Below are positions 1 to 64,000 of a stretch of 64,000 nt of DNA, in pieces. Each line of letters starts with the position of its first letter. The first letter of the stretch is position 1. The position numbers were made by a program, and so were the translations under genes. Source of the stretch: Candidatus Multivoradales bacterium (GTDB lineage Bacteria > Acidobacteriota > Thermoanaerobaculia > Multivoradales > J023). Below the pieces are notes generated by a model. It searched no databases, was not told the origin of the DNA, and was given only the letters and a program-made list of their open reading frames with translations. The stretch lies in contig CBDFLE010000006.1 of assembly GCA_965248925.1 (NCBI GenBank), positions 3,968,001 through 4,032,000 of the forward strand. Direction: 5' to 3'.

Positions 1-1020
1 ATCAAGGGTGAAGATGTTGGCCCCAGTGGCATGGTCGGTCGCTTATTGTTCTACGTCGTGCTGCTCTTCGGCTTGCCGCCGTTCCTCGACGCTCTGGGTC
101 AGCAGGCCATCGTCTCGCCGATGCGTGACATGCTGGGCAAGGTGCTCGATTTTGTGCCCAACTTGGTGGCGGCTTTGATCTTGCTGCTGATCGGTAAGGT
201 CGTGGCCACCATCGTGCGGGAGGTGGTCACCAACTTCTTAGCTGCGACCGGGGTCGACCGCTTTGCCGCCAAATGGGGATTCGGCGGTGATGACAGCCGC
301 CAGTTGTCAGCGATGATTGGCTCGGTGGCCTTCTTCTTTGCCTTCATCCCGATCATTGTGGCGGCGGTGGATGCTCTGCGCATCGAAGCGGTTTCGGGGC
401 CGGTCAAGGGCACTCTCGAGCAGGTCATGCAAGCGATTCCGCTGATTTTCGTCGCTCTAGTGATCATGGCGATTGGCTACTACGTGGCCAAAGCGATTCG
501 TGGCTTGCTGGAAGCGTTCTTGAACGGCGTCGGCTTCGATGAGTTGCCGAGCAAGCTCGGTCTGGCTTTCCTCACCCCCAAGGAAGGGCAGCTGGGGTTG
601 TCGAGCATCGCTGGTACGGTGGTGATGGCAGTGATCTTGCTGCTCACCGCACAGCAAGCGTTAGCCACCTTGCAGCTGGGCCAGCTCTCCGAGTTGGTCG
701 CTGGCCTGCTCGGCTATCTGCCGCAGCTGCTGGTGGGTCTGGTGATCATCTTGGCAGCGCTGAGCTTGAGCTCTTACGCCGCCGACCTGCTGAACTCGAT
801 GTTGGCTGGCTCGCAGCACGGCCGGATGGTGGCGATGGTCGCCAAGTTCGCGATCATCTTCCTCGGCTTCAGCATGGGGCTGAACCAGCTCGGCGTGGGC
901 GAGGAGATTGTTCGCCTGTTGGTTGCCGCGGTGCTCTTTGGCACCGCCCTGGCGCTCGGCTTGGCCTTCGGTCTAGGTGGGCGTGACAAGGCCAAGAGCC
1001 TGGTGGATAAACTCGAGTAG
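1..1020 (+). CDS. Conserved TM-helix repeat membrane protein (CmpX / MscS-associated type), 5' end probably outside the window
   Basis: Frame is open from base 1. Repeated 'PNLVAALILLLIG'/'LPQLLVGLVII' helices and the C-terminal 'ALGLAFGLGGRD' motif are typical of this family. Confidence 0.75.
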   Translation: MKGEDVGPSGMVGRLLFYVVLLFGLPPFLDALGQQAIVSPMRDMLGKVLDFVPNLVAALILLLIGKVVATIVREVVTNFLAATGVDRFAAKWGFGGDDSRQLSAMIGSVAFFFAFIPIIVAAVDALRIEAVSGPVKGTLEQVMQAIPLIFVALVIMAIGYYVAKAIRGLLEAFLNGVGFDELPSKLGLAFLTPKEGQLGLSSIAGTVVMAVILLLTAQQALATLQLGQLSELVAGLLGYLPQLLVGLVIILAALSLSSYAADLLNSMLAGSQHGRMVAMVAKFAIIFLGFSMGLNQLGVGEEIVRLLVAAVLFGTALALGLAFGLGGRDKAKSLVDKLE

Positions 1021-1046
1021 TAGCTGCTGGTTTGGAATGAGTACCT

Positions 1047-1078
1047 AGGGCTCGCCGGAGGACCGGCGAGCCCTTCTT
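1047..1078. terminator. Intrinsic terminator hairpin between convergent genes
   Basis: AGGGCTCGCCGG-AGGA-CCGGCGAGCCCT, a perfect 12-bp stem followed by a short T-rich run. Confidence 0.75.
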
Positions 1079-1093
1079 GAGTTTAGCGACCGA

Positions 1094-3379
1094 CTACTGA
1101 ATTGGCGCTACGGCCGGGTTCGACTTCCACAGCCGGCGCCTTGGCGGCATGGCTCCACGACGAAAAATCTCTTCAGTGCTACCACGGCGCGAGGCTGCTA
1201 CGCGCAAACCGCTGCGAGCTTCGATCCAATGCTGCTCTAAGTCTGTCGGTGGCGCGCTCTGCCGTTGGGGTCGGGTGGGTATGGCCTGCGCCATGAATCG
1301 GCGCCAGATAGGCGCCGCCGCGGCGCTGGCCGATAGGCCGATCTTGCCATTGTCGTCCAGGCCCAGCCAGACCACAGTCACCAATCCGCCGCCACCACCG
1401 ACCAACCAGGCGTCGCGTTGGTCTGAGGAGGTACCGGTCTTGGCCCACACTTCGAGGTCGCCGGGGCGGGCGCCGCGGGCGGTGCCACGCTCGGCATTGT
1501 CGCGCAGCAAGTCGCGCACCAAGTAGGCGCTAGAGGGGCGGGACAGGCGGCGCGCTCGGCTGCCGCCACGTTCGAGGGTGCGGCCTCCGGGGCGGCGCAG
1601 GCGAAGAATGGGCACCGCTTGGCGCACCTTGCCCGGATCGCTGAAGACGGTGTAGGCCGCGGCCAGCTGCAACGGCGAGGTTTCGATAGCGCCGAGCACG
1701 AAAGCCGGAGGTGTGGCTGGTGGTAGGTCTAGGCCCGCTCGGCGCAGCCGTTTGGCGGTAGCCTCGAATCCACACCAGCGGGCGATCCGCACGAAGGGGA
1801 TGTTGAGCGAGCGGACGGTAGCTTCGCGCAAGCTCACCTGTTGCCGGTGCTTGCCATCCGGGTTACGCGGCTCCCATGCACCCGCGGGCAGATCGAGCCG
1901 CAGGGGCTGGTCGGAGACCTGCCGTGCGGGATACAGCGGTTGGCGATCGCCGCAGTCATCGAAGGCTTCGAGCAGCACCAAGGGTTTGACCGTCGAACCG
2001 GGTTGGCGACGAGCCCGGCGAGCGCGGTCGAAGGCATCGCCGGCTTGCGCCGGATCGCCGCCAACATAGGCCAACACCTCCCCCGAGGCGCCATCGAGGG
2101 TGACCAAGGCAGCGTGCAGGGGCCGGCCGCGGAGCTGGCGCTGAGTGCGACGAAGTTCTGCCAGGCCCCGTTCGACGGCTTCTTCTGCCAGATCTTGCAA
2201 CTCCGCATCGAGGGCGCTTTCGACAATCACCCCGCGGCCTTGCTCGGTATGGCGGGGAGCTTCTCGCTGGATTTCATCGCGCACCAGGTCAAGTAGGTAA
2301 GTCGGACCGGCGGCAGCTGGCGGTTGCAGCTTCAAAGGCGGCAGGCCGGCACGCCGGGCCGCCTCGACCTCGGCCCATCCAAGGGTCTCCAGACGGTCCA
2401 AGACCAGCCGCTGCCGGACTAGGGCGCGTTCTGGATGACGGTTGGGTGAGAGGCGGTTGGGGCCTTGGATCAGGCCTGCAAGAAGCGCCGCTTGGCCGAG
2501 TTCGAGGGAATTCGCCGAGCGTGAGAAGTAGGCTTCAGCAGCAGCGCCGATGCCGTAGATAGCCACCCCCCCGAGGTGACCGAAATACACATGGTCGAGA
2601 TAGGTCTGGAGAATCTCTCGCTTGTCGTGCTCGGCTTCGAGGGCGACCGCCCGCATGGCTTCTGAGACCTTGCGGCCGAGAGACCTCTTGGGGCTTAGAT
2701 CGCGCATCTTGATCAACTGCTGGGTGATGGTGCTGCCACCCTGGGTGATGCGACCCGCTTTGAAGTTGCGTAACAAGGCTCGCGCCACCGAGCGTCCGTC
2801 GACCCCGGAGTGCTCAAAGAAGCGGGCGTCCTCGATCGCGAGCACCGACTTCCAGACGTACTCCGGCAATTCGTCGAAGTCGATCGGCAGCCGCCGGGCG
2901 CGGTCGGCCTGTAGGGATTCGGCCAGCAGACGCGGCGCGAGCCGCGCTTTGGGAAGGTTTTTTTCGCCGCCGTCCTGGTGGGCGAAAATGCGCTCGATCC
3001 GGCCGTCGCTGCGACGAAGGTCGAGGCCCAGCAACAGGGCGGCCCGGCGGTGCCCAGGCCAGGAGTTGGCCCGGCGGTGAATCCAAAAACGCTCGTGGCC
3101 CCAGAAGAACTCCCCTGCATTCTGCGGCTGTCGATGAACGCGGCGATAGCCCCGAGCTTCGAGGCGTTGGGGAAGTCGGCTGCCAACGATGGTGGCGCCG
3201 GGCAGGATCGGCCACGGGGCGGCAAAGACCCTGATCTCGTTGCGCCCTAGTTGGTCAGCGAGTGAGTCGCCGACGACCCGCGAGCTGCAAACCAAGGCGC
3301 CGAGCAGCCAAGCGCAGCAGGCTACCAGGCAGCGGCGGCGGTCTACTCGCCGCTGTCGCTGGAGATAGAGGCCACCCAT
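1094..3379 (-). CDS. mrcB: Class A penicillin-binding protein (PBP1B-like transglycosylase/transpeptidase)
   Basis: GT51 motifs EDARFFEHSG, GGSTITQQL and RKVSE; transpeptidase motifs STVK, SLN and KTGT; UB2H-like N-terminal insert. Confidence 0.85.
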   Translation of the reverse strand: MGGLYLQRQRRVDRRRCLVACCAWLLGALVCSSRVVGDSLADQLGRNEIRVFAAPWPILPGATIVGSRLPQRLEARGYRRVHRQPQNAGEFFWGHERFWIHRRANSWPGHRRAALLLGLDLRRSDGRIERIFAHQDGGEKNLPKARLAPRLLAESLQADRARRLPIDFDELPEYVWKSVLAIEDARFFEHSGVDGRSVARALLRNFKAGRITQGGSTITQQLIKMRDLSPKRSLGRKVSEAMRAVALEAEHDKREILQTYLDHVYFGHLGGVAIYGIGAAAEAYFSRSANSLELGQAALLAGLIQGPNRLSPNRHPERALVRQRLVLDRLETLGWAEVEAARRAGLPPLKLQPPAAAGPTYLLDLVRDEIQREAPRHTEQGRGVIVESALDAELQDLAEEAVERGLAELRRTQRQLRGRPLHAALVTLDGASGEVLAYVGGDPAQAGDAFDRARRARRQPGSTVKPLVLLEAFDDCGDRQPLYPARQVSDQPLRLDLPAGAWEPRNPDGKHRQQVSLREATVRSLNIPFVRIARWCGFEATAKRLRRAGLDLPPATPPAFVLGAIETSPLQLAAAYTVFSDPGKVRQAVPILRLRRPGGRTLERGGSRARRLSRPSSAYLVRDLLRDNAERGTARGARPGDLEVWAKTGTSSDQRDAWLVGGGGGLVTVVWLGLDDNGKIGLSASAAAAPIWRRFMAQAIPTRPQRQSAPPTDLEQHWIEARSGLRVAASRRGSTEEIFRRGAMPPRRRLWKSNPAVAPIQ

Positions 3380-3738
3380 TGCTGGATCTTGTCCTGGTCG
3401 ACGCCTTCGATTTCGATGAATTCGATACCCACCCCACGAGGTTTACGCCAGCGGCTGCGCCAGCGCACGATGGCCTTGGCCTGGATCGACTGGGTCGAGT
3501 CGTCTGAGTGCCGGCGGCCGAAGCTCAGCTCCAGCACCACACCCTTAGGTGGTGGCCGTTCGGTGACCAGAAGGAGGCCGCCCAGACTGACGTTCTGAGC
3601 AATCCCCTCGAGATAGGCGCGGGTCGGCCGATCGACTCGATAACCGCGGTAAAACACCGAAATACCAGAGGTCAATCGGGGGAAGCGGCGCTTTTCCTGG
3701 ACAATGGTCCCCACCGGCACAGCATACACGAGCGGCAC
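3343..3738 (-). CDS. PilZ-domain protein (c-di-GMP receptor)
   Basis: RRFPR (RxxxR), NVSLGG (D/NxSxxG) and a GVGIEF strand. Confidence 0.85.
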   Translation of the reverse strand: MPLVYAVPVGTIVQEKRRFPRLTSGISVFYRGYRVDRPTRAYLEGIAQNVSLGGLLLVTERPPPKGVVLELSFGRRHSDDSTQSIQAKAIVRWRSRWRKPRGVGIEFIEIEGVDQDKIQQWVASISSDSGE

Positions 3739-3803
3739 ACTCAGGGAGCGTTCCGCCGCGGTCCAGAGGACCGCAGTCCAGGCCTCAGCGAAGGCTCGCG
3801 AAC

Positions 3804-4022
3804 TCAGACCGGATCGGCCCGCCAGAGCATCAGATCGACTCCTTCTAGTTCGGCGATAACGTCTTTGGGGGTTACCGGGTCACCGTCTTTAGAGCGCCGG
3901 GCGATCTCTAGCTTGCCCTGCGGTGTCACTAAAAATTGTAGATCATTCCCATAGCGCACCAGGGCGTGCTCAGCGATGGTAATGGCTGCTTGGATTTCGT
4001 GGATCGTAGTCTGTTCTGGCAT
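3804..4022 (-). CDS. Small hypothetical protein (72 aa)
   Basis: ATG start with GGGG upstream and protein-like composition; lower GC than flanks; no family recognised. Confidence 0.45.
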   Translation of the reverse strand: MPEQTTIHEIQAAITIAEHALVRYGNDLQFLVTPQGKLEIARRSKDGDPVTPKDVIAELEGVDLMLWRADPV

Positions 4023-4509
4023 TTGGTACCCCAGTTCTGAAAAGTAAAGAGCCGAGCTGAAATCGCCCGAGCCCGCTCCTCGAACCCGCCTTCTTGCCCC
4101 ATCTGGGCCGTGGATTCGAATTTCTACCCCAACTCTCTAAATAGAAGAGATTTATTGGTTTCGGTGCAATGCTACCCTCTGCGTCTACCGACTGTAGTGC
4201 CGCGTTTGGGTGAGCTGTGTGGCTTGGTAAGAATAGATCGCCGCCTAGATCCACAGAAAAATGCTCAAAGTAATTGCCGATGTTGTCCATGGCGATCTCA
4301 GGCATCTCTGTTTTCATCGCTCGTTTCAAAGTTTTTTCGCGGTATTTGCAATTCTAGGTGGCTCGAAATAGAGATCATTCACATATTGAAATGACCTATT
4401 TAAGGCTACCTTGAAGCACTCGGTTGTCTGCCCTTGGAGTAGGGACGAATATAACATAAGCGATAGAGAGGGGGGCTCGGCGGAGCCTCTGTGCCTTTCT
4501 TCTGAGCCG

Positions 4510-5349
4510 TCAAAGTTGGTGCAAGAATGCACCGTAGCCAGCGCGGTAGGAGGGGAATCGGAATTCGAAATCGGTCGCCAGGAGCCTTCGGTTAGAGCAG
4601 CGTTTGCCGCGATTTGGTTTGGCGACTGGGGGTAGCGGCGGCGGCGGTGGTTGTCCGAGTTCAGCGCACAGCCAGTCGATGACCTCGGCGATAGGCACCG
4701 GTGCATGGTCGACCCCGAGGTAGATCGGTGCCGGTCGGTCGAGGGCCAGCAAGTGTTCCAATGCTCGCGCACAATCCTCGATGTGGATGCGATTGCTGAA
4801 GTGGGCCGGTTGTCGCTGAATCGGCTGGCCCTGGCAGGCGCGATCGACCAGCTGTTTGCGACCGGGGCCGTAGATTCCACCCAGTCGCAGGCTCACCGTC
4901 TTCCAAGGTGCGGCCGCAAGCACTTGCTCAGCTTCAAGCAGGCGCCGGCCAGTGAAGTGCCGCGGCGCGGTCGCGGAGTCCTCGTCCAGCCATTCACCTT
5001 CATTCTGGCCATAAACGGCGGTGCTGGAGGAGAAGAAGAAACTTGCCAGCTGCTGCCCACCATCGTCGAGTTCGCTGATCAAATGCTCTAGGGAGTTGAC
5101 GTAGGTGCGGCGATAGCAGAGGTCGGTGCGTTGGTCGGCAGCGGCGGTATAGAAAACGCTGTCAAGCGAGCTGGGCAAGCAGTGGCGATAGGACGCCGGA
5201 TCAGTCAGGTCGGCGGCCAAGGGCAAAATGGTTGCAGGCAAATGTTCGATCTGGCGGCGCAGTCCCCAAACCTGATGGCCCGCAGCGGCCAGCCGCCGTC
5301 CCAGACTACTGCCGAGTTCACCGCAGCCGGCGATTAGAATTCTTGCCAA
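4510..5349 (-). CDS. NAD-dependent epimerase / atypical SDR (YeeZ-like)
   Basis: ILIAGCGELG Rossmann motif, SSTAVYG, LRLGGIYGPGR, NRIHIEDCA. Confidence 0.85.
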   Translation of the reverse strand: MARILIAGCGELGSSLGRRLAAAGHQVWGLRRQIEHLPATILPLAADLTDPASYRHCLPSSLDSVFYTAAADQRTDLCYRRTYVNSLEHLISELDDGGQQLASFFFSSSTAVYGQNEGEWLDEDSATAPRHFTGRRLLEAEQVLAAAPWKTVSLRLGGIYGPGRKQLVDRACQGQPIQRQPAHFSNRIHIEDCARALEHLLALDRPAPIYLGVDHAPVPIAEVIDWLCAELGQPPPPPLPPVAKPNRGKRCSNRRLLATDFEFRFPSYRAGYGAFLHQL

Positions 5350-5352
5350 TTT

Positions 5353-6732
5353 TCAAATTTCCGTGTTGCAGCCATTTAGTGAGTGCGCCCGCTGCTGTTG
5401 GTTGAGGTCGAGGCGTAGACTGCTGGCATTCACTTCGCACATCGATACCATTTGTTCGCCTACCGGCAAGCGGAAAGTGCAGGCCGCCAGGCGCTCTTGC
5501 CCCAGTTCGGTCTCGAGTTCTGCCGCGCTCATGAATTTATGCACGATCAAGGCTAGAGGGCGCAGGCGCAGGCGGCCACGGGCCAGGCTGGTGAGGGCAT
5601 GGCCAAGCCAAGCTCGTTCTCCCCACAGTCGATAGACAAGGTAGGGCATCAGCTCCGCCGCCAGCAGAGGGTGGCGACAGAGCAGGCCAACCAACTTAAG
5701 GCTGTTCTCCCAGGGTGCCGCGCCGAGCGACGAGAACCCTCCCAGAGCACCGAGCAGCCGGTCGAGGAATCGCCGGTCCCAACTCTTGTCGCCATGCTGG
5801 TCAGCGCGCACCAGCTCGACGATGCGGCGCTGCTTGCCAAGTTCGACGACTGTGATCGGAGTGACGATGTTGCACTGTGGATGACCGAAGTGAACGGCGC
5901 GAGGATTGATGCTGTGGCCGAGGCCGTCACTGACTCGCTGCCACACCTGCTCGATGCTGACGTCCGCCAAGGGTTGATCCTGGGTCCGCCCCACCGCCGC
6001 CACCGGCTGCAAGCTGAGCATGCGGAAGGCGTCGGCGTGGCGCGCCACCCAATCGATCACTTCGGGCACTTGCGGCAGACTTTCCGGAGTTACGGTCATG
6101 GTCATGGCGGCGTACAGCCGGCGGCCGGTCTCGCGGCGTACTCGGCGGATCAGATCGGCGTAGCCCAGCCGGATCGGGTGCAGTTCGCTTTCGCGAATTC
6201 GCGGCCGCCAGCCGCGGCGGCCGCGCTGGGTCGAGTCGATGTGGATTGAAATCTTACCCAGGCCATAGGTGTCGACCAGTCGCAGCAAATACTCGGGACG
6301 GTCGAGCAGGCGCTGACCGTGGGTCATCAGCATCGGATCGAGGCCGATCTGGTGAGCGTAGCGGAAGTAGCCGCCGAGGGTTTCAAGGGGCAGAAGGGTG
6401 ACCTCGCCAGAGGTGATCTGAGCCTTGCCCCAGGGGCCTAGATAGGCTCGCAGCTGATCGAGCTGGCGGTATACCTCGGCGGCTTCGAGCGGCGGCGTGG
6501 AGTTGGCTGATCGTGACAGGTAGCAACTGGTGCAAGCGAAGTCGCAGCGCTCCATGACGCTGTGGGTGGCACCGCAGGAGATGTGCCAACGACCGCTGAG
6601 CTGGCCGGGTAGGCGGAGATCCTTGGGCAGCTCTCGCCAGTGTTCGCGGTTGAGCCGCAGGCGCTCTGCCGACAGCGGCTGGTGTAGGGCCTGCAGAACG
6701 CGGCTCAGCAGCGAGTGGGGCACCGGCCTCAT
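5353..6732 (-). CDS. Radical SAM protein with C-terminal Cys extension (ORF open to 6882; probable start 6732 or 6750)
   Basis: CDFACTSC (CxxxCxxC), ITSGEVT (GGE-like), LQPVAAVGR, HPQC, and two further C-terminal Cys. Confidence 0.85.
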   Translation of the reverse strand: MRPVPHSLLSRVLQALHQPLSAERLRLNREHWRELPKDLRLPGQLSGRWHISCGATHSVMERCDFACTSCYLSRSANSTPPLEAAEVYRQLDQLRAYLGPWGKAQITSGEVTLLPLETLGGYFRYAHQIGLDPMLMTHGQRLLDRPEYLLRLVDTYGLGKISIHIDSTQRGRRGWRPRIRESELHPIRLGYADLIRRVRRETGRRLYAAMTMTVTPESLPQVPEVIDWVARHADAFRMLSLQPVAAVGRTQDQPLADVSIEQVWQRVSDGLGHSINPRAVHFGHPQCNIVTPITVVELGKQRRIVELVRADQHGDKSWDRRFLDRLLGALGGFSSLGAAPWENSLKLVGLLCRHPLLAAELMPYLVYRLWGERAWLGHALTSLARGRLRLRPLALIVHKFMSAAELETELGQERLAACTFRLPVGEQMVSMCEVNASSLRLDLNQQQRAHSLNGCNTEI

Positions 6733-6893
6733 GGTCTGGTGCTGCTTCACATCGATGGGTCGCGGAGGGGGGTGAGACGAGCTGGGTGGTAGCGATCGGG
6801 CATTGAGACTCCTGGGTTGGTTGCGCGGCGGTATCGGTGCTGGTGATTCTAATTCCTTGCTCCGGCCCGATGGGTCTGGCACGATGCAGCCCC

Positions 6894-8123
6894 ATGGCGA
6901 AATCCGAGTCTGACATCGATGGCCTGGCCGCCGGCCCGCATCGCGCTTCTTTGGCTGTCGTTTACGCGACGGTTTTTCTCGATATCCTGGGCTTTGGCAT
7001 CATCTTGCCATTTCTGCCTTACTACGCCGAGCACCTCGGCGCTACCGGTCTTGGTTTGGGCTTGCTGTTCACTGCATACTCGGCAACCCAAATGGTCGGC
7101 GCGGCGGTTCTTGGCCGCCTGTCGGATCGCTTTGGGCGGCGGCCGATCTTACTGCTCAGCTTGCTGGGCTCGGCCCTATCGATGGCCCTTTGCGGCTTTG
7201 CCCAGACTTTGGTCGGGTTGTGCTTGGCGCGCGCCCTGGCGGGGTTGTTCGGCGGTAGTATCGCCACTGCTCAAGCCTACGTCGCCGATGTTACCGAGGA
7301 TCACGAGAGGGCCAAATATATGGGCCTGGTCGGCGCTTCGATCGGCCTCGGTTTCGTTGTTGGACCTGCTCTGGGGGTGGCGATTCGCGGACTTGGCTAT
7401 AGTTTTGCCGGCGCCGCCTTCACCGCGGCCGGACTGGCTTTGGTCAATTTCTTGTTCGGCCTGGCGCGGTTACGCGAGTCGACGACAGTGCGTTCTGCGA
7501 TGAGCGCCCGTCGGCCAGGTCCTGCCCAAATGCTGCGAGCGCTGGCGCGACCTGGCTTGACGCAGGTGTTGTTGGCGGCTTTTCTGACCACTTTTGCTTT
7601 TGTCGGAATGGAGACAACCTTCGCTTTTCTTGGGGCTGTTCGTTTTGCTTTCGATGAGCGCAGTTTTGGGCTGGTGCTGGTCTATGTCGGGGTGGTGATC
7701 GTCATCGTCCAAGGGGGCTTGATCGGGCGCTTGACCCGGCGCTTTGGCGTGCGGCCGATAGCGGTGGTCGGTGGCTCGGCGATGGCTCTGGCCCTGGCTG
7801 GTATCGGCTTGGGCACCACCTTGCCGGTGGCCCTTGCCGCCCTCGGCTTGCTCGCTGTCGGTCAGGGGCTGGTCTCGCCTTCTCTTTCGACGCTCAACTC
7901 CCTCACCGCCGCAGCCGGCGAGCAAGGCTGGAGCCTCGGCGCGGGCCAGTCGTTAGCCGCTGCTGCCCGTGGGGTCGGGCCGGTGATGGCTGGCTGGCTC
8001 TACGACCAAAGTGGCCGTATCGGCGGGCTGCCGGCGGGGGCCTTGCCCTATCTGCTGGCTGCCGGGGCGGCATTGCTGGCGGCAATTTTGGTAGCTAGTA
8101 TTCGGCTCGCTGAGCCGGCTTGA
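6894..8123 (+). CDS. MFS transporter, TetA/DHA1-like
   Basis: FLDILGFGIILP, motif A GRLSDRFGRRP, motif C GFVVGPALG, about 12 TM segments. Confidence 0.9.
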   Translation: MAKSESDIDGLAAGPHRASLAVVYATVFLDILGFGIILPFLPYYAEHLGATGLGLGLLFTAYSATQMVGAAVLGRLSDRFGRRPILLLSLLGSALSMALCGFAQTLVGLCLARALAGLFGGSIATAQAYVADVTEDHERAKYMGLVGASIGLGFVVGPALGVAIRGLGYSFAGAAFTAAGLALVNFLFGLARLRESTTVRSAMSARRPGPAQMLRALARPGLTQVLLAAFLTTFAFVGMETTFAFLGAVRFAFDERSFGLVLVYVGVVIVIVQGGLIGRLTRRFGVRPIAVVGGSAMALALAGIGLGTTLPVALAALGLLAVGQGLVSPSLSTLNSLTAAAGEQGWSLGAGQSLAAAARGVGPVMAGWLYDQSGRIGGLPAGALPYLLAAGAALLAAILVASIRLAEPA

Positions 8124-8182
8124 CCCTGAGAGATCCTTGATATTGCCATCCAACCGCAACCCGCGAACCCTGAGAGAGAGAA

Positions 8183-9196
8183 ATGCCGAAAACAAACCTA
8201 CAGATTCGCCTCGCAGCGCGCCCCAAAGGGTTGCCCAAGGCGAGTGATTTTGAAGCCGTCGAGGCGACGGTGCCGGAGCCCGCAGAGGGACAGGTGTTGG
8301 TACGCAATATCTTGCTGTCTCTCGACCCGGCTATGCGTGGGTGGATGACCGACCGTAAATCTTACGTTCCGCCGGTGTCGATCGGCGAAGTGATGCGTGG
8401 TTTGGCTTTGGGGGAAGTGGTGGCGTCGCGGGCTGTGGGCTGGGACTCGGGCGACTTGGTGACCGGACTGCTCGGCTGGCAGCAATACGCGATCCTCAAA
8501 CCCGAAAATCTGGATCGCCTGCCTGCCGGCACCCCACCAGCACTGGCCATGGGGCCGTTGGGGATGACCGGGTTGACGGCCTATTTTGGCTTGCTCGATA
8601 TTGGCCAGCCGCGGGAAGGCGAGACAGTGCTGGTTAGCGCAGCGGCCGGGGCGGTGGGTTCGATTGTCGGGCAGATCGCCCGCATCAAGGGCTGCCGGGT
8701 GGTGGGCATCGCCGGTACCGATGACAAATGCCGCTGGTTGACCGAAGATCTCGGTTTCGACGCGGCGATCAACTACAAGACTTGCGATGATCTGCACGCC
8801 ACGATTTATCACCACTGCCCGAAGGGTATCGATGTCTATTTCGATAACGTAGGCGGCGAGACTTTAGACATTGCCCTGCGCCTGCTGCGGCGCCAGGCGC
8901 GGGTAGTGATCTGTGGCGCTATCTCGCAATATAATGCCACTGAGCCGGCGCCAGGGCCGATCAACTACCTTTCGTTATTGGTCAACCGGGCACGGATGGA
9001 AGGGTTTATTATTTTTGACTATCAGCCCCGTTACGCCGCGGCCCAAGCCGAGCTGGCGAAGTGGCTGGAACAGGGTAAGCTGAAGTTCCGGGTCGACATC
9101 ACCAAGGGGCTCGAGAACGCCCCCCAGGCTTTGCTCAAGCTGTTCGATGGTGGCAATACCGGCAAGTTGCTGGTGCAGATCGGCCCTGAACCTTGA
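8183..9196 (+). CDS. NADP-dependent oxidoreductase (MDR family; CurA/prostaglandin reductase-like)
   Basis: LSLDPAMRG, GMTGLTAYFGL, AAAGAVGS, DVYFDNVGG, GNTGKLLV. Confidence 0.92.
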   Translation: MPKTNLQIRLAARPKGLPKASDFEAVEATVPEPAEGQVLVRNILLSLDPAMRGWMTDRKSYVPPVSIGEVMRGLALGEVVASRAVGWDSGDLVTGLLGWQQYAILKPENLDRLPAGTPPALAMGPLGMTGLTAYFGLLDIGQPREGETVLVSAAAGAVGSIVGQIARIKGCRVVGIAGTDDKCRWLTEDLGFDAAINYKTCDDLHATIYHHCPKGIDVYFDNVGGETLDIALRLLRRQARVVICGAISQYNATEPAPGPINYLSLLVNRARMEGFIIFDYQPRYAAAQAELAKWLEQGKLKFRVDITKGLENAPQALLKLFDGGNTGKLLVQIGPEP

Positions 9197-9279
9197 GTAG
9201 CGAATGGCCTAGAAAGCCGTGGTAAAAGTCAGACACCAGCGAAAGCGCGTTGCTTGGGGCAAGGTCGCTGCCATAGCAA

Positions 9280-9642
9280 TTATCGGCGGTCGAGGGTAGA
9301 GGCGATCGTCGCCGCCCAGCTACCGTCGGCATCTTCGTTGAACTCCCAAGCCATAAAACCACCGAATTGATCGCCGTAGTCGGCTACCAGCGGGTCGAGC
9401 AGGTCGGTCACCACTTGGGCCAGTGGCTCATAGCCGCTGACCTTCGAGCTGTAGGGTTTGCCCAAGACCACCACCAAGCGTGGGGCAACGACCGCTGGCG
9501 GCGGTGGCGGGGCGGGTTCGGTGGGTGGATCCTCGGGGGCCGCTAGCGGGGCATTGGATTGTTCGGTTGGAGTTTGCCGGGTCGAACAGGCCAGCGTCGA
9601 GCAGATCGTAAGGGTCAGAGCGATCAGCAAGAACTTGTTCAC
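9280..9642 (-). CDS. Small lipoprotein carrying a GH18-like C-terminal segment (possibly internally deleted)
   Basis: AGGAGG RBS before GTG 9642; signal VNKFLLIALTLTICSTLA-C; Pro-rich linker; LGKPY..SGY..FGGFMAWEFNED resembles the last strands of a GH18 barrel. Confidence 0.6.
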   Translation of the reverse strand: MNKFLLIALTLTICSTLACSTRQTPTEQSNAPLAAPEDPPTEPAPPPPPAVVAPRLVVVLGKPYSSKVSGYEPLAQVVTDLLDPLVADYGDQFGGFMAWEFNEDADGSWAATIASTLDRR

Positions 9643-9688
9643 GACACCTCCTGGTGGTTTCTGGGTTAGCAAAGTCGGCTGGTCTTGA

Positions 9689-10141
9689 TCAGCGATACTC
9701 GCTACCACCGTGGCGGATGTAGCCGCCACGATGGCGACCCCGGGGGTCGTGGTGGGTCCAGTGGATAACCCCGCCCCGCTCACTCCACTCGTATTCGCCG
9801 CCGATCTCGACCTGGTCGCCGCGGGCGAGTGGAACACGCTCGGCTAGATCGATGTTGTGGGCGACCAGGACTGTATGGCCGCTCGCCAGCTCGACGATAA
9901 AGCGCTGGTGGCGCGAGCCCGCGGTGTCGTCGGCTAACAGGCGCCGGACGACACCCATGACCTCGACCTCGAGGTTAGAGGTGTGCTGATCGAACGCTTC
10001 GAGGATGGCTGCTTCATCGGCCGTCGCGGCTGACCCCCTACCGGGCAGCTGAAGGTCGAACCGCTGCGCGGCCCAGATCGCCAGCGCCACCAGAAGGTAG
10101 GCGATGCCGCGGAGCAGCTTACGGTGCCTGCGGTTTCTCAT
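9689..10141 (-). CDS. DUF3465-like protein
   Basis: N-terminal anchor; DDTAGSRHQRF, LVAHNIDLA, GEYEW, GGVIHWTHHDP. Confidence 0.85.
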   Translation of the reverse strand: MRNRRHRKLLRGIAYLLVALAIWAAQRFDLQLPGRGSAATADEAAILEAFDQHTSNLEVEVMGVVRRLLADDTAGSRHQRFIVELASGHTVLVAHNIDLAERVPLARGDQVEIGGEYEWSERGGVIHWTHHDPRGRHRGGYIRHGGSEYR

Positions 10142-10289
10142 TTTGCCCCAACCAGATCAACAATCAGTGGCAAGTGATCTTCCCCTGGACAGTTTCCGAG
10201 CTGCCAAAGCCGCTTCTCAAGGTGAGCCGAGTCACCTCCGACCGGGCTAGGGAAGGTCCGGAAGTCAGAGTGAGAGCTTTCTGTACCCC

Positions 10290-11990
10290 TCAATATCCCG
10301 CCGCCTGGCCGTCTTTGCGCGATTCCGAAGCGCCGTAGTAGACGTCGTTCTCAGCGTCGTAGAGGATCGCCTGGTAACCGCCGTACGGGCCGCGGGCGAA
10401 GCCTATCTGGTGGCCACGGCCCATGAGTTCACGAACGGTTTCGTAAGGGAAGCCGCTTTCAAGCGTCACTCTGCCACCGTTGGTCATGCGCTCGCCGGTG
10501 GGTTGAGACGAGCCTTGGTGCAAGATTCGCGGTGCGTCGCCAGCCTCTTGCAAACCCATGCCGAAGTCGACCATGTTGATGATGATTTGCGCTTGTCCCT
10601 GGGGCTGGGTGGCGCCGCCCATCACACCGAAGCTCATGTAGGGCTTGCTGTCTTTGGTGACGAATCCTGGAATAATAGTGTGGAAAGGGCGCTTGCCGGG
10701 AGCGTAGACATTGGGGTGGCCTTCTTCGAAGGTGAACAGCTCGCCGCGATCCTGGAGGATGAAGCCGAGACCGTCGGGGGTCATGCCCGAGCCCATGCCA
10801 CGGTAGTTGCTTTGGATCAGCGAAACCATGTTGCGGTCTTGGTCAGCGACGGTGAGGTAGATGGTGTCGCCTTCTTCGAGTGCCGGGTTGCCAGCGGTGA
10901 GAGTCTTGGCGGCGCGCCGTGGGTCGATCAACTGGCGGCGGTGCCCGGCATAGGCCTTGGAGACCAGACCGCGGAGCGGTAGCTGGCTGAATTCGGGGTC
11001 TGCATACCAGCGGGCGCGGTCTTCAAAGACCAGCTTCTTAGCTTCCAGGAAATGGTGGACGTAGTCGGCGCTGCCAAAGCCCATCGCTCTCAAGTCGAAA
11101 CCCTCGAGCAGGTTGAGGATTTGCAGAACGGCGATGCCCTGGCCGTTGGGTGGCAGCTGCCAGACTTCGAGCCTACGGTAAGTGGTCGACATCGGCTCGA
11201 CCCAGGTCGAGTGATGGGCCGCCAGATCCTGGTAACTCAGGAAACCGCCTTGCCGTTTCATGTAAGCGGCGATAGTGCGGGCGATGTCTCCCGTGTAGAA
11301 GGCGTCGCGACCGCCGCTGGCGAGCTGCTCCAGGGTGTGGGCCAGGCCGGGATTGCGGAAGATCTCGCCCTTGCGCGGCGCCCGCCCCTCGGGCATGAAG
11401 GTCTCGGCGAAACCCTCGAACTTCTTCAGGATCGGCACGCTGCGGTCCCAGTAGTAGGCGATCAGCTCGCTGAGCGGATAGCCCTCGCGGGCATAGCGGA
11501 TAGCCGGCGCCAGTACCTCGGCCATCGGCAGGCGGCCAAATTTCTGGTGCAGCTCAAACCAACCGTCCACCGCTCCGGGCACAGTGACCGGCAAGGGACC
11601 GTGGCTGGGCATCTTATCGAAGCCGCGGCGACGCAACTCCGCCAGGGTCAGGCTGGCGGGCGAGCGGCCGCTGGCGTTGAGACCGTGCAGCTTGCCCGAC
11701 TCACTATCCCAGACGATAGCGAAGAGGTCGCCGCCGAGACCGCTGCCGGTAGGTTCGACCAGCGCCAGCATGGCGTTGGCGGCTATCGCCGCGTCGACCG
11801 CCGATCCGCCGGCCTGAAGAATGTCGAGCGCCACTTGGGTGGCCAACGGCTGACTGGTGGCGGCCATGCCGTGGCGGGCAATCACCTCTGAGCGTGTGGC
11901 AAAGTCGCGGCCGGTGATCCGATCGCCGGCATCGGCAGCGGGGGCCAGTAGCAGAGCCAGAGCTAGAACGAAGGGTGAGATGAATTTCAC
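10290..11990 (-). CDS. ggt: Gamma-glutamyltransferase (exported)
   Basis: Signal peptide; GGSAVDAAIA, GDT autoprocessing Thr, PGKRPFHTIIP, GVMGG, SESRKDGQAAGY. Confidence 0.95.
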   Translation of the reverse strand: MKFISPFVLALALLLAPAADAGDRITGRDFATRSEVIARHGMAATSQPLATQVALDILQAGGSAVDAAIAANAMLALVEPTGSGLGGDLFAIVWDSESGKLHGLNASGRSPASLTLAELRRRGFDKMPSHGPLPVTVPGAVDGWFELHQKFGRLPMAEVLAPAIRYAREGYPLSELIAYYWDRSVPILKKFEGFAETFMPEGRAPRKGEIFRNPGLAHTLEQLASGGRDAFYTGDIARTIAAYMKRQGGFLSYQDLAAHHSTWVEPMSTTYRRLEVWQLPPNGQGIAVLQILNLLEGFDLRAMGFGSADYVHHFLEAKKLVFEDRARWYADPEFSQLPLRGLVSKAYAGHRRQLIDPRRAAKTLTAGNPALEEGDTIYLTVADQDRNMVSLIQSNYRGMGSGMTPDGLGFILQDRGELFTFEEGHPNVYAPGKRPFHTIIPGFVTKDSKPYMSFGVMGGATQPQGQAQIIINMVDFGMGLQEAGDAPRILHQGSSQPTGERMTNGGRVTLESGFPYETVRELMGRGHQIGFARGPYGGYQAILYDAENDVYYGASESRKDGQAAGY

Positions 11991-12148
11991 GGTCGAGATC
12001 CTCTTGGCGAGTTCTGCCCGGCGGCGGCTTCCGAGCGGGAGAGCAGTGATGAGTTTGGCGATGAATTTTAAGCCTGCTAAGTATACAAGGCCAGGGCTAA
12101 GGGCTTGCGGTAGGCTAAGGTCATCCTTGGACCCTCGGCGAGGGCGCT

Positions 12149-13888
12149 GTGGGCGGCTTTCTTTGGCGCGGCCTAGCTGGGCTGACGGTCTCTTATCTTA
12201 GATGTATCTGTAGGGGGATCGGCCGTTCACTGAGGAGCGGTCGGATCAAGTGGAGAGTACCGGCGTTGTCGCAGAGCTACGATCCTCATCGAGCGAGTCA
12301 GAAGCTGGCGCAGCTGCGGGCTCGCTATGCGGCACAGATTCCCGGCGCTGTCGCTGAGATCCGTGAATTGCTCGGTCGGTTGGCGGAGGATTGGCAGTGC
12401 GATCTCGCGGCCGAGATCCGTGACCGGCTGCACCGCTTGGTGGGTTCGAGCGGCACCTTTGGCTTCGAGCAAGTGAGCATCGAGTCGCGGCGGCTCGAAC
12501 GAGAAGTAGGGCGTTGGCTCGAAGCGCCTCCGGACCCGCAAGCACAACAGCAGTTGGCAGCGCTTGGGCGCCGGCTGGCCCACGTCTCCCCGCAGCGAAC
12601 GCAGTCACCGCAGGAGCCCGTGCCCGCTCGCCGTACACACCGGCACCCGGAGCAAGGCGCTAGCGATCTAGTGGTCTTCGAAAGCACCCCACCTAGTCAG
12701 TTCTTGGCCATGACCCAAGTGCTCGGAGCGGCCGGATATCGTTTGCAGACCCGCCAGGAGTGCGACTCGGGAGCGGACCTGTGCCCGACGCCAGCGGCCT
12801 GTATTGTGCGCTTGCTGGAAGCCGACCCGGCGCGGTCTATATTGGCCGGCTCGCGACCCTCACCTACCGTGGTGGTTTCTGAGGTCGATGACTTTGCTTC
12901 CCGGTTGCAGGCGGTGCGCCTTGGCTCGAGCGCTTTTCTCACCGAACCGATCGATGCCGAAAGCCTGGTCGAGAGTCTCGATCGATTGACCGCCCACCAT
13001 GCAGAGCAACCTTTCCGAGTGCTGGTGGTGGACGATGATGTCGCGGTTGCTGAGCACAATGCCCTGCTGCTGCGACAGGAGGGAATGCAAGTCGAGCTGG
13101 TGACCGAGCCGCAGCAGGCGGTCGAGCTGCTGGTCGAGCTGCAGCCCGACCTGGTGTTGATGGATCTCTACATGCCGGACTGTGATGGCCTCGAGCTGGC
13201 GGCGGTGATCCACCAGCAAGCATCCTTCTTCAGCTTGCCGATTATCTTCTTCTCTGTCGAGTCGGATCCCAATCTACAGTTTGGCGATATGTTGCGCGAC
13301 GGCGACGATGTGCTGACCAAGCCGATTCCTCCTGAGCAGTTGGTTTCGGCGGTCAGTCATCACGCGCGGCGTTCGCGACTGGCGCAGTCGCTGATGACCC
13401 GCGACGGCCTGACCGGATTGATCGGCCACAGCTTGCTGCTCGAACGCCTGGATCAGGAAATTAGTCGGGCGCGTCGGCGTGGGGTGCAAGTGGCGTTTGC
13501 GATGGTCGACCTCGACAGCTTCAAGAAGGTCAATGATACCTACGGCCATGCGGTTGGCGACCGTCTGTTGCGGGGATTTGCGCGTTTTATCGAACACACT
13601 CTGCGCCGCTCGGACTCGGTCGGTCGCTATGGCGGAGATGAGTTTGGCATTGTACTTCCGGGGGTAGACGCCGCCGGCGCCCAGAGGATTCTCGATCGTG
13701 CCCGGCAGCGCTTCGTCGATCAACCGCCAGTAGTGGTCGGGGAGGGGGCGGTGGTGAGCTTCAGCTGCGGGGTGGCTGATTTTCCCAGCCAAGGTAGCGC
13801 TCGTGCCCTCACCGCCAGCGCCGACCAGGCCCTATATCTGGCCAAGCGCGCCGGCCGCAACCAAGTGCTGGTGGCGGCCGGGACCTAG
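12149..13888 (+). CDS. Diguanylate cyclase, Hpt-REC(degenerate)-REC-GGDEF (true start probably ~12250-12266)
   Basis: HRLVGSSGTFG Hpt motif; VLVVDDD/DLVLMDLYMP receiver; RRSD I-site and intact GGDEF. Confidence 0.9.
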   Translation: MGGFLWRGLAGLTVSYLRCICRGIGRSLRSGRIKWRVPALSQSYDPHRASQKLAQLRARYAAQIPGAVAEIRELLGRLAEDWQCDLAAEIRDRLHRLVGSSGTFGFEQVSIESRRLEREVGRWLEAPPDPQAQQQLAALGRRLAHVSPQRTQSPQEPVPARRTHRHPEQGASDLVVFESTPPSQFLAMTQVLGAAGYRLQTRQECDSGADLCPTPAACIVRLLEADPARSILAGSRPSPTVVVSEVDDFASRLQAVRLGSSAFLTEPIDAESLVESLDRLTAHHAEQPFRVLVVDDDVAVAEHNALLLRQEGMQVELVTEPQQAVELLVELQPDLVLMDLYMPDCDGLELAAVIHQQASFFSLPIIFFSVESDPNLQFGDMLRDGDDVLTKPIPPEQLVSAVSHHARRSRLAQSLMTRDGLTGLIGHSLLLERLDQEISRARRRGVQVAFAMVDLDSFKKVNDTYGHAVGDRLLRGFARFIEHTLRRSDSVGRYGGDEFGIVLPGVDAAGAQRILDRARQRFVDQPPVVVGEGAVVSFSCGVADFPSQGSARALTASADQALYLAKRAGRNQVLVAAGT

Positions 13889-14604
13889 GGTAGGAAGGCA
13901 TAGCCGACACCACGCTGTGTTACCAGGTAGCGTGGGCTTGAGGGTTTGGGCTCTATCTTGTGTCGCAGGCGGTGGATGTGAACCCGCAGGGCGTCTTCGA
14001 ACACCTCTTCCATCGGCCACAGACGACGCAGCAAATATTGCGTCGACACTGGCCGGTGGGCGCTGCGGATCAAGATGTATAGCAGCTTGGTCTCGGTGGG
14101 GGTCAAATCGACGGTGCCCTTGGCGACTTCCGCCGATTGGTGGGCGAAGTCGACTGCCAACTGGTCGTCGATGACGGTTTTCGGCGCCAAGGCGTAGTTG
14201 AAGTCGCCAAGCCGGCGCAGGACTCGCTTGACCCGGGCCGCCAACTCGCGAGGATTAAAGGGCTTGGTGATGTAGTCCTCGGCCAATTCTTCGATGGACT
14301 GCACCACGGTGTCTTCATCGTCGACAGAGGTCAGTAAAATCACGGGTAAATCAGAGAATTTCTGCACTCGGCGGCAGAACTCCAGGCCATCCATGCCAGG
14401 CATCATCACGTCGACGACCGCCAGATGGGGCAGGCCGTGGCGGCTGATCCAGTCTAGGGCTTGCTGGGCGGAAGCAACTTTTGAGACGTCAAACCCTTCG
14501 GTCTCCAGGCTGAGACCGACTACGGTGAGGATGTCTGGCGCGTCGTCAACCGCCAGGATGCGCTGCTGGTCGGAGGAGGGGTCCGGCAGAGTCAGTCGGC
14601 TCAC
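13885..14604 (-). CDS. OmpR/PhoB-family response regulator
   Basis: ILAVDD, DVMMP, KPF; winged helix LTPTE..VHIHRLRHKIE..TQRGVGY. Confidence 0.93.
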   Translation of the reverse strand: MSRLTLPDPSSDQQRILAVDDAPDILTVVGLSLETEGFDVSKVASAQQALDWISRHGLPHLAVVDVMMPGMDGLEFCRRVQKFSDLPVILLTSVDDEDTVVQSIEELAEDYITKPFNPRELAARVKRVLRRLGDFNYALAPKTVIDDQLAVDFAHQSAEVAKGTVDLTPTETKLLYILIRSAHRPVSTQYLLRRLWPMEEVFEDALRVHIHRLRHKIEPKPSSPRYLVTQRGVGYAFLP

Positions 14605-14752
14605 CCCACACCTCCGTCAGGTCGGGGGCAGCTCTGCTGCCGGCCCGAAAACCTGATGGACAGCTTGGCGGGGACGACACGCACCGGCGAAGATGCTGAG
14701 TCCATAGGGCGAGTATACTGGAATCTGCTAAACTACTCCGCGAGGCGCTGTC

Positions 14753-15154
14753 TTGGAAGCCGCAGAAGCCAATACTGAGCTACAAAGAATCCTCTTGGTC
14801 GAGGATGACCCGGACATTCAGCTGGTGGCGAGGCTGTCGTTGGTGGATATCGGTGGCTTCGTTGTCGAGATCTGCGGCTCGGGCCAGGAGGCGTTGGCAA
14901 AAGTTGGCGAATTCTCGCCGCAGCTGATCTTGCTTGACGTGATGATGCCTGGCATGGACGGCATCAGCACTTTGCAGGAGCTGCGCTTCATTCCCGATCT
15001 GGCCCATACCCCGGTGGTTTTCATGACCGCCAAGGCGCAGCCCAACGAGGTAGCCGAGTATCGCCGCATCGGTGCGGTGGATGTCATCGCCAAGCCTTTC
15101 GATCCCCTCGGACTGAGCGCCGAAGTCGAAGCGATCTGGCGCCGGTGTCGCTGA
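14753..15154 (+). CDS. Single-domain response regulator
   Basis: ILLVEDD, LLDVMMP, FMTAK, KPFDP. Confidence 0.92.
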   Translation: MEAAEANTELQRILLVEDDPDIQLVARLSLVDIGGFVVEICGSGQEALAKVGEFSPQLILLDVMMPGMDGISTLQELRFIPDLAHTPVVFMTAKAQPNEVAEYRRIGAVDVIAKPFDPLGLSAEVEAIWRRCR

Positions 15155-15347
15155 GCGCCGCTGTCGCTGAGAAACGCAGGGTTGGCGGGCGAGCCGGCCA
15201 ACCCCTGCTCCAGTCGCGGTGTAATCTCTGACGTAATCTGCGGTCGCTAGACTCAGTGGCCGGTGTTTTCTGTCAAGCACGTCGGCAACTCATGCCTGAA
15301 ATCCGCTCGCGAGCAGAGGGGGCGAAAGAGGTAAGAGCACCGAGGCG

Positions 15348-18248
15348 ATGATCGATAAGAGACTCAAATGGGGAACGTTCTGGGGCCGGCACCTGGGTGG
15401 AGTCTCGCTGCCGTCAATGCTGGCGCTGATCGTGTTGGTGCTGACCAGCGTCCTGGTTTTCGTCGCTGGCCTGCTGCCGGCCGGCGGCCAGCCGACCCGC
15501 GAAATTCGCCTGCTGCGCTTGCTGCTGGAATGGAGCGCGGTGTTGGTGGCCTGGGGTTTGGCCGGGCTGGCGGCGGTTCGCTATCGGGTGCGCCGTGATT
15601 CCGAGTTGATCGGCCTGGCGTGGGTGTTCGCCTTTCTCGGCTCGATCGATGCGGTGGCTAGCATCGGCGGTTGGTTGCAGGGTGGCGGCGAGGCGTCTTG
15701 GTCGTTGTTTGGCTGGACCCTCGGTCGGATCTACTTGGTGGTGGCCTTGCTAGCTACGGCGACCTTGGCGACCGCGGTTGCCGATCGGCGAATCGCCGCC
15801 CGCTGGATCTCTTTGATCTGTGGCTTGTCAGGTTTGGCGGTTTTGATCGCGGTGGCGACCGCAGCGGCCGGGCTGCATCCTGGTTGGCGGTTGTCTGGAT
15901 TGGCGCTGCCACGACCCTGGGAGCTACCGCCGGCATTCTTGTTGCTGCTCGGGGCGTTCTTCCTGTTCCCCCAGCTGCACCGGCTGCGACCGACCCTGCT
16001 GAGCCATGCCTTGATCCTTGCCAGTGTGCCATTTATCTTGTGCCATCTGCTGCTTGCCTGGGGCTCCCCCGATCCCTTCAGCCCGGCGTTGCTGTTTTCC
16101 TTGGGCCTTCGTTTGTTGGGCTACGTTGCTTTGTTGGTCGGCTTGGCGATGGAGTTGGTTCAGACTTCGAGTCAAGGTCAAGACGCGGTGGTGGGATTGC
16201 AGACCGCGCAGTTGGAACTCGACAAGAGATCGCGGGAGATTGAACGCATCGATCAGCAGTTGGTGGTCAAGGAGGTCGAGCGGCGGCGGGCGGCTAGTTC
16301 GTTGAGAATGCTCGAGAAAGCGGTCGAGACGATGTCATTGGGGGTGACCATCACCAATCTCGAGGGCAAGATCCTCTACGTCAATCCGGCCGATGCCGAA
16401 ATGCACGGCTACAAGGTCGAAGAGCTGCAAGGTAAGAGCGCCCGCACCTATGCACCCCAACGCAGCAAGACGGTGTCCCCGGACTCGCCCCCTGAGACGT
16501 ACCAAGCATGGACCCGTGAGCGCATCAATGTCACCCGCAGCGGGGAGGAATTTCACGTCCGACTAGTGTCTGATGTGGTGCGCGGGCCGGAGGACGAGTC
16601 GCTGGCCGTGGTGACTCTCTGTGAAGACATCGGCGAGCAGCTGGCTATCCGCGAGGCTCTGGAGCGTCGCGAGCGTATTTTGGAAGTGATCGGCTTGGCT
16701 ACCGAGAGTTTTCTCGGCACCTCGGCCTGGGAGCAGAAAGTCGAGCAAGTGCTCAAGCGACTGGGAGAGGCAACCCGTGCCGATCGCGTCTACCTGAGTC
16801 GGTTCGACGATCCTGACGACATTCCCACCGTTCCTAGTGGTCAGAGCTGGATGGCGCCCGACAGCGGCGTCGAGGACACCCGCACCGGCATGCGGCACTT
16901 GCCTCCGCGGGGGGGGTTATTCGAGCGCTGGCGAGCACGGCTCGAGGATGGCGGCATCCTGGAAGGAGCGGTGAAAGACCTGCCAGCAGAAGAACGCGAA
17001 GTGTTGGAAGCTAGGGGAGTCCAATCCTTGGCGGTGGTGCCGATCTTTCGCCAGTCGCGCTGGTGTGGTTTTCTATGCCTCGAAGACCGTCAGCCGGGGC
17101 GTCATTGGTCGCCGGTCGAATTGGAGGCGCTACGGGTGGCGGCACGGGCTTTCGGCGCGGCGATCCAGCGGCGTCAGACCGAGGAGGCGTTGGCGGCCAG
17201 TGAGGCCAAGTACCGCGACCTGTTGGAAAGTGCCAACGATTTGATCCAGAGCATCAGTCCCGGTGGCCACTTCGAGTTCGTCAACCGTGCCTGGCTGACG
17301 GCTTTGGGCTATCAGCGGCAAGAAGTCGAATGTCTGAGCGCTTGGGACGTGATCCATCCGCGTCACCATGAGCATTGCCGCAAGATTATGGAGAGGATCA
17401 TGCATGGCGACAGCGCCGAGCGGATCGAGGTCGACTTCGTGACCAAGGGAGGGGAGCTGATTTCGGTCGAGGGCAGCCTGACTCGACGTCTCGAAGACGG
17501 CCGCACGGTGGCCACCCTGGGCATCTTCCGCGACATCACCGAGCGCAAGCAGGTCGACCGGATGAAGCAAGAGTTCGTCTCGACGGTCAGCCACGAGCTG
17601 CGCACTCCCCTCACCTCGATCGTTGCTTCGCTGGGATTGTTAAGCAGTGGTCGGCTGGCTGAAAAACCCGAAGCGGTCAGCGACTTGCTGGTCGTGGCGC
17701 GGAGAAATAGTGATCGCCTTTTGCAGCTGATCAATGATCTGCTCGATCTGCAGAAGCTGGCCGCCGGCAAGATGCGCCTGCGGATCGAACCGCTCGATCC
17801 AGCGCCGTTGCTACAGGAGGTGTTGGAAGATATCTCGACCCTTGCCGAGTCGTTCAAGGTACGACTCCAGCTGACGCATCCTGGAAAGCCGCTGCAAGCG
17901 TTGGCTGATCGCGACCGGCTGATGCAGGTTTTCAACAATTTGTTATCGAATGCGATCAAGTTTTCACCCGCCGGTGAGGTAGTGTTGGTTAAAGTCGAAC
18001 CATGCCAGGATAAGGTGCTGTTCTCAGTCGCAGATCACGGAGAGGGAATTCCGCCCGAGTTCCAGCACCGGATATTCGACAAGTTCACCCAGGTCGACTC
18101 GTCGCCGACTCGCAAGGCCGGTGGCTCGGGGCTTGGCCTGAGCATCGTCAAAGGTTTGGTCGAGCAAATGCAAGGCCAGGTATGGCTCGAGTCCCGGCCG
18201 GGAGAAGGCACCACCTTCTTCGTCGAGCTGCCGGCGCTACCCAACTGA
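15348..18248 (+). CDS. Membrane sensor histidine kinase (multi-TM, PAS-GAF-PAS-HisKA-HATPase)
   Basis: About 8 TM helices; PAS motifs YVNPA/FVNRA; SHELRTPL; NLLSNAIKF; DHGEGI; GGSGLGL. Confidence 0.93.
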   Translation: MIDKRLKWGTFWGRHLGGVSLPSMLALIVLVLTSVLVFVAGLLPAGGQPTREIRLLRLLLEWSAVLVAWGLAGLAAVRYRVRRDSELIGLAWVFAFLGSIDAVASIGGWLQGGGEASWSLFGWTLGRIYLVVALLATATLATAVADRRIAARWISLICGLSGLAVLIAVATAAAGLHPGWRLSGLALPRPWELPPAFLLLLGAFFLFPQLHRLRPTLLSHALILASVPFILCHLLLAWGSPDPFSPALLFSLGLRLLGYVALLVGLAMELVQTSSQGQDAVVGLQTAQLELDKRSREIERIDQQLVVKEVERRRAASSLRMLEKAVETMSLGVTITNLEGKILYVNPADAEMHGYKVEELQGKSARTYAPQRSKTVSPDSPPETYQAWTRERINVTRSGEEFHVRLVSDVVRGPEDESLAVVTLCEDIGEQLAIREALERRERILEVIGLATESFLGTSAWEQKVEQVLKRLGEATRADRVYLSRFDDPDDIPTVPSGQSWMAPDSGVEDTRTGMRHLPPRGGLFERWRARLEDGGILEGAVKDLPAEEREVLEARGVQSLAVVPIFRQSRWCGFLCLEDRQPGRHWSPVELEALRVAARAFGAAIQRRQTEEALAASEAKYRDLLESANDLIQSISPGGHFEFVNRAWLTALGYQRQEVECLSAWDVIHPRHHEHCRKIMERIMHGDSAERIEVDFVTKGGELISVEGSLTRRLEDGRTVATLGIFRDITERKQVDRMKQEFVSTVSHELRTPLTSIVASLGLLSSGRLAEKPEAVSDLLVVARRNSDRLLQLINDLLDLQKLAAGKMRLRIEPLDPAPLLQEVLEDISTLAESFKVRLQLTHPGKPLQALADRDRLMQVFNNLLSNAIKFSPAGEVVLVKVEPCQDKVLFSVADHGEGIPPEFQHRIFDKFTQVDSSPTRKAGGSGLGLSIVKGLVEQMQGQVWLESRPGEGTTFFVELPALPN

Positions 18249-18268
18249 CCGGCCGCTGGGAGACACGC

Positions 18269-20221
18269 GTGAAATTCGTCCGATCACCTTCGCAGAGGAA
18301 CCATCTCGCCGGCTTGTTGGCCGGCATAGTCTGTAGCTGGTGGCTACCAGCAATAGTGCTAGCGATGCCCCCAAGCGTTGTCACCTCAGACTCAGACAAG
18401 GCCGCGGATTCTGGTAAACGGCAGGTCGGCTTGCATATCGTTCGGCCTGGGGACACGCTGATGGATATCACCGAACTGTACCTGGGTGACCCACAGTTTT
18501 GGAAGCAGAACTGGCAGCTCAACCCGGCCCTGGAGGATCCTAATCTGCTGACTCCGGGGGCGCGGTTGCAAGTCTTGCTGCCGGCCGAACTGCCACCGCG
18601 AACCGCCTTGCTGGTCGGAACGACCCGCCGCGTCGACGACCGCCCGGCACCTTCGCCTTGGGCCTCGGCCGAGCAGAATGATCTGCTTTTTCCCCAGGAC
18701 AGCGTGCGCACCCATCGGGCGTCTTCGGCGGAGCTGGTCTTTCCCGATCGGACCCATTTGCTGCTGACCGAAGATTCTCTGGTTTTTCTTGGTGCCACCC
18801 TACCCATGCGGCGGGGGGTCGAACGGCGGTTGATCGAGATCGTCGCCGGCCAGGCTGAGTTGCAGGGTAGCTCACCGACGAGCATTTCGGAGGAGATCGA
18901 GATCGTCGTCGGCCACGCCCGGGCGATTCCACGGCGTGACCAGGAGGGAAGTCTCAAGACCCGTGCGCGGCGGGTAGGTGATGGTGCTCGGGTGATGGTC
19001 TATCGCGGCCAGAGCGAAGTCGAAGCGGCCGGGAAGACGGTCGAGGTCGAGCAGGGCATGGGCACTGCGGTGGAGCCGGGAGCGCCTCCCTCGCCGCCTG
19101 AGAAGCTGCTGCCGGAACCCGTGATGTTGGCTCCTCTGGCTGGCGCCGAGCGCGTCGAGCGACGGCCGGAGCTGCGCTGGCAGGCCCTCGAGGGAGCCAG
19201 CTCCTACACTGTCGAACTCTGCCTCGATCGCCGTTGCGGCGAGTTGGTGCAGCGGGTGACGGAGTTGCGGCAGGCTTCGTGGCAAGCCTCGGAGGAACTC
19301 GCTCTCGGTGCATATTTTTGGCGCGTTACTGCCCACAGCAGTTCGGGCTTAGACGGCTTTCCCAGCTCGGCGATCGGATTCCAGATCAACGATCTGCCGC
19401 TGGACGAGGTGCCGCCGCGCCTTGGTCTCGAGTGGGTCAATGGCCCTACCGCCGCCTTGGACGGGCAGCTGATCGTCGGTCGCGAGGTGCGCCTGCGGGT
19501 TGTTGCCGAGGACGATGAGAGTGGCCTCGATCATTGGACCGGCCTGCTTGATGACCGGCAGGCGCAGGCCGAGCAATGGCACGGGCCTTGGGCTTCGGGA
19601 CCACACCGGCTAGCGGCCTTGGCGGTCGATCGGGCGGGCAATGAGACCCGTTCCGAGACTCTTGAGATGGTCTATGATCCTGATCCACCGAAGATTTCCT
19701 GGGGCCTTGAAGGGCAAGGTGCGCAGGGGCGGGCGCAGGGCACGGTTGCCGCGGCGGCCAGTGGTTTAACCGGCGGTGCGGCCGGCGGTACGGTGGAACT
19801 GCAGTGGAGCGGAGACCTGCGGCAGTGGCTGCCTACCGGTCGCCAGCGCTGGACCTACCACGCGCAGAAACCGTGGGTGATGGTGCGCAAACATCGGGGG
19901 CGAAATCGTTGGGGAGTGTGGAGCGGTGACCGGGCGCGTCTGCGCCATCGCAACGAGAGGCGGCAAACCGTGCGGATGGAATTCGCTGGACCGCGGACAA
20001 CGTTGCGGCCGCCGGCCGGCGAGGTTGGCTTGGGCGACTCGGGCTTGATACTCACCGCGACTCGAGGTCTGTGGATTGAGGCTGACGATGCGCTTTCGCG
20101 GGTCGAGCGGCTGAGCTTCCAGGTATTGCCGCCGACCGTGGGTTCGCCGGCCCGGTTGGTGGTCGAGGCACGGGATACGGTGGGCAATCTCAGTCGGCTG
20201 GAGTGGGCACTATTGCCCTGA
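18269..20221 (+). CDS. Secreted LysM + FecR-like + Ig/Fn3-like protein
   Basis: Signal-like N-terminus; HIVRPGDTL..NPALEDPNLLTPG (LysM); DSVRT..SSAELVFPD (FecR); YFWRV (Fn3); AVDRAGN (Ig). GTG start at 18269 is inferred. Confidence 0.8.
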   Translation: MKFVRSPSQRNHLAGLLAGIVCSWWLPAIVLAMPPSVVTSDSDKAADSGKRQVGLHIVRPGDTLMDITELYLGDPQFWKQNWQLNPALEDPNLLTPGARLQVLLPAELPPRTALLVGTTRRVDDRPAPSPWASAEQNDLLFPQDSVRTHRASSAELVFPDRTHLLLTEDSLVFLGATLPMRRGVERRLIEIVAGQAELQGSSPTSISEEIEIVVGHARAIPRRDQEGSLKTRARRVGDGARVMVYRGQSEVEAAGKTVEVEQGMGTAVEPGAPPSPPEKLLPEPVMLAPLAGAERVERRPELRWQALEGASSYTVELCLDRRCGELVQRVTELRQASWQASEELALGAYFWRVTAHSSSGLDGFPSSAIGFQINDLPLDEVPPRLGLEWVNGPTAALDGQLIVGREVRLRVVAEDDESGLDHWTGLLDDRQAQAEQWHGPWASGPHRLAALAVDRAGNETRSETLEMVYDPDPPKISWGLEGQGAQGRAQGTVAAAASGLTGGAAGGTVELQWSGDLRQWLPTGRQRWTYHAQKPWVMVRKHRGRNRWGVWSGDRARLRHRNERRQTVRMEFAGPRTTLRPPAGEVGLGDSGLILTATRGLWIEADDALSRVERLSFQVLPPTVGSPARLVVEARDTVGNLSRLEWALLP

Positions 20222-22167
20222 GTGTAGCTCGGAGTCCATGGTTGAAGCCTCTTCGGCTACCGCTGCTGGCGCGTTTGGCACTGACTTTGTCGGTGATTGG
20301 GTTGCTGCCGCTGCTGATCGGCTTTTACCAGCTGCGCAGCAACGAGGATGGGTTGCTAGCGCAAGTCCAGCGCTCGCACATCATTGCCGCCGCTAGTTGT
20401 GCCGAGCGGGTTGCCGCGCACCTTGATGGGCTGCGCACCTTGGCGCAGAGCACCGCCAACCAACCGGCGATTCAGTCCGATCCGGGATCGCCCACCGCCG
20501 GCGAGTTGTTGGCCGGTCTGCTGCACGCCCGCGCGGATGTGGTTTTAGTCGCTACCTACAATCTGGCTGGAGAATCCTATCTGGCGGCTCAGCGGCGCGA
20601 CTTGCGAGCTGAGATCGAGCCCGCCTTGAGCCGTGTCCTGGAATCCACGGAACCGATGGGCCTGGTTGCCGGCAGCAGCGCAGAGTGGCTGTTTTTTCGC
20701 GTTGCCTTGGTCGAGGAACAGGGCTATCTCATTTTGCTAGCCGAAGGAGAGCCGCTGGCTGGCATGGTGCAGGTGATCGAACTCGGTGAGGAAGCGCACT
20801 TGGTCTTGGCCGACCGCGATGGCGAGGTGTTCTACGGTGGTCTCGATGATCTGGCCGAGTTCCCGCCTGGCGCGGTCGAGCTAGCGGCTAGTGGCAAGCT
20901 CACTTCCAGTTGTCAGCGCTATTCATTCGCCGGCGTCGAGCAGTTGGTGGTGGCTCATCATTTAGTTCATGGCACGCCTTGGTTCGTACTTTCCCGGCAG
21001 CCGGCGCGGCAGGCGGAGATCGCCCGTGCGCGCATTGATCGGGCCCGCTGGTTAGCGGCAGGGCTGGTCCTGGTGCTCAGTGGAGTGGTGCTGGCATTGG
21101 CCTACTTCAGCGTCGTTCGGCCCTTGCGCCGGATTGTTGGTGCCCAACGCGAGCTGGCGGGTAGCGCCGCAAAGGTGGTGGCGGGCTCGGAAATTGAGCA
21201 GCTTGAGGAGTCCTTCCGGCTGCTCGAGCAAGGACAGCGCGATCGCGATGAGCTCGGCCAGGTGTTTCTCGGTCGCTACCAGGTGATCGAGCTGGCGGGC
21301 TCGGGGTCGATGGGCAACGTTTTTCGTGGCTGGGATCCCCGGTTGCGACGATCAGTGGCACTCAAGACCATCCGCCTTGACAGTGCCAAATTCGATCGCC
21401 AGAAACTCAGTCAGAGCTTGGTCGAGGAAGCGGTTGCCTACGCCCGCTTCAACCACCCCAACATCGTTACTGTTTATGATGTGTTGGAAGGTGGAGATTC
21501 GACCTGTATCGCGATGGAGTTTGTCGACGGCCCCTCTCTCGAAGCCCTGTTGGCCCGGCATGGGCCGCTAAGTCCGGAGCGGGCTCTGCATGTCGCCATG
21601 GCAGTGGCGCGGGCGCTGGTCGAAGCTCATGCCCATCAGCTGGTTCACCATGACATCAAGCCCGCCAACGTCTTGATCGGTAAGGACGGCGAGATCAAGG
21701 TGACCGATTTCGGCATCTCGGAGTTGCTCTCCTTCGCCACCCGCGACAAGCGGCAGATTCGCGGTACGCCTGGCTACATTCCTCCTGAGAGTCTTGAAAG
21801 CGGCCAATACGACACCCGTAGCGACCTCTTCGCTCTCGGGGTGGTGATCTACGAGTGCTTAACCGCGCGCCAACCCTTCGTGGGCAAGAATCTCCGTCAA
21901 ACCTTGCTGCGCACGGCCACCGAGACACCGGAGGAGCCCAGGGGCCTGGCGCCCAGGGTGCCGCAGCGGTTCTCCGATCTGGTGATGCAGCTCTTGGCCA
22001 AGGAACCTGCGCAGCGTCTCGATTCGGCGCTGGCGGTGGTGGAGGTTTTAGAAAGCTTGGCGGTCGGTATCGAGGACTCGCCCTGGTTGCCCGGTGATTT
22101 GGATCCTGAATTGGTGGCGTCTCCGCGGGACACCCGACACGGTACGCAGTGGGTCGGTCGTGGCTAG
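20203..22167 (+). CDS. Membrane Ser/Thr kinase with Cache-like extracytoplasmic sensor and HAMP-like linker
   Basis: Two TM helices flank a ~250-aa domain; GSGSMG, VALK, HHDIKPAN, DFG, GTPGYIPPE, SDLFALG. Confidence 0.88.
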   Translation: MGTIALSVARSPWLKPLRLPLLARLALTLSVIGLLPLLIGFYQLRSNEDGLLAQVQRSHIIAAASCAERVAAHLDGLRTLAQSTANQPAIQSDPGSPTAGELLAGLLHARADVVLVATYNLAGESYLAAQRRDLRAEIEPALSRVLESTEPMGLVAGSSAEWLFFRVALVEEQGYLILLAEGEPLAGMVQVIELGEEAHLVLADRDGEVFYGGLDDLAEFPPGAVELAASGKLTSSCQRYSFAGVEQLVVAHHLVHGTPWFVLSRQPARQAEIARARIDRARWLAAGLVLVLSGVVLALAYFSVVRPLRRIVGAQRELAGSAAKVVAGSEIEQLEESFRLLEQGQRDRDELGQVFLGRYQVIELAGSGSMGNVFRGWDPRLRRSVALKTIRLDSAKFDRQKLSQSLVEEAVAYARFNHPNIVTVYDVLEGGDSTCIAMEFVDGPSLEALLARHGPLSPERALHVAMAVARALVEAHAHQLVHHDIKPANVLIGKDGEIKVTDFGISELLSFATRDKRQIRGTPGYIPPESLESGQYDTRSDLFALGVVIYECLTARQPFVGKNLRQTLLRTATETPEEPRGLAPRVPQRFSDLVMQLLAKEPAQRLDSALAVVEVLESLAVGIEDSPWLPGDLDPELVASPRDTRHGTQWVGRG

Positions 22168-22189
22168 TGGGATGCGACTCGAAGAGACC

Positions 22190-22237
22190 GCGCAGGGTTG
22201 AAACCCCGCGCTAAGTGATGACGTCCCTGTCGGGACG
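22190..22237. repeat. REP-like double hairpin
   Basis: GCGCAGGGTT-GA-AACCCCGCGC followed by CGTCCC-TGTC-GGGACG between convergent genes; single copy in this window. Confidence 0.45.
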
Positions 22238-22273
22238 AGGAAGCAGGAGATCGGGGCTAGTAAGGCGTCTAGA

Positions 22274-25105
22274 TCAGTCGGTGGTGGATTTCTCTTTTGC
22301 CTCCTGACGCGATTGTTCGAGGATTTCGTCGAGTTCCTGGTTGGTCGCCTGGTAAGCGGCGAGGGTCGGGGTGAGCAACTCCTGGCAGTCCTCGGCCCTG
22401 CCTTCTCGGGCTGCCTTCTCGAGCTTGCCGAGGTACTGGGCCAAGGGCATCGCGCCTAGATTGGACGAGCTGCCGCGCAGCGAATGGGCGGCTTGCCTGA
22501 CCGCCGGCAAATCACCTTCTTCTACCGCTTGGCGCAGTTCGTCCAATCGTTCGTGGCTCTGCTCAAAATAGAGGTCAATCACTTCGCTGAGCACATCACG
22601 GCCGGTGCGCTGGCCGAGGGTGCGCAGAATGTCGAGCCTCTCGCTCTCGATCGCCTTGCGGTTGCCGTGGGGCGTTTCGCTCTCATCCACTGGTGCGGCC
22701 GCGAGCCACCGATCGATCAGGGCCGCTAGCTGTTCCTCGCGAAAGGGTTTCGAAAGGTAGTCGTCCATCCCCGCCGCGAGGCATTTGTGCTTATCGCCTT
22801 TCATCGCGTGGGCGGTCAGGGCGATGATCGGAAGGTGCTCTCCAGCACCCTCTCGGTGGCGGATGCGGCGGGTAGCCTCGTAGCCGTCGACTTCTGGCAT
22901 CTGACAGTCCATCAATACCAGATCGTAGGTCCTGCGGGCGACCGCATCGAGAGCTTGCTGTCCGTTCTCGACGCATTCGACGCGATAGCCCATGAATTCC
23001 AGCTGGCGTCTTGCTACTAGTTGATTGACCGGGTTGTCTTCTGCCAACAGGAGGAGGAACCGGGCGCGCTGAGCTTCAGCGGCTGGCATGAGGGCGGTAT
23101 TCGCGGCAGTGGAGTCGCGGGCGAAAGCCGCTGACGAGCTGGCGCGGCGCAAGTAGAGGTCGAACCAACAGGTCGTGCCGCTCCCCGAGGTACTCTCCAA
23201 CTCGATGTCGCCGCCCATTAGCTGCACCAGCCGCTTGGAGATCGCCAGCCCGAGACCGGTGCCGCCAAAGCGTCGGGCGGTGCTGCTGTCGGCTTGGGTG
23301 AAGGGAGCAAAGAGGTGCTCTTGGGCCTCGGGTGGAATGCCGATTCCGGTATCGCTGACCGTGAACCGCAGCAGGGGTTGCAGTGGATGGTCTTGCTGCA
23401 GGGAAATCTTCACCCGAACCTCACCCTGGCGGGTGAATTTGACCGCGTTCGACACCAGGTTGATTAGCACCTGGCGCAATCGAGCGGGATCGCCTTCAAG
23501 TTCAGTCGGTATTCCGCTAGCTGCCTCCAGCCGCAACTCGACCCCCTTCGCCTCGGCCCGCGGCGCCAGCAGCGAGGAGATGCCGCTGAGCAGATCACTG
23601 AGTCGGAAAGGCACGATGTTCAACGACAGCTTGCCGGCTTCGATCTTGGAGAAGTCGAGAATGTCGTCGATTACCTCTAGCAGACCGTTGGCCGAAGAGC
23701 GGATCACCCTGATGTACTCAGCATCCTGAGGTGGCAGCCGGCTCTTGCTGAGCAGCTCGGCCATGCCGATGATGCCCGCCATCGGTGTCCGGATCTCGTG
23801 GCTCATGTTGGCCAGGAACTGGCTCTTCGCCTGATTGGCCTGTTCGGCGGCTTCTTTCGCCAGGTGCATTTCGCGGGCTCGGCGTTCGGCGGAGATGTCG
23901 CGGTTGATCGACAAAACCGCGTCCCTACCGTGGTAGCGGATCGGAGTGGCGAGGATCTCCAGCGCCACCTCGCTACCGTCCTTGAGAAATTGCACGGTCT
24001 CAAATCGCTGGTGTTCTCCCCGGCGCAGGGTATTCGGATCGTACAGTCGGCCCTGCTCGACTTGCTGAGAAATATGGCCCAAGGGCTGGCCGACCAACTC
24101 CTCGCGGGTGAAGCCGAAGAGGGTGCAGGTGCGCAGGTTGACGTCGAGCACGATCTCACTCTCAGCTTCGAAGATGATGATGGCGTCGTGGGCACTGTCG
24201 ATCACCCGCCGATAGTCCAGTTGTCGCTCACGCAGTGCTTTCTCGGTTCGCCGGCGCTCGGTGGTGTCACGGACGATGGTCGAGAAATAGTCCAACGCGC
24301 CGCTGGCGGTGAGATGCGCCAAAACCACTTGCGAGGCGGGTAAACCGCGGCCGTCTCGGCGTACGAACTCGGTATCGCCAGACCAGGTACCGTCGTCGGC
24401 GGCGGCGGGCAACACTTGCTCCTCCATCCGCTGGGCGATCTCTGGCGGATGAAAATCGGCCAGCTGGGTCGACGATAGATTCTCCCGAGCGGCGATGCCG
24501 AGCATTCCGCGGCCGGCCTGGTTGAGATGCAAGATATAGCCCTGGGGATCAAGCATCGCCACCAGGTCGGTGGTGGCATTGAGAATCGCCAGATGGCGTT
24601 CCTGCGCCCGCTCCAAGCGTTTGCGATCGCTGATGTCGACGTACATCGCCCAGGTACCGATCGTCTTGCCGGAGTTGTTGGTCTGCGGCACGGCGCGCAA
24701 CAGGGTCTCGATTACCCGGCCGTCCGAAGCCACCAAATGTCTTTCTTCGGCTTGCATGCTACCGGCCAAGGATCGTTGGTAGTCACCCTTATCGAGCAGC
24801 AGCTCGCGCGATTGGGCGGTGTAGAAGTCGGCCAGCGGTTGACCGATCACCTCATCGCGAACGTAGCCCAGTGCCTTCAGGAACGGGCGGTTGCAGTCGG
24901 TGATTTCCGGCACCCCCTGGTCGAGGCGGGTGATGACAAACATCGCCGGAGCTTGTTCGAAGAAGTCGCGGCGCTTCGCCGCCAGCGCCCCCTCGCTCTC
25001 GGTGTTTGGGGCCGCCGCCAGCGTTGCTTCGAGTTCGGCCACTCGGGCGCGGAGCTCGCTAGCTTGCGCGGCGAGTTCCTTCTCGATCTTTGTTTGCTCG
25101 CCCAT
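22274..25105 (-). CDS. Cytoplasmic hybrid histidine kinase (3xPAS-HisKA-HATPase-REC-Hpt)
   Basis: [49 protein letters not shown]. Confidence 0.95.
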
Positions 25106-25266
25106 CTAGGATTCCATCACGGGGTACGCGGGCCATTGTATCCGTTGCTCGCCAGCGGCGTTGCGGGTCCTTGATCGGCGGGACCTCGTGCTAGATTCTA
25201 GCGACGATCAAGACCCTTCGGTGCGCTGTAGAAGCTGAACCAGAGCGCGCCGAGACGCCGCACGAC

Positions 25267-25695
25267 TTGCTGGTCGCAGCAATGTTGATTGCCGGATTGC
25301 AAATGCGCATTGTCCGCGCCACCACCGAGGGTGACGACGAGCCGCCCGACTGGCCCGAGTTCAACGGCGGTCAGTTGCTGCGCGACCTGCTGACTTGGGT
25401 CGTGGTCTGTTTGATGCAGTTCGGGCCGGCGGTTCTGCTGCTCTCGCTGGTTGGCTGGCGGCTCTTGGCACGAGAACCGAACCCGTGGTTCTGGCTTGCC
25501 TTTGCCGTTTGTTCATGGCTCGGTAGCGGCTTGGCGACGGTGGCCTTCGGCGCCGCTGCCCACATTGGACGGTTGCGGGTTTTCAGCTTGCTGGGCCATC
25601 TCGAGACCTTCGTCGCCGCTGGCGGCGAGTCGAGGCGATCTACAAGCCTTACCTCTGAGCCGCCGTGCTCCTTGAGCGGCAGTCTTGCGCATTAG
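25267..25695 (+). pseudogene. Fragment of a membrane protein (DUF4013-like)
   Basis: IVRATTEGDDEPPDWPEF plus TM helices; no clear RBS or start; degenerates into low-complexity sequence before colliding with the convergent gene. Confidence 0.4.
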
Positions 25696-26231
25696 CCCTC
25701 ACCGCTGTCCCGGTCCTCTCTCGGTGCGATTTGCTCGATCTGGCGCCGTAGGCTTTGTTGATTTTTCTGATTCAGCTTTTCCTCGACATCCATCGGTACC
25801 CCTTGTTGTCTGATCTGTCGCCCCATTTCGAGCAGCGCCTCGCGGGTTTTCGGATCGAGTTCTTCTATTGCTTCACCGAGCCTCTCGGTCATCTCATTGA
25901 TTCGATATCGGTACTCCACATCGGATTGCGGCGGCCTGTCGACTCCCAGGATGGCCCGGCCCTGGCTCCAGACCTGGGCGTGAGCCCAATAAAAAGCAGT
26001 GCCCGCCAGCAAGATCAGTAGCACCGCCAGGCCAATGGCGGCGGCCATCGGTGCGCGATTGCCGCCACTCGGTGGTGCTGGAGCGGGGGTCTGAGAAGCC
26101 TTGCCGATCTGCTCGCCAGCTTCTTTGCGACAGCGGGCGCAACCCGGATGGACGGCGGCGTTGAAGCGTAGCCCGTGGGTTGGGCAGGTCTCGATGCGGA
26201 TCTCTGAGCCTTCGTTGTCGGGCATGGGCAA
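25692..26231 (-). CDS. Hypothetical single-TM protein with N-terminal CxxHG-x8-CxxC motif
   Basis: CPTHGLRFNAAVHPGCARC, Pro-rich linker, one TM helix, helical C-terminus. Confidence 0.65.
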   Translation of the reverse strand: MPMPDNEGSEIRIETCPTHGLRFNAAVHPGCARCRKEAGEQIGKASQTPAPAPPSGGNRAPMAAAIGLAVLLILLAGTAFYWAHAQVWSQGRAILGVDRPPQSDVEYRYRINEMTERLGEAIEELDPKTREALLEMGRQIRQQGVPMDVEEKLNQKNQQSLRRQIEQIAPREDRDSGEG

Positions 26232-26395
26232 ATTCCCGGAGTGTCGAGCGTGATGATCTACCGCCCGCTTCCCCCGCGGCGAGTTGACGAACGGTAGTGG
26301 TCAGTATAGAACGGGTCCAACAACGGCCGAATCAAGGCTTCGGCTGGCTCCTATTCGGCCCGGCGTGGGCTCTTTGATCAGGACCGCGACTAGAC

Positions 26396-27136
26396 GTGAA
26401 CAATCCGCAGCTCTACGAGAGCCAGGCCGAGCTGATCGAGCAGATTTTGGCGTTCACCTGCCGCCGCCGGGGCTTGCGCCCGCCAGCGTCAGAGGATTTC
26501 GCTAGCTGGACGCGGATAAAGCTGCTCGAGGACGGCTGCGGCCGGCTGCGCAAGTGGGCGGGTCAAAGCCAGCTCAGCACTTTCTTGGTCTCCGTGGTCC
26601 AGCGGCTGTACCTCGACTGGCAGAACCACGAGCGGGGCAAGTGGCGGCCTTCGGCCAAGGCCAAGAGCTTAGGGCGCGAGGGTTGTTGGCTCGACCAACT
26701 CATCCACCGTGACGGCCTGGGGGCGGATGCTGCGGTCGAGGAGCTGAAACAGAATCGCCGCGTCGAGCTATCGCGGCGGCAGCTGCACCGCATGGCGGCT
26801 GGGCTACCGGCCCACCCTCCTCGTCGCCAGGTGGGAGAAGAGCCCTTGGCCTTCCATTCCGCAGCGGGTCCGAATCCTGAGCAGCAGATGCTGGCCGAGG
26901 AGCGTCAGAGCCAGCGCGCCGGACTGCTGCGGGCCTTGGCCGAGCTGCGTACCGAGTTGCCGATAGAAGATGGACTGATTTTGCGCTTGCGCTACGAGGA
27001 GGGATTCCAGGTGAAGCAGATCGCTGCTCGCCTCGGCAGCGAGGTACGGCCCCTCTACCGGCGCTTGGAGTGGCTCAAGAAGCGCTTGCAGAAGGCTCTG
27101 CAAGAGCTGGGGTACAGTGGTGATGATCTGGACTGA
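26396..27136 (+). CDS. ECF-type sigma-70 factor with an insertion between regions 2 and 4
   Basis: SEDFASW..LSTFLVSVVQRLYLDW (region 2); LPIEDGLILRLRYEEGFQVKQIAARLG (region 4). Confidence 0.85.
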   Translation: MNNPQLYESQAELIEQILAFTCRRRGLRPPASEDFASWTRIKLLEDGCGRLRKWAGQSQLSTFLVSVVQRLYLDWQNHERGKWRPSAKAKSLGREGCWLDQLIHRDGLGADAAVEELKQNRRVELSRRQLHRMAAGLPAHPPRRQVGEEPLAFHSAAGPNPEQQMLAEERQSQRAGLLRALAELRTELPIEDGLILRLRYEEGFQVKQIAARLGSEVRPLYRRLEWLKKRLQKALQELGYSGDDLD

Positions 27137-27249
27137 CCCTGCCTCGCGGCGATTGGCGAAGACTGGTGCCTGGGTCCGTCCGATAGTTACGGGCGAGAAC
27201 CGCGCATCGCTGGGGCCACCGCGATGGGCAGAATCTTGGAGAAGACGTC

Positions 27250-29175
27250 GTGAACCCTGAACTAGGCCCCGACCTGGACGAGAGCGATCTAGAGGAGATC
27301 GCTGCCTTGCTCGATGGTCGGCTCAAAGGCGCTGCTCGGCAGCAGGCTTTGCAGCTTCTCGACCAGAACGAGCAGGCATACCAGATCTACGTCGAGAGTG
27401 CCCGCTTCCTCGATTGGCAGCAAGAACAGGAGCCAGTGGCGCCGCTGGGCGAAGCTCTGCCCTCAGAATCGCGAACTCGCTGGCGGTGGCTCGCGGCAGT
27501 GGCTGCGTTGGCGCTGCTCGGCATGGCGCTTTGGTTGGCGAAGTTGACCACCCCACAGAATTCGGAGGAGTTCTTGGCCGGCGCCAATTATGCTCAGCAA
27601 AACAAGCTGCTGGCGCGCCAAATTTTCTCTGGCCTGGAAGGCGGTTTGGTGGCGAGTGATGATTGGCCCGCCTGGTTGCGGCCGCTTCTGGAGCCCTTGG
27701 CAAGTTGGCGCGCGTCTTCGCTCAACGACCTCGTGGCAGCAATGGAGGTGGGCACCGAGCACCACTATCAGATGGCTGGGTTGAACCTTGACCCCGATGT
27801 AGTCGCCGAGCAGAGCGAGCGCTTGGTCATGGGCGTGGTCGTGGGTCGCCAGCGTCAGCGGCTCCGATTGTTGCTCGAGGGGAGACTCGAGCCATCGCTC
27901 AAGAAACTCGATCAATTCGATCTCGCCTTCTACCTCTTCGCCCTGGGCAGCCCGGATTTGGCGGTGCAGCAATTCGCAAGTCTGAGCTCTGAACGCGGGT
28001 CGGGTTTCCAGGGTCAGAGTCTGGCGGTAGCGAATAACCTGGGTCTGGTGCAGCTGCTGCGGGCGCATGAAGGGTTGAATCGCTGTAGTTCGAACCTGGC
28101 AACTGCGGTCTTGCCACCGATGGCCTACGACCTGCGACGCCCATTCAGCGTCAAGCGGGGACTCGGTGAGGAATGGGCCCCATGCGAGGCGATCTTCGCT
28201 CCCCTACTCGACGAAGTTCTCGTCTCTTTCGTCGAGTTGATCGCTCGTGATCCATCCTACGAGCCGTCGCAGATCAACTACATGGCGGCACAGCTGCTCG
28301 GACATCGTGGCGATGAGTTGGCTGCCCATCTCGAGCAGCTACCGGAGGGCCTGCGGCGAACAGCCGCGGTCAATATATTTGCCGCTCTGGCTCCATTGGC
28401 CTTGCGTTACGACGTTTGTGAAGAGGACGAGTCTCTCTGTGCCAGTGCCTTGAAGCAGCTGGACGATTTGCGGGCCACGGCCGTGTTGCCGGGCGCCCTC
28501 GAAGGGCCGCTGAGTTACAACCGGGCGATGATCCTGCGACGGCTGGGTCGAGTCGATGAGAGTGAGTTGGAGTTGCGGCACTTTCTTGAGCTAACGGCGG
28601 GTGGGATCTACGAAGAAAGCGCTCGCTCGAAGTTGCGAACAAAGCAGGTGCCAACGCCACCGCTTGAAGACGCTGAGTTGCAAGCAGCGATCGTTGAAGC
28701 GCTGGACCGCATCGACCCGAATCAGCTCGACGTTCTTCGTCAACAGCCAGTTGCAATCGGTTCGTCGAGCTGGCGATTGCTGCGCCCGGGACCTTCGACT
28801 TCGCTCTCGCTGGTAGTTGCATCTGAGACTCAGACCGTTCTGGCGGTGAGGCTCCTCGACGTACCAGCTAGTCCAGCCAAACTTGGATTCGGCACCGGCG
28901 GTGAGCGCCCAAACTTGCTAGCTCCTCTTCGCCTTGATCTTGGCGAAGGGGACGAACTGTTCGGGTTCCGCCGTCTATCCACCTTGGTCCACGGTCAATC
29001 CGGGTTCGACAACGAAATCTGGATGCGCGGCGGATTGGGTTATCGGGTGATGCGCGGAGCCGACGGCAGACGGCAGGTTCAGGCTCAGATCTTGGTGCGT
29101 CCGGGGTTTATGGAACGGGCAGTCGAGGAAATCGCCGCCGAAGTAGTGTCCGAGGTGGCGTCGGGCACGCTCTGA
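27250..29175 (+). CDS. Putative anti-sigma factor: N-terminal ASD-like domain, one TM helix, extracytoplasmic TPR-like region
   Basis: EEIAALLDGRL..ARQQ; TM helix WRWLAAVAALALL; NNLGLV and YNRAMILRRLG TPR-like motifs; directly follows the sigma gene. Confidence 0.65.
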   Translation: MNPELGPDLDESDLEEIAALLDGRLKGAARQQALQLLDQNEQAYQIYVESARFLDWQQEQEPVAPLGEALPSESRTRWRWLAAVAALALLGMALWLAKLTTPQNSEEFLAGANYAQQNKLLARQIFSGLEGGLVASDDWPAWLRPLLEPLASWRASSLNDLVAAMEVGTEHHYQMAGLNLDPDVVAEQSERLVMGVVVGRQRQRLRLLLEGRLEPSLKKLDQFDLAFYLFALGSPDLAVQQFASLSSERGSGFQGQSLAVANNLGLVQLLRAHEGLNRCSSNLATAVLPPMAYDLRRPFSVKRGLGEEWAPCEAIFAPLLDEVLVSFVELIARDPSYEPSQINYMAAQLLGHRGDELAAHLEQLPEGLRRTAAVNIFAALAPLALRYDVCEEDESLCASALKQLDDLRATAVLPGALEGPLSYNRAMILRRLGRVDESELELRHFLELTAGGIYEESARSKLRTKQVPTPPLEDAELQAAIVEALDRIDPNQLDVLRQQPVAIGSSSWRLLRPGPSTSLSLVVASETQTVLAVRLLDVPASPAKLGFGTGGERPNLLAPLRLDLGEGDELFGFRRLSTLVHGQSGFDNEIWMRGGLGYRVMRGADGRRQVQAQILVRPGFMERAVEEIAAEVVSEVASGTL

Positions 29176-29190
29176 CACCCGCTTGACACC
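29173..29190 (+). promoter_or_regulatory. Putative enhancer (UAS) 1: TGACACC-N4-TGACACC
   Basis: Direct repeat with an 11-bp period about 100 bp upstream of sigma54 promoter 1; the same motif precedes promoter 2. Confidence 0.6.
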
Positions 29191-29280
29191 TCCTGCCGGT
29201 CTCTTGCCCCGTTGGGGTCATTCTGCATCAAACTGTTCATAAGAAGGATCTTAGGTAATTCCTGGCGCGCTTTCTCGAAG

Positions 29281-29297
29281 CTGGCGCAAGCCTTGCT
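29281..29297 (+). promoter_or_regulatory. Sigma54 -24/-12 promoter 1
   Basis: CTGGCGCAAGCCTTGCT; GG-N10-GC spacing; close to consensus YTGGCACGNNNTTGCW. Confidence 0.75.
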
Positions 29298-29307
29298 TTA
29301 GTCCTTC

Positions 29308-29416
29308 TTGTCTGGCAGCAAGATCCCCAGAACGGGATCGCCGGGCAGCACAAGGACTCCAGCGGAGAACCGCGCACTTCCGCTTTCGAGGACCGCTTCG
29401 GCGGTCCTTCTTTTTT
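29308..29416 (+). ncRNA. Candidate sigma54-dependent sRNA 1 (~110 nt)
   Basis: Bounded by promoter 1 and a terminator. 5' hairpin TGTCTGGC/GCCGGGCA with inner GATCCC/GGGATC; GCGG-AGAA-CCGC hairpin; CGCACTT; no ORF with an RBS. Confidence 0.65.
29388..29416 (+). terminator. Intrinsic terminator of sRNA 1
   Basis: AGGACCGC-TTCG-GCGGTCCT with a C(UUCG)G loop, followed by TCTTTTTT. Confidence 0.85.
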
Positions 29417-29479
29417 GCTCTACTGCATCCCTCACCGGTTGTGATGCCGGCCGAGTGTCCGACACTCTACGCACCTGTC

Positions 29480-29497
29480 TGACACCATGCTGACACC
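29480..29497 (+). promoter_or_regulatory. Putative enhancer (UAS) 2: TGACACC-N4-TGACACC
   Basis: TGACACCATGCTGACACC, 11-bp period, about 85-95 bp upstream of promoter 2. Confidence 0.6.
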
Positions 29498-29572
29498 TTC
29501 GCGGGCGCTGGCGAGTTTTCTGGAAAAGTTGATAACTCGTTTGTGTGCAGCAGTTAAGAAAATCATGCAAAA

Positions 29573-29589
29573 CTGGTATGAGGCTTGCT
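29573..29589 (+). promoter_or_regulatory. Sigma54 -24/-12 promoter 2
   Basis: CTGGTATGAGGCTTGCT; GG-N10-GC spacing; preceded by an AT-rich spacer. Confidence 0.75.
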
Positions 29590-29599
29590 ACTAGAGAAT

Positions 29600-29740
29600 C
29601 CCAGAGACCAAGCAGTCGGTGCCCGGCGCGGGCCGGGTACCAAGCCAGACGCGAACGAGTCTCTTGCCGGAGATCTCCCTTTGCGGACTCTCCGCACTTT
29701 CTCTCTCTCCAGGGGTCGCTCTGCGACCCCTGCTTCTTTT
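29600..29740 (+). ncRNA. Candidate sigma54-dependent sRNA 2 (~140 nt)
   Basis: 5' hairpin AGAGAC/GTCTCT enclosing GGTGCCCGGC/GCCGGGTACC; TGCGGA-CTC-TCCGCA hairpin; CGCACTT plus a CT tract; terminator. Confidence 0.65.
29710..29740 (+). terminator. Intrinsic terminator of sRNA 2
   Basis: CAGGGGTCGC-TCT-GCGACCCCTG perfect 10-bp stem followed by CTTCTTTT; the T-tract is on the + strand only. Confidence 0.8.
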
Positions 29741-31365
29741 CAGGGAAGTTCGAGCCCGGTCATCCGCATCCGCAAGCCGCTTTTCGAGACTTCGAGTTCG
29801 TCGACCATGGCGTCGAGGTCGCCGGCACAACTCTGCCATGAGGCCATGATCTCGGTGCGGTCGAGGTCGACCGCCTTGCGGACCTGCGCGCATCTTTCGA
29901 TCAAGGTGTAGAGAGAAGGTCTCGAGATGCCCAGCTGCTGGGCGGTGGGCTTGAGTTGCCAACGGTTGTTCCGCAAGGCGGTCCGTAGCTCCTCCTCGTC
30001 GACCTCGGAGGGTTTGCGAAAGCTGCTCGGCTTACGCCGTGGCGCGGCCGCTGCGGTCTCTAGCGCGGTGACCTCTGGCGCCCGTTGGCGGGCCAGGCTG
30101 GCTTCGGCCTCGCGCAGCATGCGCTCGATCTGGGGGCTGATCCTGACTTCCGCCGAGCCCCGGTTGGCCACCACCAGCTGGCGGGCCACGTTGCGCAGCT
30201 GGCGTACATTGCCGGGCCATGGATGGTGGGTCAAGCGGGCAACGATCGATGCCGGCAGCCAGGGGTTGTCAGAGTGAGCGAGTTCCCCCAGACGGTATTC
30301 CTCGCCAGTGCCTCGCAGTTCCTGGCGTAGGAAATGAACAAGCAGGCGGCCGATGTCTTCGCGGCGCTCGCGCAGCGGCGGTACGTTGATCTCGTAGCCC
30401 GACAAGCGATGCAGCAGAGGCTCACGGAACTTGCCGCTGCGGATCGCCGCTTCGAGATCGGCATCGGTGGCGGCGATCAAGCGAACATCGACCCGGTGGG
30501 CTTCTTGGCTGCCGACCCTCTGCACCTCACCGGATTCGAGCACCCGCAGCAGCAGCACTTGCACCTCCGAGGGGGCGTCGCCGATCTCGTCGAGGAAGAG
30601 GGTGCCGCCGTGAGCCCGTGAAAAGTAACCCACCTGATTGCGCACCGAACCGGTGTAGGCACCCTTGGCCGAGCCAAAGAGTTCAGCGGTGGCTAGGGAG
30701 GCCGGGACTGCCGCCAGGTTGACGCTGAGGAAATCTTGCCGCTGGCGCTTGCTGCTCTGGTGAATAGCCTGTGCCACCAGTTCCTTGCCGGTGCCGGTTT
30801 CGCTGCGCAGCAACACTGGCACTTCTAGGTCGGCGACGCGATCGATCTCCTCGCGAACTCTAACGATCGCGTCGCTTTCGCCGATCAGGCCGAATCGGTC
30901 TGCCTTGTAGACCGCTGCCTCGCGGGTCAGATGGAGCAGCAAAACCACTCGGCTGGCGAGCAGCAGCACCACCCCGCGTTGCAGATCATAGGCTGAGATC
31001 AAGTGTTCGTCCTCGATCTCCAGGCCATCCAGCAGCACGTCGCTGCCCCTGGACTCAAGGGTCAGGCGTAGGCCGTCGGTGCGCGTGCTGCGGCTCAAAC
31101 GGAGGGGAGTTCGGCTGAGATAGGGGGATTCCAGCGGCCGCGCCTCGCGCTGCCCGGGGATCGAGAATTCCGGAATCAAACGCGAGACCAAGGCGGGCTT
31201 GCTTTCGGTTAGGCCGTGCAGAAGGGCGCGTTCGCCGACGCGATCGATCTGCGGATGGTAAATAACCGTCAGGACAGGGATCTTGGCCCGCGCCCTGGCG
31301 CGACGCTCAGCAAACTGCGCGCGCAGCTCGGGCGTCAGCTTCTCGACAGTCTCATCTGGTGCCAT
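29740..31365 (-). CDS. Sigma54-dependent enhancer-binding protein (FHA-like N-terminus, AAA+, Fis-type HTH plus extra helical/HTH tail)
   Basis: SETGTGKE, ELFGSAKGAYTGS, TLFLDEIG, WPGNVRQL, TAQQLGISRPSLY. Confidence 0.93.
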   Translation of the reverse strand: MAPDETVEKLTPELRAQFAERRARARAKIPVLTVIYHPQIDRVGERALLHGLTESKPALVSRLIPEFSIPGQREARPLESPYLSRTPLRLSRSTRTDGLRLTLESRGSDVLLDGLEIEDEHLISAYDLQRGVVLLLASRVVLLLHLTREAAVYKADRFGLIGESDAIVRVREEIDRVADLEVPVLLRSETGTGKELVAQAIHQSSKRQRQDFLSVNLAAVPASLATAELFGSAKGAYTGSVRNQVGYFSRAHGGTLFLDEIGDAPSEVQVLLLRVLESGEVQRVGSQEAHRVDVRLIAATDADLEAAIRSGKFREPLLHRLSGYEINVPPLRERREDIGRLLVHFLRQELRGTGEEYRLGELAHSDNPWLPASIVARLTHHPWPGNVRQLRNVARQLVVANRGSAEVRISPQIERMLREAEASLARQRAPEVTALETAAAAPRRKPSSFRKPSEVDEEELRTALRNNRWQLKPTAQQLGISRPSLYTLIERCAQVRKAVDLDRTEIMASWQSCAGDLDAMVDELEVSKSGLRMRMTGLELP

Positions 31366-31386
31366 TGTTGACAGTCTACAGCACCC

Positions 31387-33795
31387 TCAATCGAACAGCG
31401 AAGCCTCGGTCTGTTCGTACCAGTCGACAATACCGGCCCACACCTGCTCGGCGGTTTCGGCGAATTGGAAGAGGTCGACATCCTCCGGGTCGATCACCCC
31501 TTCCGCGGCCAGGAACTCGGCATCGAAGACGCCGCGCCAAAAAGACTCGCCGACCAGGAAGACCGGCAGAGGGCGGACCTTGCGAGTCTGGATCAAGCAA
31601 AGAGTCTCGAACAGTTCATCGAGGGTGCCGTAGCCGCCGGGGAAAGCCACCAGCGCCTTGGCGCGCATCAGAAAGTGCATCTTGCGCATGCCGAAATAGC
31701 GAAATTGGAAGCACAGGTCGGGGGTGATGTAGGGATTCGGGTACTGCTCGTGGGGCAGGGTGATATTCAACCCGAGAGACTCGGCGCCGACATCGTGAGC
31801 GCCGCGGTTGCCGGCCTCCATAATGCCCGGTCCGCCGCCGGTGACCACCATTAAGCGATTGTCCTCGGGGCCGCCGCCGGCTTTGCTCACCAGCTGGCCT
31901 AGGCGCCGCGCCTCGTCGTAGTAGCGACATTTGGCGAGCACCCGCTCGCGGATCGATACCTGGCGTTTCAGGTTATGGTTCTGCGGTTCCTGGGTGAGAG
32001 CTTGGCGGGCCGCCTCCAGCTTTTGCTGGGCGTCTTTCTGCTCGATAACTCGAGTGCCGCCGAAGACCACGATGGTTGAGCGAACGCCGTGTTCGACCTG
32101 CAGCAGCTGGGCTTTGGTGTACTCCAGCTGTAGACGCACGCCGCGCAGCTCCGCGCGCTGCAGCAAGGCGAGGTCGGCGTTGGGTAGGCGGTAGGAAGCA
32201 CTCTCCATCAACGCTTCGACTCTCTCTGGCGCCGCGGCGTCGAGGGTGGCGGATTTGGGTCGACTGTCGGGCAGGGGCTGGCAATGGCGCGGCGGGATCG
32301 GTGACGGCCTCTTGGTTGGCTTGCTGGGTTGAGCTTTGGCGGCCGCTGATTTGCGGCGTTTTGGGCGCGGCGGATCGGCCTTCTTGAGCTCCTCCAGTAG
32401 GTCGATCTCGTCGTGCTGCTGGGGAATGAAAGTCTGGCAGCCGAACTGCTCTTCCAAGTGGCCGGCCAGAGCCTCGGCCGAGTCGGTTTCGCCATGTACC
32501 AAGCAGACCAGCTTGGGTGGTTTCGGCGCACTGGCCACCCACTGCAACAACTCGTCGCGGTCAGCGTGCCCTGACAGGCCGCGGAACGATAGGCATTGGC
32601 ACCGCACCGGGATGTATTGGCCGTGGATCTTGACTTGGCGTTTGCCGTCGGTGAGCTGTCGGCCGCGGGTGCCTGGCGCTTGGAAGCCAGCCAGCATTAC
32701 CAGGTTCTTGGAGTCGGGGGCAAGGCGTTTGAGATGGTGCAGCACCCGGCCGGCGGTCAACATGCCGCTGGCGGAAATTATGATCCGCGGCCCCTTCATG
32801 TTGTTCAGCTCGATCGAGTCCTGCACCGAGCGGTGGAAGTGGACATCTTCCGGGAACAGCCGCAGGCGGCCGTCTTCGAGCACGTCCGGGTCGAGGTTGC
32901 GGCGGTTCAAGAAGCGGCTGTAGATCTTGGTTGCGTTGATCGCCATTGGGCTGTCGATGTGGATCGGGACCTGCGGAATCGAGCCGTCGCGCATCAACCG
33001 CCGCAGCATCAAGCTGACTTGCTGTGAACGGCCGACGGCGAAAGCTGGAATCAACACTGTACCGCCGCGGCCCAGGGTCTTGTTGAGCGGCTTGCCCACC
33101 TGTTCCAGCATGCTGGTGCTGACGTGCTGACGCTGGCCATAGGTCGATTCTAGGATCAAGACATCACAGCTTGGCAGCGGCTTGGGGTCGAGGTGCAGGG
33201 GCATTTCGAAACGGCCAATATCACCGCTGTAGACCAGGCGCAGACCCTGGTTGCGTAGCTTGGCCTCGATTTCGATGAAGGCGGCGCCCAGCAGATGCCC
33301 GGAGTTGTGAAAGCGGGCTCGGATGCGGTCCCCCTTGATCAGCGACAACCAGCGCTCGTAGGGCACGCTGCGGCGCAGAATGAGTGCTTTGGCGGCGTCT
33401 TCAGCGTCGAAAAGGGGCAGCGCGGGCTTGTGTTTGCTAAAGCCCTTCTTGTTGGCGTAGCGGGCATCTTCTTCTTGGATCTTAGCGGCATCGAGCAACA
33501 TCAGCTCGGCCAGCTCGAAGGCCGCCGGGGTCATGTGTACCGGTGCCGTCAAGCCGAGTTTGACCAGCCTTGGCAAATAACCCACATGATCGATGTGGGT
33601 GTGCGACAGCAGCACATGATCGATGCTCTTGCAGTCGAACCCGGGGGATTCCCAATTGCGCAAGCGGAGCTTCTTGCGCCCCTGGAACATGCCGGCGTCG
33701 AGCAGAATGTTGGTCTTGCCGACGCTGAACAGGTGTTTCGAGCCGGTGACGGTGCCAGCGGCACCATGGAATGCTAGACGGATGCTGTTGCTCAA
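31387..33795 (-). CDS. Fusion of an MBL/beta-CASP ribonuclease and a LOG-family (TIGR00730-like) nucleotide phosphoribohydrolase
   Basis: GAAGTVTGSK, HTHIDH, SGHLLG, ESTYG, FAVGR, SGHAD, VHGE; then TGGGPGIMEA and PGGYGTLDE. TTG start at 33795 follows AAGGAG (ORF open to 33888). Confidence 0.9.
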   Translation of the reverse strand: MSNSIRLAFHGAAGTVTGSKHLFSVGKTNILLDAGMFQGRKKLRLRNWESPGFDCKSIDHVLLSHTHIDHVGYLPRLVKLGLTAPVHMTPAAFELAELMLLDAAKIQEEDARYANKKGFSKHKPALPLFDAEDAAKALILRRSVPYERWLSLIKGDRIRARFHNSGHLLGAAFIEIEAKLRNQGLRLVYSGDIGRFEMPLHLDPKPLPSCDVLILESTYGQRQHVSTSMLEQVGKPLNKTLGRGGTVLIPAFAVGRSQQVSLMLRRLMRDGSIPQVPIHIDSPMAINATKIYSRFLNRRNLDPDVLEDGRLRLFPEDVHFHRSVQDSIELNNMKGPRIIISASGMLTAGRVLHHLKRLAPDSKNLVMLAGFQAPGTRGRQLTDGKRQVKIHGQYIPVRCQCLSFRGLSGHADRDELLQWVASAPKPPKLVCLVHGETDSAEALAGHLEEQFGCQTFIPQQHDEIDLLEELKKADPPRPKRRKSAAAKAQPSKPTKRPSPIPPRHCQPLPDSRPKSATLDAAAPERVEALMESASYRLPNADLALLQRAELRGVRLQLEYTKAQLLQVEHGVRSTIVVFGGTRVIEQKDAQQKLEAARQALTQEPQNHNLKRQVSIRERVLAKCRYYDEARRLGQLVSKAGGGPEDNRLMVVTGGGPGIMEAGNRGAHDVGAESLGLNITLPHEQYPNPYITPDLCFQFRYFGMRKMHFLMRAKALVAFPGGYGTLDELFETLCLIQTRKVRPLPVFLVGESFWRGVFDAEFLAAEGVIDPEDVDLFQFAETAEQVWAGIVDWYEQTEASLFD

Positions 33796-33922
33796 GATCG
33801 CTCCTTCCCTCTCCCGGGGATCTCTCACCGCCGCCGCGGTCACGGGGTGGCGCATTTCGAAGTCTTCTTCGTTGTTGCAGGCTAACATGCGATCTGTCTT
33901 TGGCCGCGCCGGATGGTCTCCC

Positions 33923-36160
33923 TCAGACGAGTTCGATCAAGGCACCGTCAGAACGTGCCGGGCAAGTGTGTCCGATCACTGTAGCGGCCGCGTGTCCTGT
34001 GGTTTGCAGCTCGGCGATGGCGCTGCTGGCCGCCGCCGGGTTGAGGCCGATCAGCAGGCCGCCACTGGTTTGCGGATCAAAGAGCAGCTCGCTCCTGGGG
34101 TTGGAAGTCTTGGTCGATGACGTCAGCCGTCGCCGCCCGGCCGCGGTGTTGGTGTCGTGAAAAGTGCTCTTTATTCCCTGTTCTAGCAACTCCAGGGCTC
34201 CGGGCAGGGCCGGTAGACGATCCACTTCCAACCGCGCCGAGAGGCCCGAGGCTTGCAGCATCTCCCCGAGGTGACCAGCAAGGCCAAAGCCGGTGATATC
34301 GGTGGCGCCGCGGGCTCCGTGCCGCAAGGCGATCTGGGCGGCCTGTTGGTTGGTCAGTTGTAGTGAGGCCAGCGTGCTCTCGAGCCAAGAGCCGCGGGCC
34401 CGTCCACGCATGTCGGCTTGCAACAGCACGCCGGTGCCGAGGGGCTTGGTGAGCAATAGGGCTTGCCCTGGTAGCAAGGCATCGATGCGCAGCAGGGGCG
34501 CGGACGAGGGCGCCAGGCCGGAGACTTGGAAGCCCACTAGTAATTCGCCGGCGCTGATCGTATGGCCGCCGAGCAAGGTCACGCCGAGGGGCTCGAAGAC
34601 GGCTGTGGCGCCGGCCAGTATCTGCACCAACACCTCTTCGCTAGTGGCGTCGTCGAGTTCGGCCGGCAATGCCACCAGAGCCAGCGCGTGAGTGGTCTCG
34701 ACACCGGTGGCCCAGAGGTCGGACAGTGCATTGACCGCCGCTACCCGGCCGACCAGGTAGGGGTCGTCGGTGAAGGCGCGGAAGGCATCGATGCTAGAAA
34801 CCAGCAGGTCTCCACCAGGGGTGACTACCACCGCGGCGTCGTCCGGCGTCTCTAAGCCGAGAACCACGCTCGGATCCGGGGTGCCTGGCCTGAGCCGGTC
34901 GAGGGCCCGAGTGAGCACGCTCTGGCCTATCTTGGCGGCGCAGCCACCGCAGGCCATGGGCTCGTCGGAGTCGTCCATTTGTGCCATGTCGGCGAAGAGC
35001 GGCAGCAGCCTACCGGCGCCATCCAGCACCTGAAAACGGCGCATGAAGCGGCGGTCGATCCAGTCCTTGAGCCGCATCACCCAGGCGCCGGCGAAGGAAA
35101 ATCCGCGTTTGCCGCCGATCGCTTCACCGTTGCCCAGATTTAACAGGGTGAGGAAGTCCCTCTGCGGTCGATAGGGCCGCAGCGGTCGGCCATCCAAGGC
35201 GGCCCGTAAGTTGGCTCCCAGGTAGGGGCCTTGACGCACCGCGTAGACCCCGGCCTTGGCGGTGTCGGGATGCTCGATCATGGTGGCACAATCACCCACC
35301 GCGAACAGCTCGTCGTGGCCGACCACTTGCAAGGTCGAGCGGATCTTGACGAAGCCACGCCGGTCGGTGGGCAAACCGGAGTTGCGAAAAATGGGCTGGC
35401 TGATCGCGCCGGTGACCCATAGCAGCAGGTCGGTGGCCAGGCGTTCGCCGCCTTCCAACTCGACCTCGCCGGCGTGGGCTGCCGCCACGCGGGTGTCGCA
35501 GCGCACTTCGATGCCGGCCGTCTGAGCGTGGTGCTCGACCCGCTGCCGCAAACCGTCCGGGTAGTCTGGGAGGAGTTGTCGGCCGGCTTGCAGCAAGCTG
35601 ACCTCGACCGCTGCTCGAGTCTCGGCCAGCAGGCGTTGGCGCAAGGTGAAGGCAAGTTCGACCCCACCGGCGCCGCCTCCCACCACTACTACTCGCAGTG
35701 GCTGGTTCTGCGATCTCTGGCGCAAGCCGACCAGAAGTTCGTCAATCCTTCGCACGAAGCTGGCGATCGGGCGGGTCGGCAAGGAGTGTTGCCGGATGCC
35801 GGGAAGATCCAGACCCGCGACGGTGGAGCCGATGTCGAACGATGCCAAGTCATAAGCGATGTCGGGACGGCCTTCGAGGGCGATCCGGCGGTGCGGAGCA
35901 TCGATGCCAACGGCTCGCGCCAAGATCACCCTAGCGCCTGCTTGGCGGGCTAGCGGCACCACGTCGATCTCGATTTCCGCGGCACTGTACTGGCCGGCGG
36001 CGAAGCCCGGCACCATGCCTGAATAGACCGCTATTGGCGTATCAACCACCAGGGTCAAGTGCAGGTCGCCGCGCGGTTTCATCGTCAGTTGGCGCAGGAT
36101 CTGAACGTGGGTGTGGCCGCCACCCACCAGGACGAGCTCGCGTTGGCTACGGGTATTCAT
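33923..36160 (-). CDS. selD: Selenophosphate synthetase fused to an N-terminal FAD-dependent (NDH-2-like) oxidoreductase
   Basis: LVGGGHTH, YSGMVPG, VGGGAGG, GDCA; then CGGCAAK, DDAAV, GGHT, LTKPLGTG, TDITGFGL, DPQTSGGLL. Confidence 0.92.
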   Translation of the reverse strand: MNTRSQRELVLVGGGHTHVQILRQLTMKPRGDLHLTLVVDTPIAVYSGMVPGFAAGQYSAAEIEIDVVPLARQAGARVILARAVGIDAPHRRIALEGRPDIAYDLASFDIGSTVAGLDLPGIRQHSLPTRPIASFVRRIDELLVGLRQRSQNQPLRVVVVGGGAGGVELAFTLRQRLLAETRAAVEVSLLQAGRQLLPDYPDGLRQRVEHHAQTAGIEVRCDTRVAAAHAGEVELEGGERLATDLLLWVTGAISQPIFRNSGLPTDRRGFVKIRSTLQVVGHDELFAVGDCATMIEHPDTAKAGVYAVRQGPYLGANLRAALDGRPLRPYRPQRDFLTLLNLGNGEAIGGKRGFSFAGAWVMRLKDWIDRRFMRRFQVLDGAGRLLPLFADMAQMDDSDEPMACGGCAAKIGQSVLTRALDRLRPGTPDPSVVLGLETPDDAAVVVTPGGDLLVSSIDAFRAFTDDPYLVGRVAAVNALSDLWATGVETTHALALVALPAELDDATSEEVLVQILAGATAVFEPLGVTLLGGHTISAGELLVGFQVSGLAPSSAPLLRIDALLPGQALLLTKPLGTGVLLQADMRGRARGSWLESTLASLQLTNQQAAQIALRHGARGATDITGFGLAGHLGEMLQASGLSARLEVDRLPALPGALELLEQGIKSTFHDTNTAAGRRRLTSSTKTSNPRSELLFDPQTSGGLLIGLNPAAASSAIAELQTTGHAAATVIGHTCPARSDGALIELV

Positions 36161-36348
36161 TGTCGATGGATCTCGCTCTGCGTGTCCGGCATTGAGGCTG
36201 TTGCTGAGAAGTAGGTGGCAGATTATTCCACGCCGAAGGGCGCGGGTCAGGAGGGGCAGGACCTCTGGTAGTGTTTCGCCGCGACAGCAGAGAGTTGCGG
36301 GTATCACCGACGATACGGGGCCAGCAGAAGATGCGGATGGGTCCAACC

Positions 36349-36522
36349 AACCCACATACCGCGCGAATTTCGGTAATCGCCCTCACTGCCCATGCCATGG
36401 CCGGCGATCGGCAGCACGCGCTAGCCGCGGGTTGTGACGAGTTCGAGACCAAGCCGATCGAGTTCCCCCGCTTACTGGCCAAAATTGCTGCCTTGGTGGC
36501 CAGCGGCGAAGGGGCAGAATGA
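36349..36522 (+). pseudogene. C-terminal half of a receiver-domain protein
   Basis: [31 protein letters not shown] is present; the N-terminal half with the acidic pocket is absent. Confidence 0.7.
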
Positions 36523-37280
36523 GTGATTCGCGCGAGATCGCTGGTGGCCTTGACCGCACCTGGCTAAGCAGCTTGCACCAAGACCTGTCGGCGTCAGTGG
36601 CGCGGCGTCAGTGGCGGCCCTGCGGCAATTTGCTAGCTTGCTCTTCGAAGAAGTCGCGGCCGATGCCCCCGGCGGCTTTGTCGCTGACCTCGGCAAGATC
36701 CGTCGCGCTGGCAGAGCCCGGCGCTGGACGGCAAGGCAGTATGACCCGCCTGACCGACAGCCTGCCGGCGATCCCTGATCTGAGCCGGCCGCAACCCCTC
36801 GAACGAATTTCGGGAAGGGTGCTGGTGGTGGACGATACGCCGCTCAAGCGCGAGGTTCTGACCCATCGGTTGGAGCGTCAGGGGCACCAAGTGGGTACGG
36901 CGGTCAACGGTCGCGAGTCTCTCGAAGAGCTAGAACGCGAGGCTTACGATCTGGTGCTGCTCGACGCGCATCTGTGCTCTTGCTTGGAGAAGAAACAGTT
37001 GCGGGATTGCGAGCAGCTAGGCGATGCCTTCATGGCCGCAGCCGGCCTGCTCGAAGAAGTCGAGAATCCAGTGCTCAGCTGCGTGCGTTGCGGGCTCGAC
37101 ATCATCGCCGCCTGTCGCGGTCTGAGTTCCGGCTGGCAGGTGCGTGTGGGCATCCACTGTGGCGATGTGGTGGGAGGGGTGGTCGGCGACCGCAAGTTCC
37201 TTTTCGACATCTGGGGCGACACCGTCAACACCGCGGCGCGAATGGAAAGTCACGGAGAGGTGGGCAGCGTCATCCTCAGC
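36519..37280 (+). pseudogene. Internally deleted REC-adenylate/guanylate cyclase
   Basis: VLVVDD..DLVLLD jumps to CLEKKQLRD, then to LGDAFM..RVGIHCG..FDIWGDTVNTAARMES; no own stop before the convergent gene. Confidence 0.8.
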
Positions 37281-39006
37281 CGAACCAACGGCGCAGCAAA
37301 TTCCACCCCCACAGCACCAGCGCTAGGCCGAGCAAGCCGAACGCCAGCCAGCGTTCGTGGGGATAGAACAGGGCACCGGCAATCAGCGCGGCGGAGGCGG
37401 CCATGGTATTGCCCAGACCGTCGATGGACTTCTCCATGCGGCGCAGTTGGCGGCGGCTGTCGGGGGCCAGAGAGGCGCGCACCACCAGCCTGCCGCGGCT
37501 CGCTTGGGCGGCCACTTGGCCGAGGTCCGAGGGCAGGCGGGAGAGTCGCTGAGTGTCGACCAGCAGATCGCGCAGGCGCTCGCTCCAACCCGCGGCGAAT
37601 TCTCCGGCCAGGCGCTCGGCGAAAGGCAGGGTTTCGAGCCAGGGGTTGAATTCGGCATCGAGGCCGGTGGTCAGGCCGGTGAGCAGTTCGATGGCCCGGC
37701 CGGTGAACGTCAGGTCGGTCTGGATCTGAATCGGAGTCTCCAGGATCAGCTGTCTGAACTCCAGCAAGAGAGCCGCCGCTTCGCTCTTGACCAGATTGTT
37801 GAGACGGCTGACATCGGCGCCCCAGAATTTGTCGAAGGCTTGTTCGAGGGCCTCTTCGAGCTGTATCAGATCAGCCCCTGGCAGCAGCAGGCCGCTGTCG
37901 ACGCAGGCGCGGATCACCAGGCTGGCGTCGCGGCTGCCGAGGCCGACCAAGAACTTGCGCAAGGACGCGCGCAGGCGTTCCGGGATCTCCGCCACCATGC
38001 CGAAGTCGACGAACACAATCTGAAAAGACGGCTCGCCCGCGTTGCTTCCGGGCAACGGTCGCACGAAGAGGTTGCCGGGATGGGGATCGGCATGCACGAA
38101 ATTGTGCACGAAGACCTGCTCCATATAGACCTGATAGAGCTGCTTGGCGAGTTCTCGCGGGTCGATGCCGGCGGCTTCCAAAGCGGCCGCATCATCTACC
38201 TTGATAAAGGCTACGTTTTCCTCGGTCAGCACTCGGCGGCTGCTGGTCGACCAGTAGATAGAAGGGATGTAGACCCTGGGGTCCTCGGCGAAGCACTCGG
38301 CAAAGCGCTCGGCGTGGGTACCCTCTGATCGCAGATCGAGTTCGCGGCGAGTGGTTTGTTGGAATTCGTCGATCAGCGCATCGAGGTCGACCCGCCGGTG
38401 GACGAAGCGCCAACCCTTGAGCCAGCCGAGAGCCAAACCTACCGCCGCCAAGTCGGTCTCTACCAGCACATCGATGCCCGGTCGGAGCACCTTCAACACC
38501 ACCTCTTCGCCGCTGATCAGCCGCGCCGCATGCACCTGCGCCAGCGATGCCGCACCGAGGGGTTCGCTTTCGACCGCGGCGAAGAGTTCACCCAGCGGGC
38601 CGCCGAGCTCACGTTCGATCTCGGCGGCGATCAGGGCGAAAGAAACCGCCGGCACCTCGTCCTGCAGTCCTTTGAGTTCGCGAGTGACTTCCGATGGCAG
38701 CAGATCGACTCTGGTGCTCAAATACTGCCCCAGTTTGATCAACACGCCGCCCAACTCGACCGCCAAGCCGCGGTAGCGCACCGCGATCCGTCGCCAGCGG
38801 CCCCGCGGATCGCGGCGTAGCCAGCGCAGGCCAGGGCTGCGCATCAAGAAGTCCCAGAACAAGATATGCAGAAAGACCCTGGCGAAGAATCCACGCACCC
38901 GGAGGTAGCGTCGGCGGTCGATGGCGGGGGAAGGCGGATCTGGAGCGACAGCGTCCGGCGGTGCCGTCGAGCGCTCGGGTCGTGGGGGCTGGTCAGGCTG
39001 CGTCAT
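37276..39006 (-). CDS. ABC1/AarF/UbiB-family atypical kinase
   Basis: IKLGQYLSTR, LQDEVP, AASLAQVH, VLKVLRP, HADPHPGN, DFGM. Confidence 0.93.
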   Translation of the reverse strand: MTQPDQPPRPERSTAPPDAVAPDPPSPAIDRRRYLRVRGFFARVFLHILFWDFLMRSPGLRWLRRDPRGRWRRIAVRYRGLAVELGGVLIKLGQYLSTRVDLLPSEVTRELKGLQDEVPAVSFALIAAEIERELGGPLGELFAAVESEPLGAASLAQVHAARLISGEEVVLKVLRPGIDVLVETDLAAVGLALGWLKGWRFVHRRVDLDALIDEFQQTTRRELDLRSEGTHAERFAECFAEDPRVYIPSIYWSTSSRRVLTEENVAFIKVDDAAALEAAGIDPRELAKQLYQVYMEQVFVHNFVHADPHPGNLFVRPLPGSNAGEPSFQIVFVDFGMVAEIPERLRASLRKFLVGLGSRDASLVIRACVDSGLLLPGADLIQLEEALEQAFDKFWGADVSRLNNLVKSEAAALLLEFRQLILETPIQIQTDLTFTGRAIELLTGLTTGLDAEFNPWLETLPFAERLAGEFAAGWSERLRDLLVDTQRLSRLPSDLGQVAAQASRGRLVVRASLAPDSRRQLRRMEKSIDGLGNTMAASAALIAGALFYPHERWLAFGLLGLALVLWGWNLLRRWFG

Positions 39007-39307
39007 CTGCCCGTCTTACCACAAACCCAGGGGGCGGACCGCGGGATCGCCAGCTGGAAGTGTTTGCAAGTTAAGTAGGGGACAAGAGCGTGCGCCACGC
39101 TCGTCGTGCTCTCCGGTTCTCCTGCCTAGGGTTGTCAACCGAAGATTTCACTGGCATAGTCTTTCCCTTCAGAGATTTTTCTCTGTGTGAAACAGTAAAG
39201 CTACAGGGAGATCGACTTAGAATGTGCGATCAGCCAATATGTTGGATACTCAAGGGCAGCTTGGTTCGAAGAGGTTGCGATAATCTCTGGATTTGTGGAG
39301 TTTTGAG

Positions 39308-39793
39308 ATGAGTAGGCGGTCTGGGCTCGCGGAGCCGCGTCAAGATGCCGAATTTCGCCACGCGATCGATGCTTTGTCTGAATACCGTCAGGTCAACAAG
39401 ACTCAGATCGCTCGGGCGGCGGGATTGGCGGTCTCGGGGTTAAAACGTGCTTACTCTGGCAAGGGTTCGATGACCTCGCTTAAGGTAGCGGCCATTTGTC
39501 GGCCCTTTGGGGTCAAGCGATCGGAGTTTTGGAAGTGGGGCGAAGATCGTCATGCGCTGAGTCTCAAGCACACTCTGGAGATGGAGAAACGGCGCTTGCA
39601 ACAAGCCGATCCGGAAGCTATCGACTTGGCGCTGGCCCGCTTGATCGAGGTCGATGCGGAGGTCGGTAAAGACATGCTAATGCGCCACTTGACCCGCCTT
39701 GATGCGGGGTTGGGAGAGGCCATTGCCCGCAGTCTGGAGGAGATCGAGCGCGACGACAGGCTCAGGCGTAGGCCACCGCAGGTTGGCCGCTGA
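39308..39793 (+). CDS. XRE-like HTH protein
   Basis: KTQIARAAGLAVSGLKRAYSG..VAAICRPFGV pattern; helical C-terminus. Confidence 0.6.
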   Translation: MSRRSGLAEPRQDAEFRHAIDALSEYRQVNKTQIARAAGLAVSGLKRAYSGKGSMTSLKVAAICRPFGVKRSEFWKWGEDRHALSLKHTLEMEKRRLQQADPEAIDLALARLIEVDAEVGKDMLMRHLTRLDAGLGEAIARSLEEIERDDRLRRRPPQVGR

Positions 39794-39829
39794 GGGCGGA
39801 TGGTGAGATCGATCCGTTAAGGTTGATGG

Positions 39830-40255
39830 ATGAGTTCGCGCCGGCCGACAGGATTTTTCAGCACCGTTCGCTTTTTCAGCATCACTCTGTGGCGCGGCTT
39901 GCGTCGCCGCTGTCCCCATTGTGGTCACCAGACTCTCTTTCGCAACTGGTTCTCCATCCATGAGAGCTGCTCCCACTGCTCCCTGCGATTCGAGGAGTCT
40001 CCCGGCGATATCTGGGGTTTTTGGCTGATTGGCGATCGGGTCTTTCTGGGCTTGCTGATCCTGGCGCTCTTTGTGGTTTTTCAGCCCAGAGAATGGCCTC
40101 TCGGGGGCCTATTGATGGTCATGACCTTGGTGCCCCTGCTGGGGACCATGCCGCATCGATTGGGCTTCTGTCTGGCGCTCGACTATCTTTCGCGGGTCTA
40201 TCTGCATAGCGGTAGGCTGCCGCCAGCTGTCGGCGAGGATTCGGCCGAAGGATGA
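39830..40255 (+). CDS. DUF983-like membrane protein
   Basis: RGLRRRCPHCG..LF..CSHC plus two TM helices. Confidence 0.8.
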   Translation: MSSRRPTGFFSTVRFFSITLWRGLRRRCPHCGHQTLFRNWFSIHESCSHCSLRFEESPGDIWGFWLIGDRVFLGLLILALFVVFQPREWPLGGLLMVMTLVPLLGTMPHRLGFCLALDYLSRVYLHSGRLPPAVGEDSAEG

Positions 40256-40302
40256 AGGGCGTTGACCCTCCAATCGAACCTCTGTAGCCTGCTCCCTCGA
40301 AG

Positions 40303-41193
40303 ATGCCCCGAACCGAGATTCCAGCGATCGAATTCAGTGTCGTCGTGCCCTGCTTCAATGAGCGTGACGCAGTGCGCCAGACTGTGCGTGCCCTCGAAGA
40401 GGGGCTCGCGGGTCACGGCGAATACGAGCTGATCTTCGTCGACGATGGCTCCACCGATGGCACCGGCGAAGAGCTTGATCAAGCGGTTGCCGAACACCCG
40501 CGGTTGCGGGTCTTCCATCACCCTGCCAACCGAGGCTACGGCGCCGCCCTCAAGACCGGCCTGCGGCGCGCGGCGAGCGACACGGTGGTGATCACCGATG
40601 CCGATGGCACCTATCCCAACGAGCGCATCCCGGATCTGCTGGCGCAGCTAGGCGAAGCCGACATGGTGGTCGGCGCGCGACTTGGCGCCGAGGCTCCGCA
40701 AGCCTTGCCCCGGCGCTTTGCCAAGTGGTTCTTAGAGCGTTATATGGCCTGGTTGGCGGCGCAGCCAATTCCTGACATGAACTCCGGGCTGCGCGTTTTC
40801 CGCCGTTCCTTGGCCGAGCGATTCATCAACATCTTGCCCGACGGATTTAGTTTCACCACCACCATCACTCTGGCGATGATGACCAACGGTTTCGTCGTCG
40901 ACTACCTGCCGATCTCCTATGCCCGGCGGGTCGGCCGCTCAAAGATCCAACCCATCCGCGACACCCTGCGGTTCATCCAACTGATCGTCCGAACCGGCAT
41001 GTACTTCGCTCCGCTGCGGGTGCTCGCCCCGGTTCTGGTGTTGCTCGCCCTGATCACCTTTGCGGCCCTGGGCTACGATATCTGGGTGCTGCACAACCTC
41101 ACCGACAAGTCGATCCTGCTGCTGCTAGCGACCCTCAACACCGCCATGTTCGCCCTGCTGGCGGACATGATCGACAAGCGGCTGGGGCGCTAG
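40303..41193 (+). CDS. GT2 glycosyltransferase (DPM1-like)
   Basis: VVVPCFNE, VDDGSTD, NRGYGAA, DADGTY, DMNSGLR, C-terminal TM helices. Confidence 0.92.
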   Translation: MPRTEIPAIEFSVVVPCFNERDAVRQTVRALEEGLAGHGEYELIFVDDGSTDGTGEELDQAVAEHPRLRVFHHPANRGYGAALKTGLRRAASDTVVITDADGTYPNERIPDLLAQLGEADMVVGARLGAEAPQALPRRFAKWFLERYMAWLAAQPIPDMNSGLRVFRRSLAERFINILPDGFSFTTTITLAMMTNGFVVDYLPISYARRVGRSKIQPIRDTLRFIQLIVRTGMYFAPLRVLAPVLVLLALITFAALGYDIWVLHNLTDKSILLLLATLNTAMFALLADMIDKRLGR

Positions 41194-41205
41194 GGGCCTA
41201 AGCTG

Positions 41206-42369
41206 TTGGATCATCCCAATATCGCCAAAGTGTTCGATGCTGGCGCTACTGAAAAGGGACGTTCGTTTTTTGTTTTGGAGTTGGTCGCGGGAGAGGCGAT
41301 CACCCGCTACTGCGATCGACACCAACTGTCGCCGGAGCAGGCCGAACGGGTCCTCGATATCGATGGCAGAACCGATATCTACTCTCTGGGAGTAGTGCTC
41401 TACGAACTGCTTGCCGGTTGTTTGCCAGTCGATGGTGGCGAGCTACGCTCTAGATCGGTGCGGCGCTTGGGGGAAGTGTTTCAAGCCACTGGACCGCCGG
41501 TTCCGAGCAGCCGGATGAGTGGCCAAGACAAGCTGACGTCGACAATTGCCGCGGACCGTCGGACACAGCCTGCCGCTTTGCGCCGGGAGTTGCGCGGCGA
41601 TCTCGATTGGATCGCTATGAAGGCGCTGGAAAGGGACCGTGAGCGCCGCCTTGACGGCGCCTCGGAGCTGGCTGAAGAAATCGCTCGCCACTCGCGCCAT
41701 CAGCCGGTGCTGGCCGGACCGCCGACCTTCGTCTGTCGGACCAGCAAGTTCCTGCGCCGCCATCGGCTCGGCGTGACGGTGGCGGCCAGCATTCTGGCGC
41801 TGCTGCTGACTTTCACCGTGCTCATCGCCAGGCATTCGATCGAGTTAGGGTGGGCGTTGGAACAGAGTGAACGGGAGACGCGCAAAGCAGCCGAGGTATC
41901 GAGCTTTCTCTCCGCGTTATTCGCGGTGGTCGATCCGGCTGAGTCCCGCGGCGGTAGCCTCGAATTGCGGCGGTAGCAGCTCGGCGAGGAGCAGGTGACT
42001 CGAGCTATCACTTTGCTGAATCTCGGCGTGCTCAAACGGCAGACCGGCCGGCACAAAGAAGCCGAAGGCTTCTATCGTCAGGCCCTCCACCTAGAGCAGC
42101 GCTTGCTAGGACTCGATCATCCGACGGTCGCCATTCCGCATCACAATCTGGCGACCTTGTTGCGTCGGCAGGGGCGGATCGAGGAGGCCGAAGCCGAGAT
42201 ACGGCGAGCGGTCGAGATCCTGCGGGCTGCCCATGGACCAACACATCCCCACGTCGCCCGCTCGCAAGCGGCGCTCGGCAAGAGCGTACTCACAGCTGGC
42301 CGGCCGCTAGAGGCGGAGATTCTGCTGTGCCGGGCAGAGCGAGTGTTGGGCAGTTCGCTGCCTGCGTAG
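41206..42369 (+). pseudogene. Collapsed Ser/Thr kinase-TM-TPR gene
   Basis: HPNIAKVFDAG..RHQL is joined directly to SPEQA, so HRD and DFG are missing; LRGDLDWIAMKAL; stop at 41976; TPR remnants follow (LGLDHPTVA, HGPTHPHVA). Confidence 0.85.
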
Positions 42370-42540
42370 ACCTCGTGGACCAAGGCGGTGGGTTGCAGGG
42401 TTGAGGCCCGGGCGTTCCCTGGCCACCCGCCCGCTGGCGATGCGGCGCAGTTCTGAATAGACCAGCGGTAGGAACTCTTCCGCAGCTTCGGAATCGCCAT
42501 CACTGATGGCGTTGAGTAGTTGGGTTGTGTGTCCTGACAT
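42366..42540 (-). pseudogene. N-terminal fragment of an ECF sigma factor (TIGR02999-like), frameshifted and truncated
   Basis: [27 protein letters not shown], then [12 protein letters not shown] in another frame. Confidence 0.85.
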
Positions 42541-43002
42541 TGATCATGCCTTGCGTGCTTGTGGCGAGAGCCAACGCGACTTGAAGTATCGCAGATTCGG
42601 CCACGCTCTAGTGTTGCCGCCGTTCAGCGTTACGAACGCAATTTCGGTTGCCTAGATCTTCCGCTCCGGCTTCGAGCCTGGCGCAATGCGTGACGATTTA
42701 GCGCCGCTGTTCTTGAGCCGCAGCTAGTTCGAGTGTTGTAGTCGCCAACTGGCGTCAGGCTCTGTATTGCCACTGTCGAGCAACAGATGCTGAGCTTTTT
42801 CCCGGTGCATCTGGCTGAGGTCTGGGCGCGATGGACAAGGAAGAGGCAATTTGAGCAGGGCACCTGCCGACCACCTCGGGTGACCCGGGTGGTCCGTAGG
42901 TGGTCTGGGCTCCTGAGCCACCAACTGCAAGGTGTGCCGACACTCGCTGTGCTTCGTCTGCACTCCAGAGACTGATATTTATTGGCCAAGCAGTGGGGTG
43001 GC

Positions 43003-44994
43003 TCACCGGTCTGGGCTCGAAGGTGCTGGCTCGGGCCACCAGGGGGGTATTTTGCCAAGGTTTGCGAGGAATCGCGGATCGTCTCGCAGCGAGTCGAAAG
43101 CCGGGCTCTTCAGCGAGTGGGGCAACCAGAGATTTTGCTCCTGAGCAGCTCTTGCCAACCAATCGAGCCCTTCCTCCGTTCGGCCTGCTCCGGAGTATGC
43201 CGCGGCAACCCAGGTTGGGTACCCGGGGTCTCGTTGCCTTCTGGAGAGCAGAACCTGCAGCTCCCAGGCGTAGTAGCCGATCATTCCTTTCTCTTGGGTT
43301 GAGCGCCTGAGTTCGGCGATCTGCCGACTGTCGAGTCTCTCTCGCTCTACGGCCGAACCGACCAGAATCTCAAGAGACTGCTCCTCTTCTCCCAAGCGAG
43401 CGAAGGCCCAAGCCTTTTCACGAGCGATCCACTGGAATCTACCGCCGAGCGCCTCCGCGTCTTGGAAGCGGCTCAGCGCTCGTCGGTAGCTCCCGGCGGC
43501 GTTCAGGCGCTGGCCGGCCGCAGCGTGGATCAGTGGCGACAGCGGGTCGAGTTCGAGGGCGGTTTCGATCTCGCGTAGCGCCTCTTGGTGTCGGCCGATG
43601 AGCGAAAGCAGCTCCGAGTACCACTGGTGAGCGGTGCCGTAGCTCCGCTCGAGCTCGATGGCGCGCCGATAGGCAGTCTCGGAGCCCGACCAGTCGTGAT
43701 CGCGCTGGAGCCGAAGCAAGCCCAGCGCGGCATGCGTCGGAGCGAACCCCGGGTCCAGCTCGATCGCCTTGCTGATCGCTGCCTCCGCTCCAGCGTAAGC
43801 CGCGTCCTCGGGTCGGCCGAGATAGGAGTTGCCCAGCAGGTGGGCAATTGCCAACGCTGCCCAAGCTGGCGCAAAGCCTGAGTCGAGTTCAACGGCGCGC
43901 TCCAGCAAATCGAGCCCGCGAGCGAGTTCCCTTCGCTGCTGAATCACTTGGTGGCCCTGCAAGTAGGCGCGATAGGCCTCGGGATTGATCGGGTCTTCGC
44001 GGGTCAGCCGATTTGCTTCGGCAGGACTGAGCTTGGTGCGGGTCAGGTCGGCAACGTCCTTGGCGACTTCGCGCTGAAGTTCCAGCACTTCGGAGAAGCG
44101 TCGATCGTAGCTGCGGCTTAAGACGTGTTCGTCCAGATCGGGACGAATCAACTGAGCTGTGATCCGCAAACGTTGATCGACCACCAACACCGAACCCTCG
44201 AGCAGGTAGTCGACGCCCAGTGCTTGGGCGATCTCCGATGCCAGGGCGTCTGAGTCGCGGAAACGCATTGACGAGGCGGGCGAAACGACTCTCAACCCGG
44301 AAAAACCGGCGAGTTGGTGGATCAGCTCCGCCGTAAGTCCGGTGGCGATATAGGCGATCTCTGGGTCCGGTGAGAGGTTCTTGAAGGGCAGGACGGCGAT
44401 ACCGGGTCGCCGGAGTATCTCGACTGCGCCAGCCGAAGCCGGATTGGCGTTCCGAGCCAGCCGTTCACTACCCCATCTGCCCAGCCACAGAGCCATCAAA
44501 GCGAGCAGGATGGCCAGGACGATTGGCATCTGCCAGCGCCTGAGTCTGCTGTGGGACCACCCCTGGGTCTCCGGGTTTGCTTTGGAGTTCGCTATCGGCG
44601 ATATCCCTGACTTGCTGGAGTGAGGTTGCACCGGAGCTATCAGCCGGTAGCCCCGCCGCGGGAGGGTCTCGATGTAGCTCGGTTCCTGGGCGTTGTCCCC
44701 GAGCGCCTGGCGCAGCAGTGACATCGCGCGACTGAGGGTCTCGTCCACCACCGCCCGCCCTTCCCAGACCTCGTCGAGAATCTCGGCCCGTGAGATCACC
44801 TCGGACGGCCGTTCGGCGAGGAAGATCAGCAGGCGCATCGCCATCGGCTCAAGCTGGCGAACGTCGGAGCCTCGCAGCAGCCGTGAGTCCTCCGGCACGG
44901 CGAGCCAATCGCCGATCTCGAACGACGAGCAATCCACTGGCGGCCTGTGGCCCAAGATCGAAGTTTCTGGGGATGATGCCGGTCCTAAGCTCAT
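43003..44994 (-). CDS. CadC/ToxR-like winged-helix regulator with TM helix, TolB-like domain and TPRs (start uncertain)
   Basis: LEPMAMRLL..LRQALGDNAQEPSYIETLPRRGYR; IAVLPFKNLS; LEGSV; ALELDP repeats; FDSLRDDPRF. Confidence 0.88.
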   Translation of the reverse strand: MSLGPASSPETSILGHRPPVDCSSFEIGDWLAVPEDSRLLRGSDVRQLEPMAMRLLIFLAERPSEVISRAEILDEVWEGRAVVDETLSRAMSLLRQALGDNAQEPSYIETLPRRGYRLIAPVQPHSSKSGISPIANSKANPETQGWSHSRLRRWQMPIVLAILLALMALWLGRWGSERLARNANPASAGAVEILRRPGIAVLPFKNLSPDPEIAYIATGLTAELIHQLAGFSGLRVVSPASSMRFRDSDALASEIAQALGVDYLLEGSVLVVDQRLRITAQLIRPDLDEHVLSRSYDRRFSEVLELQREVAKDVADLTRTKLSPAEANRLTREDPINPEAYRAYLQGHQVIQQRRELARGLDLLERAVELDSGFAPAWAALAIAHLLGNSYLGRPEDAAYAGAEAAISKAIELDPGFAPTHAALGLLRLQRDHDWSGSETAYRRAIELERSYGTAHQWYSELLSLIGRHQEALREIETALELDPLSPLIHAAAGQRLNAAGSYRRALSRFQDAEALGGRFQWIAREKAWAFARLGEEEQSLEILVGSAVERERLDSRQIAELRRSTQEKGMIGYYAWELQVLLSRRQRDPGYPTWVAAAYSGAGRTEEGLDWLARAAQEQNLWLPHSLKSPAFDSLRDDPRFLANLGKIPPWWPEPAPSSPDR

Positions 44995-45001
44995 CCTAAG
45001 C
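44983..45001. promoter_or_regulatory. Direct repeat TCCTAAGC-N3-TCCTAAGC, putative wHTH operator
   Basis: Perfect 8-mer with an 11-bp period at the divergent junction of the regulator and the FG-GAP gene. Confidence 0.45.
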
Positions 45002-45116
45002 CAACCCTTTTCACTTTGTCAGGACACCATCGCCACGGATCGCCAAGCATGGGAACCGTCGCACCGACTCTCTCTGCCTGAGAGTATATCGTCTGTTAAC
45101 AATAGGGAGTCCGATC

Positions 45117-46736
45117 ATGTTTCCTCTTCACTCCGGTACCTGGATCTCTTCTTCACCAGGACCAGCCAACGCCTCGGCCAGAGTAGCTCTCGCAATCGGC
45201 CTCGTGCTCGCGTTTGGTGTGGCGGCCAATCCGGCTAGGGCGCAACTCGATATCCCAGGATTCTCGTTTCACGGTGGTTTTGGCGAAGGTCGGATGGGTA
45301 GTGCCGTCGCGGTGGGAGATTTCAATGGTGACGGGTTTGACGACCTGGCGGTCGGCATGCCCAATTTCACTTTCAGCAACTCGCCCGGCCCCGGAGCTTT
45401 GTACATGCTCTACGGCGGGCCGGGAGACTGGTCCCTGATCGAGATCGTCACGCCGGAGGAGTTGGGCAGTTTCGGTGAGCTGGGCGCTCAATTTGCCGCA
45501 GCTTTGGCTGCTGGAGACTTCGACAACGACGGCCATGACGACCTGGCAATAGGTGTTCCGAACCGCACGGTCAGCAGCCAGTTTGCCGCTGGCCAGGTCG
45601 TCGTGGTGTACGGCAGTCCGCAGAACCTTGACCTCGACAGCGCTCAGTTCATCAGCCAGAACTCAATTTCAGGTCTTGCAGAAGTCGGCGATCAATTCGG
45701 CTCTAGTCTGGCGGCGGGCGACCTTTCCGCCGATGGTGTCGATGACCTCGCCATCGGAGTCCACCTGGAGGATCTCCCGGGCGATCTTGGATCGCAGGAG
45801 GATGCCGGAGCGGTCAACGTGCTCTACGGTTTCCAAGACGTCGGCCTGGTTAGCCCCGGTAACCGAATCCTTCATGAAGACAGCCCAGGGGTGAGTCTTA
45901 ACGCGAATGCCGGAGAGCACTTCGGCTACGCGCTCGCCATCGGCCAGTTCACCGGCAACTCGTTCCCCGATCTGGCGGTCGGAGTACCGGGCGAGATCGT
46001 GCTCGGCCCCGGTGCGAAAGGCGCCGTGGTGATTTTTCCCGGCGCGCCCGGTGGCATCGATCCGGTCACCGGGATCGAAGCGTTCTTCAGCCAAGAGACT
46101 CCAGGAATCCTCGGCACCGCGGAAGAAGGCGACAGCTTCGGGTTTGCGCTCGCATCGGGCAACTTTGACGGCGATCTGTGGACGGATCTTGCCATCGGCG
46201 TACCTGGCGAGAGCGAGCTCGGGGCATCCAACTCCGGCGCCGTACAGATTCTCTACGGCGGGCCGATCGGAATCACGGCATTCGGCGATCAGTTCATCGT
46301 CGAGAGCAGTTTCGACACGGATGTGGATCCCTTCGATCGCTTGGGCGTCGCTTTGGCGGCTGGAGACTTCAATGCCGACGGTCGAGACGACTTGGCGATC
46401 GGCGCGCCCTTAGACAATTCGCTCGGCTCTCAGAACTCTGGTGAGGTCGATGTGCTCTACGGCACCGCCAACGGCCTGACGATCGCTGGCGGACAAGTCT
46501 TCAACATGATCTTCTTCGACACCCTGGAGATGGAAGACCTCTTCGGCTCGGCTCTTGCCACGGGGCGCTTCTTCCATCGCTCATCCAAAAGCCAGGATCT
46601 AGCCGTTGGCGTTCCAGGATGGGGTGAGCCCATCGGTGCCGATCCGGGCGCCATCTTGGTAATTCGCAGCCGGTCGATTTTTGCGGATGGATTCGAAACC
46701 GGCGACTTTTCACGTTGGGACATCAGCGTTCCCTGA
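45117..46736 (+). CDS. Secreted FG-GAP (integrin-alpha-like beta-propeller) protein with C-terminal FADGFE motif
   Basis: Seven FGxxLAxGDFxxDGxDDLAxGxP repeats; signal ending ARA-Q; ends IFADGFETGDFSRW. Confidence 0.92.
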   Translation: MFPLHSGTWISSSPGPANASARVALAIGLVLAFGVAANPARAQLDIPGFSFHGGFGEGRMGSAVAVGDFNGDGFDDLAVGMPNFTFSNSPGPGALYMLYGGPGDWSLIEIVTPEELGSFGELGAQFAAALAAGDFDNDGHDDLAIGVPNRTVSSQFAAGQVVVVYGSPQNLDLDSAQFISQNSISGLAEVGDQFGSSLAAGDLSADGVDDLAIGVHLEDLPGDLGSQEDAGAVNVLYGFQDVGLVSPGNRILHEDSPGVSLNANAGEHFGYALAIGQFTGNSFPDLAVGVPGEIVLGPGAKGAVVIFPGAPGGIDPVTGIEAFFSQETPGILGTAEEGDSFGFALASGNFDGDLWTDLAIGVPGESELGASNSGAVQILYGGPIGITAFGDQFIVESSFDTDVDPFDRLGVALAAGDFNADGRDDLAIGAPLDNSLGSQNSGEVDVLYGTANGLTIAGGQVFNMIFFDTLEMEDLFGSALATGRFFHRSSKSQDLAVGVPGWGEPIGADPGAILVIRSRSIFADGFETGDFSRWDISVP

Positions 46737-46800
46737 GAGGCGGCCGTCCGGGCGAGTGGCAAACCAGGGCCGCAGTGCATCGAAGCCCTCACCCCAGGGC

Positions 46801-47250
46801 AAACCCCTAGAGGGGATTTGGCGTGACCGCAGTCTCGAGTACGAAGCCCACCGCCGTGAGCAGGAGGCCGGCTCTGAGACCTTCACCAAACGCCATTCCC
46901 TGCGGCTGGATCCGCTGCCCTGCTGGCGGCACCTGCCGTCTGATGAGATTCGCCGGCGTCTTACCGAGATGGTCGCGGAGATCGATGCTGAAAGCGCCCG
47001 ACGGTTGGTACTCGGCGGCTCCGCGCCCCTGGGTGCGGCAGCGATCCGCAACCAGCACCCACACCAGCGGCTTGCTCGCGGCAAGAAATCTCCGGCGTCA
47101 GCTGCCCATGCAGCATCGAAAGCGGTCCGCAAGCAGTTGAAGGAAGCCTACCGCCTCTTCGTCGAGGCATATCGGCAGGCGGCCGTCCGCTTGCGGTCGG
47201 GCAACTACTCGGTAGAGTTTCCGCAGAGCTGTGTTCCGCCCCCACGGCCC
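46801..47250 (+). pseudogene. C-terminal remnant of a Y1/RAYT-like transposase
   Basis: LDPLPCW..LGAAAI..KKSPA..AYRLFVEAYRQAAVRLRSG..VEFP resembles, from memory, the tail of a Y1-type transposase family; no HUH domain present. Confidence 0.5.
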
Positions 47251-47561
47251 TGTGTTTCGAGCGTCCTTGAGCAGCCAGGAAGTAGGGAGGACCGATCCGG
47301 GTGCCTGGATAGGCTGCGACTTCACGAGGGTCTCTGCTACCAAGAGAGATCGCAAACCATCGGACTTACCTTCTCAATCAACAGGGGAGGTGTGTCCTGA
47401 TTGCACCCGAAAGCAATGACGAGCGATCGGCAGACTTGCTCGATGGTCGCTGCTAGGCCAAAGACCACGATTCCTCGTCGATGGACGCCCGACCCTCTGT
47501 GCCAATGTAGGTGAGACACTCCCGTACCGATAAATTAGTGAGGGCGTGGAGAGCAAACACC

Positions 47562-47975
47562 ATGGCGAGTCCAAGCCACGAGCTGCGAGATATGAGTGCT
47601 GACCGACCAGATCCCGAGGTAACTGAGAAGGCGAAGCGGCGGCGGTACAGCGCGTCGTACAAGCTGAGCATCGTCCAGGCCGCCGACGCCTGTAGCAAAG
47701 CCGGCGAGATTGGCGCCCTGCTTCGCCGGGAGGGTCTGTATTCCTCACTCCTATCGAAGTGGCGCCAGCAACGCGATGCCAGTGCTCTGGCCGGTCTGTC
47801 GAAGAAGCGCGGTCGCAAGCGTCGACCGGTCTCTGCCGAGGCCCGCCGCGTCGCGGAGCTTGAGCGTGAGAATGCCCGGCTCAAGCATCAGCTGTACAAA
47901 GCCGAGACGATCATCGATGTCCAAAAAAAACTTTCCCGGCTGCTAGGGATCGAGCCGAGCGAGAGCCAGCCATGA
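47562..47975 (+). CDS. IS3-family OrfA
   Basis: RRRYSASYK..GEIGALLRREGLYSS..W; coiled coil ELERENARL; A8 run at 47923-47930. Confidence 0.88.
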   Translation: MASPSHELRDMSADRPDPEVTEKAKRRRYSASYKLSIVQAADACSKAGEIGALLRREGLYSSLLSKWRQQRDASALAGLSKKRGRKRRPVSAEARRVAELERENARLKHQLYKAETIIDVQKKLSRLLGIEPSESQP

Positions 47976-49093
47976 GCGCTGTGGCGCCGCTGGCCGAGAC
48001 GGTGGGGGTGCAAGCAGCCTGCGTCGCCTTGGCGGTCCCCAGAGCCACTTTCTATCGCCGCCGTCGGCAGCAGAGCGCAGGGCCGCAGCTATCAACGCGG
48101 CCTCGACCGCCGCTGGCATTGACGCCCGCTGAACGCCAGGAGGTCCTCGATGTGTTGCACTCGGAGCGCTTCGTCGACCGCTCGCCGCGTCAAGTCTGGG
48201 CGGCGCTGCTGGACGAGGATCAGCGCCATATCTGCTCGGTGCGCACCATGTACCGGGTCCTGGAGTCTGAGGGCGAGCTGCGCGAGCGACGCCGTCAGCG
48301 GCGTCATCCCAACTACACCAAGCCCGAACTGCTGGCCACAGGGCCGAACGAGGTGTGGTCGTGGGACATCACCAAGCTCAAGGGCCCGGTGAAGTGGACC
48401 CACTACTACCTTTACGTAATTCTGGACGTCTTCAGCCGCTACATCGTCGGCTGGATGCTCGCCTGCCGCGAGTCCGGAGGGCTCGCGAAGCGGTTGATCG
48501 CCGACAGTGTTGAGAAGCAAGGTGTTGAGCGAGATCGACTTACCTTGCACTCGGACCGCGGTTCGAGCATGACATCCAAGCCAGTGGCTCTACTGCTGGC
48601 CGATCTCGGGATGACACGGTCGCTGAACCGGCCCTACACGAGCAACGACAATCCGTTCTCTGAGGCCCAGTTCAAGACGCTCAAGTACCATCCGAGCTTT
48701 CCCGACCGCTTCGGATCACTGGAAGATGCACGAGCATTCTGCCGCTCGTTCATCGGCTGGTACAACACGCAGCACTACCACACAGGACTCGGCTTGTTGA
48801 CGCCAGAGACCGTCCACTACGGCCTCACGGCCTCAGTACTGGAGCAACGTCGAGAAGTCCTCGCCGCCGCCTCAGCCGCTCATCCAAGCCGCTTCAAGCG
48901 GCGAGCGCCGGCTTTGCCGGAGCCCAGTGACAAGGTCTGGATCAACCCGCCGACCACCGCCGCCAGCACTGACCCAGTCGATACCGAGAACGTAGTGACA
49001 CACCGCGTACACAACGACGCACCAGGCGAGACCCCTGGCTGCGCGCCCTCGCTGAAAGCGATGGTGCCGGAGCCACTACCGATTCCGTACTAA
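47972..49093 (+). CDS. IS3-family OrfB (DDE transposase)
   Basis: WSWDITKL, LDVFSRY, LHSDRG, DNPFSEAQFKTLK; lies in the -1 frame to orfA with an ATGA overlap. Confidence 0.92.
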   Translation: MSAVAPLAETVGVQAACVALAVPRATFYRRRRQQSAGPQLSTRPRPPLALTPAERQEVLDVLHSERFVDRSPRQVWAALLDEDQRHICSVRTMYRVLESEGELRERRRQRRHPNYTKPELLATGPNEVWSWDITKLKGPVKWTHYYLYVILDVFSRYIVGWMLACRESGGLAKRLIADSVEKQGVERDRLTLHSDRGSSMTSKPVALLLADLGMTRSLNRPYTSNDNPFSEAQFKTLKYHPSFPDRFGSLEDARAFCRSFIGWYNTQHYHTGLGLLTPETVHYGLTASVLEQRREVLAAASAAHPSRFKRRAPALPEPSDKVWINPPTTAASTDPVDTENVVTHRVHNDAPGETPGCAPSLKAMVPEPLPIPY

Positions 49094-49268
49094 TTCCCAG
49101 AAGAAAGTGTCTCACTTTCATTGACACATTCCGCGATAAGAGCGCCCATCGACGAGAGAGTGAGTTTTCCAGAGCTGAGAATCAGCGGCCGTAGTGGATG
49201 TTGCCGAGGTGGGTGGCACGCCTGTTGGGGTGGGTGAGCAGGAGGTTCCCAATCTGCTCACCCAAAGC

Positions 49269-49391
49269 GAAATGGTCGAACGGTGGATGACTCTCGACGC
49301 TTTGGCGACGAGCGACCGGGACCGTATCCTCTACGTCGTCGACTCGCTCATTAGGGAAGCCAAGACCCGCCAGGCTTTCGGCGCCTCTTGA
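49269..49391 (+). pseudogene. C-terminal remnant of an XRE-type regulator (copy 1)
   Basis: LATSDRDRILYVVDSLIREAKTRQAFGAS*; HTH portion absent. Confidence 0.55.
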
Positions 49392-49492
49392 TCCAATATA
49401 GACGGAAACCCGGCTCTCACCGGGCTCGATCAATACAGCTCGCTGATTTCAGTTGGCTTGCAGCGAAACGCCTTCTGGCACCTCCGCAGCAG

Positions 49493-49546
49493 GCCGATGG
49501 ACTTATCCGAGACGCACGTACCCGGCAGTCCTACGCCGCTACTTGA
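49493..49546 (+). pseudogene. C-terminal remnant of the same regulator family (copy 2)
   Basis: Translates as ADGLIRDARTRQSYAAT*, aligning to copy 1. Confidence 0.55.
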
Positions 49547-49558
49547 GCCCAGATGCAC

Positions 49559-49584
49559 GAAAGCCCGGCATCAGCCGGGCTTTC
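49559..49584. terminator. Terminator-like hairpin
   Basis: GAAAGCCCGGC-ATCA-GCCGGGCTTTC, perfect 11-bp stem. Confidence 0.7.
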
Positions 49585-49612
49585 TGCGAAACGGTTGGCA
49601 CCTGGCCGCTCA

Positions 49613-49685
49613 GAGCCCAGTCCAATAGTCCTGCACGCTGGGATCTGTGCGGGGACGGCCCGGCGACGGGCCGTCCTACCGCGAC
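49613..49685 (+). mobile_element. Group II intron 3' remnant (domains V-VI)
   Basis: GAGCCCAGT..GCACGCTGGGATC (AGC triad, AC bulge) then GTGCGG-GGACGGCCCG-GCGA-CGGGCCGTCC-TACCGCGAC ending in AC; no RT ORF. Confidence 0.75.
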
Positions 49686-49710
49686 CGCCTGTTGGGCGCC
49701 TGTTCAGCAG

Positions 49711-50007
49711 CTAGTCAAGTAACAGCGTTTTCGAGACAAGGTGTCTCCAATTCTTCCGATAGGCTCTTGCGAGGTTCCTTCCGCACCAAGGGCAAAACGA
49801 TATATGACTTTCTGTAACTAAAGCGATAGGAGTGGCTAGCAACGGGAGATCATCTTGGTCACGAGTGTCCACCGATCGGATTTGGAGAACGAATCTTGGC
49901 CTGTCGTATTCGGTGTCGCCTACAAGTACAGAAATACCTCGTTCCCCCTGCTGTTCGAAGCGCTCTTTGAACGACGCGCAGCACCACTTTCTTGGAGTTA
50001 ACATCAT
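49711..50007 (-). CDS. Putative immunity protein of the RHS toxin
   Basis: ATGA overlap with the RHS stop; low GC; 98 aa with CC..FCPWCG. Confidence 0.7.
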   Translation of the reverse strand: MMLTPRKWCCASFKERFEQQGERGISVLVGDTEYDRPRFVLQIRSVDTRDQDDLPLLATPIALVTESHISFCPWCGRNLARAYRKNWRHLVSKTLLLD

Positions 50008-53000
50008 CTTGGAAGTCTCTCAAGTTTCTTGAAGTGCCTGGCAAGTTCTGCTGTAGCTTCTTCCGAAAGTCGAAGCTCGCGGGCGGTCTTCCCGCCCATT
50101 TGAGTTGTACTCTCAGTTATGAAGTTCGCAAGACGTAGTTTCTTAACAAGAGCCGCCGGGAGTTTGGCTGCGAAGAGCTGTCCGCCACTTCTGGCTTTCG
50201 AAGCCAATTCCTTGGCCCCATCTCCTACAGCCACAGAAAGCGCTCTTCCTGCCTCAACTGGTCCGTCCAGCTTTGTGAACAGAATCACAGTAGATGCACC
50301 CGAACCTCCTGTAGTCAAATCGTCGGCAAATTCTGCGACAATAGCTGCAGCTGAGAGTTGGACGGATGGGTTGAGATAAACTGTAAGCGCTGCCTCTGCC
50401 AGATACGGTCCCGCAGTAGCTCCAGCGATAACGAACCCGGCTGCCACGAGCGCCCCCGTACCTCGAGCATTGATATTCTCGATGTACTGCTCTTGTGTGA
50501 TTTCTCCCTTCAGCATGCGCTGGATATCTTGTTCGAGCATTAGAGCTGCGCGGCTCTCCCGACCATCTGAGTCGATCTCGTTGATCGGATTGTTGGCCCC
50601 GTAGGTGTAGCGATTCCAACTTCCTGGTGCGCTGACCTTGGCGGACTTCGCCGGATCGACACTCAAGAACCGCCCCACTACCGGGCTGCAATGCCGAGCA
50701 TGCATGTAGTCCAGCTCGCTCCTCACCCCGGTGCCGGTCTTGTCCCGCTCATGACCGGTGAATTTCAGCTGAATCTCATCAGCCCCCGCGCTGGTCGCTT
50801 CCTGACCAAACGGGTAATAGTTGTGCAACGCCACCTGCTGACCACCGCGAGTGATCTGCCGGGGTGTGCCCAGGTGATCAAGATGGAGATGCGACGTCAT
50901 CTCGCCACCGCTACCCTCGGGCTCGATGGTGGCTAGCGGCTGCCCGCCGCGATGGACGTAGTCTCGACTCCAGCTGAAGGCGCCGCCAGCTGGCTGATCG
51001 TAGACCCGCAGGACCTCATTGCCGAGCCCGCGCAGGGTCCAGGTGAGGCTGGCGGGCTGGGTGGTGCAAGTGCTGGTGGCGCCGGGGCCGAAGCAGTCGA
51101 AGGTGAGGATCCGCTCGTCCTCTGCGTTGTAGATGAAGACCCGCGCTTGGTCGGTGTTTGAGCGCAGGTGCTTCATCATGTTGGCGCCATCGAAGGCGTA
51201 GTCGAAGCTCTCGCTGCCGAGGGTGATGTCGGTCAGATTGCCGGCAGCGTCGTACTGAGCGCCTGAGAGGCCGAGGCGGTTGGTGGTGGTGCTGGGGTTG
51301 AGGTTGAGAGCCACGAAACCGGGTGTCGACAGCTGCTGGATGTTGCCGAAATTGTCATAAGTCGCCGTCTGGGTGAACCGGGTGGCGCCGACGGAGGTTT
51401 GGCCGGAGCGTAATCGGCCGAGGCGGTCATAACGGTAGTCCAGGTTGCCGATGGCCGAGATATTGCCGGCTCCGTCGTAGGAGAAGTTGCCGCTGTTCCA
51501 GCCCGCGGAGGTGGTCAGCTGGTGCGGCCGGGCGAGGCCGTTGGAGCTGCTGACTTCCTGGGTGTCGACCACACCATCGCCGTGGGTGAGCTGGTGCAGC
51601 ATGCCACCGCTCTGGTAGGTGAGGTTGTTGGCGAAGCCGGGCACGGACCTGAGCATACCCTTCTCGTAGTTGAAATTCACCGTGCGCTGTGGATCGTTGG
51701 TGGCGCAGCCGCCGTCGGCGTGCTGACAGCTGGGGTAATCGAGCTGTGACAGATTGCCCTGGGTGTCGAAGGCGAAGCCGGTGGTGAAGGCGTAGTTGCC
51801 GGCGAAGAACTGGTAGCGAGTCTGCTTCTCCGACATCAGCCCCTGGCGACCGGTGTAGCGGAAGCTCTCGGAGAGCTTGACGTCGAGGGAGCCGGGCTCG
51901 GGGGCCAGGGGGCTCTGAATGTCGACCCAGTTGTGGCGCACGGTCTGCACCAGCTTGCCGGCCCGGTGGTCGCTGCCAGAGTTGGCGCGGGCGTAGCGGA
52001 ACTGCTTCTGCAAGCGCGGGGTGCTCCCCGCGCCATTGCTCGATTCGAGGACGCGGATCAACCGGCCGGCGGCGTCGAAATCGAAGCTCAGATCGAAGGC
52101 GGTACTGCCGATCAGATCTTTGGAGGTGGCGTTGCCGCCCGCGTCATAGCGGTAATCGATGCGGCCATTGCCCGAGGGGCCGATCTCGGGATGGGTCTCG
52201 GAGAGTAGGAAGCCGCGACCGTAATAGCTGAACAAGCGGGTCTGGCCGCAGGTCGAGCCGGCGAGGTTCTGGCACACTTTGGTCAGTCTGCCACCATCGT
52301 CATATGAGTAGCGAGTCAGCAGACCGCCACCGCCACAGCTCCCTGACCAGGGGGCGGAACTGCCCTCGCAGACCTCGGCCAGACGGCCCTGGCCGTCCAT
52401 GATCTCGGTGACGTGGGTGTCTTGCTGGCCACTGGTCAGCTGCACTTTGAAGCGCCGGGTCTGCACCCGGTCGCCTTGGTAGGTGAAGAAGGTCGCCGGC
52501 TGTTCTGGCGGCTTGACCCGGCCGGGGCGGCCGAAGCGATCGTAGGCGATGTAGGTCGTGCGCCGGCTCTCGCCGGCCGCGGAGGCGGTGGTCCACACCG
52601 ACTCGTCCGTCTTCCAGTGACGGGGGTTCCAGGTTGTGTAGCGATGCCAGAGCTCGGTCTGGCCAGCGTTGGCGACGGGGATGCGCACGGTCTGTTGCAG
52701 CCGCCGGCCGAGGCCGTCGTAGCGGTGCTCGCGGAAGCTCATCAGGTCGGTGCCGCTGCAGGAGGTCTGGAAGGGCTGGCACTGTTGCTCGGTGAGCTTG
52801 GGGGCAAGACCGGGGTTGGCGGTGGTGGGCAGGGTGTAGGTCCACTGGGTCCAGCCCAGCTCGGCCGGGCGCTGGCCGGTCAAGCGGCCTAGGCGATCGT
52901 AGGTAAAGCTGGTGCCCAGGCCCGCTGCGTCGCGGCTGGTGGCCACCAGGCCGGTGTCTGAGTCGATGTCGTAGTCGGCCAGGGTGAGGATCGCGGTGCC

Positions 53001-55052
53001 GGTGCAGTCCACCGCCGTCGACTTGCGCAGGCTGCCACTGGCGTAGACGTGGTCGGTGCGGTAGGTCGGGCCGGACAAGCTGAGGCTGCACAAGGAGCCG
53101 GTGCCGAGGTTCTGGGTGTCGCCGCCATAGACCCGCTGGCGGGTGACGAAGCCGTTGCTCGAGGTGAGGAGGCTCACCACGTCGCGGCTCTGGCGATTGC
53201 TACCGGCCAGCTGGCGGCGGCGTTCGAGGAAGCCGGTGGTGCTGTTGAAGCAGAACTCCGCTTTCTCGGTGGTCCCGCCTTCGCTCACCGACTGCTCGTC
53301 CCAGGTCTCCAAGATCCAGCGTGCGTTGTGGCTTGGCAGCACGAAATCGGTTGCCGGATCGATCGAGCTGTCGTCGGGGTTGGCGATGATGTAGGTGCCG
53401 CTGTTGGCGTTGTAGGTGGTGCTGCTGGTGCGCACGTCGGCGGCGCCGAAGCTGCCGCCGGTGGTCATGGTGCGGAAGTGGCCCAGGCCATCGAAGTCCG
53501 AGAAGGTGACTTCGCGGAACTTGCCGCCGTCGTCGTGGAAGGTCTCCTTGCGGTAGCGCAAGCGGTGGGCCTTCTCGTTGTAGTTGCCGGCGTCGCGGCC
53601 ATCGCTGTCGAACTCAACGAAGATCGAGCGGAGCTTGGTTCCGCCAGCGTTGAAGAGTTCTTGGGAAAGGAAGGGGCCGGCTTCTGAGAAGCTGCCACTG
53701 ATGGGATCGCAGTAGGTGTAGGGCAGGCCGTAGGACCAGCGATTGTTGGCGCCGACGGTGGAGAAATAGCTCACCGTTTCGAAGCCCAGCGGATCAGTCA
53801 CTTTCATCGAGTGGAAGCAGGGGTGGCCCAGCGGATCGCCGGGGGCTTGCGGGTTTGCGGTGTCGTAGCTGTAGTTCCAGGTGGCGTAGGGGGTGGTGTC
53901 GCCGTCGTCGAGGAAGAGATGTTTGCTCTTGACTCCCCGCGCCACCGTGCCCCAGTCAGGAGCATGGAAGAGGTCGGCCAGCTGGGTTTGGAAGGGGAAG
54001 AGCTGGTAGTCGTAGCCGTAGGCGCCGCCGGTGGGCAGGCGTAGCTTTGACAAGCCGCCCGAGAGCAGGTTGTCGACGGTCAGGTAGTCCATCTCGTAGA
54101 ACGAACCATCGGGCAGCACCACCCTGTCGAGCACCTGGGTATTGAGGGTGTGTTCGGCTATCGGCACGCCGCCGGGACGGAAGCCGAACTGCCGTTCGAG
54201 GGTCTCGGTGCGGTACTGAAAGAGGAAGGTCGAGTTGCTTTGGCTGCCGAAGGCTTCGAGCCTCACCGTAGCGACTCTGCCACCGACAAAATCCACCGTG
54301 TGAGTGCGCCCTTGGCTGTCGGTCAATGTCCAGTCGCCATCGTTGGCATAGCGCACATTGATCCAATTGCCGAAGCGATCCTCCATCCGCGTCAGGCGCC
54401 AGAGATCGCCGACTGAGGCGTAGTTATGGAACTCATGCAGCTCGCCGCCAGAAAATTCTACCGTGTAGCAGCTCTGATCGACAAAGGTGCCAGACGGCAG
54501 CTCGCACACCCCCGGATTGCGCTTGCGTAGACGGAGGTACGTGCTGTCGTTGGTGAACCAGGTGCTGGGCTGCGGTGTCGCCGGGAAGCCGCCGGGATGC
54601 AGCTCGGTATAAAACCTGTGCTCGCCGCCACTTGGATCGACGTAAATCTCAGGCGTTGTCGTCGGACTGTTACGTGGCGCGATCAGCTCTCCGAGGCTGA
54701 CTCTCCAGCCGAAGCCGGCCTGCGTCTTGAGATCCTGGATCGGCAGGCTGTAGGTACGCAGCGCGAAGGGTGGATTGATGTCTTGACATTGGTGATTCTC
54801 ATCGTACTCCCAGCCACCGGAGCTGTACGAGGCGGTCAGGCTGAAGCTCAGCGACGGGCCGACGGGGTAGGTGATGCCGATCGGCAGAGATACCGTTAGG
54901 CTGCCGTTGAAAAGATTTATCTGATCCAGGTCGCCGATTTGGTAGGCAGTGTCGGCGGTCACTCCGCGCTGATGGCTTGGGGGGAGTTGTGCGGTCAGCG
55001 GCAGGGCGATGCAGAGGCCGAGAAGGATGAGGCTGAGAGGTCTAATTCGCAT
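50004..55052 (-). CDS. RHS/YD-repeat protein with Sec signal peptide and variable C-terminal domain
   Basis: YD repeats; DHLGTPR, YYPFG, FTGHERD, GRFLSVDP, WNRYTY..NNP..DSDGR core end; GC drops after ~50560. Confidence 0.93.
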   Translation of the reverse strand: MRIRPLSLILLGLCIALPLTAQLPPSHQRGVTADTAYQIGDLDQINLFNGSLTVSLPIGITYPVGPSLSFSLTASYSSGGWEYDENHQCQDINPPFALRTYSLPIQDLKTQAGFGWRVSLGELIAPRNSPTTTPEIYVDPSGGEHRFYTELHPGGFPATPQPSTWFTNDSTYLRLRKRNPGVCELPSGTFVDQSCYTVEFSGGELHEFHNYASVGDLWRLTRMEDRFGNWINVRYANDGDWTLTDSQGRTHTVDFVGGRVATVRLEAFGSQSNSTFLFQYRTETLERQFGFRPGGVPIAEHTLNTQVLDRVVLPDGSFYEMDYLTVDNLLSGGLSKLRLPTGGAYGYDYQLFPFQTQLADLFHAPDWGTVARGVKSKHLFLDDGDTTPYATWNYSYDTANPQAPGDPLGHPCFHSMKVTDPLGFETVSYFSTVGANNRWSYGLPYTYCDPISGSFSEAGPFLSQELFNAGGTKLRSIFVEFDSDGRDAGNYNEKAHRLRYRKETFHDDGGKFREVTFSDFDGLGHFRTMTTGGSFGAADVRTSSTTYNANSGTYIIANPDDSSIDPATDFVLPSHNARWILETWDEQSVSEGGTTEKAEFCFNSTTGFLERRRQLAGSNRQSRDVVSLLTSSNGFVTRQRVYGGDTQNLGTGSLCSLSLSGPTYRTDHVYASGSLRKSTAVDCTGTAILTLADYDIDSDTGLVATSRDAAGLGTSFTYDRLGRLTGQRPAELGWTQWTYTLPTTANPGLAPKLTEQQCQPFQTSCSGTDLMSFREHRYDGLGRRLQQTVRIPVANAGQTELWHRYTTWNPRHWKTDESVWTTASAAGESRRTTYIAYDRFGRPGRVKPPEQPATFFTYQGDRVQTRRFKVQLTSGQQDTHVTEIMDGQGRLAEVCEGSSAPWSGSCGGGGLLTRYSYDDGGRLTKVCQNLAGSTCGQTRLFSYYGRGFLLSETHPEIGPSGNGRIDYRYDAGGNATSKDLIGSTAFDLSFDFDAAGRLIRVLESSNGAGSTPRLQKQFRYARANSGSDHRAGKLVQTVRHNWVDIQSPLAPEPGSLDVKLSESFRYTGRQGLMSEKQTRYQFFAGNYAFTTGFAFDTQGNLSQLDYPSCQHADGGCATNDPQRTVNFNYEKGMLRSVPGFANNLTYQSGGMLHQLTHGDGVVDTQEVSSSNGLARPHQLTTSAGWNSGNFSYDGAGNISAIGNLDYRYDRLGRLRSGQTSVGATRFTQTATYDNFGNIQQLSTPGFVALNLNPSTTTNRLGLSGAQYDAAGNLTDITLGSESFDYAFDGANMMKHLRSNTDQARVFIYNAEDERILTFDCFGPGATSTCTTQPASLTWTLRGLGNEVLRVYDQPAGGAFSWSRDYVHRGGQPLATIEPEGSGGEMTSHLHLDHLGTPRQITRGGQQVALHNYYPFGQEATSAGADEIQLKFTGHERDKTGTGVRSELDYMHARHCSPVVGRFLSVDPAKSAKVSAPGSWNRYTYGANNPINEIDSDGRESRAALMLEQDIQRMLKGEITQEQYIENINARGTGALVAAGFVIAGATAGPYLAEAALTVYLNPSVQLSAAAIVAEFADDLTTGGSGASTVILFTKLDGPVEAGRALSVAVGDGAKELASKARSGGQLFAAKLPAALVKKLRLANFITESTTQMGGKTARELRLSEEATAELARHFKKLERLPR

Positions 55053-55064
55053 GATTGTTCTCCC

Positions 55065-55490
55065 CTAGCAGCTGGCGCTGGCGCAAGTTTCGGTCCACTG
55101 CGAGCTATTCCCGGTCTCGAAGCCGTCGGCAAATAAGGGTCCGTTCGGGGTCACCTCGATAGTGGCCGTGGCTACATTCTGCGACTCATCTTCGATTCGG
55201 TAGGTCACCGTGCAAGCCGTTCGCACCGCCGGGGTCGGGGTCAGCCGGACGACGTCAAAAAGCACCTCGAAGGTCAGTGGACAAGTGGTCGAGAGGACCG
55301 TCAGGCTGAGGGCCTCGCCGTCGGGCTCTTGGTCATTGGCCAGCACGTCGATCAGCACTGGAGTGGCGGCGAGCAGCACTTCGTCGTCGATGGCGATCGG
55401 ATTGTTGTCGCATTGAGCCAGGAGTGGGGCCGTGGCCAGGCAGGTCAGGAGCAGGAGGGGGGTAGTACTCAAGCGGACTCTTCGGCGCAT
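55065..55490 (-). CDS. Secreted Ig-like (Big_9/cadherin-like) protein with C-terminal FADGFE motif
   Basis: Signal ending LLA-Q; NNPIAIDD..IDVLANDQEPDG..TYRIED; LFADGFETGNSSQW; 12 bp upstream of the RHS gene. Confidence 0.82.
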   Translation of the reverse strand: MRRRVRLSTTPLLLLTCLATAPLLAQCDNNPIAIDDEVLLAATPVLIDVLANDQEPDGEALSLTVLSTTCPLTFEVLFDVVRLTPTPAVRTACTVTYRIEDESQNVATATIEVTPNGPLFADGFETGNSSQWTETCASASC

Positions 55491-55787
55491 CTCTTTACCC
55501 TCGGTTAGTTAGGTTGCGTATTTGTTTAGACTTTTCTGCCCGATGATTGGTTCCATGGCTCACCAAGAATCTTGGGCAGCAAGCTCTAGCACTGACTTTC
55601 ACTACTATTAGGCGTGTTGGAGGCTCAAACGTTACAAGGTTTTGTTTTGTTGTTTTTTCTGCGTGCTAGGCGTATGGCCTCGATGAACAGAAGAGCCGGT
55701 ACCAGCCTCAAGAAGTGTCGGGCATTTGCGTTGGGCGGGACGCGCTTCTCGCTACTGCCACTGCACAGTCCTTCTGCCTCGCCACTC

Positions 55788-58700
55788 TCAGCCTTGCGGC
55801 AGCTGAATGGCGACCACTTCTTGCTCTCTGGCTAGTCGGTTGATGGCGGGAAGTTCCTGCTCCCAGATCAGCCGCAGCTTGGTGAGTTCACCGTCGATTG
55901 CCGTGATCAACTGGTCGCGAACCCGCAGCATCGAAGCGGTCGGCGGGTGGTCGCCGAGGTCGGCCAGGCTCATCAGGCCGGCGAGCTTATCGTTCAGGCG
56001 GATGGGAAAGTTCAACGGGTCTTGGGGGCTCTTGTTCTGGGTTTGGTAGAGCGCTTTTTCGATCTCGCCGAGCTGTTTGCTCAGAGTCTCGATTTGGGTC
56101 CGGAGTGTCTTGGATTGCGAGTCGCTGTCTTGGCTGGCCTCATCGCTGGGTTCTGATGGTAGGCGTTCGAGAAGCTTCCCAAGTTGGTCGCGAACTTGCC
56201 GAAGGCGGCGGATCTCTCGGTGGGTCTCGCTGAGTTTGTTGCGTAGGCTGATCAGCAAGGCGTGCTGAGCCCGGTAGTCCTCGGCCGTGGCCGACGCGCG
56301 CGGGTCGGCGCGGACCTCGAAGGTCACTTCGGCGGTATTGCCAGCGGCACTGAGACGAGCGCGGTAGGTACCGGGAGTAGCCTTGGGGCCGGCTAGCTGG
56401 CCGTTCCACAGCACCAGCTTCGGCAAGGTCTCGGCTGAGCCGTAACGCAGATTCCAAGCGAAGCGGTTGAGCCCCGGCTCGATCTCCAACTGGTGTGGGT
56501 CGTCAGCAGGCTCGACTTCGTCCTCTTTGTTTTCTTTACCCTTGTCCTTCTCATCCGGGTCTTGCTTGGGGGCGAAGCTGCGGATCAGCGTGCCGTCTGA
56601 TTCAAGAACCTCCAGCAGCAGATCGTCGGCTTGGGCTAGCTCATCGTTGAGCAGAAAGTAGAACAAGACGCCGTCTGGTGGGTTGAGGCCCGCACCGGCC
56701 ACTTCCCTGCGGCCCCCGGGCAGTCGCCAAGTGGGTCGGGGCTTTAGCAGATGCAGGGGTTTGGCGGCGAGTTCGACGTCTAATTGGTGCAAGGGCGATA
56801 GGTCGTCGAGAATCCAGAAGCCCCGTCCCTGGGTGGCGGCCACCAGATCGCCGCCCTTGACCGCCAGGTCGGTGATCGGCACCACCGGCAATTCGAGCTG
56901 CAAGGTCTGCCAGTGGGCGCCGTCGTCGAACGAAACGTAAATGCCCAGCTCAGTGCCGGCGTAGAGCAGACCGCGGCGGGCCGGATCGGCGCGGATCACG
57001 CGGGTGAAGTGCTGTGGCTCGATACCGTCGGTGATCCGCCTCCAGCTTTTGCCGTAGTCGGTGGTGCGGTAAAGCAGAGGTTCGAAGTCGTCGAGCTTGT
57101 AGCGCGTTGCCGCCAGGTAGAGGCCGCCTGGCTCGAAGGGGTGAGGGTCGAGGGAGTTGATCATCGTCCACTCGCCCAGGCCTTGGGGAGTGACGTTGTT
57201 CCAGGTCTGGCCCCGGTCGCGGGAGATCTGCACCAAGCCGTCGTCCGAGCCGGTCCACAGCACCCCGGGCTCATGCGGCGACTCAACGGCGGCAAAAATG
57301 GTGCCGTAGTACTCGATGCTGGTGTTGTCCTGGGTGATCGGCCCGCCCGAGGAGCCCATCTTGGTCGAGTCATTGCGGGTCAGATCGGGGCTGATGTCCT
57401 GCCAGCTGCGGCCGCCGTCGCCACTGCGGTGGAGCACGTTCGAGGCGGCGTAGAGGATCTCGGGGTCGTGCGGGGAGAAGAAGATGGGGAAGTTCCACTG
57501 GAAGCGATAGGCCAACTCAGCGGCTCCCCAACCCATTGGGTTGTCGGGCCAGACATTGACCGCTTGGCGCTGGCCGGTACGGTGGTCAAATCGGGTCAAG
57601 AAGCCGCCGTAAGAGCCGCCGTAGACGATGTCGGGATCGTCGGGCTTGGCGACGATGTGGCCGCTTTCCCCGCCCGAGGTGGGTTCCCAATCCCGCTTGC
57701 CGATGGCGCTGCCCCAAGCGGAGCGTGACCGGATGCGCAAGGCCGAGTTGTCCTGTTGGCCACCTAGCAGGCGGTAGGGGAAGTCGCTGTCTACCGACAC
57801 GCGGTAGATCTGCGCGGTCGGTTGATTGTCCTGTCGCGACCAGGTGTTGCCGCCGTCAGAGCTGATGGCGGCGCCGCCGTCGTTGGCCTCGATCATCCGC
57901 AGCGGGTCCCGCGGGTCGATCCACAAGTCGTGGTTGTCGCCGTGCGGGGTCGCAACTTGTGCGAAGGTCTTGCCGCCGTCCTTTGAGCGCTGCAGGCGGA
58001 CGTTCAGCACCCACAGAGATTCTTCATCCGCCGGGTCGGCGTAGAGCCGGGTGTAGTACCAGGCACGCTGGCGCAGCTTGCGATCCTGGTTGGTGCGCTC
58101 CCAGGTTTCGCCGCCGTCCTTGGAGCGGAAGACGCCGCCTTCTTTGGCTTCGATCAGGGCGTAGAGATTCTCCGGGTTGCTTGGCGAGACCGTGACGGCG
58201 TTGATGCCGAGGGGGCCGCTGGGTAGGCCGGGATTGTCGGTGAGCTCGTCCCAGCTATCGCCGCCGTCGGTCGACTTCCACATCCCCGAGCCCTCGCCGC
58301 CGCTGGCCAAGCTCCAGGGGGTGCGCTGCACCTGCCAGAAGCTGGCGTAGAGCACTCGTGGATTGGTCGGATCCATGGTCAGCTCGACCGCTCCGGCTCG
58401 ATCGGAGACGTAGAGCACTTTCTCCCAGGTCTCACCGCCGTCTTGCGAGCGAAAAATCCCGCGCATCTCGTTCGGGCCGAACAGATGGCCGAGCACCGCG
58501 GCGTAAACCAGATCCGGATTGCGCGGGTGGATGCGCAGGCGGGGAATGCGCCGCGAGTCGTCGAGCCCGACATGGTGCCAGGTCTTGCCGGCATCCTTGG
58601 ACTTCCACACCCCGAGACCGTGCGACACATTGCCGCGGACGGTCTTCTCGCCACCGCCGACGTAGATCACGTTGGGATCCCACTCGGAGACCGCCACGGC

Positions 58701-58991
58701 GCCGATCGAACCACCGAAGAAGCCGTCCGAAACGTTGTTCCACGTCAGGCCGCTGTCGGTGGTCTTCCACACCCCGCCACCGGCGGCGCCGAAATAGTAG
58801 ACCTCGGGCTGGGCCGCAATCCCGGTCACCGCCGCCGAGCGTCCACCGCGGAAGGGGCCGACGTGACGCCACTCCAGCGCTTGCAGGGCCGCCTCGTCGA
58901 GCCCCGAATCGGCGGCGCCAAGGGCTCTGGTCGGCGGCAGCAGGGCGAGCACAAGGGTCACTGCGGCGGTGAGCAAGACACGTAAGGCCAT
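55788..58991 (-). CDS. Secreted VPS10/BNR (Asp-box) repeat glycosyl-hydrolase-like protein
   Basis: WRHVGPFRGGRS, many S.DGG.TW Asp-boxes, ATQGRGFWILDD, helical C-terminus (ORF open to 59006). Confidence 0.9.
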   Translation of the reverse strand: MALRVLLTAAVTLVLALLPPTRALGAADSGLDEAALQALEWRHVGPFRGGRSAAVTGIAAQPEVYYFGAAGGGVWKTTDSGLTWNNVSDGFFGGSIGAVAVSEWDPNVIYVGGGEKTVRGNVSHGLGVWKSKDAGKTWHHVGLDDSRRIPRLRIHPRNPDLVYAAVLGHLFGPNEMRGIFRSQDGGETWEKVLYVSDRAGAVELTMDPTNPRVLYASFWQVQRTPWSLASGGEGSGMWKSTDGGDSWDELTDNPGLPSGPLGINAVTVSPSNPENLYALIEAKEGGVFRSKDGGETWERTNQDRKLRQRAWYYTRLYADPADEESLWVLNVRLQRSKDGGKTFAQVATPHGDNHDLWIDPRDPLRMIEANDGGAAISSDGGNTWSRQDNQPTAQIYRVSVDSDFPYRLLGGQQDNSALRIRSRSAWGSAIGKRDWEPTSGGESGHIVAKPDDPDIVYGGSYGGFLTRFDHRTGQRQAVNVWPDNPMGWGAAELAYRFQWNFPIFFSPHDPEILYAASNVLHRSGDGGRSWQDISPDLTRNDSTKMGSSGGPITQDNTSIEYYGTIFAAVESPHEPGVLWTGSDDGLVQISRDRGQTWNNVTPQGLGEWTMINSLDPHPFEPGGLYLAATRYKLDDFEPLLYRTTDYGKSWRRITDGIEPQHFTRVIRADPARRGLLYAGTELGIYVSFDDGAHWQTLQLELPVVPITDLAVKGGDLVAATQGRGFWILDDLSPLHQLDVELAAKPLHLLKPRPTWRLPGGRREVAGAGLNPPDGVLFYFLLNDELAQADDLLLEVLESDGTLIRSFAPKQDPDEKDKGKENKEDEVEPADDPHQLEIEPGLNRFAWNLRYGSAETLPKLVLWNGQLAGPKATPGTYRARLSAAGNTAEVTFEVRADPRASATAEDYRAQHALLISLRNKLSETHREIRRLRQVRDQLGKLLERLPSEPSDEASQDSDSQSKTLRTQIETLSKQLGEIEKALYQTQNKSPQDPLNFPIRLNDKLAGLMSLADLGDHPPTASMLRVRDQLITAIDGELTKLRLIWEQELPAINRLAREQEVVAIQLPQG

Positions 58992-59118
58992 GTGGAGGCT
59001 CCTCAAGGGTAGCGGCGGGAGATTTGACCAGGATCGGCAGGCCAGTCTACCCGAGGTAGCGAGCCGGCTCTTGGTTGCCTCGTTTGACTTCCATCAGCGG
59101 GCACCATACTTTTCTGCA

Positions 59119-59736
59119 ATGAACAATCAAGAGGCGAATGCTAGCGATAAGCAGACCACCGATGCCGCGCTGGAGGCGCTGGGCAACACGTTCCTCAGCG
59201 AGTCACTTGGCGAACTACGGCGGTTGGAGGGGCTTGCCCAAACCGCTTTGCGCCAGGTCGATCAAGAGGGCTTCTTCGTCGACGCCGCCAGTGGCAGCTG
59301 TCTGGCGGTGACGGTAAAGCACCTGGCGGGCAGCACCCGCTCGCGCTGGACGGATTTTCTGACCAGCGACGGCGAAAAGGCCGACCGCAACCGAGACGGC
59401 GAATTCGTGATCGGCCGCGAGGACTCCCGTGCCAGCCTGATGGTTGGTTGGCAGGAGGCTTGGGCACGGTGTTTCGGCGCTATCGAAGAGCTTGGCGCGG
59501 GAGATCTGCTGCGCACCACCACCATCCGCCAGGAGCCGCACTCGGTGCTCGGCGCTATCCAGCGGCAGCTTGGGCACGCGGCTTATCACGTTGGCCAGAT
59601 CGTCCAGCTGGCCAAGGCTCAAGTGGGCGAAGGCTGGCAGACGATGAGTATTCCGCGCGGCGGTTCCGAAGCCTTCAATGCCAAGATGCGGGAACGCTTC
59701 GCGGGCGATAAGGCAGATCCTCCAGGCCAACTCTGA
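59119..59736 (+). CDS. DUF1572 / DinB-superfamily protein
   Basis: KHLAGS.RSRWTDFLTSDGEK..RNRDGEF, HAAYHVGQIV, WQTMSIPRG. Confidence 0.88.
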   Translation: MNNQEANASDKQTTDAALEALGNTFLSESLGELRRLEGLAQTALRQVDQEGFFVDAASGSCLAVTVKHLAGSTRSRWTDFLTSDGEKADRNRDGEFVIGREDSRASLMVGWQEAWARCFGAIEELGAGDLLRTTTIRQEPHSVLGAIQRQLGHAAYHVGQIVQLAKAQVGEGWQTMSIPRGGSEAFNAKMRERFAGDKADPPGQL

Positions 59737-59743
59737 CGACGGA

Positions 59744-59772
59744 TTGACTTAGTTTATCTAATAGACTAAGTT
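59744..59772 (+). promoter_or_regulatory. TA promoter with overlapping operator palindrome
   Basis: TTGACT-N17-TAAGTT; inverted repeat ACTTAGTTTAT/ATAGACTAAGT with one mismatch. Confidence 0.65.
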
Positions 59773-59778
59773 GCTAGA

Positions 59779-60003
59779 ATGAAGACGGTCAACATCCACC
59801 AAGCCAAGACCCATCTATCCCGTCTCTTGGAGCGAGTTCGCGCTGGCGAGCAGATCATCATTGCCAAGAACGGTAAGCCCTGCGCGCGTCTTTGCGCGCT
59901 CGAGCAGCCGCCACGGAGACAACCCGGATTGCTGGCGGGGAAGGTTGGTAAGGAGTTCTTTGAGCCTTTACCGAAAGCGGAACTCGCGGCTTGGGAATCG
60001 TGA
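59779..60003 (+). CDS. Phd/YefM-family antitoxin
   Basis: VNIHQAKTHLSRLLERV..GEQIIIAKNGKPCARL. Confidence 0.92.
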   Translation: MKTVNIHQAKTHLSRLLERVRAGEQIIIAKNGKPCARLCALEQPPRRQPGLLAGKVGKEFFEPLPKAELAAWES

Positions 60004-60386
60004 GGTATCTACTCGATACGCACGCTCTGTTGTGGTGGCTATTCGACGATCCCAAGCTGTCGCGAAAGGCTCGCGACGTGATCGGAGATTCCATTAACGA
60101 GATATTTGTTTCCGCGGCCAGCGCCTGGGAGATCAGCACCAAGTATCGCCTTGGCAAGCTGCCGAGTGCGAGCGAGCTGATGCGCGATATGGACTCTTGC
60201 TTTCGCCGTGCCGGTTTCCGTCAGTTGCCGATCAGCGTTGCTCATGCGCAACGTGCCGGCAGCTGGCCGCAGCCCCACCGCGATCCATTCGACCGCATGC
60301 TGGCAGCACAAAGTGCCCTCGAATCCAGCCCGCTAGTGACCTGCGACGACCCACTCAGCCTGTTTGGCATCCAGACCCTCTGGTAG
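60000..60386 (+). CDS. vapC: PIN-domain toxin
   Basis: LLDTHALLW, SAWEI, HRDPFDRML, LVTCD; GTGA overlap with the antitoxin. Confidence 0.92.
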   Translation: MRYLLDTHALLWWLFDDPKLSRKARDVIGDSINEIFVSAASAWEISTKYRLGKLPSASELMRDMDSCFRRAGFRQLPISVAHAQRAGSWPQPHRDPFDRMLAAQSALESSPLVTCDDPLSLFGIQTLW

Positions 60387-60528
60387 TCCCGACAACGCGT
60401 CGCTCTCGTCACCGGCCGGTGGCGAATCGGCGGTCTGAGTCGGGCAGGTAGAGCAGCACTCAGGCTGCCGGCTGCTAGAGTGGGCTTTCCGCTCCCAGCC
60501 CAACCTAGACCATCGCAGGAGAACGATC

Positions 60529-61389
60529 ATGAGACAGCTTGATTCGCGGCAATGTCAGGGCTCTTCCCGTTCGTCGACCCGGCTTGCCGGCAGGGTTTGT
60601 CTACTCGCTGCCCTCTTGCTCAGCTGGGCTTGTGGTGGGGGTGAGGCCCAGCGGGCCAACGACGACGCTCAGCAGAGCAGCCCCCCGGCCGAGACGGCAC
60701 CCGCGGCGACTACAGCGGAGCCAATGACGGCGCCGCTCTTGCTGGGCTCAAGTTTGATCGGCGGCACGGTCAGCTTTGCTGGCAAGGCGCCGCGTCTGCG
60801 GCCCTTGGCGATGGAGGCTGATCCGGGCTGCGCCGCCAAGCACAGCGAGCCGGTGATGCCGGAGTTCCTGGTGTTGGGCGAGGGCCAGAGCCTGGCCAAT
60901 GTCTTCGTTCAGGTCACCAATCCGCCCGCGGGAACGTTTGCATCGCCGGCAGCGGCAGCGGTGATCAATCAAGTTGGCTGTCGCTACGAGCCGCATGTGC
61001 TCGGGGTGATCGCTGGACAGAAACTGATCTTTCGCAATTCCGACGGTTTGCTGCACAACGTTCATGGCCAGCCCGCGGTCAATCGCGAATTCAACATCGG
61101 CATGCCACCGACAGTGACCGAGTCCGAGAAAGTGCTCAGCCGCCCGGAGCCGCTGTTTCCGGTCAAGTGCGACGTCCATCCCTGGATGCGTTCCTACGTG
61201 GCAGTGGTGAGCCATCCATTCTTCGCGGTCAGCGGCGCGGATGGCTCTTTCACCATCGACGGGCTGCCCGCGGGTACCTGGGAGATCGAGGCTTGGCATG
61301 AGCGCTTGGGGACGCAGAGCGCCAGCGTCACCCTCGGCGAAGGAGAAGCCGGCACCTCTGACTTTTCTTTCTCTGCCCCTCAGGGTTGA
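60529..61389 (+). CDS. Lipoprotein with cupredoxin-like and carboxypeptidase-regulatory-like domains
   Basis: Lipobox SWA-C; NQVGCRYEPHV, NSDGLLHNVH, KCDVHPWM, AWHERLG. Confidence 0.8.
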   Translation: MRQLDSRQCQGSSRSSTRLAGRVCLLAALLLSWACGGGEAQRANDDAQQSSPPAETAPAATTAEPMTAPLLLGSSLIGGTVSFAGKAPRLRPLAMEADPGCAAKHSEPVMPEFLVLGEGQSLANVFVQVTNPPAGTFASPAAAAVINQVGCRYEPHVLGVIAGQKLIFRNSDGLLHNVHGQPAVNREFNIGMPPTVTESEKVLSRPEPLFPVKCDVHPWMRSYVAVVSHPFFAVSGADGSFTIDGLPAGTWEIEAWHERLGTQSASVTLGEGEAGTSDFSFSAPQG

Positions 61390-61409
61390 GGTTCTGGGGG
61401 AGTGAATCG

Positions 61410-62957
61410 ATGAAGCACCGGCTTGGGTTTTCGCTGATTCTTGTATTCTCCGGCTTGTTGCTCGCCGCTCCACTGGCTGCTGCTGATCTGCCGCCGAGTT
61501 CGGCGGTGCTGGCAAGGTATGTGGTGCTCGGCTCCGACCCGTCCGGGGCGACTCTGGCCTGGGCTCGGGTGGTCACCGAGCCTGGTTACCTCTGCCCCGA
61601 GCTGGTGGTCGGTAGAGCGGCCGGGGTGGCGATGACCAGTCGTGACAATTCGCACGGATTTCCGGTAGTGGTGTGTGAAGCGGCACAGCCGTTTGGGCAG
61701 AGTGCTGAGCTGAGTCTTGGCGATGGCACCCTCCCCCTGCCAGCTGCCAGGTTGGACCCGCAACATCTGGTGGTGTTCGGCGATACGGGTTGCAAGTCGA
61801 GTGTTTGCAAGCCTGGGGCCGCGGCGCAGCCGTTTGGCTCGCTGGCCGATTCGGCGGCCGCCACTGCTCCCGAAGTGGTGCTGCACATGGGTGATTACAA
61901 CTATCGGGGTACCGGCAGCAAGATCTACTTCACTCAGCCGAGTACCACAGGTGCTTTCGAGCAGGTGCAAGAGTGGAGCTACGATGCTGGCGACGGAACT
62001 ACCGCGGACGAGGCCTGCGAACAAGCCGCGGGGGCGGGTTTCTACAGCCAGAACGCGGCTAACGCCAACCAGCCAGACACCTGGGCGAGTTGGCGCGATG
62101 ATTTCTTTCTGCCCGCGAGTTCGCTGCTCGAAGCCGCCCCATGGGTGGTGGCGCGGGGCAATCATGAGTTGTGCAGTCGGGCTGGACCGGGTTGGTTCTA
62201 CTTTCTCGATCCAAGTTCCAATCTGGCCGGCGGTGGCGGCCAGCAATCCTGTCCCGAGCCCAATCCAACCAAGTCGCCGATCGCTAATGTCGTACTTTCC
62301 ACGCCCTACGCCGTGGATCTGGGCACCGTGCGTTTGATCGTGCTCGACTCAGCCAACGCCTGTGATGCCTTCACTGAGCCCACATTCACCGCTGCTTACT
62401 CAAAGCAGCTAGCCGCCATCGGCCAGCTGGCTGGCGGCAATACCTGGTTGATGTCGCACCGGCCACTCTGGGGAGTGACCGGTTACGAGACCGACAAGAG
62501 CACCGGCTGCACCTCGGCGGACGCTCTTGGCTGTGTCAGCCAAACCTTGCAGGCAGCGCTCAAGAACGGACTCGGCGGTGTTTTCCCGGCGGCGGTCAAG
62601 CTGCTGCTGGCGGGCCACATGCACCGCTTTCAGTCATTAACATTCAGTGACGGCCGGCCGCCTCTGGTGGTCGTCGGCACTAGCGGTGTGTCTCTCGACA
62701 CCTACCCGCCGGTGGGCTCGTTCTCTACTTCTGTCGAAGGCTCCAGCGCGGCGGTGCTGACCACCGCCGCTCAGCTGTCGACTCCTGCCGGCGTCAAATC
62801 GGCCTTTGGCTACCTCAATGTGACCTTGGGTCCGAACGGTAGCTGGTTAGGGTTCCTCGAATATCCGGCTGAAAAGCTCGCCTGGGCAAGCTGCGGCAGC
62901 GCCCTGGCTGCCGCGGGCGGGGTTTGTCAGCTTGCCGCGGGGATCAGGCCCGAGTAG
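61410..62957 (+). CDS. Secreted calcineurin-like metallophosphoesterase
   Basis: Signal peptide; GDTGC, HMGDYNY, RGNHE, SHRP, GHMH. Confidence 0.88.
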   Translation: MKHRLGFSLILVFSGLLLAAPLAAADLPPSSAVLARYVVLGSDPSGATLAWARVVTEPGYLCPELVVGRAAGVAMTSRDNSHGFPVVVCEAAQPFGQSAELSLGDGTLPLPAARLDPQHLVVFGDTGCKSSVCKPGAAAQPFGSLADSAAATAPEVVLHMGDYNYRGTGSKIYFTQPSTTGAFEQVQEWSYDAGDGTTADEACEQAAGAGFYSQNAANANQPDTWASWRDDFFLPASSLLEAAPWVVARGNHELCSRAGPGWFYFLDPSSNLAGGGGQQSCPEPNPTKSPIANVVLSTPYAVDLGTVRLIVLDSANACDAFTEPTFTAAYSKQLAAIGQLAGGNTWLMSHRPLWGVTGYETDKSTGCTSADALGCVSQTLQAALKNGLGGVFPAAVKLLLAGHMHRFQSLTFSDGRPPLVVVGTSGVSLDTYPPVGSFSTSVEGSSAAVLTTAAQLSTPAGVKSAFGYLNVTLGPNGSWLGFLEYPAEKLAWASCGSALAAAGGVCQLAAGIRPE

Positions 62958-62961
62958 CGGC

Positions 62962-64000
62962 CTACTGACGCATCATCGGCGAAGCCGGCCCGACCAGCAG
63001 GCAAGCACCCGTCGGGCCGAGGGTCTTGAGCACTTTGGCGGGCAGTTCGCGGCTGATCTGTACTCGGGTGCCCAGCGCCACGGTGACCAGCTCTTGATCG
63101 GTCTGGACTTCGATCGACACCGGGCCGGAAGTGCCGTTGCTGCCACTGGCGTCGAGCAGTACATTGCGCAACTCTCGCAGGCGGTCGCGCAGCAGGTCTC
63201 CATCACCGTGGCCGCCCTTGGCATCGACCCGGATGCGTAGGCCGCGGGCCAGGTCTTCGGCGCGGCCGATCGGTACGACTCGGCTGACTTGTAGGCTGGG
63301 CTGGTCGTCGCGGAATTGCAGTTTGCCGATCAGGAAGACCACTTTGTCGGCTTCGAGCAGGTTGCCGTAGCGTTCGAAGGACTCGGAGAAGACCACCGCG
63401 TCGAGGGGGCCGTGGGGGTCTTCGAAACCCAAGATGGCGAAGCTCTTGCCCGCCGACCTGCCGCGCTGCATGGTGCGGCGGCGAACTTCGGTGAGCAGTC
63501 CGCCGATAGTGATCTCGGTGTCCGATGGCAGCTTCTTGAGATCGATCGAGCGCGCGTTGGAGAAACGTACCAAGGTGGCGGTGTGCTCTTCGAGAGGATG
63601 GCTGGAGAGGTAGAAGCCGAGCACCGATTTTTCTTCTTGGAGTTGTTCGGCCATGGCCCAGGGGGTGACCTGGGGCAAGCTCTCGGGAAGCTTCTCAACA
63701 GCGCTGTTGGCGGGCTCGTCGGCGGCTAACATGCCGAAGAGGTTGGCCTGGCCTGAGTCGCGGTCGGCGGCGGCTCGCTGGCCGCGTTGGATGGCGCCAT
63801 CGACCGCCTCGATCAGCGCCGCTCGTGATTCGGCGCCGTGCAGGCGATCGAAGGCGCCGCATTTGATCAAGGCCTCGAGGGTCGAGCGGTTGACCGCTCC
63901 CAGCTGCACCCGTTCGCAGAAATCGTAGAGGCTCTTGAAGTGCCCATCTTCCTGGCGCCGCGAGTCGATGATGGCTTGCACCGCTTTCTCACCGACCCCT
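62962..64000 (-). CDS. dnaE: DNA polymerase III alpha subunit, 3' part
   Basis: FKSLYDFCERV, LEALIKCGAFD, EKSVLGFYLSSHPL, OB-fold; frame runs off the window end. Confidence 0.95.
   Translation of the reverse strand, partial: GVGEKAVQAIIDSRRQEDGHFKSLYDFCERVQLGAVNRSTLEALIKCGAFDRLHGAESRAALIEAVDGAIQRGQRAAADRDSGQANLFGMLAADEPANSAVEKLPESLPQVTPWAMAEQLQEEKSVLGFYLSSHPLEEHTATLVRFSNARSIDLKKLPSDTEITIGGLLTEVRRRTMQRGRSAGKSFAILGFEDPHGPLDAVVFSESFERYGNLLEADKVVFLIGKLQFRDDQPSLQVSRVVPIGRAEDLARGLRIRVDAKGGHGDGDLLRDRLRELRNVLLDASGSNGTSGPVSIEVQTDQELVTVALGTRVQISRELPAKVLKTLGPTGACLLVGPASPMMRQ

Follow-up and report, generated by a model that had tools for sequence, protein, structure and literature searches.

The window, a stretch of 64,000 nucleotides from a soil-type bacterium, contains a gap of ~570 bp in which two short candidate transcription units without ORFs lie in tandem (Table 1). 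Upstream of the gap, an ECF-type sigma factor gene is followed by the gene for P0002, in which the N-terminal region conserved among its relatives precedes a hydrophobic segment; relatives were found for residues 5-120 only, and a weak NCBIfam anti-sigma match falls under the cut-off. Downstream, and convergent with both units, lies the gene for the enhancer-binding protein (bEBP) P0001. Elsewhere, the genome possesses rpoN (Sigma54_DBD, 214 bits, C5:808454-808930), hfq (Hfq match, 56.9 bits) and 82 Pkinase matches. When the sequence was re-read, every element that the initial annotation had listed was present where it had been placed.

Table 1. Genes and predicted elements in and around the gap (window coordinates)
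Feature	Position	Strand	Remarks
ECF-type sigma factor gene, 5' of P0002	26396..27136	+	TIGR02937, 49.5 bits (cut-off 42.9)
Upstream gene P0002, 641 aa, anti-sigma-like	27250..29175	+	3' end overlaps unit 1 enhancer
AGTGTCCGA block, unit 1	29145..29153	+	inside 3' end of P0002
Unit 1 enhancer (UAS), TGACACC-N4-TGACACC direct repeat	29173..29190	+	91 bp from repeat end to promoter TGG
AT-rich spacer, unit 1, enhancer to promoter	29200..29281		GC 0.43-0.47; 48% AT overall
Unit 1 putative -24/-12 promoter, TGGCGC-N5-TTGCT	29282..29297	+	score 10/11
Candidate sRNA 1, ~110 nt	29307..29416	+	start predicted from promoter geometry, end from terminator
Unit 1 intrinsic terminator	29388..29416	+	stem 29388-29409, 9 pairs, 6 GC; tail CTTTTTTGCT
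AGTGTCCGA block, unit 2	29454..29462	+	part of palindrome GAGTGTCCGACACTC
Unit 2 enhancer (UAS), TGACACC-N4-TGACACC direct repeat	29480..29497	+	76 bp from repeat end to promoter TGG
AT-rich spacer, unit 2	29500..29573		GC 0.40-0.50; 55% AT
Unit 2 putative -24/-12 promoter, TGGTAT-N5-TTGCT	29574..29589	+	score 9/11
Candidate sRNA 2, ~140 nt	29599..29740	+	both ends predicted
Unit 2 intrinsic terminator	29710..29740	+	stem 29710-29732, 10 pairs, 8 GC; T-rich tail
bEBP P0001, 541 aa, convergent with both units	29740..31365	-	identified with Pfam; presumed activator

The direct repeat TGACACC-N4-TGACACC has two exact matches in the 7.98-Mb genome, counted on both strands, and both lie in the gap, one in each unit; the half-site TGACACC alone occurs 616 times. 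The first TGA of the unit 1 enhancer is the stop codon of P0002. The 9-mer AGTGTCCGA is found at an equal offset in the two units, and its unit 1 copy contains an inverted GTGTC half-site 26 nt 5' of the direct repeats. The spacers are AT-rich, as the initial annotation had proposed, with a GC content of 0.43 (29200-29259) and 0.40 (29530-29589) compared with ~0.6 in the flanks, and the two enhancer-promoter distances are within the ~70-150 bp expected of sigma54 upstream activator sites. Both putative promoters carry the correctly spaced GG (-24) and GC (-12) dinucleotides of the consensus TGGCAC-N5-TTGCW; unit 2 has TAT instead of the consensus CAC, and two of the six positions of its -24 element deviate. 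The pattern TGGYRY-N5-TTGCW matches four times in the window against an expectation of 0.51, and none of 100 shuffles reached four. Single matches are common, with 2258 sigma54-like sites scoring at least 9 in the genome.

Both candidate RNAs fold better than any of their 200 shuffles, at -47.6 kcal/mol for sRNA 1 (z -3.65) and -64.3 kcal/mol for sRNA 2 (z -3.32), and the opposite strands fold less well (z -2.01 and -2.87 for units 1 and 2, respectively). In sRNA 1, a 5' hairpin is predicted to be followed by a GCGG/CCGC hairpin (29362-29373), CGCACUU with a pyrimidine-rich single strand (29372-29389) and the terminator; in sRNA 2, the predicted order is a GC-rich hairpin (29618-29641), a GCGGA/UCCGC hairpin (29683-29695), CGCACUU with a CU-rich single strand (29693-29709) and the terminator. 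The short hairpins of the initial annotation were found in both, and the long 5' hairpin said to begin at +1 held for unit 1, whereas unit 2 possesses a strong inner hairpin at 29618-29641 and an outer helix that appears in the minimum-energy fold and is absent from the centroid. The two RNAs have a 3' module in common, in which a short hairpin with GCGG leads into CGCACUU and a single-stranded, pyrimidine-rich stretch, followed by the U-tailed terminator; otherwise the units share short collinear blocks only. In the predicted folds, the pyrimidine-rich stretch before each terminator is unpaired; a single-stranded seed of this kind, a terminator with a U tail and an hfq gene in the genome are the features expected of Hfq-dependent base-pairing sRNAs.

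The + strand intrinsic terminators reported to end both units were recovered as stems of nine and ten pairs with T-rich tails. The unit 1 terminator would also halt transcription that runs on from the ECF sigma and anti-sigma genes 5' of it, and it could simply be the terminator of that operon. Genome-wide, a strict terminator follows seven of the 2258 sigma54-like sites, two of which are units 1 and 2; this is about as frequent as in 170-nt windows taken at random (8 of 4000, ~0.2%). In agreement with the claim that neither unit has an ORF with an RBS, no + strand ORF of at least 20 aa ends within either unit, ORFs that start inside cross the terminators, and no ATG was read in either unit. 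Neither RNA had been recognised as a member of a family, and a scan with Rfam 15 likewise returned no family match in either unit: between 29100 and 29800, at E up to 10, the search produced just one chance microRNA match (E 1.8) and no Qrr, and Acido-Lenti-1 at 22191-22237 was the sole match in the whole window to pass the gathering threshold.

P0001 possesses an FHA-fold N-terminus (residues ~27-150), an AAA+ sigma54-interaction domain (160-326), a lid, an HTH_8 domain (454-486) and a tail of 55 aa. This genome has no other full-length member of the family, which has many paralogs in relatives, and the search for an orthologue in the collections covered got no closer than 57% identity. A Pfam search with the N-terminal domain at E up to 10 returned no family, PF00498 included; a profile of the domain matches the FHA domain 3gqs (E 0.0012), and with the AlphaFold2 model (pLDDT 89.1) nearly all of the Foldseek matches listed for this domain were FHA domains, such as OdhI (4qcj, E 4.1e-4, target-normalised TM 0.76). 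Residues R42, G44, S61, R62, S84 and R85 are conserved in the domain. P0001 has the Walker B motif FLDEIGD. Its Walker A motif is SETGTGKE, with S for the first glycine, and the L1 loop reads GAYTGS rather than GAFTGA, each being unique among 81 rows of the family, and on the strength of these unusual residues the activity of P0001 may be impaired.

Tandem sites of the form [CT]GACA[CG][CT] occur 20 times in the genome, and four of them are followed by a sigma54 promoter, at 76, 77, 88 and 91 bp, with spacers of 48-71% AT. These four are units 1 and 2 and the genes for two paralogous secreted proteins at C6:277136 and C6:281627, 3.7 Mb away, and the recurrence of the same enhancer type before two more sigma54 promoters suggests a four-promoter regulon.

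Related arrangements are present beside paralogs of P0001 in other genomes. Direct repeats with a GAC(A/G)(C/T) core lie ~70-110 bp 5' of a neighbouring sigma54 promoter in several paralog loci, and repeats of this kind with a 9-12 bp period precede strong sigma54 promoters in L002, L005, L007, L013, L015, L016 and L018, and likewise in L022, which belongs to another class of the phylum. Exact repeat runs of at least 8 were found at 10 of 60 promoters beside family bEBPs, compared with 4.5% of random positions. L002, the locus of the paralog second closest to P0001 in its DNA-binding end, uses four (C/T)GACAC repeats. Two loci of the family, L005 and L159, contain a stand-alone unit without an ORF beside the bEBP gene, composed of an enhancer, a sigma54 promoter and a terminator-like hairpin, which qualifies as a strict terminator in L159 only. 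A crude rule applied to the 55 strong promoters that neighbour family bEBPs places most of them either divergently at the head of the bEBP gene or downstream of it in the same orientation; judged from these layouts, the tail-to-tail arrangement at P0001 is not usual for the family.

On the observed sequence elements and their rarity, the domains of P0001 and the enhancer logic seen in part of the family, it is rather probable that the gap holds two independent paralogous sRNA genes, of ~110 and ~140 nt, that are driven by P0001 and sigma54 and likely encode base-pairing RNAs. Both units are probably real sigma54- and bEBP-dependent sRNA genes, and the repeat-marked promoters beside paralogs make P0001 a credible activator of them. 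P0001 would bind the TGACACC direct repeats, probably together with the upstream GTGTC/GACAC copy, and the AT-rich spacer would allow it, once bound, to reach sigma54-RNA polymerase by looping to the -24/-12 promoter, which lies 76-91 bp further 3'; ATP hydrolysis by the AAA+ domain would then open the promoter. Each transcript is predicted to start ~11-12 nt past the -12 GC and to stop at the intrinsic terminator. The FHA domain suggests that one of the many Ser/Thr kinases of the genome may gate the activity of P0001 through a phosphothreonine signal, and P0001 probably drives the two distant secreted-protein genes as well. The most likely mode of action of both RNAs would be the regulation of mRNAs by base pairing, with the help of Hfq.

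It is unlikely that the units are instead relics, in which enhancer-promoter pairs that once drove protein genes have lost the coding parts and now yield short, functionless transcripts. The setting of the family agrees with such an origin, given that the same crude rule finds an ORF with an SD no more than 300 nt away at 51 of the 55 strong promoters, and that the other two promoters with this enhancer type in the genome drive secreted proteins; their locus carries two IS elements, which indicates that rearrangement occurs. Searches of 151 genomes from the order and of 193 loci, moreover, detected no homologue of either RNA. Against a relic origin, a strong + strand terminator is present in both, against a background of 0.2%, both RNAs fold better than every shuffle, the 3' module is common to the two and collinear, the sequence shows no trace of a reading frame, and similar stand-alone units recur at L005 and L159.

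Cis-antisense action or transcriptional interference as the main role, in which convergent sigma54 transcription or pairing with a long 3' UTR of the bEBP mRNA would feed back on the activator, is also improbable. The 3' end of unit 2 coincides with the bEBP stop codon, which the final T of the terminator overlaps, and the T-runs of the hairpins lie on the + strand only, leaving the bEBP mRNA with no canonical terminator, so that it could run antisense through both units. Against this, the strong + strand terminators should prevent + strand transcription from entering the bEBP gene, interference does not require two tandem units, and the short units of L005 and L159 lie on the same strand as their bEBP genes. 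A cis role is compatible with simultaneous action in trans.

That the RNAs sequester a protein, as CrcZ or RsmZ do, instead of pairing with mRNAs is highly unlikely. There are known cases of sponge RNAs that depend on sigma54, exist in multiple copies and are encoded beside a bEBP gene (CrcZ/CrcY with CbrB), and target prediction gave no clear match: a duplex scan of 6794 start regions found nothing above background, with score tails as expected for the number of comparisons, a best duplex that was a 13-nt perfect match at C6:751569-752909, and the complement of the shared motif in seven start regions against 3.8 expected. CsrA, however, was not found in the genome (completeness 96.9%), no repeated short motif was seen within either RNA, and by our own arithmetic their GGA count is near expectation. 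A chance constellation, for which the abundance of sigma54-like sites might speak, or a pair of small protein genes is extremely improbable, as the occurrence of two such sets of enhancer, spacer, promoter and terminator within 570 bp is far beyond chance and the units have neither an ATG nor an ORF contained before the terminators.

The preferred reading, that of two sRNA genes under P0001, has counterparts in known systems. Vibrio Qrr1-5 are paralogous sRNAs that depend on sigma54, the bEBP LuxO and Hfq, and one of their genes adjoins the bEBP gene; LuxO belongs to the response regulators and has an inverted repeat as its site, and the Qrr genes are scattered. The gap resembles this system in its multiple paralogous candidate sRNA genes of sigma54/bEBP type beside a bEBP gene, in a genome with hfq, but differs in its tandem units and direct repeats and in the absence of an Rfam Qrr match. 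CrcZ/CrcY with CbrB and GlmY with GlrR are further cases of a sigma54-dependent sRNA gene directly beside a bEBP gene, in which the RNAs sequester proteins (Crc/Hfq and RapZ, respectively) and each activator is the response regulator of a two-component system. The order of crcZ after cbrB is mimicked at L005 and L159. No comparable repeated motif was seen in the two RNAs here. Myxococcus xanthus is said to possess FHA-domain bEBPs (Jelsbak et al. 2005) of FHA, AAA+ and HTH architecture that occur in multiple versions within the genome and are believed to link signals of Ser/Thr kinases with sigma54. P0001 appears to share this architecture, but its FHA domain is missed by the Pfam model and found by structure prediction. 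We know of no sRNA target of an FHA-type bEBP, and none was among the papers listed in a literature search. Regulatory RNAs of Acidobacteriota are, to our knowledge, almost unstudied, and the papers listed included no sigma54-dependent sRNA from this phylum.

Qrr/LuxO is the subject of PMC10162802, and CrcZ/CrcY-CbrB and GlmY-GlrR are the subject of PMC6292655, PMC6296734 and PMC7073468. Pxr offers a close layout: according to PMC5568312, the pxr gene of Myxococcus and Cystobacter lies in a gap beside the sigma54-dependent regulator gene nla19, with a sigma54 promoter 5' of it and an RNA predicted to form several stem-loops, and Cystobacter has tandem diverged pxr paralogs with a sigma54 promoter each. 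The likeness, at the level of layout only, comprises a known or candidate sRNA gene next to a regulator gene, its own sigma54 promoters and tandem paralogs; pxr lies downstream of nla19, in contrast to the convergent genes here, and Nla19 is called a response regulator, in contrast to the FHA-fold input domain of P0001, and the phylum differs too. PMC9765219 describes, for the bEBP Nla28, two to five tandem imperfect repeats of a short sequence 5' of sigma54 promoters, comparable to the repeats here but with the half-site CT[C/G]CG[C/G]AG and variable spacing as opposed to TGACACC and a 10-11 bp period.

Given the Pxr/Nla19 precedent (PMC5568312), the initial annotation went too far in naming the gap a candidate new regulatory system. 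Its proposal of an sRNA module driven by the adjacent bEBP fares better, as both units look like independent sigma54 units and the four-promoter enhancer set and the paralog repeats agree with it; the module would not be an undescribed kind of system. The units would belong with a known kind of RNA switch (Pxr/Nla19, Qrr/LuxO, CrcZ/CbrB), and what is less ordinary is the FHA-type activator and its expanded family.

On paper, the locus is a complete circuit open to testing, from a candidate FHA sensor, an activator and a defined enhancer motif to a pair of promoters and their RNAs, and the two additional target genes could serve as internal controls; if the RNAs were unexpressed, it would still be a clean case of enhancer-promoter pairs without a downstream coding gene. 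Paralogous activators with short direct repeats could also offer a simple readout of sigma54 regulons in large, poorly annotated genomes. A broader and less probable reading is put forward tentatively, namely that an Acidobacteriota lineage has expanded an FHA-type bEBP to many paralogs per genome, each with its own direct-repeat 'address' (GAC(A/G)(C/T) variants, 10-11 bp period) and a private neighbouring sigma54 promoter, with an sRNA as the target in at least three genomes. If true, this would constitute a pathway from Ser/Thr kinase through FHA-bEBP and sigma54 to sRNA that is undescribed in any bacterium, with the pair in the window as its clearest case, and no regulatory sRNA of Acidobacteriota would have had a known activator before.

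The 565-bp gap between the end of the plus-strand gene P0002 at 29175, which encodes a 641-aa anti-sigma-like protein, and the end of the minus-strand bEBP gene P0001 at 29740, the presumed activator, contains one layout in two copies, units 1 and 2. The direct repeat, AT-rich spacer, promoter, hairpins and terminator that the initial annotation described for both copies were all recovered in the same positions. Each presumed RNA possesses a short GCGG/CCGC-type hairpin, followed by the sequence CGCACUU common to both, about 11 nt of unpaired pyrimidine-rich sequence and the terminator, and when these 3' modules are aligned with MAFFT (n=2 sequences) the terminator stems fall one column out of register. 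The fold check suggested at that stage was favourable to both RNAs (z = -3.65 for presumed RNA 1 and -3.32 for presumed RNA 2; 0 of 200 shuffles as good), and the opposite strands of both units fold less exceptionally. The earlier statement that the units lack an RBS-led ORF agrees with the absence of an ATG from unit 1 and unit 2 and with the finding that all plus-strand ORFs of at least 20 aa starting inside either unit read through the terminator. Rfam, likewise, assigned neither unit to a family. The sole Rfam match in the window is an Acido-Lenti-1 RNA, flanked by a Ser/Thr kinase gene on one side and by the 3' end of a gene for a hybrid PAS histidine kinase on the other. Directly upstream of the units are an ECF sigma factor gene and P0002, whose reading frame stops at the first TGA of the unit 1 enhancer.

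Features of the two units, the presumed activator, related promoters and neighbouring genes
Feature	Position	Strand	Description	Basis
Acido-Lenti-1 RNA	22191-22237	+	38.3 bits (gathering score 37)	
Ser/Thr kinase gene	21277-22023 (kinase domain)			
Hybrid PAS histidine kinase gene	22274-25105	-		
ECF sigma factor gene and P0002	26396-29175	+		
Unit 1 enhancer	29173-29190	+	TGACACC-N4-TGACACC	sequence
Unit 1 spacer			GC down to 0.43	
Unit 1 promoter	29282-29297	+	TGGCGC-N5-TTGCT	sequence
Unit 1 putative RNA stretch			~110 nt	
Unit 1 terminator	29388-29409 (stem)	+	T-rich tail to 29416	
Unit 2 enhancer	29480-29497	+	TGACACC-N4-TGACACC	sequence
Unit 2 spacer			GC 0.40	
Unit 2 promoter	29574-29589	+	TGGTAT-N5-TTGCT	sequence
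Unit 2 putative RNA stretch			~140 nt	
Unit 2 terminator	29710-29732 (stem)	+	tail to 29740	
P0001 (bEBP gene)	29740-31365	-, convergent	541 aa; sigma54-interaction AAA+ domain, lid, Fis-type HTH	
Ribonuclease-type fusion gene	31387-33888	-	833 aa; beta-CASP/MBL ribonuclease-type and LOG/SLOG (Lysine_decarbox) domains	
Oxidoreductase-type fusion gene	33923-36355	-	810 aa; pyridine-nucleotide disulphide oxidoreductase and AIR-synthase-type (AIRS/AIRS_C) domains	
C6:277136(-)	L196 (own genome) 5136	-	GACAC-type direct repeats and sigma54 promoter	
C6:281627(-)	L196 (own genome) 9627	-	GACAC-type direct repeats and sigma54 promoter	

When the repeat was relaxed to [CT]GACA[CG][CT] with 3-4 nt between copies, 20 sites were found in the genome, four of which precede a sigma54 promoter at 76, 77, 88 or 91 bp, with spacers that are 48-71% AT. 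These four promoters are those of units 1 and 2 together with C6:277136(-) and C6:281627(-), the genes behind which encode two paralogous proteins (686 and 390 aa) that are 44% identical, possess signal-peptide-like N-termini and have no Pfam match. The same enhancer type thus recurs independently at two other promoters, which makes the enhancer-promoter pairing credible. Two IS elements, ISL3 and IS3-type, lie between the two protein genes, and an Atlas search with the secreted protein returned no match. Duplexfold pairing of the full-length RNAs with the 5' UTRs of both secreted-protein genes produced spanning structures that are meaningless. In the wider target prediction, a 13-nt match falls at the start codon of C6:751569-752909, but nothing rose above background.

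No Pfam model matches the first 160 residues of P0001, even at E 10. For a structure model derived from 45 N-termini of the family (pLDDT 89.1), the PDB matches are nearly all FHA domains, OdhI, GarA and KIF1A among them, and the N-terminal family profile matches the FHA domain 3gqs with an E-value of 0.0012. The activity of P0001 may be gated via this FHA domain; Ser/Thr-kinase matches in the genome number 82. P0001 is the sole case among 81 family rows in which the first glycine of the Walker A motif is replaced (SETGTGKE, residues 188-195) and in which the L1 loop reads GAYTGS instead of GAFTGA (residues 235-240). It is also the one full-length copy of its family in this genome; relatives of the same family and order possess many full-length paralogues at 44-57% identity, with at least 16 rows in one genome (G016) and at least 14 in another (G009) among the matches listed. 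No P0001 orthologue was found, the best full-length relatives being 55-57% identical among 40 relatives and 45% identical among metagenome contigs, and no syntenic locus was found for comparison, P0002 matching relatives over its first ~120 residues only.

A family survey of 80 loci, 20 from the P0001 search of relatives and 60 more fetched, yielded 55 sigma54 sites scoring 10-11/11 outside bEBP coding regions, most of which either point away from the 5' end of the bEBP gene or follow that gene closely in the same orientation. A strong sigma54 promoter adjoins most family copies (L002-L020, L135-L194). An SD-preceded ORF was called within 300 nt at 51 of the 55 sites, by a crude rule whose false calls include unit 1 of the window and L005, and the first ORFs at several promoters have a signal-peptide-like start when read by eye. 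Several promoters are preceded by direct repeats with a GAC core and a 9-12 bp period: CTGACAC in four copies at L002, GTCCGACGT in at least four tandem copies at L005, GTCCGACATT in three at L013, TTCGACATCG in two at L016, GACATCC at L143 and CGACACCTC at L190. The repeats are paralogue-specific around the shared core, and several targets start like secreted proteins; L022, from a Thermoanaerobaculia MAG, exhibits the same repeat-promoter pattern. Exact repeat runs of at least 8 occur at 10 of 60 promoters versus 4.5% of random positions. Given these GAC-core repeats beside family bEBPs, the TGACACC repeats of the window, which adjoin the sole family member in the genome, are of the type apparently used by the P0001 family. 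Similarity at the DNA-binding end is weakly linked to GACAC use (3 of the 20 closest rows versus 2 of 60). A scan of contigs from other genomes for the enhancer and promoter pattern gave 14 stretches, against about eight expected by uniform-base arithmetic; most were set aside as belonging to unrelated taxa, leaving as relevant only L022 and L023 (Acidobacteriota), both of which precede protein genes.

Short non-coding targets are predicted elsewhere in the family and so are not unique to this genome. At both L005 (G012) and L159 (G020), repeats accompany a strong sigma54 promoter, with ~100-125 nt that hold no credible ORF and a hairpin resembling a terminator, which is called strictly at L159 but not at L005, and both units sit directly behind the bEBP gene and ahead of a convergent gene. 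At L150 (G016:C22, 4294-4560, +), the leader behind a sigma54 promoter is 190 nt long and contains a strong intrinsic terminator, with an SD and then a signal-peptide-like ORF after it; the leader may act as an attenuator or be riboregulated. Rfam gave no match for L005, L159, L150 or L196, and the L005, L159 and L150 RNAs show no likeness to those of the window and no conservation, the L159 unit being absent as a conserved element from 23 other genomes of its family. The short unit of L159 contains the decamer CACTTCCCAC (~4180-4190), which recurs at L174 some 20-30 nt ahead of the promoter at 4471 (-), and the RNAs of the window carry the related CGCACTT(C/T)C. CACUUCC is likewise shared with the L159 RNA and is found at L174 close to a promoter but not within it; these recurrences may be due to chance and were not used as evidence. 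The RNAs of the window were equally without relatives: nhmmer with both against 193 loci (1.02 Mb) found nothing below E 0.1, blastn-short found no further copy in their own genome, and a DNA search with 29270-29745 in 150 other genomes of the order found matches of 24-48 nt in 10, at E ~1e-3 to 1e-2, which are scattered over the query and were treated as chance. As neither an orthologous bEBP nor a homologous RNA was found, the refutation proposed earlier from missing conservation beside orthologues is uninformative. A search for sequencing runs listed four entries, all from one study and none of them RNA.

The reading favoured, with moderate confidence, is that the units are two sigma54- and bEBP-dependent sRNA genes, probably encoding Hfq-type base-pairing RNAs, with an FHA-gated activator. 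That they are relic promoters is unlikely, and the same low probability attaches to the RNAs working mainly in cis, as antisense or by interference, on the mRNA of the convergent bEBP gene, with which the lack of a terminator for that mRNA on the minus strand is consistent. Both rpoN and hfq were found in the genome, in which no csrA was detectable, and a function of the RNAs as protein sponges is less probable still. The exact repeat TGACACC-N4-TGACACC has only two copies in the 7.98-Mb genome, both in this gap (half-site, n=616), and units 1 and 2 are two of the seven sigma54-like sites, among 2,258, that have a strict terminator 50-220 nt behind them, a total that itself equals the random rate (8 of 4,000 windows); the joint layout is thus more than chance, and a chance or coding origin of the units is highly improbable. 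Three enhancer sites with one mismatch elsewhere in the genome were rejected for want of a good promoter downstream, and a sigma54-like match at 37331-37346 (-) was dropped as apparent coding sequence without GACAC repeats.

Qrr/LuxO, CrcZ/CbrB and GlmY/GlrR resemble the arrangement in the window more loosely than Pxr/Nla19 does. According to PMC5568312, the Pxr/Nla19 layout is the same as that of the units and includes tandem diverged paralogues, each with its own sigma54 promoter; tandem half-site enhancers are described for Nla28 in PMC9765219. The sRNA-module interpretation first proposed is partly supported, and the layout itself was already known. Unlike the known sigma54-sRNA/bEBP systems, P0001 possesses an FHA-fold input domain rather than a receiver domain, and the window differs further in phylum, in convergent orientation and in having no RNA family match. 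Within literature that is not subscription-only, no paper was found that deals with sigma54-dependent sRNAs, or with this expansion of bEBPs, in Acidobacteriota. A distance of 21 nt separates the end of the ribonuclease-type fusion gene from the bEBP start, which makes co-transcription of the two probable, and the presence of a gene of this type next to that of an sRNA activator may have some relevance; the oxidoreductase-type fusion gene lies beyond it. As sRNA genes, units 1 and 2 would be transcribed from their sigma54 promoters under P0001, and C6:277136(-) and C6:281627(-), ahead of the secreted-protein genes, constitute natural positive controls for them.
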